Of a stretch of 64,000 bases of DNA, positions 1 to 64,000 are shown piece after piece. Below the pieces are notes generated by a model. The model had not been told where the DNA came from. It saw only the letters and a list, made by a program, of their open reading frames with translations, and made no database searches. The position numbers and the translations under genes are program-made. The stretch's first letter is position 1; the number at the start of each line of letters is the position of its first letter. Source of the DNA: Dictyostelium discoideum (Eukaryota). The DNA lies in contig CM000153.2 of assembly GCA_000004695.1 (NCBI GenBank), positions 4,032,001-4,096,000 of the forward strand, in the 5' to 3' direction.

Positions 1-398
1 CCAACAGTATGATGATGTTCGGTAGAAATGCTGGTAAAAAAGTCATGGCTGTCCGTATCATCGAACAAGCCTTCGAAATCATCTACCTCTTAACCGATAA
101 GAACCCACTCCAAGTTTTAGTCGAAGCTGTCATGAACTCTGGTCCACGTGAAGATTCAACTCGTATTGGTTCAGCTGGTACTGTCAGACGTCAAGCTGTC
201 GATGTTTCCCCAATGAGACGTGTCAACCACGCTGTTTACCTCTTAACCCAAGGTACTCGTGCTGCTGCTTTCAGAAACATCAGAACTGTTGCTGAATGTT
301 TAGCTGATGAATTAATCAATGCCTCAAAAGGTTCACCAAATTCCTACTCAATCAAACAAAAGGATGCTTTAGAACGTACCGCCAAATCCCATCGTTAA
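1..398 (+). CDS. rps5: 40S ribosomal protein S5 (uS7), 3' portion of the CDS; the 5' part lies outside the window
   Basis: The frame is open from nt 3 ([19 protein letters not shown]...) through the stop at 396-398. The translation (…[102 protein letters not shown]) is near-identical in pattern to the eukaryotic uS7/RPS5 C-terminus, as recalled from memory. It is relatively GC-rich with strong codon bias, typical of a highly expressed gene. Confidence 0.85.
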
Positions 399-1737
399 GC
401 GATTCGAATATATTATATATTATTGTTTCTTTTTAAAACCCCACAAGAAATAAACTATATAAAAAAAAAGAAAATATAAATTAAAGTAAAATGTTTTTTT
501 AAAAAGAATTAATATTTTAAAATGGTATTTTTAATTATTTAGATATTAATTCTTTTTTTTTGAAAAAAAAATTAATCTAAATAATAATTCATAAATTAAT
601 TCCCTCAATTTTTTTTTATTTTTTTTATTTTAAATATTTAGATATTAAAATTTTAAACAAAACACACCCTGAAAATAAAAATCTAAATCTATTTTTGTTG
701 ATATTTTAAAAATTTTTTTTTTTTTTTTTCCATTTTTAATTATTATTTATATAACTAAATTTTAACAAAATGCGAAAATAAAATTCTATATATGTTTCTG
801 TTGTTATTTTGAAATAAATTTTATTTTGTTTTTTTATTTTTTTTTTCACTTTTTTTTTTTTTTTTCAATTTTATTTTTATTTTTCACTCACATTATTGAT
901 AATATTAAACGATATGGATAAAGTAGCTATTGTTAAAATTGTTTTCTTTTTTTTATATATGGATTTAGAAGTTATTGTTGGAAATACTAATATATTTAAT
1001 ATATTATATAGGTTTTTAATGTTGGTAAATTAGTTGATTTTCAATGGAAATTGGGCGTTTCAATTGCTTCAAATCACTCTTCTCAATTAAATACACCATT
1101 CATTACAGTTTTTGTTAAAGTTTTAGATTCAAATAGTGAAGTAACATCACATTCTTTTGAATTAACTATACCAGAATTTAAGGTAAATGGATTATTATAA
1201 TATTTAAATTGTGTTATAAAGGTGTGTTTGTGTGTTTATTATTGTGCTAACAATTTCTTTTTTTTTTTTTTTTATCTTTTTAATTTCAATACAAAGAATT
1301 TTGCACAACAATTTAAAGATATGTCAAACATGATTGAAACCTTATAAAAGAAAGGAAAGTTATTGTTATATTAGAAAAATAAAAAAAAAATAAAAAAAAA
1401 ATAAAAATAGAAATAATAGTGATATATAAATGAAATTAAAAAAATTACTCTAGGGTTGACAAAGGAGTTAATATGTTTCAATGAATAAAAAAATGGTAGA
1501 TGTGACAGTGGTTGAGTTTAATTTGGTTTTCTAATCTTTTAAAATAAATTTATTTCAAAAAAAAAAAAGTTTTTTTTTTTTTTTTAAACAAAAAACTTGT
1601 TCTTTTTTTTTTATTTTATTTGTTTTAGAAATATATTTAAGATATTATTAAAACACTCAGATGGTTTACCAAATAAAGGAGAATATCCGAGAAGTTTTTA
1701 ATTACTAAAATTAAAATTCCTTTTCAAATATTAAACC

Positions 1738-1768
<31 letters not shown>

Positions 1769-1907
1769 AAATTCTATAAATTAATTTCATTTTTTTTTTT
1801 ATCTTTAATTTTTTTATTTTTTAATTTTTTTATTTTTAGTTTATTATTTGAAAAGGAATTTTAAAATAATTTGAATGTTGATAAAATAAAAAGTTGAAAA
1901 AAAAAAA

Positions 1908-1946
<39 letters not shown>

Positions 1947-2364
1947 AATTATCAATTTTATTATTAAATAATATAGGAAAAAGAATTTATAAGTGATTAC
2001 TTTTAAAGAAAATGTAGTATCAATCTAATTGGTAGAGAAAGGAAAGATTTATCTATGCACTATATCATTTAGAAAAGTTTTTGTTCATATCAATACTATC
2101 ATATTCAAAGGAAAATAAAAAATGATTCTAATGTCAGAGAAAGGAAAGATTTATCTATGCTACGATATTACGAAAATAGATGACCATATATCATTCCCCC
2201 CTAAATTTTTCAATAAACCTAAAAAGAATTTTCAAATTAAATTATTTAATTAAAATTAAATAAAAAAAAAAAAAAAAAAAAACTTTTTTTTACAAATTAT
2301 AAAATATTACAAACTTTTTTTTTTTTTTTTTTTTTATTTTCAAATTAAAATCTATTTATTTATT

Positions 2365-4020
2365 TTAATATTTAAAAATTTGACCATACCAAGAGTTTAT
2401 AATTACATAGAGACCAGTTGTTCTCATTTGTTCAGAAGAACGATAATAGGTAGTATTGGAAAGTAAATCAGTGACAGGGATAGTTTCATTACCATTCATT
2501 GGTTCAGCATCATCCAAGATAATATTACCAGTACCTTGTTGGTCAGAGAAATTCAAAACACATAATCTACGTTCATTTTGGTATGTCCATTTGTAGGCAA
2601 CTAAATTCCAACTCTCTTGATCATTTGTGCAATTTAAATAAGTGAATTCACCATTCTTAAAGACTGGATCACTAACGATGGAGGTTAAAGTTTGATAGAA
2701 TGCCATTGCATCATCGATAGCTGGTTCAGATTGTTCACGTCTAAGATGGACGTCCAATTGGTTGGAATAACCTTGGAAATCACCCCACCAAAAGAAACGT
2801 AAACCAGGGAGTGTATAGGTGATGAGAGCGGCAGCATCAGATCTCCACCAACTACCAAAGAAATTTGCACCTCTTGGTTCATCATGATTTGAAATGAAGT
2901 GAGCAGAATGAGTTGTAAATTGTTTTGAATGACCAGAGATCCAAGCTCTGACAGCATTCATATCGCCACCATTTATGATATCATGTAACATTTTATCGTA
3001 GGTATAGTCGAAACCGACTTGTTGTAAATTCTCTTCGTATGGATGGTAAACTTCGGCCAAAAAGATAATATCTGGATACTCTTGTTTGACCATATCGATA
3101 GCAACAGTCCAAAATTCCTCAGTTGGTTGTTGGAAGCCCCATGATTGTAATTGATTTTCCCAATTTGAACCAAATAATGAATTCAATAATAGGTAAGCCA
3201 TATCACATCTAATTGCATCGGCGAATGAAGCTACGGTTAAAAGTTGTTGAATTCTTGCTTTGACACAATTTGAATTCCAATAGTTCAATTGAGCAGTATC
3301 ATACCATGAGCCACCCCAACCTGCACTACCATAGGCAATACCATTTGGAAGGTAAGTATTATTATCATATGGTGTTGGTGTACCTTGTGGTGCACGAATA
3401 TAATAGTCCATCTCTGTTGTGGTCCATTCTGCATCGACTGCAGTATGATTTGGTACAAAATCTAACATTAACAATAATCCAATGGCATTTAATTTCTTTC
3501 TTAATTCAATTAAATCTTGTTCTAACCCAATTTGTGGATTAACTGAATAGTTTGTAACTGCATATGGTGATCCAATAATATCGGCTTGTGTATATCCTGG
3601 TAAAACTTGTTCATAATGTTGTAATAATGGTCCGTTGGTTTGATCATAGTTTAATCCATATTCTCCTAATTCCCAAACTCCCATCATCCAAATCATATCA
3701 AATCCCATTGATTTAATTTTTTCAAATTCTTCAAATGGAATATCTTTTTTTTGAAAAAAAAATAAAAAAATTTATTAATATTTCTTTTTTAATAAAATGA
3801 ATAATTAAAAAAACTATATAAAATATATTTAATATATGTACATACCTGAAAGTGTATTAATTGGTGTATTATAAGTTATTGATAAATTATACATCCATGG
3901 TCTTGTTGAAACTTCATACATCATCATACCACCTGCTGGCACTGTTGATGATACTTTCTTTGTTACTAAACTTGTCATTGCAACGAGTGCAAAAATAAAA
4001 ATAATAAAATTAATTTTCAT
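2365..4020 (-). CDS. Secreted alpha-amylase (glycoside hydrolase family 13), two exons: 3846..4020 and 2365..3743
   Basis: Exon 1 (MKINFIIFIFALVAMTSLV...NTLS) is a hydrophobic signal peptide. It ends at a GTATGT donor (3845-3844 on the minus strand) in phase 1. The acceptor is aaaaag at 3745-3744, giving a 102-nt AT-rich intron. Exon 2 continues in frame (DIPFEEFEKIKSMGFDMIWMMGVWELG...). It carries GH13 hallmarks: the LDFVPNH region, a GDFQGY segment, and overall alpha-amylase architecture. Confidence 0.75.
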
Positions 4021-4343
4021 TTTTTTTTTTTTTTTTTTAGTTCCTTATAAATAATGTGTACAAATAAAAAAAATATAAAAAAATTAAAAACTAAAAAAAA
4101 TAAAATAAAAAAAAAAAAATAAAAAAAACCTTCTCAACTGTGTACAGAATCAATCACTGTGAAAAAAAAAAAAAAAATAAAATAAAAATTTGGGATATTT
4201 TTTTATTAAAAAAAAAAATTTAAAATAATTAAAATTTCGTGTGAAATTTATGATTAAATGCCATTCCTATGCAATTTTATTTTATTTCGTTTTTTTTTTT
4301 TTTTTTTTTAATTTTTTATATTGAGGCAAATAATGGTTTTTTA

Positions 4344-4376
<33 letters not shown>

Positions 4377-4499
4377 CGTACAAATGTATGTATGTTTGTT
4401 TTATTTTTAGTAATGTATTTTTTTTTTTACAACTTTTTATTTTTTTTTTTTTTACAATTTTTTTTTTTTTTTTACAATTTATTTTTTTTTTTTTTTTTA

Positions 4500-4540
<41 letters not shown>

Positions 4541-4919
4541 AGTTATATAATTGAACATGTTCAATTTTTTTTTTTAATAACTTTTTTTTTTTTTCTCAAT
4601 CATTAAATAAAATTTTATTTTTAGAATTTAAATTTATTAAACCAATATTATATTATTATTTAGAAGGGAGGATGTCTCTGAATAACTATCATTTGGTATT
4701 TGTTGGAAATACACTATTTCAACAGCATGATTACTTAAATTATTAAATTTGATTGATCTTCTCTCTAATGATTTGTTTAAGTTTTTAAATAATCTAAATT
4801 GTGAGATTTGTTTCTAAATTATTTATATTTTTTATTATTTATTTTTTTTTTAAAAAAAAAAAAAAAGGTTGGAATATTAATATTAATGACATTGAAATAT
4901 TTAAAATAATGATAATAGA

Positions 4920-5141
4920 TCATACATATACAACGAATAAAATAAATATTAAAATGGTTGGACCAACGATGGCAGCCATAATAAGTGCTAAAAGTTGAGA
5001 GACTGATGGTGATCCAAATTTTGAAGATGGGTGAAGTATTCTTGCTCCATAACTACCAACAAATAAAATTACAATAATTGCTGAAGGTGATATAAGTATT
5101 TTCAAAATAACATCTAAAAAAGGTGGTGGATTATTATTCAT
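4920..5141 (-). CDS. Hypothetical small hydrophobic or membrane protein (73 aa); the model is uncertain
   Basis: An ATG-initiated ORF with two predicted TM-like hydrophobic stretches. A 59-codon ATG ORF (5333..5157, MELENNNKIKPKKHFLHHEEEYVDRKPVF...) sits in the -1 frame directly upstream and overlaps its stop with this ATG. The locus may therefore be one gene with a frameshift or an unusual structure. Confidence 0.25.
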   Translation of the reverse strand: MNNNPPPFLDVILKILISPSAIIVILFVGSYGARILHPSSKFGSPSVSQLLALIMAAIVGPTILIFILFVVYV

Positions 5142-6587
5142 AAATTTAGTCTCCTTATTATATCAGAATATTCATTTTCAGTTAACACTCCTTCCATCTC
5201 ATTTGGATAAAAGGTTTTATAACTTTTGAAAACTGGTTTTCTATCCACATATTCTTCTTCATGATGAAGAAAATGTTTTTTTGGTTTAATTTTATTATTA
5301 TTTTCTAATTCCATTTTATCCTTTATCGTTAATTTTAATTATAAAATTGATTAGGAAAAAAAAAAAAAAAAAATTTTTTATATGGGTTTTCATTTTGAAA
5401 AAAAAAAAAAAAAAAAAAAAAAAACGATTTATTGGTGAGTTAAAGAGGCAAAGTGGGAAATTTTTTTTTTTTTTTTGGTTTCTTTGAGGTTTAAGTTTTA
5501 ATTTTTTTTTTTTTCCTTTATTTGTTTTTTTGTATTATTATTATTCTTTTGATATTCAAATAATAAAGAAAAAAAAAAAGAAAAAAAAAAACAATAATGT
5601 TGTTTGTTTTTTAAAAAATTGGGAATGTTAAAAAAAATCAGAGTTTTAAAAATTAATATTATTTTTTACATTTTCAATGTCATTTTTCTTTGATTATAGA
5701 TAATGTAAAACAAATTTTATATTTTATTTTATTTTTTTATTTTTTTTATTTTTTTAAAAATTTGATAAAAAAAGACAATAACATTTTATAACATCATATT
5801 TGTTTTTTGTTTTACTTAAAAATAGAACAAATTAAAAAAATCTCTTGGTTTTGTAAGGAAAAAAACACACAAAAAAAAAAAAATTATAAAATAATTATTT
5901 TTGGATATTGTGTTGTGTGTGTTTAGTGTGAGTGTGTGTGTGTTTTGAAAACATTAATGTGAACATAATAATAACCCTAACAATATATCTGTAAACTATC
6001 TTGTTTTATTTTGTTTTTTTTTTATTTTTTAATTATTTTTTTTATTATTTTTTTTTTTTTTGTGGTTAATATTATAAAATAAAAAAAAAAAATAAAAAAA
6101 TAAAGACAAGGAAAATATTTAACGAAAATACTTTCATAGGATAAATCGATCATCTAAATATATAATATCCTTTCAAACACTTTAAATTTTAAAATTAAAT
6201 AAAAACCTCATTTTTTTTTTTTTCCTCTCTATATTTTTTTTTTTTTTTTAATTATTTTTTTAAACAATTAAAATTAACAATAGATTCTATTTATTTTTAT
6301 TATAATTATTTTTATTTTTTTTCATTTTTTTATTTATTATTTAATTTATATATTTATATATTTTTTTTTTATATATAAATAAAAAAGTAGATAATCAAAT
6401 TTATACATATAAAACATATAAACACCCCCAATTTCAATTTTTTTTTTTTTCTATTATTAATTTATTTTCATATTATTTTCATATTTTTTTTATTGTTTTT
6501 TTTATAAATATAAAAAGAAATTAATAAAAAAAAAGGATATTTTTTTTAAAAATATAAAAAAAAAAAAAAAAAAAAATAATAATAATA

Positions 6588-7073
6588 ATGGAAAGTATTG
6601 GAACCGAACAAATTATAGAATATTTAAGAGATGAAGTTGTTTATAGAATTGGGCAAGAAAATTTTAATAATGGTTTAATACAGTTAGAATTTGTTGGTAA
6701 ATATTTAGTTAAATCAAAAGTTAATGAAAATTCAAAACATAGAGTAATGGTTGAGTTTAAAAGGGATGGATTAATAAAGAAATCGTTATGTACTTGTAAG
6801 GAATTTGAATTTACATCACCATGTCACCATGTAGCTGCAACTTGTTTCGAGTTAATTGATTTCATGAGAAATCATCCAAATAGATTCATAAGTAATAATA
6901 CCCTAATTCAAGAATATTCATTAACAAAATCAACCGAATTGGCAGATTTAGTAAAAGAAATTTTTATCGATAATCCAACATTACTATTCTCACCAAAAAA
7001 TTATTTTAATATTAATTTCAATAACTTTAATGGTATTGATGAAAGTAATAATAAAGTTTCAAAAAATTTATAA
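6588..7073 (+). CDS. Small SWIM-type zinc-finger protein (161 aa)
   Basis: A single ATG ORF. The motif C-T-C-x9-C-H-H (CTCKEFEFTSPCHHVAA) fits the SWIM CxCxnCxH signature. No other domain is recognised. Confidence 0.45.
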   Translation: MESIGTEQIIEYLRDEVVYRIGQENFNNGLIQLEFVGKYLVKSKVNENSKHRVMVEFKRDGLIKKSLCTCKEFEFTSPCHHVAATCFELIDFMRNHPNRFISNNTLIQEYSLTKSTELADLVKEIFIDNPTLLFSPKNYFNINFNNFNGIDESNNKVSKNL

Positions 7074-7411
7074 TTTCATACTTAATATATATATTTATAA
7101 GAAAATCAAAAAAAGAAATATTCAATAATTATAAAAATTAAAATCACACACACACATATATATATACAACTGGTACAATAATAAATATTAAATAATATAT
7201 ATATATGTGTATATATATACAATAATGGAATTTCAAATTTAATTATATTTTAACCATTTTTGGAAATTTCCAAACAAACTAAAAATAGTTGGAAAATTTA
7301 AATTAAAATAAAAATAAAAAAAAAAAAAGATCGAGATTATTTATTTATTTTAAAAATTTAATTTATTTTATTTATTTTGTTTTTTTTATTTTTTTTTTTA
7401 ATCTTTTTAAA

Positions 7412-8360
7412 TTATTTTGGAGTTGAAACATCTTTTAATATACTTATAATTCCATTTGATTTTAAAGTTTCAAGTTCTTCTTCTTTTCTCACTAAAACAG
7501 CACCAGTAAAACCAACACTATTAATTGAAATTCCTTTTGATTGATAGGTACTACGAGGTACAATGAACATCCAATCCTTTGTCATTATAAAATTATAACT
7601 CTTTAATTTACACATATATTCTTTATCGGTTGAAACTAAATCATAATTTACAGGATTATTATCATTATCAGTATTTAATTCTAAATGATTTAATAATGAT
7701 TTATATTGTAATTCAAAATATTTTGAAAGATGATAATTATTATTACTACTATTATTATTTTCATTTTCATTTTCATTTTCATTTTCATTTTCAATAAATT
7801 CTAATTGTTCAAAAGATTTTAATTTTGATTGATCATAATATAATGCAGCAGTTTTAAATGGTAATTCATCAATTTGAAAAATTGATTCATTTGGTAAGTC
7901 TTTATATTTTAAAAATAAACTTTCAATTGGACATTTCAAATGTGGTTCATCATAATTGAATGGTGTTGTTAAAAGTTGTACATGTTTATGTGGTTGACTT
8001 GCCCCACTATTTGGTCCACAATTAAAAAAACATAACATATCACACTCTTTAATACATTTCCAACTAATAATTAATAATTAATAATAATGTTAGTGCACTA
8101 AAAATAAATAATAAAAATGAATATATAATAAATATTAAATATATACATTGCTTTAAAATCAAATTGATTTAGTGGATTTACTTGATTTTCAAAATTTTTA
8201 GTTGCAATAATTGAATGATGATTTGAAACATTATATTTATTTAACACTAAATTATGTCTATCAAACAATTGTTGTACGAATAAATCTTTATCACATGGTA
8301 AAAAGGGGTCTACAAATTTCTTTTTTATTGGTACTTCTGTTATAATTGTATTATTATTAC

Positions 8361-8433
<73 letters not shown>

Positions 8434-8767
8434 TTCATTGTTATTTATGATTTTGGTTTCTTCTATATTACTACTATTACAATTTATATTACCATCTGGT
8501 TTGGGAAAATTAAATGGTCTTTTTAAAAGTGATTTTGCAACACTAACCATAAACTATAGTTAATAAATTATATGTTAATTATTTTTATATTATTATTATT
8601 ATTTTTATTATTATTATTAGAGTGAGAGTATTACATACATTTATACCATTTTCATTCATAAATATAGGTGTTGATTCAATCTTTTCAATTGTTCCAATCT
8701 GAGTGGCTCTTTCTGAAACCTTTTTAATTTTATCAAAAAGTTGAAATGTGTTATTCGCGCTTCTCAT
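7412..8767 (-). CDS. HIT-superfamily GalT/Apa1-branch nucleotidyl phosphorylase (Ap4A phosphorylase / ATP adenylyltransferase-like), three exons: 8639..8767, 8147..8553, 7412..8063
   Basis: Exon 1 (MRSANNTFQLFDKIKKVSERATQIGTIEKIESTPIFMNENGIN) ends at a GTATGT donor in phase 0. Exon 2 starts after ctatag (FMVSVAKSLLKRPFNFPKPDG..., poly-Asn tract) and ends at AT|GTATAT in phase 2. Exon 3 starts after attag (WKCIKECDMLCFFNCGPNSGASQPHKHVQLL...). All junction phases are consistent. The NCGPNSGASQPHKHVQ segment contains the HxHxQ motif of the GalT/Apa1 HIT branch. Confidence 0.45.
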
Positions 8768-9449
8768 TTTTATGTGTATGTTTTGAAAATAAATTGAAAA
8801 AAAATAAAATAAAAAAAAAAAATAAAAAAAAATAAAAAAAAAAAAAAGTAAAAATTTTGTATAAACATTATTTGTTTTTTTTTTTTTTTTTCATAATCCT
8901 GTATAAAAAGAAAATTATTTTTTATTTCTCTCTTTCTGTTAATTCATTAATTTTTTTTTTTTTTTTACCCATTTTTATAAATATTTCTTTATGTGTTTAT
9001 TTTTTATTTATTTTTTCCATGTAATAAATAGGCTGCAAGATCCATCCATGGTTGGTTGATATCTTTGATAATCTACCAGAGGTTGAAATGCGCATTATGC
9101 TATGGCTATCCACGATGCAAACTATATCGTTTCAACCTCTGAATTCTCTAGCGGTGTACTAATCTCCAACTTTCTCTTGTTCAATTTTATCATAATTTCA
9201 CATTCTTCATTATTATCAAATACAACAACAACAACAACAACAACAACCACCACCACAAATACTAAGTCCACTTTGCATAGGTCGGGTTAAAGGTGTTGGA
9301 TTTTCAATTTTAAAATAATCATCATAGCTGAAATTGTGATTATCTTGATTATTAGATTCAAATATATTTAAAACTTACTGAATAATTTGTTTTGGTTTTA
9401 AATAAACAAATTATTAGTTTATGATTTTTTAAATGGTGTTATTATTTTA

Positions 9450-9484
<35 letters not shown>

Positions 9485-9535
9485 TTGGTCAATTATTATT
9501 TTTTATTATAATATATTATTCATAAATTAATATCC

Positions 9536-11038
<1,503 letters not shown>

Positions 11039-11529
11039 TATATGTTTATTTAATTATTATTATTATTATTATTGTTTTTTTTTTTTTTATTATTATTTTT
11101 TTTTTTAATTTGTATGGTTGTTTAAAAAATAAAAATAAAATTAAAAAAAAAAAACAAAAAAAAATAAAAAAAAAAAAAAAAAAAAAAAAAAATAAAATAA
11201 AAAAAAAAAAAAATAACACGGAGTGCCGTTGCGTGTGTAAATTAAAAATTTAAAAAAAAATAAATTAAAAAATGAAATTTAACCATTTGTTTTTAACCTT
11301 TTTTATTATTTTTTTTTTTTTTTTTTTTTTTCAAATTGTTGTGAAAAAAATAAAAAAAAAAAAAAAAAAAAAATCTTTTCTCCATACTAAAATTAGATTC
11401 CACTTAATTTAAATTCAAATCAATTCGCACTTTTTTTTTTTTTTTTACTTTTTAATCTGTTTGATGAAAATAAATTAACAAAACCATAAAAGTTTTTTTT
11501 TTTTTGGTTTTATTCCTTTTTTGAATTTT

Positions 11530-11570
<41 letters not shown>

Positions 11571-11596
11571 AATTTTAATTATTTTGTTAACCCATC

Positions 11597-11642
<46 letters not shown>

Positions 11643-11653
11643 ATCTTCTCGAA

Positions 11654-11684
<31 letters not shown>

Positions 11685-11878
11685 ATAAATTTTTCAATTA
11701 AATTATTAAAAAATAATTAATATATTTTAATAGTTTTTAATTTTTTTTTTATAAACTAATGGAATAAAAAAAAATTTTTTAAATATCTTTAAAACTAACC
11801 AACCACAATATATGTGCATTGTCCAAAAAAAAAAAAAAAAATCAAAACCAAAAATTTTGGACAACCCCATCACCTTTA

Positions 11879-11920
<42 letters not shown>

Positions 11921-11971
11921 CGGGTGTTGGGAAATATTAAATTTGTTTAATAAATAAATTATTAATAAATG

Positions 11972-13149
11972 ATGATTTCAATGAAACATTTTTTAAAAAT
12001 GATATACCTGATACTCTTGACACAATTGAATTTATTTATTTTTTCAATAAACCTTTAATAAATAAACATATCAATTATGATTATAGTTCAAATTATCATT
12101 GTATTTTAAAATCAATAACATTTGGATACCATTTCAATAAAGAAATTAATGAAAACCTATTCCAAGATCATTGACCACATTGAAATTTGGTGAATCATTT
12201 AACCAAAAATTAATACCTGGAATATTTAAATATCAATGCAAATTGATATCAATTGAATTTGGTGAAAATTTCAATAATAAAGGATTCCCATTACCATTCA
12301 ATAATCAAGTATTTCCAAACTCTTTACAAATTTTAAAATTTGCAAATAATTTTAATTCACCTTTAATTGACTTGATTATCAAGTTTACCAAATTTAACAA
12401 TTTTAAAATTTCCCAATTTTTTAGAATTACAAATTGGTTCAACCAATATATTAAATTCTATTTTCCCATCATTAAAAACAATTAATTGTAATTACAACTA
12501 TAATAATCAAGTAGAGGGTACAAATGGAGGAATAGAATGGACTACCTCAATAACATCATTAACCTTATTAACATTTAATAATAATAGTAGTATAATATTT
12601 TCATTTTTACCAAAATCATTAAAACATTTAAGTTTACCAAATTTTAATCGACCTTTTCCTACAATTGATGAAAATTCATTACCATGGAAAAATTTAGAGA
12701 GTTTAGAATTTGGAGGTGGTGGTTGTGGTGATGGTTTAAAATTTTCCACATCACATCCTTTCACACAATCTATCTCATTTCCAAATTTAAAATCATTAAA
12801 AATTAGTATTTCAAATTATAAATCATTATCAATTAATTTATTTCCAAAGTTAGAATCAATCATCTTTTTAGAATCAATATCATTTACATTATTTAATAAA
12901 CAATATGTTGATTCTGAATCATTATTTAAAATCTTACCAAACTCTTTAACATATTTAGAACTTGAATCTCTAAACCTAAATAAGCCATTAAATGATCCAA
13001 CTTTGATTTTCCCATCAAACCTCTCCACTATTTCAATAACTAATAGCCAAAAATTTAAAATATTCCATCCAAATTTACCATTACCACCCCAATTAAAAAA
13101 ATTATTATATAATAATAATATTTATAATAAATATAATAACTATCATTAA
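11972..13149 (+). pseudogene. FNIP-repeat family gene, disrupted by at least two 1-nt frameshifts at A/T homopolymers (pseudogene or sequencing errors)
   Basis: FNIP-repeat consensus elements (…LxFGxxFNQ/K…LPxSL…) occur in three different plus-strand frames. The first frame reads DIPDTLDTIEFIYFFNKPL…ITFGYHFNKEINEN and hits a stop. The second is the track ORF 12171..12485 (IPRSLTTLKFGESFNQKLIPGIF…IEFGENFNNKGFPLPFNNQVFPNSLQILKFANNFNSPL). The third reads FPSLKTINCNYNYNNQVEG…LPKSLKHLSLPNFNRPFP…LESLEFGGGGCGDGLKFS…LPNSLTYLELESLNLNKPL… to a stop at 13147-13149. The shifts are single nucleotides, so introns cannot explain them. Confidence 0.45.
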
Positions 13150-13364
13150 AAAATAATAAAATAAATAAAAAACCAAATAAATAATAATAGTTTTTAAAAA
13201 AAATAACGCCATTAATTTATTTATTGTTGCAAGAAAATTTCAGAAAAATTTCTTTCCACTGCGTAGTGAATTTTTTAATTTAATTTCCCTGCACTAACTT
13301 AGTTAAAAAAAAAAAATCACTGACCCCAACTTTTTTTTTTTTTAAAAAAAAACAAAGTTTATTA

Positions 13365-13419
<55 letters not shown>

Positions 13420-13426
13420 TTTTTTA

Positions 13427-13482
<56 letters not shown>

Positions 13483-13575
13483 ATTATTATTATTATTATT
13501 ATTTTATTTAAAGATTTGTTTTCAAATAACTGTCAGTTAGATTTTATTTAATTTGATTTTTTATTTTTTAATTTC

Positions 13576-13613
<38 letters not shown>

Positions 13614-13721
13614 AAACAATCATTTTTTTTTTTTTCAACCACAAGATTTTTATTTTTCACTTGATATTAAAAAAGCTCATACATATTTATATCTTCCCAA
13701 ATCATAAAAACATTATTAATA

Positions 13722-15579
13722 ATGGATAATGAAAAATTGTTTTGGTCAGTTTATCATAATATATTTATTAGAAGTTTAATATTTAGTTTCATTTCAAATG
13801 GAAGATTAGAATTTAGCGACGAAACATTTTTATTTGATAAATTAAATACCAAATTTTATATTGGTAATAGAAGAAAATTTAAATACATTAAAAAACTATC
13901 ATGGTTAATTAAAAGAAAACAATACAATTTAATTAAAGATAAAATTAAAGATTTAAATAGTGGTTTATTAATAACAAAGAAATCAATTTATTATTTAATT
14001 GAACAATTCAATAATAATAATAATTATAATAATAATAATATTAAAAATAATGATGATGAAATTAAGGACCAAATTGAAATATTTGAATTATTGTGTAAAT
14101 TTAGAAAGTTAGAATTAATGTCAGTCGATGTTGATTTAATTGAAATTTCAAGTTTAGTAAATAATTTAAATTCTTTAAAGGTATTTACAAAATTTGAAAT
14201 TCCAACAACAACTGTTTCAATGGATCATGCAATCACAAAATGTAATTTAGAATCGTTAGAATATTTATTATTAAATAGAAATGAAGGGTTTTCAATTAAT
14301 TTATTAAATGATATTTTAATGAATTCTAGTATACCTAAATTAGAAAGACTTTTAAATTTTTTATTAAATAATAATAATTGTAATTGTTGTAAAATTAATA
14401 TACCAATATCAGATATACTTAAACAACAATCTAAAATTCAAAAAGTTAAAGAGAATGAAGAAATTATAGATTGTCTTGAAAGTAAATGTGAAGGATCAAT
14501 TTTTTATAAATTTTTTAAAGGAAATAAAAATTTAATAAGTTTTCAAATATTTTTAATAGTTAGAAATGAAGAAATTCAAAATAAATTAATGGATTTTGAA
14601 CAGGTTGAAATAATAACATCAGTTAATAAAATTACTACATTATTTTCTCAATATGATATAATCACTCTAACTCAACCAATAAATCGTTATTTACATTTAC
14701 ATTTTTCAAATATTAAAATCATTGAAATTATTGATAAATATTTCATTTTAAATTTTAAAAATGCAATTGCTGATAAAAAAGCAACAAATCATTATTTTCC
14801 TAATCATGATTTTGTTACTTCTATAGCTCCAGTTCAACCAAAATTAGGATTTGTAGATGGTCAAAGAATACCAAAAATTGATAATAATTTACACTATACT
14901 ACATTCAATAAATTTAATAGTTACTATAATGATTATTTTTCACCAAGACATCAATCACATATTCAAACTAATAATAGATTAAATAAAAACAATAATAGTA
15001 TTGATGATGGTGGTGATCATAAAAATAAAATTTACTCTTTGAATGAAAATTATTTTATAAGAAGAAATTCATTAGTTACATTATTTAATTTAGGTGGTGT
15101 TAAAGAGGTTTTAGAAGCAATAAAAGAAAATCCAAAATATTATGAACTAAATTTTAACATTTCTTTAAGAGAGATGACTAAAATTATTAAATATTATGAG
15201 ATTGAAATTTCAATTCAACTGTTACCAAAATTTTTAGGCCAATCTACACAATATCCTTTTAGAAATACAATTTTAAATTTATTAAATTCATCCATAAAGA
15301 ATTCTAGAACTGATCAATTTGAATTATTATTAGCATTAGCAAAAGGTACAAAACTTGATCTTTATTCATCATATTCTGTTACTTTTTCACCTGTCAAAAA
15401 CATTATTCATCAATTATTAATTTCTGTTAAAAGAGGTGATATTAAAATGTATGAATATTTATTATCACTTGTATCAAATAATATTAAAAATCTTAATAAT
15501 GATCAAGAAGAAAATAAAATTAATAATATAATTATTAATAATATTGGTCAAGATGATAATAAAAATAATAATATGGATC

Positions 15580-15659
<80 letters not shown>

Positions 15660-15860
15660 GAATTAGTACAAAAATTAAGATTTAAAATTATTTCTCAAAC
15701 TTTAAAAAATGCAACTCAAGCGAATAATATTGTTTTATGTGAATTATTATTGTCAAATGAGTTATATAATATTTATATACCAAAAGATTTCGATTACTCA
15801 TTAATGACTAGTAAATTTAGAAATATTAATTTTTATAATTATTATATAAAAAAACAATAA
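13722..15860 (+). CDS. Hypothetical Asn/Gln-rich protein (712 aa) sharing its N-terminal motif with the FNIP-repeat family; polyQ tract
   Basis: A single ATG ORF. The N-terminus (EKLFWSVYHNIFIRSLIFSFI) parallels the N-terminus of the neighbouring FNIP-repeat gene (LLFKRVWGNIIIRNEILFHLKLF). It contains a 29-residue polyQ (15586-15657) and Asn runs, but no FNIP repeats. Confidence 0.5.
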
Positions 15861-16099
15861 ATAGTAATTTTATTTATTTTCCGTACAAGAAAATAAATTA
15901 AAAGGAAATTTCTGAAAAATAAGATATTTTTATATTTTCTCATGCAATTCCCAAAATACTTTTTTTTGTTTTGTTGTGGTTTTTTTTTTTTTTTTTTTCA
16001 TTTTTTATTATTTTTTATTATTTTTTTTATTTTAATTGCAAGACAACTAAATGATTTTTTATAATCAATTACACGCAACCACACATATTAATTTAAATT

Positions 16100-16447
16100 A
16101 TGGAAAAAAAATTTTTAGAATATTTAGTAAATAATAGTGAAAAGGACATAACCTTATTAGAAACACTTTTAACTTTATCTTTAAATGGTGTATACATTTC
16201 ATCAAAAACTTTAATAAATTTCATTAATGATGAAAATATTATTTCACAAAATTTAAATGAATATCAAATTGAATCATTAAATAATTTTAAAAAATATAAA
16301 TTAATAAATTATAAGGAAAATATTAAAAATGAAATAATTGAAAATAATAATAATAATAATAATCACAGTAATAATTATAAAATAAATCTCATGATTTCTT
16401 TAATAATTGAAAGAAATAATACATTTATAGGTAAAATCAATAAAATC

Positions 16448-16526
<79 letters not shown>

Positions 16527-16798
16527 TAATTGATAAAAATTATTTATTATTTAAAAGAGTTTGGGGAAATATTATAATTAGAAATGAAATTTTATTTCAT
16601 TTAAAATTATTTAATATTCATAAAAATACAGTTTTAGTAAATAATAAAAATAAACTTTACAATTATAAATACAAGAGTTATTTAAATTCAATTATAATTA
16701 GAGATGATGGTAAAAATGATATTGATTATGATAAAATTAATTTTGATTCAAAAACAGGTAAAAAAATAATAAATGATGAAGAAAATGAAGAAAATGAA

Positions 16799-16858
<60 letters not shown>

Positions 16859-18106
16859 TTTGATTATATTGATAATGAATATTATGAATTTCCAAATAAT
16901 TTAACAAAGATTGAAATTCAATTAAATACTAATAAATTGAAATTACCACAATCAATTACTAGTATTAAATTTGGTGATATTTTTAATCAATCGTTAGATG
17001 GTGGTTGGATACCAATAGGTTTGGAACATATTGAATTTGGAGAAGATTTTCAACAACCAATTAGAGTTGGACATTTACCACAATCTTTGAAATCAATAAT
17101 CTTTGATGAAGATTATAGAGGTGAGATTGAATTTGGTGCAATATCATCAAACTCTATTGAAAATGGTGTATTAATATCAAATTCAAGATCACCATTATCA
17201 TTATCACAATTTCATCATAAATTTATTTCAATGCAAAATAGAAGAACAATTGAAGGATATAGAATACCAAATTATGTAAATTCATTAGAGTTTGATGATT
17301 ACTTTAATCAAGATTTTAGAGTTGGTGATTTACCAAATAACATTTGTGTTTGTTTAAAGTTTGGATATGAATTTAATAGTATCATTGAGAGGAATACATT
17401 GCCAATGTTTTTAAAGGAACTGAAATTTGGTAGTGGGTTTAATAAAGAGATTGGTGTTGGTGTTTTACCATTAACTTTGGAATCACTTGAATTTGGTTAC
17501 TCATTCAATCAGAAACTATCATCACTTAATTTACCAAAATCTTTAAAATACTTGACATTAGGTTCATCATGGAGACAAACAGTGGATTTTAGTCAAACAA
17601 ATTTAATCTCAATCAAATTTTCAGAAAGTATTTATGCCTTAACATTAAAAGATGATATTGGTGGTGGTGGTAGCAATTCATTTCCACCAACACTAACATC
17701 TTTGACATTGGGTGTATATTCTCATCAAACTAATTCAAATTTATTTCCACAATCTTTAATTCATTTAACAATTGGTCGTACTTTAAATAATTCAACATTT
17801 GATTTATATGATACAAACATTACCACCCTAACACTTGGTAATTATTTCAGTAATCCAGTTTTACCAAAGAATTTGAAACATTTAATTATAAAATCAATTC
17901 GAAAATCTGATTTATCAAGCTCAACCCTACCTCAAACATTAGAATCAATCCATATTTTAAAAACAACTCCAAAATTATCTTTTAAAAATCTTCCTCAATC
18001 TATAAAAAATATTTATTGTAATGATTTAAATCTTTTAAATTCTGCTCCTCTCAAATTTTTTTTAAAATATTTCAATTTGTTTGATCAAAAATATGAAAGT
18101 AATTGA
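16100..18106 (+). CDS. FNIP repeat-containing protein (668 aa)
   Basis: A single ATG ORF. Its C-terminal half is built of about 10 tandem FNIP-type repeats (IKFGDIFNQSL…IEFGEDFQQPI…LPQSLKSIIFDEDYRGEIEFG…LEFDDYFNQDF…LKFGYEFNSII…LKFGSGFNKEIGVGVLPLTLESLEFGYSFNQKL…LPKSLKYLTLG), a family I know only from dictyostelids. The N-terminal half has poly-Asn tracts. Confidence 0.7.
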
Positions 18107-18756
18107 AATAAAAAAAAAAAAATATATGAAATCTGCAAATTAAAAATAAAATATGAAATCTGCAAATGAAAAAAAAAAAAAAAAAAAAAATTTTGTTTGC
18201 ATGTTATTTTTATTTGTTTTTTTTTTTTTATTTTTTTTTTTTTTTTTTTTTTAAATCTATAAAATTATTTTTTTATTATTATTATTAAATAATTATTATT
18301 TATATTTTAAAAAAATTATTACTAAAAAAATTATCTATTTTGGTATTAACAATTTTTTTTTTTTTTTTTTTAAATTAAAAAAGGTGAATATTATTATTTT
18401 AATAAGACTTTTTTTTTTGAACAAAAAAATGCCATTTTTCAAAAATCAATTAATGATATTTTTTTTTAAATTTTTTTTTTTTTTTTTTATTTTTTTTTTT
18501 TTTTTTTATTTTTTTTTTTGGAATTTTTGGTTTTTTTTTTTTTTTTAGTGTGTGTATTGTTATTATTTGTATATAGGTGTAAATTATTAAATAACTCAAA
18601 TAACATTTATCTTTTTATAGGTTTTATAATTTTTTTTTTTTAAAATTTTTTTAAATTTTTTTTTTTTAATATAATAGTTTGTGTGGTTAATAATCCATTC
18701 ATATTCTTTGTTTTATTATATTAAATAATTATTTTATTTTTTTTTTTTTTATTTTT

Positions 18757-18793
<37 letters not shown>

Positions 18794-18888
18794 CACTTGT
18801 ACATGACAATATTTCTTTAATTTTTTTTTTTTTTATGTTATGCGGACATACAAACATATTTTATAATAAAGTATAGCAATAAACAATA

Positions 18889-18981
<93 letters not shown>

Positions 18982-19044
18982 TAAAAAAATATATATAATA
19001 TTATAATAATAAATAATTATAATAATAAATAAATAAATAAATAA

Positions 19045-23036
<3,992 letters not shown>

Positions 23037-23352
23037 AAAAAAAAAAAAAAAAAAAAAAAATTATAATTAAAAAAGTATGAAAATAAAAACCTAAATGAAG
23101 CATTAAAAAAAAAAATAAAAAATAAATACTGTTTTTTTAATCTTTTTATTATAACCTTTTTCAGAGTCACGAAAGATATTCTCTTTGTATGTACACACAA
23201 AAAAATATTTACATTGTTGGTTGTTATTTTCCCAAATTTTATAAATTTGTAAAAAAAAAAAAAAGATTAATATTTTTTTGATCATTGGGTTGTTCAACTG
23301 GATTTAGATTCAAATATAGATGAAATTGGGTTAGTTTATAATATATTTTTTA

Positions 23353-23829
23353 TTAATTAAAACATCTTTGACCAGCAGATGGATTATAACAAGTATTTCC
23401 ACATGCTTGGTAACCAAATGAACAAATTACACCACCTGGATAACATTTTTGACCTGATGATGGACTATAACAAGATCTACCACATGCCTCATAACCAAAT
23501 GAACAAATTATACCACCTGGATAACATTTTTGACCTGACGATGGACTATAACAAGAATTACCACATGCTTGATAACCAAATGAACAAATTACACCACCTG
23601 GATTACATTTTTGACCCGATGATGGACTATAGCAATTATTTCCACATGCTTCATAACCAAATGAGCAAACTACACCACCTGGATAGCATTTTTGGCCTGA
23701 TGATGGACTATAGCAGTTATTTCCACAAGCTTGATAACCAAATGAACAAACTACATCACTTGCACTTTCAACATTTTTTAAAAAAAATAAAATGCCAAAT
23801 AAAAAAAATAAAATTGAAATTAATTTCAT
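23353..23829 (-). CDS. Secreted cysteine-rich protein (158 aa) made of six tandem 27-aa modules CSFGY[QE]ACGN[NST]CY[SN]PS[SA]GQ[KR]C[YN]PGG[VI][VI]
   Basis: A single ATG ORF. Its N-terminal signal peptide is MKLISILFFLFGILFFLKNVESA. Six near-identical 81-bp/27-aa units carry 4 Cys each (24 Cys total) with conserved spacing C-x7-C-x3-C-x8-C. Module identity is also high at the DNA level. The overlapping plus-strand ORF 23379..23864 is an antisense shadow. Confidence 0.7.
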   Translation of the reverse strand: MKLISILFFLFGILFFLKNVESASDVVCSFGYQACGNNCYSPSSGQKCYPGGVVCSFGYEACGNNCYSPSSGQKCNPGGVICSFGYQACGNSCYSPSSGQKCYPGGIICSFGYEACGRSCYSPSSGQKCYPGGVICSFGYQACGNTCYNPSAGQRCFN

Positions 23830-24337
23830 TATTAATAATTGTTATCACACTGTTTTTCAAATAAAAAAAAATTTTAATTTATACTTTTTGTTTTTTTTTA
23901 ATATGTAAAATTCAACAACTACAACAACAAAAGTTAATAATAATATTATTTATTTATGTTCATTCGTGTAAAAAATATAGTGGCTATTAATTTAATAAAT
24001 TTTAAGAAATAAAGATTTCAAGATTTTTTTAAAATTTTTTTAAATTTTTTTATCATCTGATAATTGATATTTATTTGTTTTTGATTTTTGAATTTTTAAT
24101 GTCGATTGGATTTAGTATTGTATCATTTTAATATAATTCATTTAATAATAATGAATGACCATATGAAAAAAATTATTTATATTATTATTTAGACTATTAT
24201 TTAAACTGTTTTTATCATTATTATGACTATTTTTTTCAACACTACTATTTTTATTATTTTCATTTTTAATTTCATTTTTCGGAGTCATGAGATATTTTAG
24301 ATATTTTTAAAAATAATTTTTTTATTTTTTTAAATAT

Positions 24338-24445
24338 TTTCGGGAAAAAAAAAAAATATTTAATATTTTCGGGAAAAAAAAAAAAATATTTAATATTTTC
24401 GGGAAAAAAAAAAAAAAATTATCACACACCCAACCACAATAAAAA
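24338..24445 (+). promoter_or_regulatory. Proximal promoter of the PLB-like gene: three direct repeats of atatttaatattttcgggaaaaaaaaaaaa, then a C/A-rich box cacacacccaaccaca 10 nt upstream of the ATG
   Basis: The repeat is seen at 24340-24368, 24369-24398 and 24399-24425. The CA/C-rich box resembles Dictyostelium G-box/CAE elements (GBF targets) on the opposite strand. That assignment is an inference. Confidence 0.4.
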
Positions 24446-26081
24446 ATGAATAAAATTATAATTTTAATTTCTTTATTTTTAAATTTTTTATTTGGTTATG
24501 TTGTTTGTTTAAATGAAAATAATCAAAAATCACAAAACTTAATAATACCAACATATTCAATTAAATTAAAATCTGATGGTGAATATTTGGTTTATTCTGG
24601 AAATGATACATTATCAATTGCACAAGCATCATATACAAATGAAATGATGTCAATTGGATGGGGTTACATTTCAATCACTACCAATCCAAAATATAATGAT
24701 TCATTACAAATTGAAGCAGCAGGTTATCTTGAAGGTTATTTATCATATGAAATGATTTGGCAAAATTGGAATAATATGATGGTTAATCAAAATGCTAATA
24801 ATTCATTTGGAAATGATATAATTAGTTGGGCAAAAGAGAATATTTTATATATGAATCAACAAATCCAATTAAATCAAAATGATCCATATTGGATAAATGT
24901 TAATTTAGTATTACAACAATTAAATGGTTTAACCAATGGATATAGTGACGCAAATCAAAATCCAGATCGTCAATTATCATTAATGGATTTTATACTTTTA
25001 AATATGAATGTTGAAATTTATGATATTATGAATTCTTTAAAGAATAATTCATCATCATTTTATCAACAACCTAATAATAATAGTTTTGATAATAATCAAC
25101 ATTGCTCAGCATTAATTAAATTAACAGATGATTTAACAGAATTATATACAGGTCATACTACATGGAGTGATTATTATCAAATGGTTAGAATGATTAAATC
25201 ATATAATTTCAGATTTTCAAAATTAGTAGCTGCAAAATCAAATACTACAATGTTTTCAGGTTATCCTGGAGTATTGATGAGTGTTGATGATTTTTATATG
25301 TTGGATTCGAAATTGGTTGTTTTGGAAACTACAAATGGAATAAAAGATAATGATAGTGAGTTATTCAAACTTATTAAACCACAATCAGTTTTAACTTGGA
25401 TTAGAATTATAGTAACCAATCGTATTGCTCATAGTGGAAAATCATGGTGTGAAATATTTGAAAAAGAAAATAGTGGTACCTATAATAATCAATGGATGAT
25501 AGTTGATTACAATAAGTTTATAAAAGGTGTTAGAGTTCAAGATGGTACACTTTACGTTTTTGAGCAATTACCAGGCTATGTTGAATATGCTGACGTAACT
25601 AATATTTTACGTACTGGTTATTGGCCAAGTTTTAATGTCCCTTACTTTGAAACAATTTCTAATATGTCTGGATTTAATTATCAATCATCATCAAGTGATA
25701 GTAGTAGTAGTAGTGGTAGTATAGCATATGAACAATATCCTCGTTCACAAATTTTTAGACGTGATTCAAATAAAGTTTATTCAATTTCAGATTTTCAAGC
25801 ATTTATGAGATATAATGATTTTCAAAATGATCCTTTGGCATATGGTGATCCAGGTAATCAAATTTCAAGTCGGTTTGATCTTATTACTCCTCAAAATAAT
25901 GCTTCCGCTGCTGGTGGTATAGATTCTAAAGTAACCTCTTTGGAACTAATTAATCAATTTTTAATGATAGCTCAATCTGGCCCAACTCATGATCAAGAAC
26001 CACCATTTTCTTGGTCTTCTGAAAACTGGAAAAATAAATATCCAACAATAGGACAACCTGATACATTTGATTTTGGTATGT

Positions 26082-26173
<92 letters not shown>

Positions 26174-26204
26174 TATAAAAAAATAATAATAATACTAATG
26201 TTTA

Positions 26205-26239
<35 letters not shown>

Positions 26240-26334
26240 AATAATAATAATAATAATAATAATAAAAAGAATGGGTAACATTTTCAACAACATCATTTGG
26301 ATCATTTCCATCAGCATCAAATGAAAAAAAGTAA
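24446..26334 (+). CDS. Phospholipase B-like protein (PLBD / laminin A family), probably two exons: 24446..26075 and 26270..26334; the 3' end is uncertain
   Basis: The signal peptide is MNKIIILISLFLNFLFGYVVC. The body has PLB-like family features: (D/S)GEYLVYSG, IEAAGYLEGYLS, the TGHTTWSDY core, and YNNQWMIVDY. Exon 1 ends at G|GTATGT in phase 1 (26075). The intron carries an (AAT)n tract. The candidate acceptor aaaaag (26269) gives a phase-consistent terminal exon, …DTFDFEWVTFSTTSFGSFPSASNEKK*. However, the putative stop overlaps a canonical GTAAGT (26331-26336), so a further 3' exon cannot be excluded. Confidence 0.65.
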
Positions 26335-26407
26335 GTAAATTATTTACTTTAATTGTTTTTTGTTTTTGGGAAAATAAAAATAAAAAATAAAAAATAAAAA
26401 ATAAAAA

Positions 26408-26438
<31 letters not shown>

Positions 26439-26829
26439 AATAAAAATAATTTTATTATTAAATTTTTAAGTTGAATTTTAATTTGAACATTATTTTTTTT
26501 TTATTTTTTTTTATTTTTTATTTTTTTTTTTTTTTAATCTACCACCATGTTTTTTTTTTTTTTTTTTTTAATTTAGTTATTAGAATAATATTTTCACTTT
26601 TTGGTTTTTTGGGAACATTTGAGTTTTTTCATTTAATTAATTTTAAATAAAATTAAAATAAAAATAAAAAACAAAATATTTATAAATAATAAAAAAAAAA
26701 AAAAATAAAAAAAAAAGAAAAAGGAAAAAAAAAAAAAAAAAACACACACCAGAAAACCATCTTTTCTTCTGATTATGTATAGATCAACATTATTTTTATC
26801 TGCATCATCACTATCACCATTATCAATAA

Positions 26830-26862
<33 letters not shown>

Positions 26863-27032
26863 TGAGATTTTGAAAATTTAGATAAGAAGAATAAAAATAG
26901 TGATCCATATAAGTATTTGGTGTGCTCACACTATTTTTTTTTTTTTTTTTTTTTTTTTTCCTTTTTGGGTTATAAATTCAATAATTTTTTTTTTTTCTAT
27001 GTATAAAAAAAAATTTTTCCAACATAACATTT

Positions 27033-27075
<43 letters not shown>

Positions 27076-27404
27076 ATAGTGTTGGGTGTGTTTTATAAAT
27101 TTGCAACATGAAACATATAAAAAATAATATTTTTCATTAATTTTTTTTTTCACATATTGTATGATATAAAATAAAGGAAAAAAAGTAAAAAAATAACACA
27201 AAAGCACACAGTAACACTTTTTTTTTTTTTTTGAGATTACAAAAATAGATGTAAAAAAAAAAAAAAGAAAAAAAAACATAAAAAAAAAAACAAAACATTG
27301 ATGTGAGTGTGTGGGTGTGGGATCCAATAATAAACATAAGTTGTGAACAAAAATAATAATAATAATAATAATATTAATATATTATTAAAAAAAAAAAAAT
27401 TAAA

Positions 27405-27437
<33 letters not shown>

Positions 27438-27550
27438 ATTTTTTTTAAAAAAAAAAAAAATTATTATTATTATTACCAAAATTAAAATTAAAATTAAAAT
27501 ATTTTAAATTTAAAAAACCAATTTTTTAAAAAAAAATATTAATTTTAATA

Positions 27551-27590
27551 GGGGGGGGGAGAAAAAAAGTAATAATTTTCCCCCCCCCAA
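27551..27590. repeat. G9 ... C8 homopolymer pair forming a perfect GC hairpin (ggggggggg agaaaaaaagtaataatttt cccccccc)
   Basis: Seen directly. G/C homopolymers of 8 or more are essentially absent elsewhere in this 64 kb window. The two runs are inverted complements 20 nt apart. Confidence 0.7.
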
Positions 27591-27759
27591 ATTTTTCCCC
27601 TTTTAAAATTCCCTTAAAAAATTTAATTTAAAACCTCAAAAAAAAAAAAAAAAAAAAAAATTTTAAATAGAATAAAATAAAATAAAATAAGGAATAGAAG
27701 TAATATATTAGTGTAATTCCAAAATATTACTCTACTTTTTACTCCCCTATCACTATTTT

Positions 27760-27818
<59 letters not shown>

Positions 27819-28376
27819 TAAAAATAAAAATACAATTTATTTTTAAACTATTTTTATATCTCACATATCTGTTTTTTTCCTTTTCTTAATCCTCCAACAA
27901 AAATAAAAATAAAAAATAATAATAATAATAATTTTGTTTTTTGAAATATCCATATTAATATAATTATATAGAATTTAATAAAAAAAAAAAATCATATTGT
28001 TGGTTTAATTTATTTAAGATAAAAAAAAAAAATTTTAAAAAATATTAAATTAAATATTTTTTTTCCTTTTCTATATTTTATTATTATAATACATATAATT
28101 TTATCGTTACATAAGTAAAAAAAAATAATAATAATAATAATAAAAATAATAATATTAATTTTATTATATTTATTTTTTATTTTTTATTTTTTTTTGGTAA
28201 TTATTTGAATTTTTTTTTTTTTTTTATTAGGTTTTTTTTTTTTTATAAAATTTATTATTTTTTAATAATAATAAAAAAAATAATAATAATAACACAACTA
28301 AATTATTTATTAATTAATAATTGTATAGATATAAAAGAAAAAAATTTTTTAAAAAAAAAAAAACCAATAAAAGAAA

Positions 28377-29453
28377 ATGATTGATATCTTACCAAAAGAA
28401 ATCAACTCAATTAAAGATAGAAAAAAAAAGAAAAGAGAAAGAAGAAGAATTGTTGATGTTCAAATTACTAATGGAATAAATTCAACATCAAATCTTTGCA
28501 CAAATAATCAAACAGTTTCAAGCTTTTTACCTGTAATAATTGATCAACAATTTAAATCAAATAATAATAATAATATCAATAATATTAATAATAATAGGAG
28601 CTCATTAAAAATCAATATAAATAATATAATAAATACAAAAAAAGAAGAAATAGTTGAAAGTTCAAATAATTTTGATTCTACAACAAATGTAGAAAATTGT
28701 TCTTCTTCTTCTTCATCTTCATCATCAACAACAACAATTGATGATTGTATTAATTATAATAATATTAGTAATAAAAATAATAATAAAATATATAAACAAG
28801 ATCAATTAATATTTAGAATGGAAGTAGACGGAGGTCTTAATGAAGATGATATTTATCATGGTAAAAAAATGAATAAAAATAAAAATATAGAAGAATCTAT
28901 TGAAATAGGGATGATGAATGAAGAAAATAATGAAGTTAGTTCATATGAATATATGGATATTGATAATAATAGTTGGTATAGTGGTGATCCATTTGTTTCG
29001 GAAGTTTTAAAGGATGAAAAGGAAACATTGGGATTAATTGAAAAGAAGAGATTAGAATTAGAATCTGTTGAACGTACCATTTCAACCTTAAGAGAAGCAA
29101 AAGATTCAATTTTAAAAGATATAATGATAAAAACTCAATTTTTAAAAAGTGTTCAAAGAAAAAAAGAAGATCAAATTAAAACCATAACCAATAGTTATCA
29201 TTCAATTGCAACAAAATATAATCTTTCACAAATTGAATCACGTTCATTAACATTAATCTTACCAGAAGAAGTGATGTTACATATTTTAAAATTTTTATCA
29301 CCAATTGATCTTTGTAGAGGTGTTTGTAGAGTTAGCTTAAAATGGAGATCATTGGCTTTTGATATTAGTCTTTGGAGAGATCTTTGTTTACAAAGAAGAT
29401 TACTCGATGGTTCAAATTATGGTTATTTCCCTCTAATTGATAATCAATTAACA

Positions 29454-29531
<78 letters not shown>

Positions 29532-30677
29532 TTATTATTAGAATCTGAATCATTGTCAAATTCAAATAGTTCAATTGGTTCATCATGTTCAACTTATTCC
29601 TCCACTTCTTCTTCTTCCTCAAAACCTTTATATGGCGATAATTGGTACGTTGGTGAATTTAGAAAAGATAATAATTGGAGAAAAGGTAAATATAGTACAA
29701 CTATTATTAGAGGCCATAAAGAGATTGTATGGAGTTTATTATTTGAATCCGATTCAAATACATTAATTAGTGGTAGTGAAGATATGACAGTAAAGGTTTG
29801 GGATTGTAATGGAATAGGATCAGGCGGTAACAATAACGGTATTGGTCAGTATCAAGATGATATTGAAGATAGTAAAAAACGTTGTAAGAAAACATTAACT
29901 GGTCATAAAAATGGTACCATTTGTTTAGGTAGTACTCCAACTAGATTAGTTAGTGGTAGTGCTGATGGTAGCTTAAAAATATGGGATCGTCAAGAGGGTA
30001 ATTGTTTGGAAACTATTCAAACCCATAGTTCTGTTTGGTGTTTACAAATAATGGGTAATCAATTAATTTGTGGTTGTGTTGATGGTACCATGAAAGTATT
30101 TGATCTCAATACTTCTGGTTGTGTACGTACAATGAGAGGTCATACAGCTCCAGTAAGATGTTTACAAAGTGTCAATCATAATGGTCAAGAGTTAATAGTT
30201 TCTGGCTCCTACGATAAAAGTATTAAAATTTGGGATATGAATGGTACTTGTGTAAATACAATTCGAGCTCATACCCATAAAATAAATTGTTTACAATATG
30301 AAAATGGTCAATTAGTAAGTGGTAGTCATGATAGTTTATTAAAGGTAAGTTTTTTTTTTTTTTTTATTTATTTTATTTAATAAAAATTTAGAATATTAAC
30401 ACAATTATATTTTTTTTTATATCAGATTTGGGATATGAATGGCGGTTTAATACATACATTACAAGGTCATGATAATATGATTCATTGTTTACAATTTAAA
30501 GGAAATAAACTATTAAGTGGTTCAACCGATAGTACCATAAGACTTTGGGATTTAAAAACTGGCTCACATATAAATACTATAAAGGGGCAATCCGCAGTGT
30601 GTTGCCTAAAATTTAATGATTCAAAATTAATTACTGGTTATGAAGATAGTTCAATTAAAATATTTGACTTTTCTTAA
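28377..30677 (+). CDS. F-box/WD40-repeat protein (Fbw7/beta-TrCP-like SCF substrate adaptor), two exons: 28377..30344 and 30426..30677
   Basis: An Asn/Ser-rich N-terminus is followed by a coiled-coil (LGLIEKKRLELESVERTISTLREAKDSILKD). The F-box reads LPEEVMLHILKFLSPIDLCRGVCRVSLKWRSLAFDISLWRDLC. Seven or eight WD40 repeats follow (GHKEIVWSLLF…SGSEDMTVKVWD; GHKNGTICL…SGSADGSLKIWD; …GHTAPVRCLQ…SGSYDKSIKIWD; …SGSHDSLLK|IWD…GHDNMIHCLQ…SGSTDSTIRLWD…). One repeat is split by the 81-nt intron (AAG|GTAAGT … atcag|ATT, phase 0/0). Confidence 0.75.
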
Positions 30678-30702
30678 CTTCAAAAAAAAAGAAAAAACAA
30701 AT

Positions 30703-30776
<74 letters not shown>

Positions 30777-30976
30777 TAATAATAATTATAATAATATTAA
30801 ATAATTTTAAAAATTAATAAATAAAATAAATAATATTTAATTTAAAAAAAAAAAAAAAAAATTTATTAAACAAATTTATGTCAAAAGTATTTAATTAAGA
30901 TTAAATTGAAAGGAATAATTTTTTTTGTTTGATTTTTGTAATTTTATGAACTAATGAAAATATGGGTACCTAAAAA

Positions 30977-32214
30977 TTACATTCCAATTGTTACAGTTTC
31001 ATTATCTGGTAGTGGTTTCCATGTTTTATTTATTTCAGATGCTAATTTTATAAATGCTTCTTCGACACCCAAAGATTCCTTTGCACTAACCTCAATAATT
31101 GGAATGTTTTTATCATCTGCAAATTTCTAAAATAAAAATTAAAAAATTTTTAATAATTTTTTTTTTAAAATAAATTCTATAAAAAGTAAACTTTGATTTT
31201 AATAATTACTTTTGCATTATTAAAATTCACAACTCTTTTTTCATTAAGGTCGCATTTATTTGCAATAATTAAAATTGGAACATTTGGACCTGCTAACCTA
31301 TGCACTTCTTCCAACCATCTACCTACATTATCAAATGTTTTTTGATTTGCGATATCATAAAAAAGCATAATACCATCAGCACATCTATAATAGGACTGAG
31401 AAAGTGCCCTGAATTTTTCTTGGCCTGCAGTGTCGTAACATTTGAGGCTTATTTTTTTACCTTCTATTTGAATTTTTTTTGTAAAACAATCAATTATTAT
31501 AGGTGATGGTTTATGACAAACTTCAAATTGATTATTTTTAAATCTTTGTAATACTGAAGATTTACCTGTTGCTTGATCACCAATTACTTTTTTTTTTTTG
31601 TGTGTGAATAAAAAGTTGGATCTATGTTGAAAAAAAAATAATAATAATTATAAAAATATTTACATATAATAGTATATACATCACTATTGTTTAAAAAATA
31701 TCATTAATAAACTATTCAATTTTATTATCAAATAACCAATAAATAAATGAAAAAAATAAAAAAAATATATTTACTCTTTCTTTATTTTTTCCATTGTGGT
31801 TGGTTCTGATACATAATTAGAAGACTTTTCTCTTGAGTGAAAACAACCCGTTTATAATAGTTTTCAATATTTTTTTAGAAAATATAAAAATAATTTAAAA
31901 AAAGAAATAGATAATAAATTAATTTCAAAAAATAAATTTTTTGAAAGTTGGAGATCTTAAAAATATTTACTCTTTATTTGTTTTTACGGCTGAAGTTGGT
32001 TCTCTTGAGTGAAAACAACCCATTTTTAATAGTTTTCAATATTTTTTAGAAAATATAAAAATAATTTTAAAAAAGAAATAGATAATAAATTAATTTCAAA
32101 AAATAAATTTTTTGGAAGTTTGAGTTCTTAAAAATAAAATAAAAAAATAAAAAATATTTACTCTTTCTTTGTTTTTCCAGTTGCAGTTGGTTCTCTTGAG
32201 TGAAAACAACCCAT
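30977..32214 (-). CDS. Rab-like small GTPase lacking C-terminal Cys prenylation motifs, with predicted N-terminal MGCxxS myristoylation/palmitoylation exon. Core exons 31210..31621 and 30977..31126, plus one of three tandem alternative 5' exons (32162..32214, 31971..32023, or 31775..31794)
   Basis: Core exon 2 reads (E)SNFLFTHKKKKVIGDQATGKSSVLQRF…DTAGQEKFRALSQSYYRCADG…NKCDL…NNAK. That covers the G1 P-loop GxxxxGKS, the DTAGQE switch II, and the NKxD G4 motif. It ends at AAA|GTAATT in phase 0. The terminal exon follows ttttag: KFADDKNIPIIEVSAKESLGVEEAF…TVTIGM* (SAK G5 motif, no CC/CxC/CaaX). For the 5' exons, the distal and middle units encode MGCFHSREPT(A/S)… and end AAAGA|GTAAAT in phase 2. 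The acceptor acatag|A at 31623-31622 completes that codon, so the frame runs directly into the P-loop. The 53-nt exon sits inside a roughly 190-bp unit tandemly repeated three times (31770-32335). The proximal copy has ACG in place of the ATG but keeps an in-frame ATG (MEKIKKE) and the same donor. Confidence 0.6.
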
Positions 32215-32335
32215 TTTTAATAGTTTTGAATATTTTTTAAAAAATATAAAATTAATTTTAAAAAAGAAATAGGTAATAAATTAATTTCAAAAAATAAATT
32301 TTGAGTTCCTAAAAATAAAAGAAAAAAAAAAATAA
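31770..32335. repeat. Three tandem copies of a ~190-bp unit, each carrying a candidate 5' exon and GT donor for the Rab-like GTPase
   Basis: The unit boundaries repeat (…aaaatatttactctttc/atttg…gttggttctcttgagtgaaaacaacccatttttaatagttttcaatatttttt agaaaatataaaaataatttaaaaaaagaaatagataataaattaatttcaaaaaataaatttttt g(a/g)aagtt(g/t)gag(a/t)tcttaaaaa). Copies 2 and 3 are about 95% identical. Copy 1 has a 22-nt insertion and ATG>ACG. Confidence 0.8.
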
Positions 32336-32802
32336 AAAATAAAAAAAATAAAAAAGATAAAAATAGAATAAAAAAAAAAAAATAAAAAAAAAATAAAAAT
32401 TAAATAATTAAAAAAAAAAATAAATGGCACCACCATATAATTATAAAAAAAAAAAAATTTAAAAAAATAAGAAAATCAAATTTATTTGAAGTTCATTTTT
32501 CAATATATAAATATTTGTTAAATTTAGAACGAAATAAATAGTTAGAAAATGGGTAATAATTAATCAAAAAAAAAAAGTAAAAATAAAAAATAAAAAAGAT
32601 AAAAAATCAAAAAAAATAAATCAATTATAATTAAAATAATAAAAAAAAATAATAATAATAAAGTTTTATTAATAAATAATTTACCTTCTTTTTAAATTTT
32701 ATAATAATTTTTTTTTTTTTAGGCTATTTTATTTAATCTTTTCAGTCAAATGTTATCTATTTTCTCCAATTTATTTTTAAACTATTATTTTTTTAAATTA
32801 AT

Positions 32803-35352
32803 TTATTTATCTTTTTTAACTTCTTTTACAGGGGAAGGTGAAGAAGTTGCGGCTTTTTGTTGTTTTTTTAATAATTTTTGTTGTTGATTAATTTGTTTTT
32901 GAGTGAGTGGTTTTGTTGATTGTTGTTGTGGTGATGTTGGTTGTTGTTGAGATGGTGTAATAATTTCTGGTATTTGTTGTTGTTGAGCTGCTTGTTGAGC
33001 TGCTTGTTGTTGTTTTTGCTGAGCTGCTTGTTGTTGTTGTTGTTTTTGTTGAACTGTATCATTTGATTTTTTGTTTGCAACTTCATCATCGTCGCTATCA
33101 TCATCTGCAGCATCACCAATTTTTCTTTGTGGTGGTACAGGTTGTTGTTGAACACGTGGTAATGGTTGAAGTTGTAATGGACGTGGATTATGAGCGAGAT
33201 TAATTGAAACATCAGTTTCAACATCACAACCTAAATAACCATCACACATGACGTAGAGTGAATAATGAGCGGTACCAATTTCAGCGGCTGAAAGGAATGG
33301 ATATTTAACGATGGTACCTGGTGTAAAGGTTTCAGTTTTACCCAATGCAACCAATTCATTCTTTTGACGATTACCCATTAAAATCCAAAAGTTTACTGGT
33401 TTATCATCAAATGTGAATGGAGAATGACATAATTCCTTTGGTGGATTAATTAATGATTTCTTTGGTACTTTCTCCCAAGCATCATCGTCATCACTATCAC
33501 TGTATTCATCGTCATCAAATTCAGAGTCATCATCAGAGTCTTCAATTTCATTACCATCTGCATCTAAAATCTTTTTCTTTTCTTTCTTTTCTTTCTTTTC
33601 TTCTTTGATTTCTTCTTCTTGTTGTTCATCTTCACTTTGATCTTTTTCTTCGGCTTTACCAGAGGAGGAAGGGGATGATTCATCTTCTTTAGCACCATCT
33701 TTAGTTTTTTTAACGGTTGTTCTTTTTCTTGCACCACCTTTCTTTTCGGCTGGAGCTAAATTTGGTTTATTTTTAGCTGCTTCTTTGGTTGCGATGGCAG
33801 CGGCGGCTTCTTCTTGCTTTTGTTTTTTAAGTGCAATTTGATCAACAAACTCAACCTCTAAAATACAAACGGAACTAGCTAAGAATGTTGGATTTTCAGA
33901 GGTGATTCTCCATTTGATACCAACTTGACAAGGAATCTTTTCGAGGATGTTTTCAATATCTTTAATCTTTGCGTCGTTGAGGGCGGTACCACCAACTTTA
34001 GTTAATAGCTCCTTTCTCTTTTCCTCAGACATAGCTTTGAATTTGGCAATGTCTTGAACGTGATTACTCTTTAATTGTTGAGCCATGAAACTATCGAGAT
34101 GTGGTAATTGTTTGAGGGATTGATCTTCCCAAGCGCTTTGCATGATACATTGTGAGAGTTTAACCAATTCTACCAAACCAACCAATTGACGTTTCTCACG
34201 AGTGACTTGAAAAGCACCAGTCAAATAATGACGATAGGTCTTTATGATTTGATTGAGGTCATCTCTGAGGGTTTGTGGCATATCTTTGATACGGCATAAA
34301 TGGGCATACAATAGAATGGTACCCTTTACAATGTATGGAGCGTTGAAACGTGCCTTCTTAACCTTGTATGCGTCGGGAATGGATTTGAAGAGATTCTTCA
34401 AGTTTTCATCATCACTCTTTCTCTCTACCAAACTTGTCTTATACTCTGTGGTTGCAGCTAAAATTTCAATCATTGACTTTAGACGAGTTGTACCATCGAT
34501 CACATGATAGTAGAGTGCTAATGATTGTTGTTCAATTTGTGCTGGTAATTTACTCTTGGTACTCTTATTCCAATAGTAAACTGCACTTGGTAATGCAACA
34601 ACCAACAATAACAAATACACTGTCAATACAATTGGTGAATTACCCTTATTAATCAACCATGATGGTAATGCAATACCAATGGACATACGTTGTGGTCCAT
34701 CTGGATTACCATAAGTTTCCCATTTCTCTCTAATTGCATCATCAGTTAATGCTTGATATGCTTTTGCAATTGACATATACATTTCCTCTGCTTCAACATT
34801 ACCTGGATTCTTATCTGGATGAAATTTCAAACTCATCTTTTTATGTGCTTTTTTAATTTCTTCTGTTGTTGCTCCCTAAAAAAAATAATAATAATAAATA
34901 ATATTAAAAAATTAATATTTAATATATATTATTATTATTTTTTTTTAAAATTATTTATATATTTAATAATAATAACTTACAGGTTCAATGCCAAGAATTG
35001 TATAAGGATTATATGGTTCTTTAGTTGGTGCTGTACTTGTTAAAACAATGTATAACAAGAAGAAAAAGAGTACCCAAAAGAATGCAATGATACCAATTTT
35101 AATTTTATTTGATGTTGATTTCATTTCTTTCTTTTCTAATTTAATTCTTTCTTCAGATTTTCTTTCACAACCTTCACATGAACAATCGAAATGTTTAGCG
35201 ATTGGTTTTGGATTGAACTTTTTCCATAACCAAATTGTTGATGGAATTAATGCAACAAATAAAAAGAATACAAGCCATTGTACAAATTCAATATCTTTAT
35301 AATCCTCAGTTGATGATGTTTCTTTTCCAAAATTTGGGTGACTATCTTTCAT
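32803..35352 (-). CDS. sec63: Translocation protein Sec63 homolog (DnaJ domain plus Sec63/Brl domain), two exons: 34981..35352 and 32803..34875
   Basis: Exon 1 (MKDSHPNFGKE…three hydrophobic stretches…PYTILGIEP) ends at CCT|GTAAGT in phase 0. A 105-nt intron follows. Exon 2 follows ttttag: GATTEEIKKAHKKMSLKFHPDKNPGN…EMYMSIAKAYQALTD, a J-domain with the HPD motif. It is followed by the Sec63/Brl-type domain, an acidic/Lys-rich region, and a Gln-rich C-terminus. The domain order matches Sec63. Confidence 0.8.
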
Positions 35353-35501
35353 TTTTTTTTTTTTTTTTTTTTTTTTTCTCTCTTTAAGAATTATTAATTT
35401 AAAAGAAAAATTGAGAAATTAAAAAAAAAAAAAATTTTTTTTTTTTTTTTAATATATATAATATTATATTATATATTGAACTGATAGAAAAATAAAATGA
35501 C

Positions 35502-35533
<32 letters not shown>

Positions 35534-35783
35534 AATAAAAATAAAAAAAAAATAAAAAAAATAAAAAAATAAAAAAAAAATAAAATTTATTTTTGATAAT
35601 AGTTGAAATTTGGGGTGTCACGATAAAAAAACAAAAGGAAAAGTCAAACAAAAATAAAAATAAAAAAAAAAATGGAATGAAACACTAATTTATAGATTTT
35701 TAAAAAAAAAAAATGGTAATCCAATTTCTTTATTTTAAAAATTTAAATAAAATAAATAAATAAATAAAAAACAAATATATTTA

Positions 35784-35817
<34 letters not shown>

Positions 35818-35972
35818 CTCTAAACTTTAAACACAAATCTGTATATTTTTTAAAAAAAAAAAAAAATGATTAATCTGATATTTTAATTTTCAAAAATTTA
35901 AATAAAATAAATAAAATAAAAAAAAAATAAAATAATAAATATATATAAGTCTTTATTTTTTTTTTTTTTTTT

Positions 35973-38792
35973 CTAAACACTTCCTTTTCTTAAATTTTTT
36001 CCAATTGTACTTTTTCTTGTTAAAATTCTATGACCACCAGCGGTATTACTACCACCACTATTATTATTATTAATTGGAGAAGAAGAAGTTGGTGATGATG
36101 ATATTGAATTATTTGATGAGATCGATCCAATCGATTCACGTTCGCCCATAATACCATCTTCCTCTTCTTTATTCCAAGAAAAGTTTTTAAATGGAGAATC
36201 TAAATTATAAACACTGGCAGCTGATGATTTTCTTCTTTGGAAATTAATTTTTGCATTTAATTCAGGATCACAACTTAGAGTTAAATTATTATTTGTTGGT
36301 TGTTGAGAATTATTATTTGAATTTGAATTTGAATTTGGTAATGAGATTTCTTTAATGGTTGGTTTGAATGGTGGTGTAATCATTTTACTTTCCAACATTC
36401 TCCAAGGTATTAACTCAAAGAATGGATGGGAAGAGATCTCTTCAAAGCCTTGGGTTGAGCCTAACCTTTTATTTGGGTCGGGTACCAATAGTTTCTCCAA
36501 TAAATCTTGTGCATCGGATGAGAGGAACATTGGCATTCTTAGATTACCTTGAATCATTGATTTATACATATCATTTCTGTTGCTTGCTAAAAATGGTGAT
36601 CTTCCAGTTAACATTTCAAACAATAATATACCAACAGACCACCAGTCCGCTGCCTTACCATGGCCTGCGCCAGTGATAATTTCCGGAGCCAAATATTCTG
36701 GTGTGCCACAAAATGTGGTTGCAAATCCACCTTCGCCACCATTTTTACTACCAACCACACTTGTGATACCAGATTTACTTAGACCGAAATCGGTCAATTT
36801 TATATGACCCTCCTCATCCAATAGAATGTTCTCGGGTTTAATATCTCTATAGATGATATTATTGGAATGTAGATAATGTAATGAACAAATCACCTCTGCT
36901 ATATAAAACTTTGCCAATTCCTCAGGGAATTTTCCAGCTTTTTGTAAATGATGGAATAATTCACCACCTGGTACATAATCCATACACATGAATAGGAAAT
37001 CCTCATTTTGGAATGCAAAATGTAATCTAACTATAAATGGATGGTCCATCGTTGACAATACCATCTTCTCTGTATTTGTATGTGCAATTTGTTTCTTTTT
37101 CAACATATCCTTCTTATTCAATACTTTCATAGCATAGAATTTACCTGTATCTTTTCTACGTACTAAATAAACTCTACCAAATGATCCAACTCCTAATACT
37201 TTTAATAGTTCAAAATCATCAATTGTTAATTTCTTTATACTTTGTTTATTCTTTTTATTTAAACTCTTTGATGATGATAAATCACGATCTGATGATGATG
37301 AAACTTCTAAATTATCAAAATTGATTGTACTTGAACAAACATCTTTTTTATCATTTGTTTGGGATGTGGTAGTTGAATTTGATTTTGTTATATTATTATT
37401 ATTACTATTATTATTTGATGGTAATGATGATGGTTGATTAATATAAGGATTATCTTTTTCTTTATTAATTTTACTACTACTATTACCACTACCACCACTA
37501 CCAATATTATTATCTTTATTTTTATCATCTTTATTATCATCTAAAACTATTTTAATATCAGCTTTTGTAATTGGTGTTGGTGTTGTTGTTGCTACAGTTT
37601 GAGTTGATTTCGAACTTTTCTTTAAAAGGAATTGTTTTTTCAATTCTTCTGCTCTAATTTTCCAAACTCTTGAACCCTCGGTTGAGTTACTATTTGGTGT
37701 ATTTGGCATTGCATTAATATGTTGCATTAATGCAGTTTGAGAATTAGAATTTGGTGTTAATGGACTTAATCCCATTGATTCACTTTCATTATTAAATTTT
37801 GATGCTTGTGATATTGGTAATGTTGGTGTTTTAAATGTTGACGTTGTTGTTGTTGTAGTTGTTAAATTACTATTATTATTATTATTATTATTATTAAATG
37901 AAATACTACTATTATTATTTGAACTATTTATAATACCACTACTATTAATTGATGATGAATAAAGACTACTATTACTTGCTGATGATGCTATTAAATTTGG
38001 TGGTGTTGAATTATTAGCATTATTATTATTACCACCACCGCCACTTGCCGATGAACTACTTGTACTGCTACCTGATAAACCTTGTGGATGATATGTTGGT
38101 GATGATATATTATTTTCACTAGTACTTTGAGATAATTGACTAATCATTCTACTACTACTTAACATTGGACTTGATCTATGTACACCAACACTCTCTGATA
38201 ATGGTGGTTGTGGAGGTGGTGATGATGACGTTGGTTGATTCGATGGATCACTAACATATAATCTTATTGGACTTGTATTTGGACTGGTGGCAGTACTATT
38301 CGAACCATTGCTACTAACACCACTTCCACCACCACCACCACCAGATGGTGATCCAACTCCTAATCTTTTAAATTCCGATATTATACTTTTGGCTTGTTCT
38401 GGTGTTTCTGCTTCAAAATGATATCGATGTAAAAATGTTAATGAAAATTTATGTGAATCAGTTGGATCTTGCTCAATACTATAAACATCTGAATTTCTAA
38501 CAAACCATTGACATGATTGTCCATTTAAATTTGAAACTCCTAATGAACTAACTGCCAATGTTCTAAAAATAATTAAATATAAATAAATTATTAATTATTT
38601 ATTATTATTATTATTATTATTATTGATTTTTTTTTTTTTTTTTTTTTACCTTTGTTGTCTTTTTCCATATGCATTTACTTTTATTACATCATATTGAGTG
38701 CAATACCTTTCTTTATGATGTGATAAATCTCTTTCTTTTTTCAAACCTGGAAACCATGAAGTTGGTGTCTTTGTTTGTTTTTTAAACGACAT
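35973..38792 (-). CDS. AGC-family serine/threonine protein kinase (~907 aa), two exons: 38650..38792 and 35973..38562
   Basis: Exon 1 (MSFKKQTKTPTSWFPGLKKERDLSHHKERYCTQYDVIKVNAYGKRQQ) ends at AG|GTAAAA in phase 2. The acceptor is ttttag at 38564-38563. Exon 2 begins (R)TLAVSSLGVSNLNGQSCQWFVRNSDVYSIEQDP…. The kinase core shows LGVGSFGRVYLV…AMKVL (VAIK-like), YRDIKPENILLD, DFGLSKSG, and the activation-loop segment TFCGTPEYLAPE. The C-terminal AGC tail ends in the hydrophobic motif FKNFSW. A long Ser/Asn/Thr/Gly low-complexity region lies between the N-terminal domain and the kinase domain. Confidence 0.75.
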
Positions 38793-40415
38793 ATTTATCT
38801 TTTATATAATTATTTATTTTATTGTACAATTTGAAATAATAAAAAAAAAAAAAAAAACTCTATTCTATATTTTTTTAATATATATAGATTGATAGAATTT
38901 AAATTTTTAAAAAAAAAATAATAATAATAATAAAAAAAAAAAAAAAAAGAAAAAAATAAAATTATAAAATTTTTAGATATATGAATTTGAAAGCTTTATA
39001 ATTAGCTGCAACAAAAAAAAAAAGTTTTGTGGGGATGTTATTTTTGTTATTCTTTTTTTTTTTTTTTTGTTGTTTATTATTTTTTTTATTATTTTTTTTT
39101 TTAGTTGTGTTATTTTTGATTTGGTGAATTCAAAAATAAATTTTGTGTGTGTTGTGTGTGATGTTATTGATGGTGAGTGTTTTTTTTTTTTTTTTTTTTT
39201 TTTTTGCGAAGGTACTGTTATATGTTTTATTTTTAAAACAAAACTTTCATAATTTAAATTCTCCTCTATTGGGTACCCCTTCAAATTGTTATTATTTTTT
39301 ATTTATTACTATAACTTTTTTTCTTTTTTTTTTTCTTTTTCTTTTATTCCAACCATTAATTTTTTGGTTTTAGATATATATCAAATTTGGAATATTTAAA
39401 TATTATTATTATTATTATGAAAAAAAAAAAAAAAAAAAAAAAAAAACTAAAACTAAAAAAAAAAAAATTGATAGGGAAAAAAAAAAAAATTGAAAATTGC
39501 AATTGGGACAAATAATAATCACACTGATGATAAGAAACAAATTAATAATAATTGGCCGACTTTCGACAATATTTAACTGGCTGGTAAAAAAAAAATTAAA
39601 AAAATTAAAATTAAATAAATTTTTTTTTTTTTTTTTTTTATTTTTTTTATTTTTTTTTTTTTTTGTTTTATAACCTTTGTAGTTTTTCGTTGAATGATGG
39701 TGTCAGAAATTGAATTAAATTTTAAAAAAGAAAAAAAAAAAAACAACACTTAATTGTGTATTTCCTTTGGGTCTTTTATTTTTTATTTCTTTTTTTTTTT
39801 TTTTTTTATCGCTTTTTCTATTCACTTTTTTTACTTTTTTTTTCCACCTTTTTTTTTCCCACATTTATCGAATTCGAAACCAATTGGTTTTGATTTTTTT
39901 CAAATCTACTTTTTTTTATCCGATCACCATATTATTGTAAATATTGATCTTTATTTTTTTTTTTTTTCGTTTTGTTTTTGATCAAATAATTCAAAGAAAA
40001 AAATTCAAACCTGCTCAAACGCCCAAAAAAAAAATATTCGATTCTGAAATCAATTATTTTATATTTCAGGGGTTTTTCTCAAAATTTTTTTTTAAAATGT
40101 TGTCGAACTTAACAAATAAAAAAAGCATATTTTATATACATATATTAAAAAATAAATAAAAATAGAAAAAATTTAAATTTCCAAAGATTCTATACTTTTT
40201 TTTTTTTTTGTGATCGATCACAGTTGAATTACGAAAATTCACATAATAATTAAAATACGATTAAATTGTGATAGTTTTTAAAAAATCCTCTCATCTCTCT
40301 TTTTTTGTTTGTTAAAAATACATCTAAAAAAATTTTAAAATAAATAAGCTACCAAAACTATAATTTGTTTTGTTGTTTTTTTTAGTTTACTATCTCCAAT
40401 AAATTTATTTTATAT

Positions 40416-41194
40416 TTAGTTTTGTTGTGGAGCTGGGGCACTACGTTCAGTTCTGTATTGACCACGACCCATACCACCACGACGATCACCACCTTGACGA
40501 CGATCACCACGGTTGAATGATGGATCGAAATCACCAGAGGCACCGGTTCTCTTGGTTTCTTCAGATCTGGTGTAGGTTGATGGACGTGAAGCTTGTTTCT
40601 TCATAGTTGCTGGGACAACAGATTCTGGGACTTGGAGATAGGTTCTTAAGTATTTGATACCTTCTTCAGTTAAGACCCAGTAGTAATATTGCCAGTTGAA
40701 AGTTTCAGTGACGAATTTTCTTGATTTGAAGGATCTTAAGATTTGTAAGACATCTAAATTTGAAACAGTTTCAATTTGTGGATGCTTAGCTAAATGGAAG
40801 TCCTTTGGGGCAACCAATACACCTTCTACATAATTCCAATAAATAATAATATAATAAAAAAACAGTTAGTTTCAATCCTTCGTTTGTAATTTTGTTTTTT
40901 CTGTTTTCTCTCTTCTCACTCTCTCACGTTATCTTTAATCCAACAATTTAATGTAACTTTGTCAACCTGTTTCTATATCCAAACATAGTCTCCCCTCTGA
41001 TTTTCTTTAATCTTGATCAAACTTTTTTTTTATCTGTAATCCTTTATCAATATCCTCTCAATCCATCATAAATTTAATGTAATCTTTGTCAATCTATTAT
41101 TAAAAAGTACTCTTATTGTGTTTTATAAAAGTTCTTTACCTTGGAATAAGTATCTGTAGATAGCAAGTTTGTTTTCAGTTGGAATGAGTGGCAT
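40416..41194 (-). CDS. rps10: 40S ribosomal protein S10 (eS10), two exons: 41140..41194 and 40416..40825
   Basis: Exon 1 (MPLIPTENKLAIYRYLFQ) ends at G|GTAAAG in phase 1. The intron is 314 nt. Exon 2 follows tatgtag: (E)GVLVAPKDFHLAKHPQIETVSNLDVLQILRSFKSRKFVTETFNWQYYYWVLTEEGIKYLRTYLQVPESVVPATMKK… and ends in the RGG-rich tail typical of eS10. Confidence 0.85.
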
Positions 41195-41499
41195 TGTATT
41201 ACTTTGTCTGTTAACAAAAAGATTCGAAAAGGACTTTGAAAACCAAAAACTTTTTTTAAAAAACACCCCTCAAAAAATTTTCAAATTTTTTTTTTTTTTT
41301 TTTTAATTTTTTTTTTTTTTTTTTTTTTTTTTTACTCCAAAAATCTCATAACAAAACGCGCAGGAAAATAAAAATAAAAATAGTCTATCATTTTTTCATT
41401 TTTCATATTTTCATTTTTACATTTTTTAATAAGAAAAAAAAATAAAAATAAATATCAAACAGATTTAAACTATATTACTAAATTAGGTTAATTAAAAAA

Positions 41500-41538
<39 letters not shown>

Positions 41539-41640
41539 CCATTCCCAAAAATTTTTTGGACCTTTACAAAGAGTATTTTTAATTGGAACCGGTTTCAAAT
41601 TTTTAACTAAATTAATTTTTTCCCCTCCTTTTTAAAAAAT

Positions 41641-41690
<50 letters not shown>

Positions 41691-42133
41691 ATAAAATCTA
41701 GATATATAAATAATATCCAGATTTTATTGACAAAATAAAATAAAAAATAAAAATAAAATAAAATAAATAATTAAAACAAAAAAAAAAAAAACTAAACATA
41801 AATTGTTTTTTTAATTTTTCTTTCCTTATTAATTTATTGTTTTTATATATACATATATATATAAATTTATTATTTTAAAAAGTAAAAAAAATAAATTAAA
41901 CAATTATAATAAAAAAAAAAAAATTGTTTTTTCACCCTTTTTTTTTTTTTTTTTTTTCATTTTCATTTTCACCTTTTTTTATTAAACTTCACATACACAA
42001 TTATTAATATATATATTAGGAAAGTATATCTTCATACATGTATATATAATATTCAAACAAATAAATTTTTTTTTTTTATTTTTTTTTATTTTTTTTTATT
42101 GTTTATTATTTTTTTTTATTTTTTTAAATGTAA

Positions 42134-42941
42134 ATGTTTGATTCACATATAGAAGATTTAATAGAGAATAGAGTCATGAATGACGAAATTACAAGTAATA
42201 AATCATCACCATCATTAAGGAGTATTCAACCACAAATATCAAGGGGTTTAAAAGATTTAATTAATCATCCACTGCCTAAAAGTAATTTAAGTGATATTGG
42301 TAGTGTTGGAAGTCAAAATAGTAGTAAATCAACTACACCACAATTAAATAAAAAATCAAAAACTACTGCTGCAATAAATTCATCAATCAAATTTGCAAAT
42401 AGAAAAGATCAATCATTAAGAGAGGTAGTTGAAGAATGGAGAACTGATTTCTATCCTGATTTATCTTATGATTATTTTAATGAAAATCCAATATCATTAT
42501 CATCATCAAATAATAACAATGATTACAATTTTAATGGTAATAAAAATAATGAAAAAGAAGATGATGAAGAAGAACAAGAAGAAGAGGATGGTGATGATGA
42601 TGATGATAATGAAAACTCATCAACAGAAAATAGTGATGAAGATAGTGATGAAGATAATCAAAGTAAAGAGGAAGACAATGATAATGTAAAGAATAATAGT
42701 ACATATAATGAATATATAAATAATTTAAATAATATGAAAGATCAAAAGGTTGAACAAGTACAAGAGGAATCATTACTTGAACAAAGAGTTAAACAATGGA
42801 AGAGTGATATAAGAACCGATATTTTAGAATCATCCGAATTGTTTATGGAACATTTACCACAAAGAGTATTTGAAAAAAAAGTAATCTCTGAACTACCAAT
42901 GACACCTTCAACAAAGAAAGAACCAATACAATCACCAAATA

Positions 42942-42989
<48 letters not shown>

Positions 42990-43129
42990 GTAGTAGTAGT
43001 AGTGGTAGTAGTGGAGGGGGAGGTAAATCACAATTTGAATATTGGAGAGATAATTTTAATAAAACAATGGATGAAAAAATGAAAGAAAAGAAAAGAACAA
43101 ATAAAATTACAATAACATCTAATAAATAA
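42134..43129 (+). CDS. Hypothetical acidic Ser/Asn-rich protein (331 aa)
   Basis: A single ATG ORF with an Asp/Glu-rich central block, a poly-Asn tract, and the C-terminus …SQFEYWRDNFNKTMDEKMKEKKRTNK. No recognisable domain. Confidence 0.4.
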
Positions 43130-43229
43130 TAAAGTTTATTTTGATTTAATATTCTTTACAAAAAAAATAATTACATGTAACTTTTTTTATTTTTTTATAA
43201 ATTAAAATCTTTGAGATTTTATAAATTAT

Positions 43230-43631
43230 CTATCTATAATTTGGGTCTAAATAATTTGTTTCACCAGATGGATAAGAGAATTTATAATCATCATCCATGA
43301 AATAATTATCAGGATTATCGATTGCGGTCATGTGATGTGAAGAGTTATGCGAGCCAATCTCTTCATATTTCTCTTTACAATCTTCACATAAATCAACTTC
43401 ATTTATACATTCAGCACAATGCCATCTAGTTCCAATAATTGGTTCAATATCACATCCATCACATTTAAATCCAGTATGTTCAACTTTTGATTTACCAACA
43501 TGTGATGATGATGATGATGATGATTTATTTTTAATTTTTTCATCATTATCAGATCTATCGGATGATGAATCAATTCTTGATGTTGGTTGTGGTTGTTTAT
43601 TATTGTTATTATTATTATTATTATTATTATT

Positions 43632-43671
<40 letters not shown>

Positions 43672-44134
43672 GATTGTTTTTTTTTTCTTGAACCAGGAAT
43701 TCTTAAACCGGCTTTTTCCAATTTTTTAAAGAATTTTTGAGTTCTACTTGCAACTTGTTGTGGTGTTCTACCCTTAATATGAGTTGCAATCTTTGTCCAT
43801 CTATGTGAAGCTACCTCTTCTTCTGGATATTTAACTAATAGTTGTTCTAATAGTTTTTGTTCTTCTTCTGTCCAATATGTTAAATTTTCACTTTGTCTTT
43901 TAGTTAAACGATTAGTTGTAACTCTATTATTTTCACCTTCTGATATTGATAATGAATTTATTTCTGTATTGGTCGTTGTAGTAGATGAAAATGATGAAAA
44001 TTTCCTTTTATTTCTACCACCATCACCACCATTATCACTTTCAGATTCACTTTCACTTGATAGATGAGGAATTTTTAAATTTGTTGCATTTCTTGATCTT
44101 GAATTATTGTTATTATTAATATTATTATTATTAC

Positions 44135-44216
<82 letters not shown>

Positions 44217-44548
44217 GTTCTTATTATTATTATATGTTCCTAAACCAATTGAAAATTTTGGTACTTCTTCTATATTTATTTTACCTGGTAATTGTATTTT
44301 CTTTTTTTTTTTTAAAAAAAAATTTATTAATTATTATTTATTTGATTTAAAAAAAAAAAAGTGAAAAAAAAAATTCACTTACACCCCCAATTAAATTTTC
44401 AATATATTCTATTGGTGATTTTAATGCTTCATCATACGCATTTTGAATGGTTTCTTTATCTTTTAAAACTTGTTCTCTTTGTTGTTGTAAGATATCTAAA
44501 ATTTTGGTTAGTTGTTTATATTCATAAGTCTCTGTAATTGGAATATTC

Positions 44549-44550
<2 letters not shown>
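43230..44550 (-). CDS. Myb/SANT-domain and ZZ-type zinc-finger protein with a polyQ tract, two exons: 44385..44550 and 43230..44284
   Basis: Exon 1 (MNIPITETYEYKQLTKILDILQQQREQVLKDKETIQNAYDEALKSPIEYIENLIG, coiled-coil) ends at G|GTGTAAGT in phase 1. The acceptor is ttaccag at 44286-44285. Exon 2 holds a poly-Asn block, then the SANT/Myb domain (YWTEEEQKLLEQLLVKYPEEEVASHRWTKIATHIKGRTPQQVASRTQKFFKK), Q13, and a ZZ finger (FKCDGCDIEPIIGTRWHCAECINEVDLCEDCKEKYEEIGSHNSSHH). Phases are consistent. Confidence 0.65.
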
Positions 44551-44591
<41 letters not shown>

Positions 44592-45064
44592 TTTTTTTTT
44601 TTGGGGGTTTATTTTTTTTTTAAAAAATGTTGTTACATTATCGTTAAAATGAAATGACAAATAATTATGTTTTATCAACGATTTTTAAATAGTTTTTTAA
44701 TTTTAATTTTAATAATTTTTTTTTTTTTTTTTTTTAAATTAATTTTATTTTTTTTTAAAAAGTTTTTTTTTTTTTTTTTTATTTTTTTTTTTTTATTTTT
44801 CATTTTCAAATTCAAAAAATCCGAATTGAAGTTTTATTTGTCAATTATTCAAATAATATTTTTTATTTTATATTTTTTATTTTAAGGTTCAATATATATT
44901 TAAAAATATATAAATTATCAGTTTCAAAAAAAAAAAAAAAAAAAAGAAATTGACAAAATTAATAATCTAAATAACAATTTCAGATTATTAAATAGAATTT
45001 AATTTATTATCAAATTACACCAAAAATAAAATATATTTTTTTATTATTATAAATTTCAAATAAA

Positions 45065-45451
45065 ATGTCTTATCCAAAAAGATACGGCCAAGAAAATAAT
45101 AGAGTTCTAGGTGATGCAAATAATCAATGTATTCAAAGTATTAAAATGGGTTTTTTAATGGGTGCAGGTGTTGGTGCAACATTTGGTTCATGTATCGTTT
45201 TAATTATGTTTGCCGCAAAAAAATTACCAAGAGCTATTTTAATGAAAACTCTTGGCTCAAGTGCAATGAAAATGGGTGGTATGTTTGGTTGCTTCATGGG
45301 CATTGGTGGTGCATTAAGATGTGAAGTTGATGAAACTAAAATAAATAAAAATAATAAAAACAATAATAATAATAATAATAATATCCACTCATTTTTCAAA
45401 AATAGTAATACAGAATATGATATTTCAAAATTTAATAAAACCAAATTTTAA
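45065..45451 (+). CDS. ROMO1/Mgr2-family small mitochondrial inner-membrane protein with an Asn-rich C-terminal extension (128 aa)
   Basis: MSYPKRYGQ…CIQSIKMGFLMGAGVGATFGS…GGMFGCFMGIGGALRC matches, from memory, the two glycine-zipper TM helices and the KMGFxMG / GxFGxFMxIG pattern of ROMO1/Mgr2. Confidence 0.55.
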   Translation: MSYPKRYGQENNRVLGDANNQCIQSIKMGFLMGAGVGATFGSCIVLIMFAAKKLPRAILMKTLGSSAMKMGGMFGCFMGIGGALRCEVDETKINKNNKNNNNNNNNIHSFFKNSNTEYDISKFNKTKF

Positions 45452-45949
45452 AAAATAAAAAAATATTTATAAAAAAAAATAAAACTTTAAAAAAAAAAAT
45501 AAAAAACTAAAAATAAGTGTAAATAATCTCAATCGAATCAAATTAAACAAAAAATAAAATGAAAAAATAAAAATAAAAATAAAAAAATAAAAAATAAAAA
45601 AAGAATTTGGTTTGAATAAATTAAAAAAAAAAAAAAAAATAATTATTTATCTATCTTATTATTGAAGGTAGAGAGAGGGGGGTTATAACCCTGCTTGGAA
45701 CTGTGCACAATTAATTCGCCTATCAAAATCCAATCAAGTGAGATATTTTCTTTGATTATTATCATAAGCTGTTTGTTTTTTTTTTTTTTTTATATGAGGG
45801 TTTGTTTCAAATTATTTTTATCCAATCCAAATTTTTTCAATTTTTTTATTTTTATTTTTTTTTCAATAAAAATCAAAACAATGTGCGAAATTCTGATTTT
45901 GAAAAATTTTTGATCAATCTTTTTTTTTTTTTTTTTTTTTATTTTATTT

Positions 45950-45983
<34 letters not shown>

Positions 45984-46148
45984 CCTTTTCTTTTTTTTTT
46001 TTTTCTTTTCTTTTTTTTTTTTTAAAAAAGGGGACTATATCTCGGGACCATTAAAAAAAATCAAATTTAAAAAAAAATAAAATCCCATCTTTAAATAAAA
46101 CATTTCAGCCCCTTAAAAAAATTTGTAAATAGAAAGTAAATAAAATTA

Positions 46149-46184
<36 letters not shown>

Positions 46185-46434
46185 ACAAAAAAAAAAAAAA
46201 AAAAAAAAAAAGAAAATCTTGATCATTTTTTTTTTATAATTTTTTTTAATTTTTTTTTTTTTAAATCTCCTTTTTAGGAATTTTAATTAAACCCGGTAAA
46301 TGTCCATTTTATAAACTTGTAAATTATTGGAGTTTTTTTTTTTCCATTATATTTTTTTTTTTTTTTAAAGTTAATTAATTTTTGATACTTACATTTTTAT
46401 AAAATTAATTATAGATATTAAAATTAAATAAATA

Positions 46435-49400
46435 ATGAAATCAAATACCAATATTAGGGTTTTACTCGTGTCTGGTTTAATTTTGATTTTTATATTTTTA
46501 GGAATAAAATTCGAATTTATAAATAAAAATAATAATGATAAAATTGGAATAAATAGAAAATTAGAATTTAGTTATTTTACTAAAAATAATAATAATAATA
46601 ATAATAATAACTTTAAACAAGATCAATTAAAAAATAAAAAAGATAAAAGAATTTTATTAAAAAATGAAATAATTGATACAAACATTAAAAAGAATATTAA
46701 AAAAAATAATCAAAAGAATAATAATGAAGAAATTTTCCCAAATTTTATTTCTAGATTATTAAAATCAAATGATGATATGGAAATCCAACAATTTACATAT
46801 AGAAAGAGTCATTATATAGTTCAATTTAAAGATCATATAAATGATGAAACTAGAGAACAATTTAAGCAATTTTTAATTAATACTGATATTGTGTTAGATG
46901 AACAACCATATCAATCACATATAGTTAATTATATACCACATGATAGTTTCTTAGTATTAATGAATGATGAACAAAGTAATTTATTATCAAGTAAAGAATG
47001 GGTATCTTGGATTGGTGAGTTTGAACCATCAAATAAAATACATTTAAATTATAATGAAAAATCAATTGGATTGCCAGTTTATATTAAATTAAGTGATTCA
47101 ACAAATTCATTAATTCAAAGATGGGAGAATACATTAAATTCAATTTTAACATCATATAATTCAAAAGTTAAATTAACATTAATTAATCAAAAGAAATTAA
47201 AATCAATTGTATATTGTAATGATGAATCATCATCACAATCATCATGTTCATTAGTTAGTTCAGAAAAGTTAGTTTATCAATGGATTTCAGAACAAAGTGA
47301 AAGTAATTATATTGAAAGATCAGAGAAATTTCAAACTGCAAATAGATTATCACCAAAGGCAATTTTCGGTACAAAAGATACATTGGTTAATAATGATAGA
47401 ATTGATATTCCATTGAGAGGTAAAGGTCAGATATTGAGTATTGCCGATACTGGTTTAGATGGTAGCCATTGTTTCTTTTCAGATTCAAATAATCCAATAC
47501 CATATAATAGTGTAAATTTAAATCATAGAAAAGTTGTAACTTATATTGGTTCTCTACATGATAATGAGGATTATGTCGATGGTCACGGTACACATGTTTG
47601 TGGTTCTGCAGCAGGTGCACCAGAGGATTCTTCATTGGCTATTTCATCATTTAGTGGTCTTGCAACTGATGCAAAGATTGCATTCTTTGATTTAGCATCC
47701 GACCCAAGTAATAATGAACCAGTTCCACCAGAAGATTATAGCCAATTATATCAGCCATTATATAATGCAGGTGCAAGAGTACATGGTGATTCTTGGGGTT
47801 CTCTTTCAATACAAGGTTATTTGGGTAGTTATTCCGATGATGCTGGTAGTATTGATGATTTCCTTTACACTCATCCAGATTTCATTATTCTTAGAGCTGC
47901 TGGTAATAATGAACAATATTCATCATTGCTATCACAAGCAACAGCCAAAAATGTAATTACAGTTGGTGCCGAACAAACTACTCACGAAAGTTATACCACT
48001 GATGCATTGGAATATTCAAATTTTGAAACAGTAGCAAAGAGTACATTAAATTCATTATGCCAATCATTTGATGATAAATATTGTACATATACAACTGCTC
48101 AATGTTGTACAGAATATTCAACTGTTAAAGGTTTATCAGGCTGTTGTACATCTTATATTAAAAATTCATACGCTTCAATATTTTCCTCACAACCAGAATT
48201 ATATAATGAGAATAATATTTGTTCATTCTCTTCAAAAGGTCCAACACATGATGGTAGATTGAAACCTGATATAGTTGCCCCTGGTCAATATATTACATCG
48301 GCAAGATCAAATGGTGCAAATACAACCGATCAGTGTGGTGATGGTTCTTTACCAAATACAAATGCACTATTATCAGAATCTGGTACATCAATGGCAACAC
48401 CATTAGCAACAGCAGCAACAACAATTCTTAGACAATATTTAGTTGATGGTTATTATCCAACTGGTTCAATTGTAGAATCAAATAAATTACAACCAACTGG
48501 ATCATTATTAAAAGCATTAATGATTAATAATGCTCAGTTATTAAATGGTACATTCCCATTATCATCAACAAATACAAATCCATCAAATGCAGTATTTGAT
48601 ACATTTGCAGGTGCAAATTTTGTTCAAGGTTGGGGTTCACTTAGAATGAGTGAATGGTTATATGTTGAATCATCAGGTGTTAAACCAAAACCATCAAGAT
48701 GGGTTGGTATTGGTGAATTAGGTAAAGATAAAAAAGCATCAAATTGGAAAGAATATAGTTTATCAACTGGTCAAAATGTTTCATATTGTTTCACATATAA
48801 ACCATCATCATCAGGTAGTAATAGTGGTGGTATACCAAGAATTGTTGCAACATTAGTTTGGACAGATCCACCATCATATTCTGGTGCAAAATTAAATTTA
48901 GTAAATAATTTAGATTTAACAATGACAAATACTGAATCAGAATTTATATTTTATTCAAATTCTGGTGGTTCATCATATAATGGTACAAAAGGTACAACAT
49001 TACCACTACAAGATTCAATTAATAATGTTGAAGGTATAATCTATACACCAATTAATACCAAATCAGAAATTTCTTTTAGATTTATAATTGCAGGTACCAA
49101 TATACCAATTGGACCACAAAATTTCTCATTTGTATTCCATGGTGAAAATGGTGAATTTGATTGGGCTGATAGTTGTATGCAATGTAATCCAGATGATACA
49201 CAACCTTGTTTCATTGAAAATGGTGTTGGTTCTCAAACTTGTGGCGATGATTATTTATGGGGTCGTTGTTTAGTACAATCTTGTAATAACAATTATAATT
49301 ATAATTCAATCTCTGATAAATGTTCAAAATTCTTATCATATAATTATATCGTTATCATTGTTGCAGGTGGTACAATGTCATTGATTATCACTGTATTAAT

Positions 49401-51912
49401 TTTAATTAAATATATGGAATATAAAGAAAATGGTAATAAATTTAGTTTAAAAGAATTTTTTAGTGGAGTTTTAGGTACTGGTAAAAATGTTAGTGGTGGT
49501 GGTAAAGGTGGTAGTGGTGGTAGTGGTAGTGGTAGTGGTACACTTAAAGATGGGACTATTGATGATGGTACAGGTATTCATGTTAGACCAAAACCAAAAG
49601 ATGCACCAGTTACACCACCAGATCTTTACAGTTTATTATCACCATTCATTATAGAGATAACAATTTCAACAGCTTGCTCGTTGGTGGCAACAGCAGCAAG
49701 TATCTTACAACCATATTATATTGGTCAAATTATTCAAGATATTCCAACAACTAAAGGTATTGGTGATTTAAGAGATCAATTTATTATTATATTTTTATTG
49801 GCCTTATTGGAATTTGTTTTCTCAACAATCAGTTCTTGGATCTCTGGTATTGTAAATGAAAAGATGGTAATGAGATTACAAAATAAAGTATTCCGTGCAT
49901 TGATTGCTCAAGATATGGGTTTTTTCCAAAAGAATAGTGCTGCAGTTTTAATGAATGTTTTAATCGTTGATACACCAATGTTAAGATCATCACTCACTGG
50001 TATACTATTATCAGTTTCAGTTGGTATTTGTAAATTTGTTGGTAGTTTGGTATTCATTTTCACAATTTCATGGAAACTTTCATTAGCATTCTTTGCAACC
50101 GTACCCGTATTGGCAATTGTAACACAAGTTCAATCTAAATTCACTAAAAGATTAACACGTAGATTATTATTCCACAATTCAAAAGCATCACAACATGGTC
50201 AAGAATCAATGGTCAATATGCATGTAGTTTCAAATTATTGTAAACAAGATAGAGAGATTGCAAAATATTCAGAGCAATTAATGATGGTTTTCCAAATTTC
50301 AAGAAGATTAATTATTAATAATACCTTTGCAGCTTCAATTAAATGGTTAATGGTTGAATCATTAGCTTTCATTATTCTTTATTTCGGTGCTTATCTTGCA
50401 ATTCAAAAGCAATTCACTGTTGGTCTTTTAGTATCATTCTCTTTATACATTGGTTATGTAATTGATTCTTCAACAACATTATTTGGTGTTTATTCAAGTT
50501 ATGTTCAATGTTTAGCTTCTGCAACTAGAGTATTCTTAATTTTAAGATCTGCACCAAGAAAAAGAACAACTTTAGAGGAAGAAGAACTTGATAATATTAT
50601 TGATACTAATCAAGATAATAATAATAACAATAATAATGATGATATTAGTGATAGTAGTAGTGATGATGATGATGATAATAATAATAATAAAAATAGTAAA
50701 AACAATAAAACTAAAAGTGGTGAATCGGATGATAGCTCAAGTGAAGATGCTGAATATAAAAAGAACAAAAATAAACGTAATAATGGTAAAATGACTACAA
50801 AACTATCAAATTCACCACCATTAGTAGGTGAAGGTATAGATAATAATAATAATAATAATAATGATAATAATATAAATGATGATAATAATCAACAAGATCC
50901 AAATAATAATAATAATGAAATTGATGATGATGGTGATGATGATGGTGATGATGATGATGAAGGTGAAGATGAAAATAATAATAATAATAATAATGATGAT
51001 CCAAATGATAATAATGGAATTGAAATGTTAACAGAAAAACAACTTAGAAAAAGAAAAAGACAAATGAAAAAAGAATTTTATAAGAAAACTGGTATTTCAT
51101 GTTTAGAATTAAATTTAATTCCATCAGCTTATACAGAGTTAACAGAATGTAGAGGTGAAATTGAATTTAAGAATGTATCATTTTGTTATCCATCAAGAGC
51201 AGATGTTGGTGTATTGTATAATATTGATTTGAAATTTGAATCTGGTAAATGCTATGGTTTGGTTGGTCCATCGGGTAGTGGCAAATCAACATTGTTGGAA
51301 TTGATTTCCAGATTCTATAGTCTACATCCATCAGGTGGTAAAATTTACATGGATGGTATTGATATTGCAAAAATCAGACCAAGTAATCTTAGAAGTTTCG
51401 TTACAAACGTTCATCAACATCCTTTCCTATTCGATGCTACAATTAGTGAAAACATTGGTTACGCATTGGATAATCCAACTCAAGAGGATATCATTGAAGC
51501 CGCCAAATTGGCAAATGCTCATGAATTCATTCAATCATTACCAAAACAATATGATACAATGTTAACTGATGGTGGTAATTTATCAGGTGGTCAAAAGAAA
51601 AGAATTGCAGTAGCTCGTGCAATTTGTGCAAAGAGAAAGATTATGTTATTGGATGAAATCACTGCTGAATTAGATCCAGAATCTGAAGAAGCTATCAATA
51701 AAAGTATTAAAGTTTTAACTCGAGGTCATACCGTTGTAATGGTAGCTCATAAAGTTGCTGCTGTCCGTGATTGTGATAAAATCTTTGTTTTAGATAAAGG
51801 TCAAATCGTTGAACAAGGTACTCATAATCAATTAATGGCTAAAAAAGGAAAATATTATAGAATGTTTGCTTTTTCTGAAGATGATGATTATGCTCCATTA
51901 TTAGTTTTATAA
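46435..51912 (+). CDS. tagD: Serine protease/ABC transporter fusion protein, Tag family copy 1 (1825 aa): N-terminal subtilisin-like S8 protease domain, a TM segment, an ABC transmembrane domain, and a C-terminal nucleotide-binding domain
   Basis: The signal/anchor is [22 protein letters not shown]. The subtilase catalytic triad motifs are present: [12 protein letters not shown] (Asp), [11 protein letters not shown] (His), and GTSMATP (Ser). A six-helix ABC TMD follows after about 980 aa. An Asp/Asn-rich linker of about 190 aa precedes the NBD, which has Walker [14 protein letters not shown], signature [14 protein letters not shown], and Walker [12 protein letters not shown]. It is a single ORF. 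The family identification is confident. The paralog name rests only on my recollection of the length and is tentative. Confidence 0.8.
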
Positions 51913-51940
51913 AAAAAATTTGATCATTTATTTTAAAAAA

Positions 51941-51981
<41 letters not shown>

Positions 51982-52089
51982 ATGAATCTTTTTGATCGAT
52001 TAATTTTTTATAAATCTAGTTTCCAATAAATCTCAAATAGTTAAAAAATAAAAATAAAAAAAAGTTATTTAATTGATTTTTTTTTTTTT

Positions 52090-52340
52090 ATAATTAAAGT
52101 CAATCTCAGGTTTTTGGAATTTTTTTTTTTTTTTAGAAATTAAAGTCAATTTCAGGTTTTTGGAAAATATTTTTTTTTTTTATAACAAAAAAAGGTTTCC
52201 AATTTCAACCCATTTTGGAAAATTACACCCTTTTTTTATTGGATAAAAATGGATAAAAATTATAATTTTTTTTTTTTTTTACTTATTAATATGCTTATGT
52301 GGTTATAAATGATAATTGTTTGAAAGGGTGGGTTTTTTTT
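52090..52340 (+). promoter_or_regulatory. Tag copy 2 upstream region: a duplicated 33-bp motif aattaaagtcaat(c/t)tcaggtttttggaa and the G-box-like element tgaaagggtgggtttt
   Basis: Direct repeats lie at 52093-52125 and 52138-52170. G-rich islands sit 250-700 bp upstream of all three tag ORFs (45676 gagaggggggtt, 52325 gggtgggt, 58803 ctgggggagggttg). Confidence 0.35.
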
Positions 52341-52417
52341 TTTTTTTTTTTTTTTTATTCAAAATTAAAAAAAAAACACCCCTTGTGTGTATATATATAT
52401 TGGGCGATGTGGCAGTG

Positions 52418-52448
<31 letters not shown>

Positions 52449-53056
52449 ATTTTTTTAAAAAAAAAAAAAAAATAAATTAAAAAAGAAAAAAATAGATTGA
52501 AATAATTCAAAACAACAAAAACACCTTCAAAAATTGTTATTATGTATCACATCGAATCTATCTAATTTTTTAATAATTCACCTAACAGACTCATGTGTTG
52601 TGTACAATTTTATATAATTGTTAAAATTGTCTTTTTATAATTAAATTTTAAGTGTTTTATAAATTAAAATTTAATTTTTTTTTTATTTTTTAATATTTCT
52701 TATTTTTAATCTTGTATCTATTAATTAAATAAAAAAATAAATAAATAAAAAAAAAATAAAAATAAAAAAAAACAACAAACAATTATTTTTTTTTTTTTTT
52801 TTTTTTAACCAACACATACAATAATAATTTCTTTTATTAAAAGATACAATTGACAAAATATAATTTCATAAGGTAATAGGATAAATTTTATTTATAATTT
52901 TAAAATATAAATATTTACTAATTTTATTATTTCATTTTTTTTATTTTTTTTTTTTTTTTTTTAGCTTAAACATTATTTATTACTATTATTACTTTTTTTT
53001 TTTTTAACAAAAAAAAAAAAAAAAAAAAAAAAAACCAAAAAAAAAAAAAAAAAAAA

Positions 53057-53333
53057 ATGAAATTTCATTTTTCATCTAACAAATTATTGTTGATATCAGG
53101 TTTAATTTTATTAGTATTGGTAATAGGCATAAAGTTAGATATATTTTTAAGTAGTAAAAGTACCGAATATATAAAATTCAATAATAATAATAATCATTTT
53201 AAAAGAGATAAAAGAATTTTATTACATAATGAAATAATTGATACAAATAATAAGCCATCAATTAAAAATAATCAAATATTTATTAATGATAATGATAATA
53301 ATGAAAATATATCACCAATTTTATTAAGAATAT

Positions 53334-53366
<33 letters not shown>

Positions 53367-56300
53367 GTGATGATAAATCAATTTATAAAAAGAATCATTA
53401 TATAGTTCAATTTAAAGATCGTATAAATGATGAAACTAGAGAACAATTGAAGGAATTTTTAATTGGTACTGATATTGTATTGGATGAGCAACCATATCAA
53501 TCACATATAGTTCACTATATACCACATGATAGTTTCTTAGTATTAATGACTCAAGAACAAAGTGTATTATTATCAAGTAAAGAATGGGTATCTTGGATTG
53601 GTGAATTTGAACCATCAAATAAAATACATTTAAATTATAATGAAAAATCAATTGGATTACCAGTTTATATTATATTAAGTGATTCAACAAATTCATTAAT
53701 TCAAAGATGGGAGAATACATTAAATTCAATTTTAAAATCATATAATTCAAAAGTTAAATTAACATTAATTAATCAAAAGAAATTAAAGTCAATTGTATAT
53801 TGTAATGATGAATCACCATCACCGTCATGTTCGTTAATTAATTCAGAAAAGTTAGTTTACCAATGGATTTCAGAACAAAGTGAAAGTAATTTCATTGAAA
53901 GATCAGAGAAATTTCAAACTGCAAATAGATTATCACCAAAGGTAGTTTTCGGTACAAAAGATACATTGGTTAATAATGATAGGGTTGATATTCCATTGAG
54001 AGGTAAAGGTCAGATATTGAGTATTGCTGATACTGGTTTAGATGGTAGCCATTGTTTCTTTTCAGATTCAAAGTATCCAATACCATTGAATAGTGTAAAT
54101 TTAAATCATAGAAAAGTTGTAACTTATATTACCACATCAACAAGCGACGATAGTGATAAAGTGGATGGTCACGGTACACATATTTGTGGTTCTGCAGCAG
54201 GTACTCCAGAGGATTCTTCAGTTAATATTTCATCATTTAGTGGTCTTGCAACTGATGCAAAGATTGCATTCTTTGATTTGGCAAGTGGTTCATCAAGTTT
54301 GACACCTCCATCGGATTTGAAACAATTATATCAACCATTATATGACGCAGGTGCAAGAGTGCATTGTGATTCTTGGGGTTCTGTATCAGTAGAGGGGTAT
54401 ACAGGTAGTTATTCATCAGACACTGCTTCAATTGATGATTTCCTTTTCACTCATCCAGATTTCATCATTCTTAGAGCTGCTGGTAACAACGAGCAATACC
54501 TATCACTACTCACTCAATCCACTGCAAAGAATGTTATTACCGTTGGTGCTCATCAAACAATTCATGAAAATTATTTAACTGATGGTCCAAATTATATAAA
54601 TTATCAATCATCTGTCGATATAAATCAAGAGTTAATATGTGATTTCGATAGCAGATATTGCAATTACACAACTGCCCAATGTTGCTTAGAATCAAACGCA
54701 ACCACTGGTTTAGCAAGTTGTTGTCCTACTTTACTTAGAAAAAGTGTAATTGACGCTGCAAATACTCAACCATTATTATACAATGAGAATAATATTTGTT
54801 CATTCTCATCAAAAGGTCCAACACATGATGGTAGAATGAAACCTGATTTAGTTGCCCCTGGTGAATATATTACATCGGCAAGATCAAATGGTGCCAATAC
54901 AACAGACCAATGTGGTGATGGCTCTTTACCAAATACAAATGCATTATTGGCGATATCTGGTACATCAATGGCAACCTCATTTGCAGCAGCAGCAACAACA
55001 ATTCTTAGACAATATTTAGTTGATGGTTATTATCCAACTGGTTCAATTGTAGAATCAAATAAATTACAACCAACTGGATCATTATTAAAAGCATTAATGA
55101 TTAATAATGCTCAGTTATTAAATGGTACATTTCAATTGATTACATCATCAAGTATTACATATCCATCAAACCAAGTTTTTGAAAATTTTGCAGGTGCAAG
55201 TTTAGTTCAAGGTTGGGGTGCTATTAGAATGAGTAATTGGTTACATGTTGTCAATAATAATAATAGTAATAATAATAATAAAACATCAGATGGTATAACT
55301 AAATTTGTTGGTATTGGTGGATTAGATTTAAGATTAGTGAAACCAAATCAATGGAAAGAAGAAAGTTTATCAACTGGTCAAAATACATCATATTGTTTCA
55401 CATATAAACCATCATCATCAAGTAGTAATAGTGGTAATAATATACCAAGAGTTGTTGCAACATTAGTTTGGACAGATCCACCATCATATGCAGGTGCAAA
55501 ATTTAATTTAGTAAATAATTTAGATTTAACAATGATTTATTATCGTGATAATGGTTCAACTATATTTTATTCTAATCAAGGTGGTTCATCATTTTTAGGA
55601 TTAGCACCAACTCAAGATACATTGAATAATGTTGAAGGTATAGTTCATAATCCAACGGAACCAATGACTTATAGATTCATGGTAGCGGGTACAAACGTAC
55701 CAATGGGACCACAGAATTTCTCATTCGTATTTCATGGTGAAAATGGTGAGTTTGAATGGGCTGATAAATGTCCACAATGCAGTCCAGGTCAAGTATTAGC
55801 ATGTCCAGTTGAAAATGGTATTGGTACTCAACTTTGTACAAGTGATTTACAATGGTCAAGTTGTTTAATTCAGTCATGTGATAATAATTATAATTATAAT
55901 TCAATTAAAAAAAGATGTGATAAATTCTTATCATACAACTATATCATTATGATTGTTGCAGGTGGTACAATGCTATTGATTATCTTTATTTTGTTACTCA
56001 TTAAATATCAAGAATATAAAGAGAGTAAAAAAGATAGTTTCCGTAGATTCGACGATGGTACAGGTATTTTCGTTAGACCAAAGGATAAAGACGCAAAAGT
56101 TTCATTGGCTGACCTTTATAATTTAATTTCACCATTCATTATTGAATTGGCGATTTCAACAGCATGTTCATTGGTTTCAACAGCAGCAAGTATCCTACAG
56201 CCATTCTATATTGGTCAAATTATTAATGATATACCAACTGCAAAACATATTGGTGATTTCAAGAGTCAATTCATTTTAATCTTCATATTGGCAGTTATAG

Positions 56301-58282
56301 AATTTGTTTTCTCAACAATCAGTTCATGGATATCTGGTATTGTAAATGAAAAGATGGTAATGAGATTACAAAATAAAGTATTCCGTGCATTGATTGCTCA
56401 AGATATGGGTTTTTTCCAAAAGAATAATGCTGCAATTTTAATGAATGTTTTAATTTCTGATACTCCAATGTTAAGATCGGCACTCACTGGTATATTATTA
56501 TCAATTGCAACTGGTTTATGTAAATTTGTTGGTAGTTTAGTATTCATTTTCACAATTTCATGGAAACTTTCATTGGTATTCTTTGCAACCGTACCAGTAT
56601 TGGCATTTATCACTCAAATCCAATCACAATTCACTAAAAGATTAACTAGAGCATTATTATTCTACAATTCAAAAGCATCACAACATGGTCAAGAATCAAT
56701 GGTTAATATGCATGTAGTTACTAATTATTGTAGACAAGATAAAGAAATCATTAAATATACTGATAATTTAAATAATGTTTTCCAAACCGCTAGAAGATTA
56801 ATCATTAATAATACTTTGGCCTCTTCAATTAAATGGTTAATGGTTGAATCATTGGCTTTCATTATTCTTTACTATGGTGCTTATCTTGCAATTCAAAAGC
56901 AATTCACTGTTGGTCTTTTAATTTCTTTCTGTTTATACATTGGTTATGTTATTGATTCAACAACAACATTATTTGGTGTTTATGTAAGTTATGTTCAATC
57001 TCAAGCTTCTGCAACTAGAGTTTTCATGATTTTAAGATCTGCACCAAGAAAAAGAACAACTTTAGAAGAAGAAGAAGCTGATAGAAATAATGGTTTAGGT
57101 GGTGGTGGTGGTAATAATAATAACAATGACGATGATGATGATGATGATAATTATAATGGTAAAGGTAATGATAATGGTAAAGGTAGTGATGATCCAAATA
57201 ATAATAATAATAATACAACATTAGAAAATATTGATGATAATGGTGAATTAACAACAGTGCAACCAGTTGAATTAACAAAAAAACAATTAAAGAAACAAAA
57301 AGAAAAAGAACAAAAAGAATATTTCAAGAGAACTGGTATTTCAGTTGTTGAAATGTCATTAATTCCATCAAGTTATATTGAATTAACAGATTGTAAAGGT
57401 GAAATTGAATTTAAGAATGTATCATTCCGTTATCCAACTAGACCAGATGTACAAGTTTTACATAATATCAATATGAAATTTGAAACTGGTAAATGTTATG
57501 GTTTGGTTGGTCCTTCAGGTAGTGGTAAATCAACATTGTTGGAATTGATTTCAAAATTCTATCCACTTCGTGATGGTGGAAATATCATAATGGATGATAT
57601 TGATATTGCAAATATTAGACCAAACAATCTTAGAGGTTTCGTTACATGTGTTCATCAAAATCCTTACTTATTCGATGCTTCAATTAAAGATAACATTGGC
57701 TACGCATTGGATAATCCAACTATTGAAGAGGTTATTGAAGCTGCCAAATTGGCATATGCTCACGAATTCATTAAAGATTTACCACAACAATATGATACCG
57801 TCTTAGGTTCAGCTGGTAGTTTGTTATCAGGTGGTCAAAAGAAAAGAATTGCAATTGCTCGTGCAATTTGTGCAAAGAGAAAGATTATGTTATTGGATGA
57901 AATCACTGCTGAATTAGATCCAGAATCCGAAGAAGCCATTACTCAAAGTATTAAAGTTTTAACTCAAGGTCATACCGTTGTAATGGTAGCTCATAAAGTT
58001 GCTGCTGTCCGTGATTGTGATAAAATCTTTGTTTTAGATAAAGGTTATTTAGTTGAAGAGGGTACTCATGATGAACTCATGGAAAGAAAAGGAAAATATC
58101 ATAGAATGTTTAATAATGAAAAAGATGAGGAAGAATTATTAAATAATTTAGGTTTACCATCTAATAATGAAACTAATAATGAAAATAATAATGAAAATAA
58201 TAATAATAATAACAATAATAATAATAATAATAATAATAATAACGATGATAATAATAATCAAGTTGTTGGGGAACAAGTTTAA
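53057..58282 (+). CDS. tagC: Serine protease/ABC transporter fusion protein, Tag family copy 2 (1741 aa)
   Basis: Same architecture and about 75-80% identity to copy 1: [30 protein letters not shown], Walker [39 protein letters not shown]. It is a single ORF. The paralog name is tentative and rests only on my recollection of the length. Confidence 0.8.
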
Positions 58283-58295
58283 AAATTAATTGAGG

Positions 58296-58345
<50 letters not shown>

Positions 58346-58816
58346 AAAATAAAATGTATAAATAAATTTAAAACTTTTTTTTAAGAATTGAGTTTCATTT
58401 TTTTTTTAAAGTTTGAGTTCATTTATTTAATTATTTTATTATTTTTTTTTTTCCTTGAATCATTGAAGATTTTAATATTTTTAAAAATAATGAAAATTAA
58501 TATTTTTTAAATGAAGTAATAATTATAAATTAATTAGATTGAAAGACGTTTTTATCAGTTTTTTTTTGACGAATAATATTACCTAATTATCTTGGAAAAA
58601 TAAGATTAGTTTCCGGAAAATTGGAAAATTAAAAAAATAAAAAATTCCAATACAACCCCCATAATTAATAGACATTGTATTAGTATTTTATTTGTGTAAG
58701 TTACATACAAATTTGATATTGAGTGGTTATATAAATGTTATATCTGTTAACTTTTTCTTTTTTTTTTTTTTTTTATTTTCTTTTTTTTAATTGTCTTTAA
58801 ACTGGGGGAGGGTTGC

Positions 58817-58867
<51 letters not shown>

Positions 58868-59118
58868 ATTAATAGAGTGGTGTTTTGTTTTGTTTTAGTT
58901 GATCACATCTCAAAAATTTTATTTAAATAAAAATAAAAAAAAAAACAAAAATAAAAATAAAAAAAACAAAAACAAAAATTAATAAAAAAAAAAAAAAAAA
59001 AAACACTAAAAAACAAACCTTTTTTATAAAAGTATTAAAAAAAAATTATATAATTATTTTATTTCATTATCTGTAACAAGTAATTTTATCTATCTATTTT
59101 TAAAAAATTGAAATAAAT

Positions 59119-59149
<31 letters not shown>

Positions 59150-59334
59150 GAATAAAATAAAATAAAAGGTAAAGTAGATAGAAAAATATCAACTCATAAA
59201 ATATTTTGTTTTTATTTATTGAATTTAGTATTAATAAAATTATTTTTCATTTTAATTATTTTATTTAATATTAATTTAAAAAAAAATAAAAAAAAATAAA
59301 AAAATAATAAAAAAAAAAAAAAATAAAATAAAAA

Positions 59335-59367
<33 letters not shown>

Positions 59368-59462
59368 GATATTTTAATAAAAGCTGTTTAAAAATAATTA
59401 ATAATAATAATAATAACAATAATTAAAATATTAAAAAATAAAAAAAATAAAAAAATAAAAAA

Positions 59463-59780
59463 ATGAAATTTCAATTTTCATCGCCCAGTAAAATATTTCT
59501 GTTTTCAAGTGTAATTTTGATATTAATATTTATAGGAATAAAATTTGAACTACTTGAAGATACAAATAGCAACAGAAATGATAAATTTAATAATATAATT
59601 AATAGATTTATAAATTATAATATCGATGACTCAATTTATAAAAACAAACAACAACAACAACAATTTTCAAATAAAATTTATTCAAATGAAAAGAAAATTT
59701 TATTAAAAAATAAAATAATTGATACAACAATTAAACCTTCAATAAATATTAATAATAATAATAATAATAATAATAAATTA

Positions 59781-59864
<84 letters not shown>

Positions 59865-62800
59865 TATTATAATAGTATTGAATATTATTCATCATTCGTA
59901 TCAAGATTATTAAAATCAAATGATGATGATGGTATTTATTATGATGACTATCAATCAAAATATAAAAAGAATCATTATATAGTTCAATTTAAAGATCGTA
60001 TAAATGATGAAACTAGAGAACAATTGAAGGAATTTTTAATTGGTACTGATATAACAATATTAAAAGAACAACCATTTAAATCACATATAGTTCACTATAT
60101 ACCACATGATAGTTTCTTAGTATTTATGACTAAAGAGCAAAGTGTATTATTATCAAGTAAAGAATGGATATCATGGATTGGTGAACATGAACCATCAAAT
60201 AAAATACATTTAAATTATCATGAAAAGTCAATTGGATATCCGGTTTATATTATATTAAGTGGTTCAACAAATTCATTAATTCAAAGATGGGAGAATACAT
60301 TAAATTCAATTTTAACATCATATAATTCAAAAGTTAAATTAACATTAATTAATCAAAAGAAATTAAAATCAATTGTATATTGTAATGATGAATCACCATC
60401 ATCATCATCATCATCGTCATGTTCATTAATTGGTTCTGAGAAAATTGTATATAAATGGATTTCAGAACAAAGTGAAAGTAATTATATTGAAAGATCAGAG
60501 AAATTACAAACTGCAAATAGATTATCACCAACTGTAATTTTCGGCACAAAAGATAAATTGGTTAATAATGATAGAATTGATATTCCATTAAGAGGTAAAG
60601 GTCAGATATTGAGTATTGCTGATACTGGTTTAGATGGTAGCCATTGTTTCTTTTCAGATTCAAAGTATCCAATACCATTTAATCAAGTGAATGAAAATCA
60701 TAGAAAAGTTGTAACTTATATTACTTACCATGACAATGAAGATTATGTAAATGGTCATGGTACACATGTTTGTGGCTCTGCAGCAGGTACTCCAGAGGAT
60801 TCTTCATGGGCTATTTCATCATTTAGTGGTCTTGCAACTGACGCAAAGATTGCATTTTATGATCTTTCATCTGGAAGTTCTGAACCAACACCACCCGAAG
60901 ATTACAGTCAAATGTACAAACCATTATATGATGCAGGTGCAAGAGTACATGGTGATTCTTGGGGTTCTGTATCTTTGCAAGGTTATTATGGTGGTTATTC
61001 CGATGATGCTGGTGGTATTGATGCATTCCTCTATGAGTACCCAGAATTCTCTATACTAAGAGCTGCTGGTAATAACGAGCTATTTGCATCTTTATTAGCT
61101 CAAGCAACAGCTAAAAATGCAATTACAGTTGGTGCTGAGCAAACAGCTCATGTAAATTATGTGTCAGATGCATTGGAATATTATGATTTCTCAGATAATG
61201 CTAATTTTCAAAGACCATGTTTATTCGATAAGAAGTATTGTAATTATACGACCGCTAAATGTTGCTCAGAGGTTTCAAATGTTAAAGGTTTACAATTATG
61301 TTGTCCAGCATCTATTAAACAAAATGCATCGGATTCATTCACAACACAACCTCAATTTTATAATGAAAATAATATGGGATCATTCTCATCAAAGGGTCCA
61401 ACACATGATGGTAGATTGAAACCTGATATAGTTGCACCTGGTGAATATATTACATCGGCAAGATCAAATGGTGAGAATTCAACAGACCAATGTGGTGATG
61501 GTTCTTTACCAAATGCAAATGGTCTAATGTCAATATCTGGTACATCAATGGCAACACCATTGGCAACAGCAGCAACAACAATTCTTAGACAATATTTAGT
61601 TGATGGTTATTTCCCAACTGGCGAATCTGTCGAAGAGAATAAACTACTACCAACTGGATCATTATTAAAAGCATTAATGATTAATAATGCTCAATTATTA
61701 AATGGTACTTATTTTTGGAGTGCATCAAGTACAAATCCATCAAACGCAATATTTGAACAAATTAATGGCGCAAATTTAATTCAAGGTTGGGGTGCACTTA
61801 GAATGAATAATTGGTTATATGTTAAATCATCAAATCCAACACCACCATCAAGATGGATTGGTATCGGTGGTTTAGGTAAAAATCAAAAAGCAACTGAATG
61901 GAAAGAAGATAGTTTATCAAGTGGTTTAAATAAATCATATTGTTTCACATATAAACCATCATCATCATCATCAGGTAGTGGTGGTGGTGGTGGTACACCA
62001 AGAATTGTTGCAACATTAGTTTGGACAGATCCACCGTCATATTCTGGTGCAAAATTTAATTTAGTAAATAATTTAGATTTATTATTATTAAATAGTGATG
62101 ATGATTCAATAATTACAATTGGTAATTCTGGTGGATCATTACAACCAGCAGGAAAGGTAGCACAACCTGATACATTGAATAATGTTGAGGGTATAATTAT
62201 TAATCCAACCAAAGCAATGAATTATAAATTTACAATCGCAGGAACCAATGTACCAATTGGACCACAAAAGTTTTCATTTGTATTCCATGGTGAAAATGGT
62301 CAATTTGATTGGGCTGATAGTTGTCCACAATGTGTTGATGGTGTTCAATTTCCTTGTTTAATTACAAATGGAATTGGTATCCAGTCATGTGGATCCGATC
62401 TACTTTGGACAAAATGTATTGTACAATCTTGTAATGAAGGCTATAATTATAATTCACTCAAGAATACTTGTGATAAATTCTTATCATACAATTATATTAT
62501 CATTATCGTTGCAGGTGGTACTATGGTATTGATTATACTATTACTAATGTGGATAAAGTATCAAGAATATAAAGAGAGTAAAAGGGATAGTTTCCGTAGA
62601 TTCGATGATGGTACAGGTATTTTCGTTAGACCAAAGGATAAAGATGCAAAAGTTACGCCCCCTGATCTTTATAATTTAGTTTCACCATTCATTATCGAAT
62701 TAACAATTGCCACAGCATGTTCATTGGTCGCAACAGCAGCAAGTATCTTACAGCCATTCTATATTGGTAATATTGTAAACAACATCCCAACAACTAAAAG

Positions 62801-64000
62801 CATTGGTGAATTTAAGAGTGATTTCATTATTATCTTCATATTGGCATTCATTGAATTTTTATTTACAAATGTTGGTTCATGGATATCTGGTATTGTAAAT
62901 GAAAAGATGGTAATGAGATTACAAAATAAAGTATTCCGTGCATTGATTGCTCAAGATATGGGATTTTTCCAAAGAAATAATTCAGCATTGTTAATGAATG
63001 TTTTAATCGTTGATACACCAATGTTAAGATCGGCACTCACTGGTATACTATTATCAATTGCAACTGGTGTTTGTAAATTAGTTGGTAGTTTAGTATTCAT
63101 TTTCACAATTTCATGGAAACTTTCATTGGCATTCTTTGCAGCCGTACCAATTTTAGGTTTAGTAACTCAAATTCAATCACAATTCACTAAAAGATTAACT
63201 CGTCAATTATTATTCCATAATTCAAAAGCATCACAACATGGTACTGAGTCATTAACAAATATGCATGTAGTTACCAACTATTGTAAACAAGAGAAAGAAA
63301 TGGTTAAATATTCAGATCAATTGATGAATGTTTTCATTACTGCTAGAAAATTAATCATTACAAATACATTTGCTGGAACTGGTAAATGGTTATTAATAGA
63401 ATCATTAACATTTGTCATTCTTTATTTCTCTGCTTATTTAGTAATTCAAAAACAATTCACCGTTGGTTTAATGATTTCATTCTCTTTATACATTGGTTAT
63501 GTTGTTGATGCTTCAAGTTCTCTATTTGGTGTTTATGTTAGTTATATTCAATGTTTAGCTTCTGCAACTAGAGTTTTCATGATTTTAAGATCTGCACCAA
63601 GAAAAAGAACAACTTTAGAAGAAGAAGAAGCTGATAGATTAGCTGGTTTAAGTGGTGGTGGTGGTGGTGGTGGTGATAATGGTGATGATAAAAAAGATAA
63701 ACAAAATATTGAAAATGGTAAAGATGTTTTACCTTCAAATATTATTACACCAATTGATAATGTTGAAAATAGTAATGGTAAACAAGATGATCCAAATAAT
63801 AATAATAACAATATTGGTAATCTTGATTATAGTGAACAATTAGATGGTGTTTCAACAGTTGCTGATAGTACAGTTGGTTTAACTAAAAGAGAATTAAAAA
63901 AACAAAAAGAAAAAGAACAAAAAGAATATTTCAAACAAACTGGTATTTCAGTTGCTGAAACTCCAACATTTTTACCATCAAGTTATACAGAGTTAACAGA
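59463..64000 (+). CDS. tagB: Serine protease/ABC transporter fusion protein, Tag family copy 3, 5' portion (runs off the window end inside the ABC TMD-to-NBD linker)
   Basis: ATG at 59463 ([29 protein letters not shown]…). The frame was checked as continuous at several points (for example [20 protein letters not shown] at about 60595, [18 protein letters not shown], then TMD helices). It is absent from the ORF track only because no stop falls inside the window. A long in-frame (AAT)n poly-Asn tract lies at 59750-59870. The paralog name is tentative. Confidence 0.7.

What the first reader, a model, noticed from the sequence alone, without database searches (positions are those of the whole stretch)
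23353..23829. Secreted 24-Cys protein built from six near-identical 27-aa modules (CSFGYxACGNxCYSPSSGQKCYPGG)
It has a signal peptide and then a strictly periodic 81-bp/27-aa array with 4 Cys per module (C-x7-C-x3-C-x8-C), rich in Gly/Tyr/Pro. The high DNA-level identity between units points to recent expansion or concerted evolution. The module does not match any Cys-repeat family I can name (not EGF, not TNFR, not the Gly/Ser-rich hssA type). It is a candidate for a small extracellular matrix, spore-coat or defence peptide array, and may be processed into repeated peptides.
Basis: seen in the sequence. Interest (0 to 1): 0.65.

Follow-up and report, generated by a model that had tools for sequence, protein, structure and literature searches.

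The report
Secreted CBM52-like cysteine-repeat protein, Dictyostelium
This is a real Dictyostelium discoideum gene for a small secreted protein made of five disulfide-rich 27-residue modules, and those modules are a divergent form of a known fungal glucan-binding module (CBM52), so it is most likely an ordinary sugar-polymer-binding protein, not a new kind of repeat.

Summary
The ORF at 23353-23829 (minus strand) is real, intronless and under purifying selection. It encodes a 158-aa protein with a signal peptide followed by tandem 27-aa modules. There are five modules, not six (the last has 25 aa). There are 20 Cys, not 24. The spacing is C-x6-C-x3-C-x8-C-x6, not C-x7.

The window is D. discoideum AX4. 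The module is not an orphan. A profile built from it finds 186 cluster representatives in bacteria, dictyostelids, chytrids, tardigrades and rotifers. Fifty of the best 149 match Pfam PF10645 (Carb_bind = CBM52, the beta-1,3-glucan-binding module of S. pombe Eng1 and M. oryzae GBP). Profile-profile comparison gives 98.4% probability. The window protein itself scores below Pfam's threshold (18.7 against 25 bits). It belongs to a 6-3-8 'PSxGQ' loop variant that Pfam barely covers.

AlphaFold2 gives a confident model (pLDDT 89.7) of a continuous stack of beta-hairpins with no solved-structure match. The gene has paralogs that share a conserved promoter, and it is absent from the syntenic site in D. 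citrinum. Only module 4 looks like a recent addition.

Best reading: a secreted, multivalent polysaccharide-binding rod. The ligand and the expression pattern are untested.

The parts
23353..23829 (-). Complete intronless CDS of 158 aa (stop codon at 23353-23355). The predicted mature protein has 136 aa, 14.0 kDa, pI 8.1 and 14.7% Cys.
   Evidence: ORF list and translation. GC is 32.9% against 15-17% in the flanks. dN/dS is 0.22-0.34 against paralogs, and differences concentrate at third codon positions.
23764..23829 (-). Signal peptide, aa 1-22 (MKLISILFFLFGILFFLKNVES). The cleavage site is inferred.
   Evidence: Hydrophobic core with mean Kyte-Doolittle 3.0. The same N-terminus occurs in the paralogs at L001 14291, 15021 and 17947. 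No signal-peptide predictor was run.
23674..23754 (-). Module 1 (aa 26-52), VVCSFGYQACGNNCYSPSSGQKCYPGG
   Evidence: closest to module 1 of the paralogs, 68-69 of 75 nt
23593..23673 (-). Module 2 (aa 53-79), VVCSFGYEACGNNCYSPSSGQKCNPGG
23512..23592 (-). Module 3 (aa 80-106), VICSFGYQACGNSCYSPSSGQKCYPGG
   Evidence: 74/75 and 72/75 nt identical to module 3 of the two 131-aa paralogs
23431..23511 (-). Module 4 (aa 107-133), IICSFGYEACGRSCYSPSSGQKCYPGG. This is the extra module compared with the 4-module paralogs and is probably a duplicate of module 3.
   Evidence: Closest to window module 3 and paralog module 3, 69-70 of 75 nt. It has the lowest dS within the gene, 0.137 against module 3.
23356..23430 (-). 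Module 5 (aa 134-158, 25 aa), VICSFGYQACGNTCYNPSAGQRCFN. This is the C-terminal module.
   Evidence: orthologous to the last module of the paralogs, 70/75 and 66/75 nt
23859..23889 (-). Putative core promoter: a GTATAAAT box (23877-23884) followed by a T-run, about 30-60 bp upstream of the ATG.
   Evidence: Conserved in the upstream regions of all four paralogs; coordinates. Promoter function is inferred.
23944..24001 (-). Conserved upstream element (AATTTATTAAATTAATAGCCACTATATTTTTTACACGAATGAAC...), shared by the family.
   Evidence: Nearly invariant block in the alignment of four paralog upstream regions, within otherwise AT-rich non-coding DNA; coordinates. A regulatory role is inferred.
23139..24437 (.). 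Segment of about 1.3 kb that carries the gene and its promoter and is absent from the syntenic PIP5K-to-PLB interval of D. citrinum. The core at 23301-24053 is homologous to the paralog loci.
   Evidence: The flanks align to L009, but the interval there is only about 176 bp and tblastn finds no gene. Homology to L001 paralog loci is 84-90%.

Best explanation
The locus is a functional single-exon gene of Dictyostelium discoideum AX4.

Its product is exported through a signal peptide. It folds into a rigid, elongated stack of short beta-hairpins locked by ten intramolecular disulfides, two per module, probably C1-C3 and C2-C4.

Each 27-residue module is a divergent copy of the unit that makes up the CBM52 / Pfam PF10645 carbohydrate-binding domain. 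It belongs to a loop variant (C-x6-C-x3-C-x8-C with a PSxGQ motif).

Five modules in a row, each carrying three or four aromatic residues (F, Y, Y, Y), would give a multivalent surface for binding a repetitive glycan outside the cell. The likeliest ligand is a beta-glucan: cellulose of the amoeba's own matrix, or wall or capsule polysaccharide of its prey.

The gene is one of a small family of paralogs with three to five modules that share a promoter. This copy is a dispersed duplicate that gained one module.

Shown: the gene, the selection on it, the repeat anatomy, homology to PF10645, a confident predicted fold, the paralogy and the insertion.

Inferred: the signal-peptide cleavage site, the disulfide pairing, carbohydrate binding, the ligand, and when it is expressed.
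For: A real coding gene:
- ORF and composition.
- dN/dS is 0.06-0.52 between modules and 0.22-0.40 between paralogs.
- TATA box, T-run and a 58-bp upstream element are conserved across four paralogs.

Organism: the neighbouring phospholipase-B-like gene is 100% identical to a D. discoideum AX4 protein.

Family:
- PF10645 is the top Pfam hit for the window protein (18.7 bits) and for four of its five relatives scanned (8.9-24.4 bits, model positions 2-47 of 49).
- An exhaustive HMMER search with a two-module profile finds 186 representatives at E<=1e-3 and 79 at E<=1e-10.
- Many of these are bona fide PF10645 proteins: P0082 160.8 bits, P0054 97.6, P0141 72.7, P0121 60.9, P0069 59.
- Fifty of 149 hits match PF10645 at E<=0.01, and no other family matches more than 8.
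- hhalign of a Dictyostelium-only profile against PF10645-positive segments gives 98.4% probability and E 8.8e-15 over 45 columns.

Function of the family:
- The C-terminal module of Eng1 binds beta-1,3-glucan (PMC7388972).
- Elsewhere the modules are fused to astacin proteases, a CBM96 and CarboxypepD_reg domains, as expected of a targeting or binding module.

Fold:
- The AlphaFold2 single-sequence model has mean pLDDT 89.7 and pTM 0.64. Strands sit at xxC2 / xC3Y / xC4x / xxC1', so one hairpin bridges adjacent modules.
- A bona fide CBM52 protein (P0141) shows the same strand placement relative to the Cys residues, at lower confidence.

Disulfide pairing: C1 and C3 are lost together in three related modules that keep C2 and C4.
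Against: - The window protein does not reach Pfam's gathering score (18.7 against 25 bits).
- Its C3-C4 loop is one residue longer than in canonical CBM52, and the PSxGQ motif is absent from all 269 canonical 6-3-7 modules examined. Ligand specificity therefore cannot simply be transferred.
- Only one aromatic position (Y/F after C3) is conserved across the whole family.
- No binding, expression or localisation data were obtained.
- Dictyostelium is not known to make beta-1,3-glucan (my own knowledge).
- Bacterial gene neighbourhoods are not conserved: GT2 plus TPR genes in one case, a lytic transglycosylase in another. They give no independent functional support.
- The PF10645-positive segments used for hhalign were chosen from hits to a profile related to the query, so that test is not fully independent.
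Confidence: 0.5

Rival explanations
1. It is a purely structural matrix protein of the sheath, stalk tube or spore coat. It would work like other disulfide-rich tandem-module proteins (CREMP, DUMPY, Dictyostelium EcmA/B and spore-coat proteins) by forming fibres or cross-links, without specific glycan recognition.
For: The predicted fold is an extended rod of 2-disulfide modules. The analogy is to CREMP, DPY and EGF-like 2-disulfide tandem modules in structural proteins (PMC12723725). The weak fold matches are all to fibrous repeat proteins.
Against: The protein is only 14 kDa, and four Cys per module leave none free for intermolecular links. The Cys spacing differs from the Cx4Cx5Cx8C of CREMP and spore-coat type modules, and no Pfam hit to EGF, FOLN or Dictyostelium matrix repeats was found. 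The homologous family is a carbohydrate-binding module.
Confidence: 0.2
2. It is a defence or antimicrobial protein, or a precursor cut into five 27-residue cysteine-stabilised peptides.
Confidence: 0.08
3. It is an extracellular signalling ligand or binding partner for a protein (growth-factor-like), not a lectin.
For: Eight family members give weak hits to the IGFL family, and some are annotated tenascin-like. A shared, conserved promoter suggests tight regulation.
Against: The IGFL and galaxin hits are weak, and far fewer members match them than match PF10645. Nothing identifies a receptor. The family occurs widely in bacteria as small secreted proteins, which fits a generic binding module better than a eukaryotic signal.
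Confidence: 0.1
4. It is not a functional gene: a chance ORF, a decaying duplicate, or the antisense 161-aa ORF (23379-23864, plus strand) is the real product.
For: The antisense frame is also open across the repeat. The copy is a lineage-specific insertion. No expression data were obtained.
Against: Differences between modules and between paralogs concentrate at third positions of the minus-strand frame, and dN/dS is well below 1. The Cys framework is conserved from bacteria to animals. The promoter is conserved. The antisense product has no credible family match, and antisense ORFs appear in every paralog simply because the repeat lacks stops in that frame.
Confidence: 0.03

Closest known systems
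[quoted passage not shown]
   Same: The order of four Cys per unit is the same. The core C-x6-C-G-x2-C-[YF]-x-P is shared. The units are tandemly arranged. Profile-profile probability is 98.4%. The window-derived profile retrieves many bona fide members. Predicted strand placement relative to the Cys residues is similar.
   Different: The window protein is below the Pfam threshold (18.7 against 25 bits). The C3-C4 loop has 8 residues, not 7, and carries a PSxGQ motif never seen in canonical 6-3-7 modules. The protein is not attached to a glycoside hydrolase. The ligand is untested.
Magnaporthe oryzae GBP (MGG_05232), a secreted protein consisting of a signal peptide plus CBM52
   Same: The architecture is the same in principle: a signal peptide followed only by CBM52-type modules. 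GBP is an extracellular, wall-associated beta-1,3-glucan binder (bioRxiv 10.1101/2025.07.03.663104).
   Different: GBP is fungal and acts on the fungus's own beta-1,3-glucan wall. Dictyostelium has a cellulose-based matrix. The sequences were not compared directly here.
Small secreted bacterial proteins with two to four modules (for example Burkholderiaceae MAG MFM9879616.1 = P0003, and a Hydrogenophaga MAG protein)
   Same: They share the x8 C3-C4 loop and the PSxG[QE] motif, a signal peptide, and a size of 100-160 aa. By motif they are the closest non-dictyostelid relatives.
   Different: Most have a 7-residue C2-C3 loop (class 6-7-8), although some are 6-3-8. All are uncharacterised. Their gene context is not conserved.
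CREMP, DPY and EGF-like 2-disulfide tandem modules (PDB 9PGB, 1OIG)
   Same: They are tandem 4-Cys modules of about 25 residues, each a small beta-hairpin with two disulfides (C1-C3, C2-C4), forming extended extracellular proteins (PMC12723725).
   Different: The Cys spacing is different (Cx4Cx5Cx8C or Cx5Cx5Cx4C). Their modules are independent beads joined by flexible linkers, whereas the model here is continuous. There is no sequence or fold match.
[quoted passage not shown]
   Same: They are small secreted Cys-rich amoebozoan proteins that bind cellulose and locate to the cyst wall (PMC6541295). This is a functional precedent in a related lineage.
   Different: Their 8 Cys are spread over a much larger domain (19-24 kDa for two domains). 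They are reported as unique to Acanthamoeba.

Membership tests
CBM52 / Pfam PF10645 (Carb_bind) | Whole-protein score at or above Pfam's gathering threshold (25 bits) | tested here: not met
   The window protein scores 18.7 bits, E 0.002. Paralogs score 24.4, 21.9, 16.5 and 8.9 bits. PF10645 is nonetheless the best-scoring family for five of the six proteins scanned (the sixth, bacterial P0003, matched none).
CBM52 / Pfam PF10645 (Carb_bind) | Profile-level homology to bona fide PF10645 domains | tested here: met
   hhalign gives 98.4% probability and E 8.8e-15 over 45 columns. The window-derived profile retrieves PF10645 proteins at E 1e-5 to 1e-14 among 1.84 billion sequences. Fifty of 149 hits match PF10645. 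Caveat: the comparison set was drawn from hits to a related profile.
CBM52 / Pfam PF10645 (Carb_bind) | Cysteine framework C-x6-C-x3-C-x7-C (x5-6) with G after C2, Y/F after C3 and P two residues further on | tested here: inconclusive
   The C-x6-C-x3-C part, the G, the Y and the P are all present. The C3-C4 loop has 8 residues, not 7, and carries PSxGQ. Among hit modules, 269 are class 6-3-7 (none with PSxG), 90 are 6-3-8 and 97 are 6-7-8.
CBM52 / Pfam PF10645 (Carb_bind) | Same fold as a bona fide member | tested here: inconclusive
CBM52 / Pfam PF10645 (Carb_bind) | Binds beta-1,3-glucan | not testable with these tools
   Known for Eng1 and M. oryzae GBP from the literature.
EGF-like / follistatin-N / CREMP-type 2-disulfide modules | Cys spacing Cx4Cx5Cx8C and a Pfam EGF or FOLN match | tested here: not met
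   The spacing here is Cx6Cx3Cx8C. No EGF, FOLN or spore-coat family appears in Pfam scans even at E<=10. The definition is taken from PMC12723725.
Granulin | 12-Cys module with CC doublets, and a significant fold match | tested here: not met
   The protein has 14.7% Cys in a strict 4-Cys periodic framework. The family definition is from my own knowledge.
Acanthamoeba Leo 8-Cys lectins | Sequence homology to the Leo 8-Cys domain | not tested
Only the description in PMC6541295 was read.

The most novel reading that the evidence does not exclude
The 6-3-8 / 6-7-8 'PSxGQ' modules form a separate mini-domain family that Pfam does not capture. Their distribution is patchy: soil and freshwater beta- and alpha-proteobacteria, dictyostelids, bdelloid rotifers and tardigrades. 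That pattern could reflect transfer between bacteria and the micro-eukaryotes that eat or host them. On this reading the Dictyostelium paralogs, including this young, D. discoideum-lineage-specific five-module copy, would recognise a bacterial or prey surface polysaccharide (prey capture, or handling of Burkholderia-type symbionts) and would not bind the amoeba's own matrix.
Probability: 0.1. Interest if true: 0.55.

Novelty: new variant of a known kind. Interest (0 to 1): 0.3.

Why it matters
This assigns a likely role (extracellular glycan binding) and a family (CBM52-like) to a set of uncharacterised small secreted Dictyostelium proteins. It also shows that the CBM52 unit, usually treated as fungal, belongs to a much wider family of 4-Cys hairpin modules reaching into bacteria, amoebae, tardigrades and rotifers. 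One loop variant (x8, PSxGQ) is missed by current Pfam thresholds, and no experimental structure exists. If the protein binds cellulose or a prey glycan it would be a compact, multivalent probe and a new matrix or prey-recognition component in a model organism. If not, it is one more hypothetical secreted protein.

Tried and rejected
- PDB sequence search found nothing, even at E<=10.
- The AFDB50 library was not available.
- Word-indexed homology searches returned only 3 and 2 proteins. The exhaustive profile search was needed.
- Exact look-ups of the window's own proteins failed, so the AX4 gene identifier and any expression data could not be traced.
- Bacterial gene context was examined as a functional clue. 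GT2 (chitin-synthase-like) and TPR genes lie downstream of P0003. The Hydrogenophaga homolog sits next to a lytic transglycosylase and a bacterioferritin-like gene, and the genome scan gave only 3 loci. The context is not conserved, so I dropped it.
- Covariation of Cys loss as a route to disulfide pairing gave only one informative pattern: C1 and C3 lost together in three related proteins. HMM-based tabulation was uninformative because local alignments were truncated.
- P0014 in the hit list is a false positive (a YDTSVGKKV repeat) and was excluded.
- CREMP/EGF-type and granulin membership were rejected on Cys spacing and the absence of matches.
- Literature searches for a described Dictyostelium protein of this type found none.

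Full report
OBSERVATION

The window is AT-rich (23% GC). It comes from Dictyostelium discoideum AX4: the adjacent phospholipase-B-like ORF is 100% identical to the AX4 protein on a 5.45-Mb contig.

An ATG-to-TAA ORF of 158 aa lies at 23353-23829 on the minus strand. Tandem Repeats Finder reports an 81-bp period at 23361-23759, with 4.9 copies, 87% matches and score 564.

Translation gives a hydrophobic N-terminus (MKLISILFFLFGILFFLKNVESA) followed by modules of 27 aa. There are five modules, at aa 26-52, 53-79, 80-106, 107-133 and 134-158, and the last has 25 aa. There are 20 Cys. The spacing is C-x6-C-x3-C-x8-C, then x6 to the next module. The coordinates, the period and the signal-peptide-like start are right.

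The units are 74-93% identical at DNA level. The predicted mature protein has 136 aa, 14.0 kDa and pI 8.06. Its composition is 14.7% Cys, 16.9% Gly, 15.4% Ser and 9.6% Tyr. It has no dibasic sites and no N-x-S/T sequons.

IS IT A GENE?

- The ORF has 32.9% GC against 15-17% in its flanks, and GC3 is 7.5%.
- Differences between modules and between paralogs concentrate at third codon positions of the minus-strand frame (13 of 26, 18 of 36 and 19 of 33).
- Nei-Gojobori dN/dS is 0.06-0.52 between modules and 0.22-0.40 between paralogs.
- The antisense 161-aa ORF (23379-23864, plus strand) is a by-product of a repeat that lacks stops in that frame. The same thing occurs at every paralog, and the product has no credible family match.

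PARALOGS, PROMOTER AND HISTORY

A cluster in Dictyostelium cf. discoideum (L001) holds several relatives, interleaved with cofilin and copine genes:
- two 131-aa proteins with four modules, 86-88% identical to the window protein;
- a divergent 104-aa protein with three modules (P0002);
- a mis-modelled copy (P0001);
- a fragment.

The upstream regions of four family members share a GTATAAAT box followed by a T-run (window 23859-23889) and a 58-bp element (window 23944-24001). This conservation sits within otherwise AT-rich non-coding DNA.

Module-by-module DNA identities show positional orthology, not homogenisation within a gene. Window module 3 is 74/75 and 72/75 identical to module 3 of the two paralogs. 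Window module 5 matches their last module (70/75 and 66/75). Window module 4 is closest to module 3 (69-70/75) and has the lowest dS against it (0.137). The array of at least four modules is therefore old, and the window copy gained one module by duplicating module 3. One caveat applies: L001 comes from a different isolate or species, so these comparisons mix paralogy with species divergence.

In D. citrinum the orthologous PIP5K and phospholipase-B genes are adjacent. Only about 176 bp lie between the aligned blocks, and tblastn finds no family member there. Window 23139-24437 is thus a lineage-specific segment of about 1.3 kb. Its core, 23301-24053, is 84-90% identical to the paralog loci, promoter included. 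It is a dispersed duplicate; less likely, D. citrinum lost the gene.

WHAT FAMILY?

Pfam gives only a sub-threshold hit to PF10645 Carb_bind (18.7 bits, E 0.002, threshold 25). Of the five relatives scanned, four give the same family as their top hit; the bacterial P0003 matches none. P0001 reaches 24.4 bits over model positions 2-47 of 49.

I built a two-module profile from the window, P0001, P0002 and a bacterial homolog (A1) and searched 1.84 billion cluster representatives exhaustively. It found 186 proteins at E<=1e-3 and 79 at E<=1e-10. The hits include:
- many small secreted bacterial and metagenomic proteins with two to four modules;
- dictyostelid proteins, among them Heterostelium album PPL_04718;
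- chytrid proteins from Chytriomyces hyalinus;
- tardigrade proteins, including astacin fusions;
- a rotifer protein.

Many hits are bona fide PF10645 members: P0082 160.8 bits, P0054 97.6, P0141 72.7, P0121 60.9, P0069 59, P0142 54.3, P0113 54.1 and others. Across the 149 retained hits, 50 match PF10645 at E<=0.01. The next family (IGFL) matches 8. hhalign of a Dictyostelium-only profile (A2) against PF10645-positive segments (A3) gives 98.4% probability and E 8.8e-15 over 45 columns.

The 49-position Pfam model spans about 1.7 modules and starts at C2.

The family splits by loop lengths:
- 269 modules of class 6-3-7, the canonical CBM52 type, none with PSxG;
- 97 of class 6-7-8, mostly bacterial, 51 with PSxG;
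- 90 of class 6-3-8, found in Dictyostelium, bacteria and a rotifer, 30 with PSxG.

The window protein is of the 6-3-8 PSxGQ type, which Pfam largely fails to cover.

WHAT IS KNOWN ABOUT CBM52?

PF10645 is CBM52. The M. oryzae protein GBP (MGG_05232) consists of a signal peptide plus CBM52. [quoted passage not shown] The C-terminal region of S. pombe Eng1 is a carbohydrate-binding module for beta-1,3-glucan chains (PMC7388972, citing Martin-Cuadrado et al. 2008).

STRUCTURE

AlphaFold2 without an alignment gives mean pLDDT 89.7 and pTM 0.64. Each module contributes two short hairpins: QAC-GN-NCY around C2 and C3, and KCY-PGG-VVC around C4 and the next module's C1. A 3-10 turn sits at PSS. The second hairpin bridges modules, so the protein is predicted to be one continuous rod, not independent beads.

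Three related modules have lost C1 and C3 together while keeping C2 and C4. This hints at C1-C3/C2-C4 pairing, the same connectivity as in CREMP, DPY and EGF-type 2-disulfide modules (PMC12723725). Those families differ in Cys spacing.

MECHANISM

The most likely mechanism is a secreted rod locked by ten disulfides, presenting five CBM52-like units with 19 aromatic residues as a multivalent binder of a repetitive glycan. Carbohydrate binding is inferred from family membership only. The ligand could be cellulose of the Dictyostelium matrix or a prey polysaccharide, and it is open because the loop variant differs from characterised CBM52s. A functional precedent in another amoebozoan is the Cys-rich Leo lectins, which bind cellulose in Acanthamoeba cyst walls (PMC6541295). 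Homology to them was not tested.

The rivals are a purely structural role, a defence peptide or processed precursor, a signalling ligand, and a non-functional ORF. They are less well supported for the reasons given in their entries.

Bacterial gene neighbourhoods are not conserved and add nothing.

VERDICT

The finding is real but more ordinary than proposed. It is a divergent, stand-alone, tandem CBM52-like protein that belongs to a dictyostelid paralog family. It is not a novel Cys-repeat class, and it is not a peptide precursor. Expression and ligand remain untested.

Noticed in passing
window 23379-23864 (+): An antisense ORF of 161 aa runs across the whole repeat. Equivalent antisense ORFs exist at every paralog in L001. 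It is a by-product of a repeat unit that has no stop codons in that frame, not a second gene.
   Followed up: yes
window 23944-24001 and 23859-23889; L001 upstream of 14291, 15021 and 17947: A 58-bp upstream element and a GTATAAAT box with a T-run are conserved among four paralogs at two loci. This suggests co-regulation of the family. The binding factor and the expression pattern are unknown.
   Followed up: partly
window 23139-24437 against L009 7817-7992: D. citrinum lacks this gene at the syntenic position between the PIP5K-like and phospholipase-B-like genes. The AX4 copy sits in a segment of about 1.3 kb that is specific to the lineage.
   Followed up: yes
window 24333-24420: A 30-bp unit (AATATTTTCGGGAAAAAAAAAAAAATATTT) is repeated three times in tandem at 96% identity, just upstream of the start of the phospholipase-B-like gene (24446). 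Its purpose is unknown. It may be a promoter element.
   Followed up: no
window 46435-51912 (+) and 53057-58282 (+): Two large adjacent ORFs each combine a subtilase domain with ABC-transporter membrane and ATPase domains. This is the architecture of the Dictyostelium TagB/TagC-type protease-transporter fusions.
   Followed up: partly
P0088, P0090, P0098, P0128, P0022 (hits): A group of proteins without a signal peptide carries a conserved N-terminal domain of about 130 aa with no Pfam match (it contains GCLC and CCGK motifs), followed by two of the Cys modules. The architecture is uncharacterised.
   Followed up: no
L002 8001-11360: In a Burkholderiaceae MAG the three-module homolog lies directly upstream of a GT2 (chitin/cellulose-synthase-like) gene and a TPR gene. 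The Hydrogenophaga homolog (L006 5812-6291) does not share this arrangement.
   Followed up: partly
P0011, P0107 (tardigrade proteins): Astacin metalloproteases in tardigrades carry long C-terminal arrays of these modules. P0005 and P0054 also give sub-threshold hits to the coral Galaxin_repeat family, which hints at a link between CBM52-like and galaxin-like repeats.
   Followed up: no
window gene against L001 paralogs, module 3: Module 3 is 96-99% identical at DNA level between copies at different loci (74/75, 73/75 and 72/75), while the other modules are 88-93% identical. This could reflect gene conversion or stronger constraint on the central module.
   Followed up: no

Follow-up and report, generated by a model that had tools for sequence, protein, structure and literature searches.

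The last 18 kb of the window, that is, of the whole 64,000-nucleotide stretch of Dictyostelium discoideum DNA analysed here, carry three tandem genes on the + strand, each of which encodes a subtilisin-type protease fused to a half ABC transporter. With a probability of roughly 93%, this region is the already described tagD-tagC-tagB tandem cluster of D. discoideum, each gene encoding one polypeptide. The protease/ABC observation made in a first-pass annotation of this DNA is correct, and the cluster itself is known and not new. Finding it again adds nothing fundamental; what is added to the known cluster is evidence that tagD and tagC underwent gene conversion over a tract, that purifying selection acts on TagD and that D. 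purpureum has a third copy. These side results may help Dictyostelium geneticists to choose the next knockout and to correct an orthology table.

Identity and layout of the locus

Copy 1, tagD, is a single exon of 1825 aa at positions 46435-51912 (+). Its translation is residue-for-residue identical to TagD of D. discoideum AX4 (XP_637863.1 / UniRef100_Q8T9W1), the latter entry being titled 'Serine protease/ABC transporter B family protein tagD'. The middle gene, copy 2, occupies positions 53057-58282 (+) as a single exon of 1741 aa, and the 5' part of copy 3 runs from its ATG at 59463 to the end of the window at 64000 (+), free of stops over 1512 codons. The previously annotated lengths (1825 aa, 1741 aa and a partial third) are exact, and the ORFs of copies 1 and 2 are uninterrupted, as had been claimed.

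A second D. discoideum assembly (L001) and two D. citrinum assemblies have the same three-gene array, flanked by the same neighbours. Gene context was read from other assemblies via the homologs P0002, P0003, P0004 and P0005; in those of D. discoideum and D. citrinum it comprises Romo1 upstream and UCR_14kD, RGS and Peptidase_M48 downstream. Copy 2 shares 96% identity with its L001 counterpart, the middle gene, and 90.5% with the middle gene of D. citrinum (L002), with which it clusters at 100% bootstrap. Copy 3 shares 94-95% identity with the third gene of L001 and 90% with P0003 of D. citrinum. In the conserved array, copy 2 takes the middle position and copy 3 the last, and each pairs with its own orthologs at 100% bootstrap. 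The exact sequence of copy 2 had no match in the protein collection searched, so its name rests on gene order, orthology and what we take to be the length of TagC. Judged by order, orthology and literature, copy 2 is most probably TagC and copy 3 TagB. The assignment to the Tag family made in the first-pass annotation is thus borne out by the exact TagD match and the shared array.

Domain architecture and predicted topology

TagA-D form a subfamily within ABCB and have been described as an N-terminal serine protease followed by one six-helix transmembrane domain (TMD) and one nucleotide-binding domain (NBD) (PMC3188802). The proposed fusion of an S8 subtilase to a half-ABC exporter agrees with the Pfam architecture and motifs found here. 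Peptidase_S8 (PF00082; E 1e-48 to 1e-53) and ABC_membrane (E about 1e-54) were detected in all three copies, and ABC_tran in copies 1 and 2 (E about 1e-27).

TagD begins with a hydrophobic segment, a putative signal peptide or signal anchor (46450-46506, +, aa 6-24; Kyte-Doolittle peak 2.42), which has counterparts in copies 2 and 3. Its Peptidase_S8 domain (47419-48636, +, aa 329-734; E 2.3e-49) contains IADTGLD (aa 336-342), HGTHV (384-388), AAGN (488-491) and GTSMA (650-654), holding the catalytic Asp, the catalytic His, the oxyanion Asn and the catalytic Ser, respectively. An extra transmembrane helix (49348-49404, +, aa 972-990; Kyte-Doolittle peak 2.72), with basic residues directly after it, separates the Cys-rich ectodomain from the ABC transmembrane domain (49660-50466, +, aa 1076-1344; E 2.6e-54, covering profile positions 2-272 of 274). 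An Asn/Asp-rich low-complexity linker of 189 aa (50587-51153, +) leads from the TMD to the NBD (ABC_tran, 51217-51666, +, aa 1595-1744; E 5.1e-27), in which Walker A, Q-loop, LSGGQ, Walker B, D-loop and H-loop are all intact. The same domains with their motifs were found in TagC (Peptidase_S8 54002-55219, +, aa 316-721, E 2.4e-48; ABC_membrane 56147-56956, +, aa 1031-1300, E 5.1e-55; ABC_tran 57458-57910, +, aa 1468-1618, E 5.4e-28) and, up to the TMD, in TagB (Peptidase_S8 60594-61793, +, aa 378-777, E 2.8e-53; ABC_membrane 62703-63509, +, aa 1081-1349, E 5e-55).

The earlier statement that catalytic and Walker residues are intact in all three copies holds for the protease halves, where [VI]CGSAAG, AAGNN and GTSMAT[PS] occur in all three, and for the NBDs of copies 1 and 2 (Walker A, Q-loop VHQ[HN]P, LSGGQ, Walker B IMLLDE, D-loop AELD, H-loop AHK), but not for the NBD of copy 3, which lies beyond the window. 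Copy 3 stops at ...SSYTELT, just short of this domain, so its Walker and signature motifs are not visible within the window; the L001 allele extends into an NBD in which they are intact. Catalytic and ATPase motifs are kept in nine genes from three species.

Each Tag polypeptide starts with an N-terminal signal or anchor and a prodomain-like region. Next come an S8A subtilase of the KP-43 type, in which Asp, His, Asn and Ser are intact, and a Cys-rich stalk, followed by the extra transmembrane helix, an ABCB (MDR-type) six-helix TMD, the low-complexity Asn/Asp linker and a single NBD. Because the signal sequence and the extra helix precede the ABC TMD, the protease is predicted to face the outside or the lumen and the NBD the cytosol. 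As a half-transporter, each protein would have to pair with a second half for activity, presumably by dimerisation.

Divergence of the copies and their upstream regions

The three copies share 74.8%, 69.9% and 72.5% protein identity over aligned columns, below the 75-80% given in the first-pass annotation; only nucleotide identity reaches 78-82%. Domain order is collinear across the copies, as claimed. The linker, measured from the end of the TMD to GEIEF, is 189 aa long in copy 1 and 107 aa long in copy 2, in agreement with the earlier estimates of about 190 and 100 aa, but several other regions differ too. The copies diverge strongly in the N-terminal 120 aa and in a Cys-rich insert within the S8 domain; TagD alone has some 34 additional Gly/Ser-rich residues inserted behind the first transmembrane segment, and TagC alone an Asn-rich C-terminal tail of about 45 aa.

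G-rich boxes upstream of the genes had been read as a sign of shared regulation. Such boxes exist: GAGAGAGGGGGGTT (45671-45684, +) lies 764 bp upstream of the tagD ATG, a weaker GAAAGGGTGGGTT (52322-52334, +) about 733 bp upstream of that of tagC, and CTGGGGGAGGGTTG (58802-58815, +) 661 bp upstream of that of tagB. L001 keeps the tagB box as TTGGGGGAGGGGGTTGCC and D. citrinum keeps part of it as AGTGGGGTTGC, which makes it the sole conserved box of the three; none was detected in the tagD upstream region of D. citrinum, nor, at the same threshold, for tagC in L001 or D. citrinum. Comparison of the three paralogous upstream regions revealed no detectable homology, and boxes resembling those of the tag genes also occur in other intergenic regions of the window. 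Given the lack of paralogous upstream similarity and the poor conservation between strains and species except at tagB, we rejected the boxes as marks of duplicated promoters, and shared regulation is not supported by homology or conservation.

Age, selection and gene conversion

The triplet is older than the split between D. discoideum and D. citrinum, so the duplication previously called recent is recent in a relative sense only. Ortholog dN/dS amounts to 0.18 for TagD, 0.12 for TagC and 0.09 for TagB, with values of about 0.02-0.09 within the S8, TMD and NBD domains. TagD is under purifying selection.

A tract of tagD (46906-47640, +, aa 158-402) appears homogenised with tagC (about 53492-54226) by both dS and neighbour-joining (NJ) tree. 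Within it, dS between paralogs (0.09-0.25) is lower than between orthologs (0.18-0.47), and in the nucleotide NJ tree D. discoideum tagD joins tagC with 97% bootstrap, while in control segments orthologs join with 92-100% bootstrap. This pattern shows what is in all probability a tagD/tagC gene conversion after the D. discoideum/D. citrinum split, covering ~240 codons of the prodomain and N-terminal catalytic region.

D. purpureum likewise has three copies at the syntenic locus. The gene range on record there, 11.6 kb long, covers two complete ORFs, and its product P0005 matches the second ORF alone, for which reason the notion of a chimeric gene model was dropped. Since D. purpureum has three copies too, the three-copy state at the tag locus may be older than published, and the species-specific tag clades could be due to concerted evolution rather than to independent duplication. 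We posit, at somewhat less than even odds, a joint reading in which conversion among the tag paralogs is ongoing, the three-copy state is older and TagD acts as a third protease or partner. On the conversion side, the region around aa ~158-402 of TagD would be nearly identical among the paralogs, and the Cys-rich insert, which would face the substrate, and the transmembrane domain divergent; on the side of TagD, the protein would be a constrained third signal-processing protease or an obligate heterodimer partner.

Function of the Tag proteins and alternative explanations

The role ascribed to TagB and TagC in SDF-2/AcbA signalling and prestalk differentiation is in agreement with the literature, according to which AcbA is processed to SDF-2 by TagC at the prestalk cell surface, and TagB acts in SDF-1 processing and prestalk differentiation (PMC3743828, PMC2828923, PMC4334915, PMC8067170). 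The role of TagA is in determining cell fate when development begins (PMC3743828, PMC4334915); a further source on the family and its mechanism is PMC4931340. Prespore cells make AcbA and release it by unconventional secretion, and cleavage takes place from outside (PMC3743828, PMC2828923, PMC8067170). In the mechanism put together from this literature, TagC cleaves the prespore-released AcbA into the 34-aa peptide SDF-2, which triggers the encapsulation of spores by way of DhkA, RegA and PKA, and TagB is required for prestalk differentiation and SDF-1 processing. TagD may act likewise on another substrate, or as the partner half of TagB or TagC.

For TagD, the literature searched yielded no reported function or experimental data. 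A text match to 'tagD' in PMC8327917 may be a figure label, 'tag_dis'. Homology and selective constraint suggest that TagD functions like TagB and TagC or as a partner half of one of them, and on the joint reading above its substrate could be some Dictyostelium peptide signal lacking an assigned protease.

Other accounts of the locus are less probable. An artefact of assembly or collapse, or a very recent segmental duplication of a single gene, might be suspected from the tandem, same-strand arrangement and collinear domains of the copies, but nucleotide differences between them amount to 18-22% and residue differences to 25-30%, their intergenic regions are not homologous, and each has its own D. 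citrinum ortholog (100% bootstrap) and a counterpart in an independent D. discoideum assembly. Copy divergence and per-copy orthologs refute an artefact, and we give this account practically no credence. It is also very improbable that only TagB and TagC matter and that TagD, as a redundant copy, is decaying into a pseudogene. Such decay would fit the silence of the literature searched on TagD, the highest ortholog dN/dS of the three and a low-complexity linker that is the longest of the three and fast-evolving (dN/dS 0.56 vs about 0.07 in the folded domains). Set against this are an uninterrupted ORF of 1825 codons, catalytic and ATPase residues that are all intact, an ortholog kept in D. citrinum at 89% identity, and dN/dS values of 0.07 for both the S8 domain and the TMD and 0.06 for the NBD; these ratios and the intact motifs led us to reject a pseudogene.

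More deserving of attention, though still unlikely, is processing and export of the PCAT kind; processing and export had been proposed for these genes as one of two options, beside ectoprotease signalling. A peptide precursor would then leave through the ABC half and be cut by the fused protease as it emerges, the cargo being the substrate. The protease is physically joined to an MDR-type exporter whose ATPase is fully intact, and Miranda 2013 (PMC3743828) uses the words 'signal processing and export' for the tag genes. However, the peptidase is of family S8 and not C39, and it is predicted on the membrane face opposite the NBD. The cited work on TagC reports otherwise as well: its substrate reaches the protease from prespore cells, and ABC activity is reported as necessary for protease exposure, not for cargo export (PMC3743828). 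The identification as the tagD-tagC-tagB cluster, with proteases predicted on the outer face, is the reading that we retain.

Distribution and comparison with known systems

Among 5.8e9 clusters, every named match to the full S8/ABC architecture is dictyostelid. Only three clusters among 1.84e9 representatives span S8 and TMD, two of them soil-type metagenome proteins. The fusion is essentially confined to dictyostelids, and the tag fusion genes count among the lineage-restricted signalling inventions of dictyostelid multicellularity.

The closest solved structures to the S8 half are KP-43 protease (1wmd) and SubHal (5fax), with E about 1e-40. These Bacillus high-molecular-mass S8A subtilases are soluble and secreted, whereas the Tag proteases are membrane-tethered, and in them a Cys-rich insert separates the Asn motif from the Ser motif. 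With S8A enzymes as nearest structures and no Pfam match to the P-domain (PF01483) in the copies, a kexin/furin convertase (S8B) was rejected. For the TMD and NBD half, the closest solved chains are ABCB4 and ABCB1 (P-glycoprotein, MDR; E about 1e-150), and the nearest set, which also includes ABCB9/TAPL and ABCB10, extends from E 1e-150 to 1e-79. The features of an ABCB / type IV exporter are present, namely the ABC_membrane fold and an NBD with Walker A, Q-loop, signature, Walker B Glu and H-loop, and the ATPase motifs of copies 1 and 2 are canonical, as in ABCB transporters. Unlike the Tag proteins, ABCB1/ABCB4, ABCB9 and ABCB10 are without a protease, an extra N-terminal transmembrane helix, an ectodomain of ~950 aa and an Asn/Asp linker of 100-190 aa.

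PCATs (PCAT1, ComA, LagD, CvaB type) carry an N-terminal peptidase on a type IV ABC exporter half and are linked to the maturation of peptide signals or bacteriocins; their peptidase is a C39 cysteine enzyme that sits on the cytoplasmic face and strips the cargo of its double-glycine leader ahead of export. The Tag proteins resemble these bacterial systems in having a peptidase N-terminal to an ABC exporter half and tied to peptide signal maturation. They differ in that this peptidase is an S8 serine enzyme (Pfam found no C39 match in the copies), placed behind a signal sequence and an extra transmembrane helix on what is probably the outer face, and in that the known substrate, AcbA, arrives from another cell (PMC3743828, PMC8067170). 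We therefore rejected PCAT membership, in view of the missing C39 domain, the predicted position of S8 opposite the NBD and the extracellular supply of the TagC substrate by other cells.

Within dictyostelids, TagA and single TagC-like genes (Heterostelium album P0009, 45-52% identical to the window copies, and Acytostelium gene_6301) encode the same fusion of S8 and ABCB half-transporter; unlike the three copies of the window, they are unlinked single genes. Compared with TagB, TagC and TagD of D. discoideum, the copies described here are the same genes, match the published architecture and show no difference in kind.

Three tandem Tag genes in a conserved array

ORF calls and Pfam recovered three tandem open reading frames on the + strand, each fusing an S8 protease to a half ABC transporter, as the first-pass annotation had described. 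Copy 1 (46435-51912, 1825 aa) and copy 2 (53057-58282, 1741 aa, which we take to be the length of TagC) are uninterrupted, in line with the absence of stops claimed for both, and copy 3 stays open without a stop from an ATG at 59463 to the window end (64000; 1512 aa). Pfam detected Peptidase_S8 (E 1e-48 to 1e-53) and ABC_membrane (E ~1e-54) in all three copies, and ABC_tran (E ~1e-27) in copies 1 and 2; copy 3 ends within the window at ...SSYTELT, directly ahead of the NBD. The motifs quoted earlier were found as written, with [VI]CGSAAG, AAGNN and GTSMAT[PS] of the protease in all copies and [HN]P, LSGGQ, IMLLDE, AELD and AHK of the ATPase in copies 1 and 2. The assertion that all catalytic and Walker residues are intact holds for what is in view, the copy 3 NBD falling outside the window. 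Copy 1 has a linker of 189 aa between TMD end and NBD start and copy 2 one of 107 aa, close to the ~190 and ~100 aa first estimated. An identity of 75-80% among the copies was overestimated for the proteins (70-75%), and only nucleotide identity reaches 78-82%. Nor does divergence lie mainly in the linker, as had been proposed: the copies also differ over the first ~120 residues and at a Cys-rich insert within S8, and of the three TagD alone has a Gly/Ser insert behind the first TM helix and TagC alone an Asn-rich C-terminal tail.

The Cys-rich insert (48007-48195, TagD aa 525-587) lies inside S8, between its Asn and Ser motifs. Among the folded parts of the paralogs it has diverged furthest (53-61% identity, dS >1) despite 88-95% conservation across orthologs, and it is a candidate for setting substrate specificity.

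Copy 1 is identical over 1825/1825 residues to XP_637863.1/UniRef100_Q8T9W1, recorded as 'Serine protease/ABC transporter B family protein tagD' of D. discoideum AX4, while an exact-sequence look-up found copy 2 absent from the protein collection. The three-gene array recurs in another D. discoideum assembly (L001) and in two from D. citrinum (L002, L004), where a gene of ~1820-1830 aa is followed by one of 1718-1735 aa and one of ~1830-1880 aa. Its neighbours are the same across assemblies, with Romo1 upstream (window ORF 45065-45451) and UCR_14kD (- strand), RGS and Peptidase_M48 downstream. Copies 2 and 3 are 96% and 95% identical to the middle and third genes of L001. TagA-D make up a subfamily of precisely this domain organization, whose genes were named by order (Sucgang et al., 2011, PMC3188802). 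Because the array is conserved and the naming order-based, we read copies 1, 2 and 3 as tagD, tagC and tagB, which bears out the Tag-family identity first suggested. The locus is thus a gene cluster that is well known and has been studied experimentally.

L001 (GCA_054859355.1, labelled D. discoideum; TagB ORF 1844 aa, TagC 1735 aa) differs from window 49543-64000 by 4-6% in tag coding DNA and by ~8-14% in intergenic DNA, and indels are numerous in Asn-rich runs, a divergence unusually high for a conspecific strain.

G+C is ~20% throughout the window, as is typical of Dictyostelium, and the cluster presumably lies on chromosome 4. By Pfam, the window also encodes an alpha-amylase (2368-3708, - strand), an FNIP-repeat protein (16100-18103), PIP5K (20059-23007), phospholipase B (24446-26275), an F-box/WD40 protein (28377-30377), Sec63/DnaJ (32806-34836, - strand) and a protein kinase (35976-38558, - strand); synteny with D. 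citrinum L004 was seen for this kinase and for Romo1.

Age of the triplet and gene conversion

A whole-length NJ tree placed every gene of the array with its D. citrinum ortholog (100% bootstrap), with TagD and TagC as sisters (91%) and TagB outside both. Because each copy pairs with its own ortholog, the triplet is older than the D. discoideum/D. citrinum split (ortholog dS ~0.3); the tandem duplication can be called 'recent' only in a relative sense. TagB and TagD have been reported to derive from TagC by duplication in D. discoideum only (Glöckner et al., 2016, PMC4931340). In contrast, the syntenic D. purpureum locus (L003, GL870963.1) carries three complete or near-complete Tag ORFs (10001-15367, 16291-21588 and 27218-31588, the last reaching the locus end), all with intact catalytic residues. 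This locus adjoins Romo1, and an inverted ABCG gene separates its second and third ORF. The third copy possibly goes beyond the literature searched. The recorded D. purpureum gene range, 10001-21588, covers two complete ORFs, and its product (P0005) matches the second only. In the whole-length NJ tree a clade of the D. purpureum copies (100%) stands apart from one of the D. discoideum/D. citrinum genes (95%), a pattern consistent with independent triplication as well as with concerted evolution.

Sequence comparison indicates that concerted evolution is demonstrably at work among the tag copies. Along the gene, dS among the window copies runs from ~0.05 to >1, and the branching order of the paralogs shifts from segment to segment. 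Across TagD aa 158-402, paralog dS (0.09-0.25) is lower than ortholog dS (0.18-0.47), and the nucleotide tree joins D. discoideum tagD and tagC (97% bootstrap) instead of placing them with their D. citrinum orthologs; in three control segments, each gene did group with its ortholog (92-100%). Tree and dS together point to a post-speciation gene-conversion tract of ~240 codons (tagD 46906-47640, tagC ~53492-54226). A second short low-dS patch was seen at TagD aa 648-707. Over window 46435-64000, paralog dN/dS is ~0.5 versus 0.09-0.18 for orthologs; paralog dS (0.36-0.42) is barely above the D. discoideum/D. citrinum ortholog dS (0.28-0.35), and paralog dN is 4-6x ortholog dN. This pattern points either to fast post-duplication protein divergence or to repeated conversion that has depressed dS.

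Upstream regions

The G-rich upstream boxes noted in the first-pass annotation are found 764, 733 and 661 bp before the tagD, tagC and tagB ATGs, respectively. They fit the G-box elements that are frequent in developmental promoters of Dictyostelium. They do not speak for a shared, duplicated regulatory region: paralogous similarity is absent from the three upstream regions, conservation across strains and species is limited to the tagB box, and boxes of this kind also turn up elsewhere in the window, in unrelated intergenic DNA. Orthologous upstream regions do align (70-74% with D. citrinum, 86-89% with the second strain). In unrelated AT-rich intergenic DNA at 27548-27591, a G9 run (ATAGGGGGGGGGAGAA) is followed 13 bp on by a C9 run (TTTCCCCCCCCCAAA), the two forming an inverted repeat, and a further G-box (GTGGGTGTGGGA) lies at 27311-27322.

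Protein architecture and distribution

Each of the three proteins opens with an N-terminal hydrophobic segment (TagD aa 6-24). The ~950-aa ectodomain behind it comprises a prodomain-like region, S8 and a stalk rich in Cys, and leads into a single extra hydrophobic helix (TagD aa 972-990) with basic residues after it; then come the ABC TMD, Asn/Asp linker and NBD. The first TMD helix of type IV ABC exporters starts from the cytosol; given the extra helix, the protease would therefore face outward or into the lumen, and the NBD would be cytosolic. Nearest to the ABC half are ABCB4/ABCB1 (E ~1e-150), along with half-transporters such as ABCB9 and ABCB10, and nearest to the protease half are the S8A enzymes KP-43 and SubHal (E ~1e-40). 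Pfam detected no kexin-type P-domain in the window copies.

In a word-indexed search, all named full-fusion matches were dictyostelid (D. discoideum, D. citrinum, D. purpureum, Heterostelium album), the remaining matches carrying the ABC or the S8 half only. An exhaustive scan of 1.84 billion representatives, with a query spanning S8, extra helix and TMD, yielded just three 50% clusters covering both halves, one standing for TagB/C/D and two for metagenome proteins. The latter, JGI proteins P0121 and P0122 (1678 and 1674 aa, 33-34% identity), carry the same three Pfam domains (S8, ABC_membrane, ABC_tran) and may represent TagA-like genes of uncultured amoebae.

Function and comparison with known systems

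For the named members a mechanism has been published, in which AcbA is released by prespore cells. TagC is a trypsin-like protease on prestalk cells which, exposed following GABA signalling, cuts AcbA into the 34-aa peptide SDF-2 (PMC2828923); SDF-2 acts on DhkA and inhibits RegA, so that PKA can trigger encapsulation (PMC8067170). ABC activity of TagC is required to present the protease domain at the cell surface, and TagB takes part in SDF-1 processing (PMC3743828; PMC4334915).

For TagD, no functional data were found in the literature searched. Its D. discoideum/D. citrinum dN/dS is 0.18 (TagC 0.12, TagB 0.09), falling to ~0.07 in S8, TMD and NBD, and all catalytic residues are retained. 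Because of this low dN/dS and the residues kept, we posit that tagD is functional and that its product most probably serves as a third signal-processing protease or as a partner in a dimer. This constraint and the gene-conversion tract possibly extend beyond the literature searched.

The first-pass annotation, right in substance in both observation and interpretation, had proposed a processing-and-export or ectoprotease module. Ectoprotease signalling is the part that stands: because protease family, membrane face and substrate origin differ, Tag is an ectoprotease signalling module and not a machine that couples maturation to export in the manner of bacterial PCATs. PCATs carry a C39 peptidase and Tag proteins an S8 enzyme, the probable outer or lumenal position of the latter differs from the membrane face of the PCAT peptidase, and the two systems draw their substrates from different origins.
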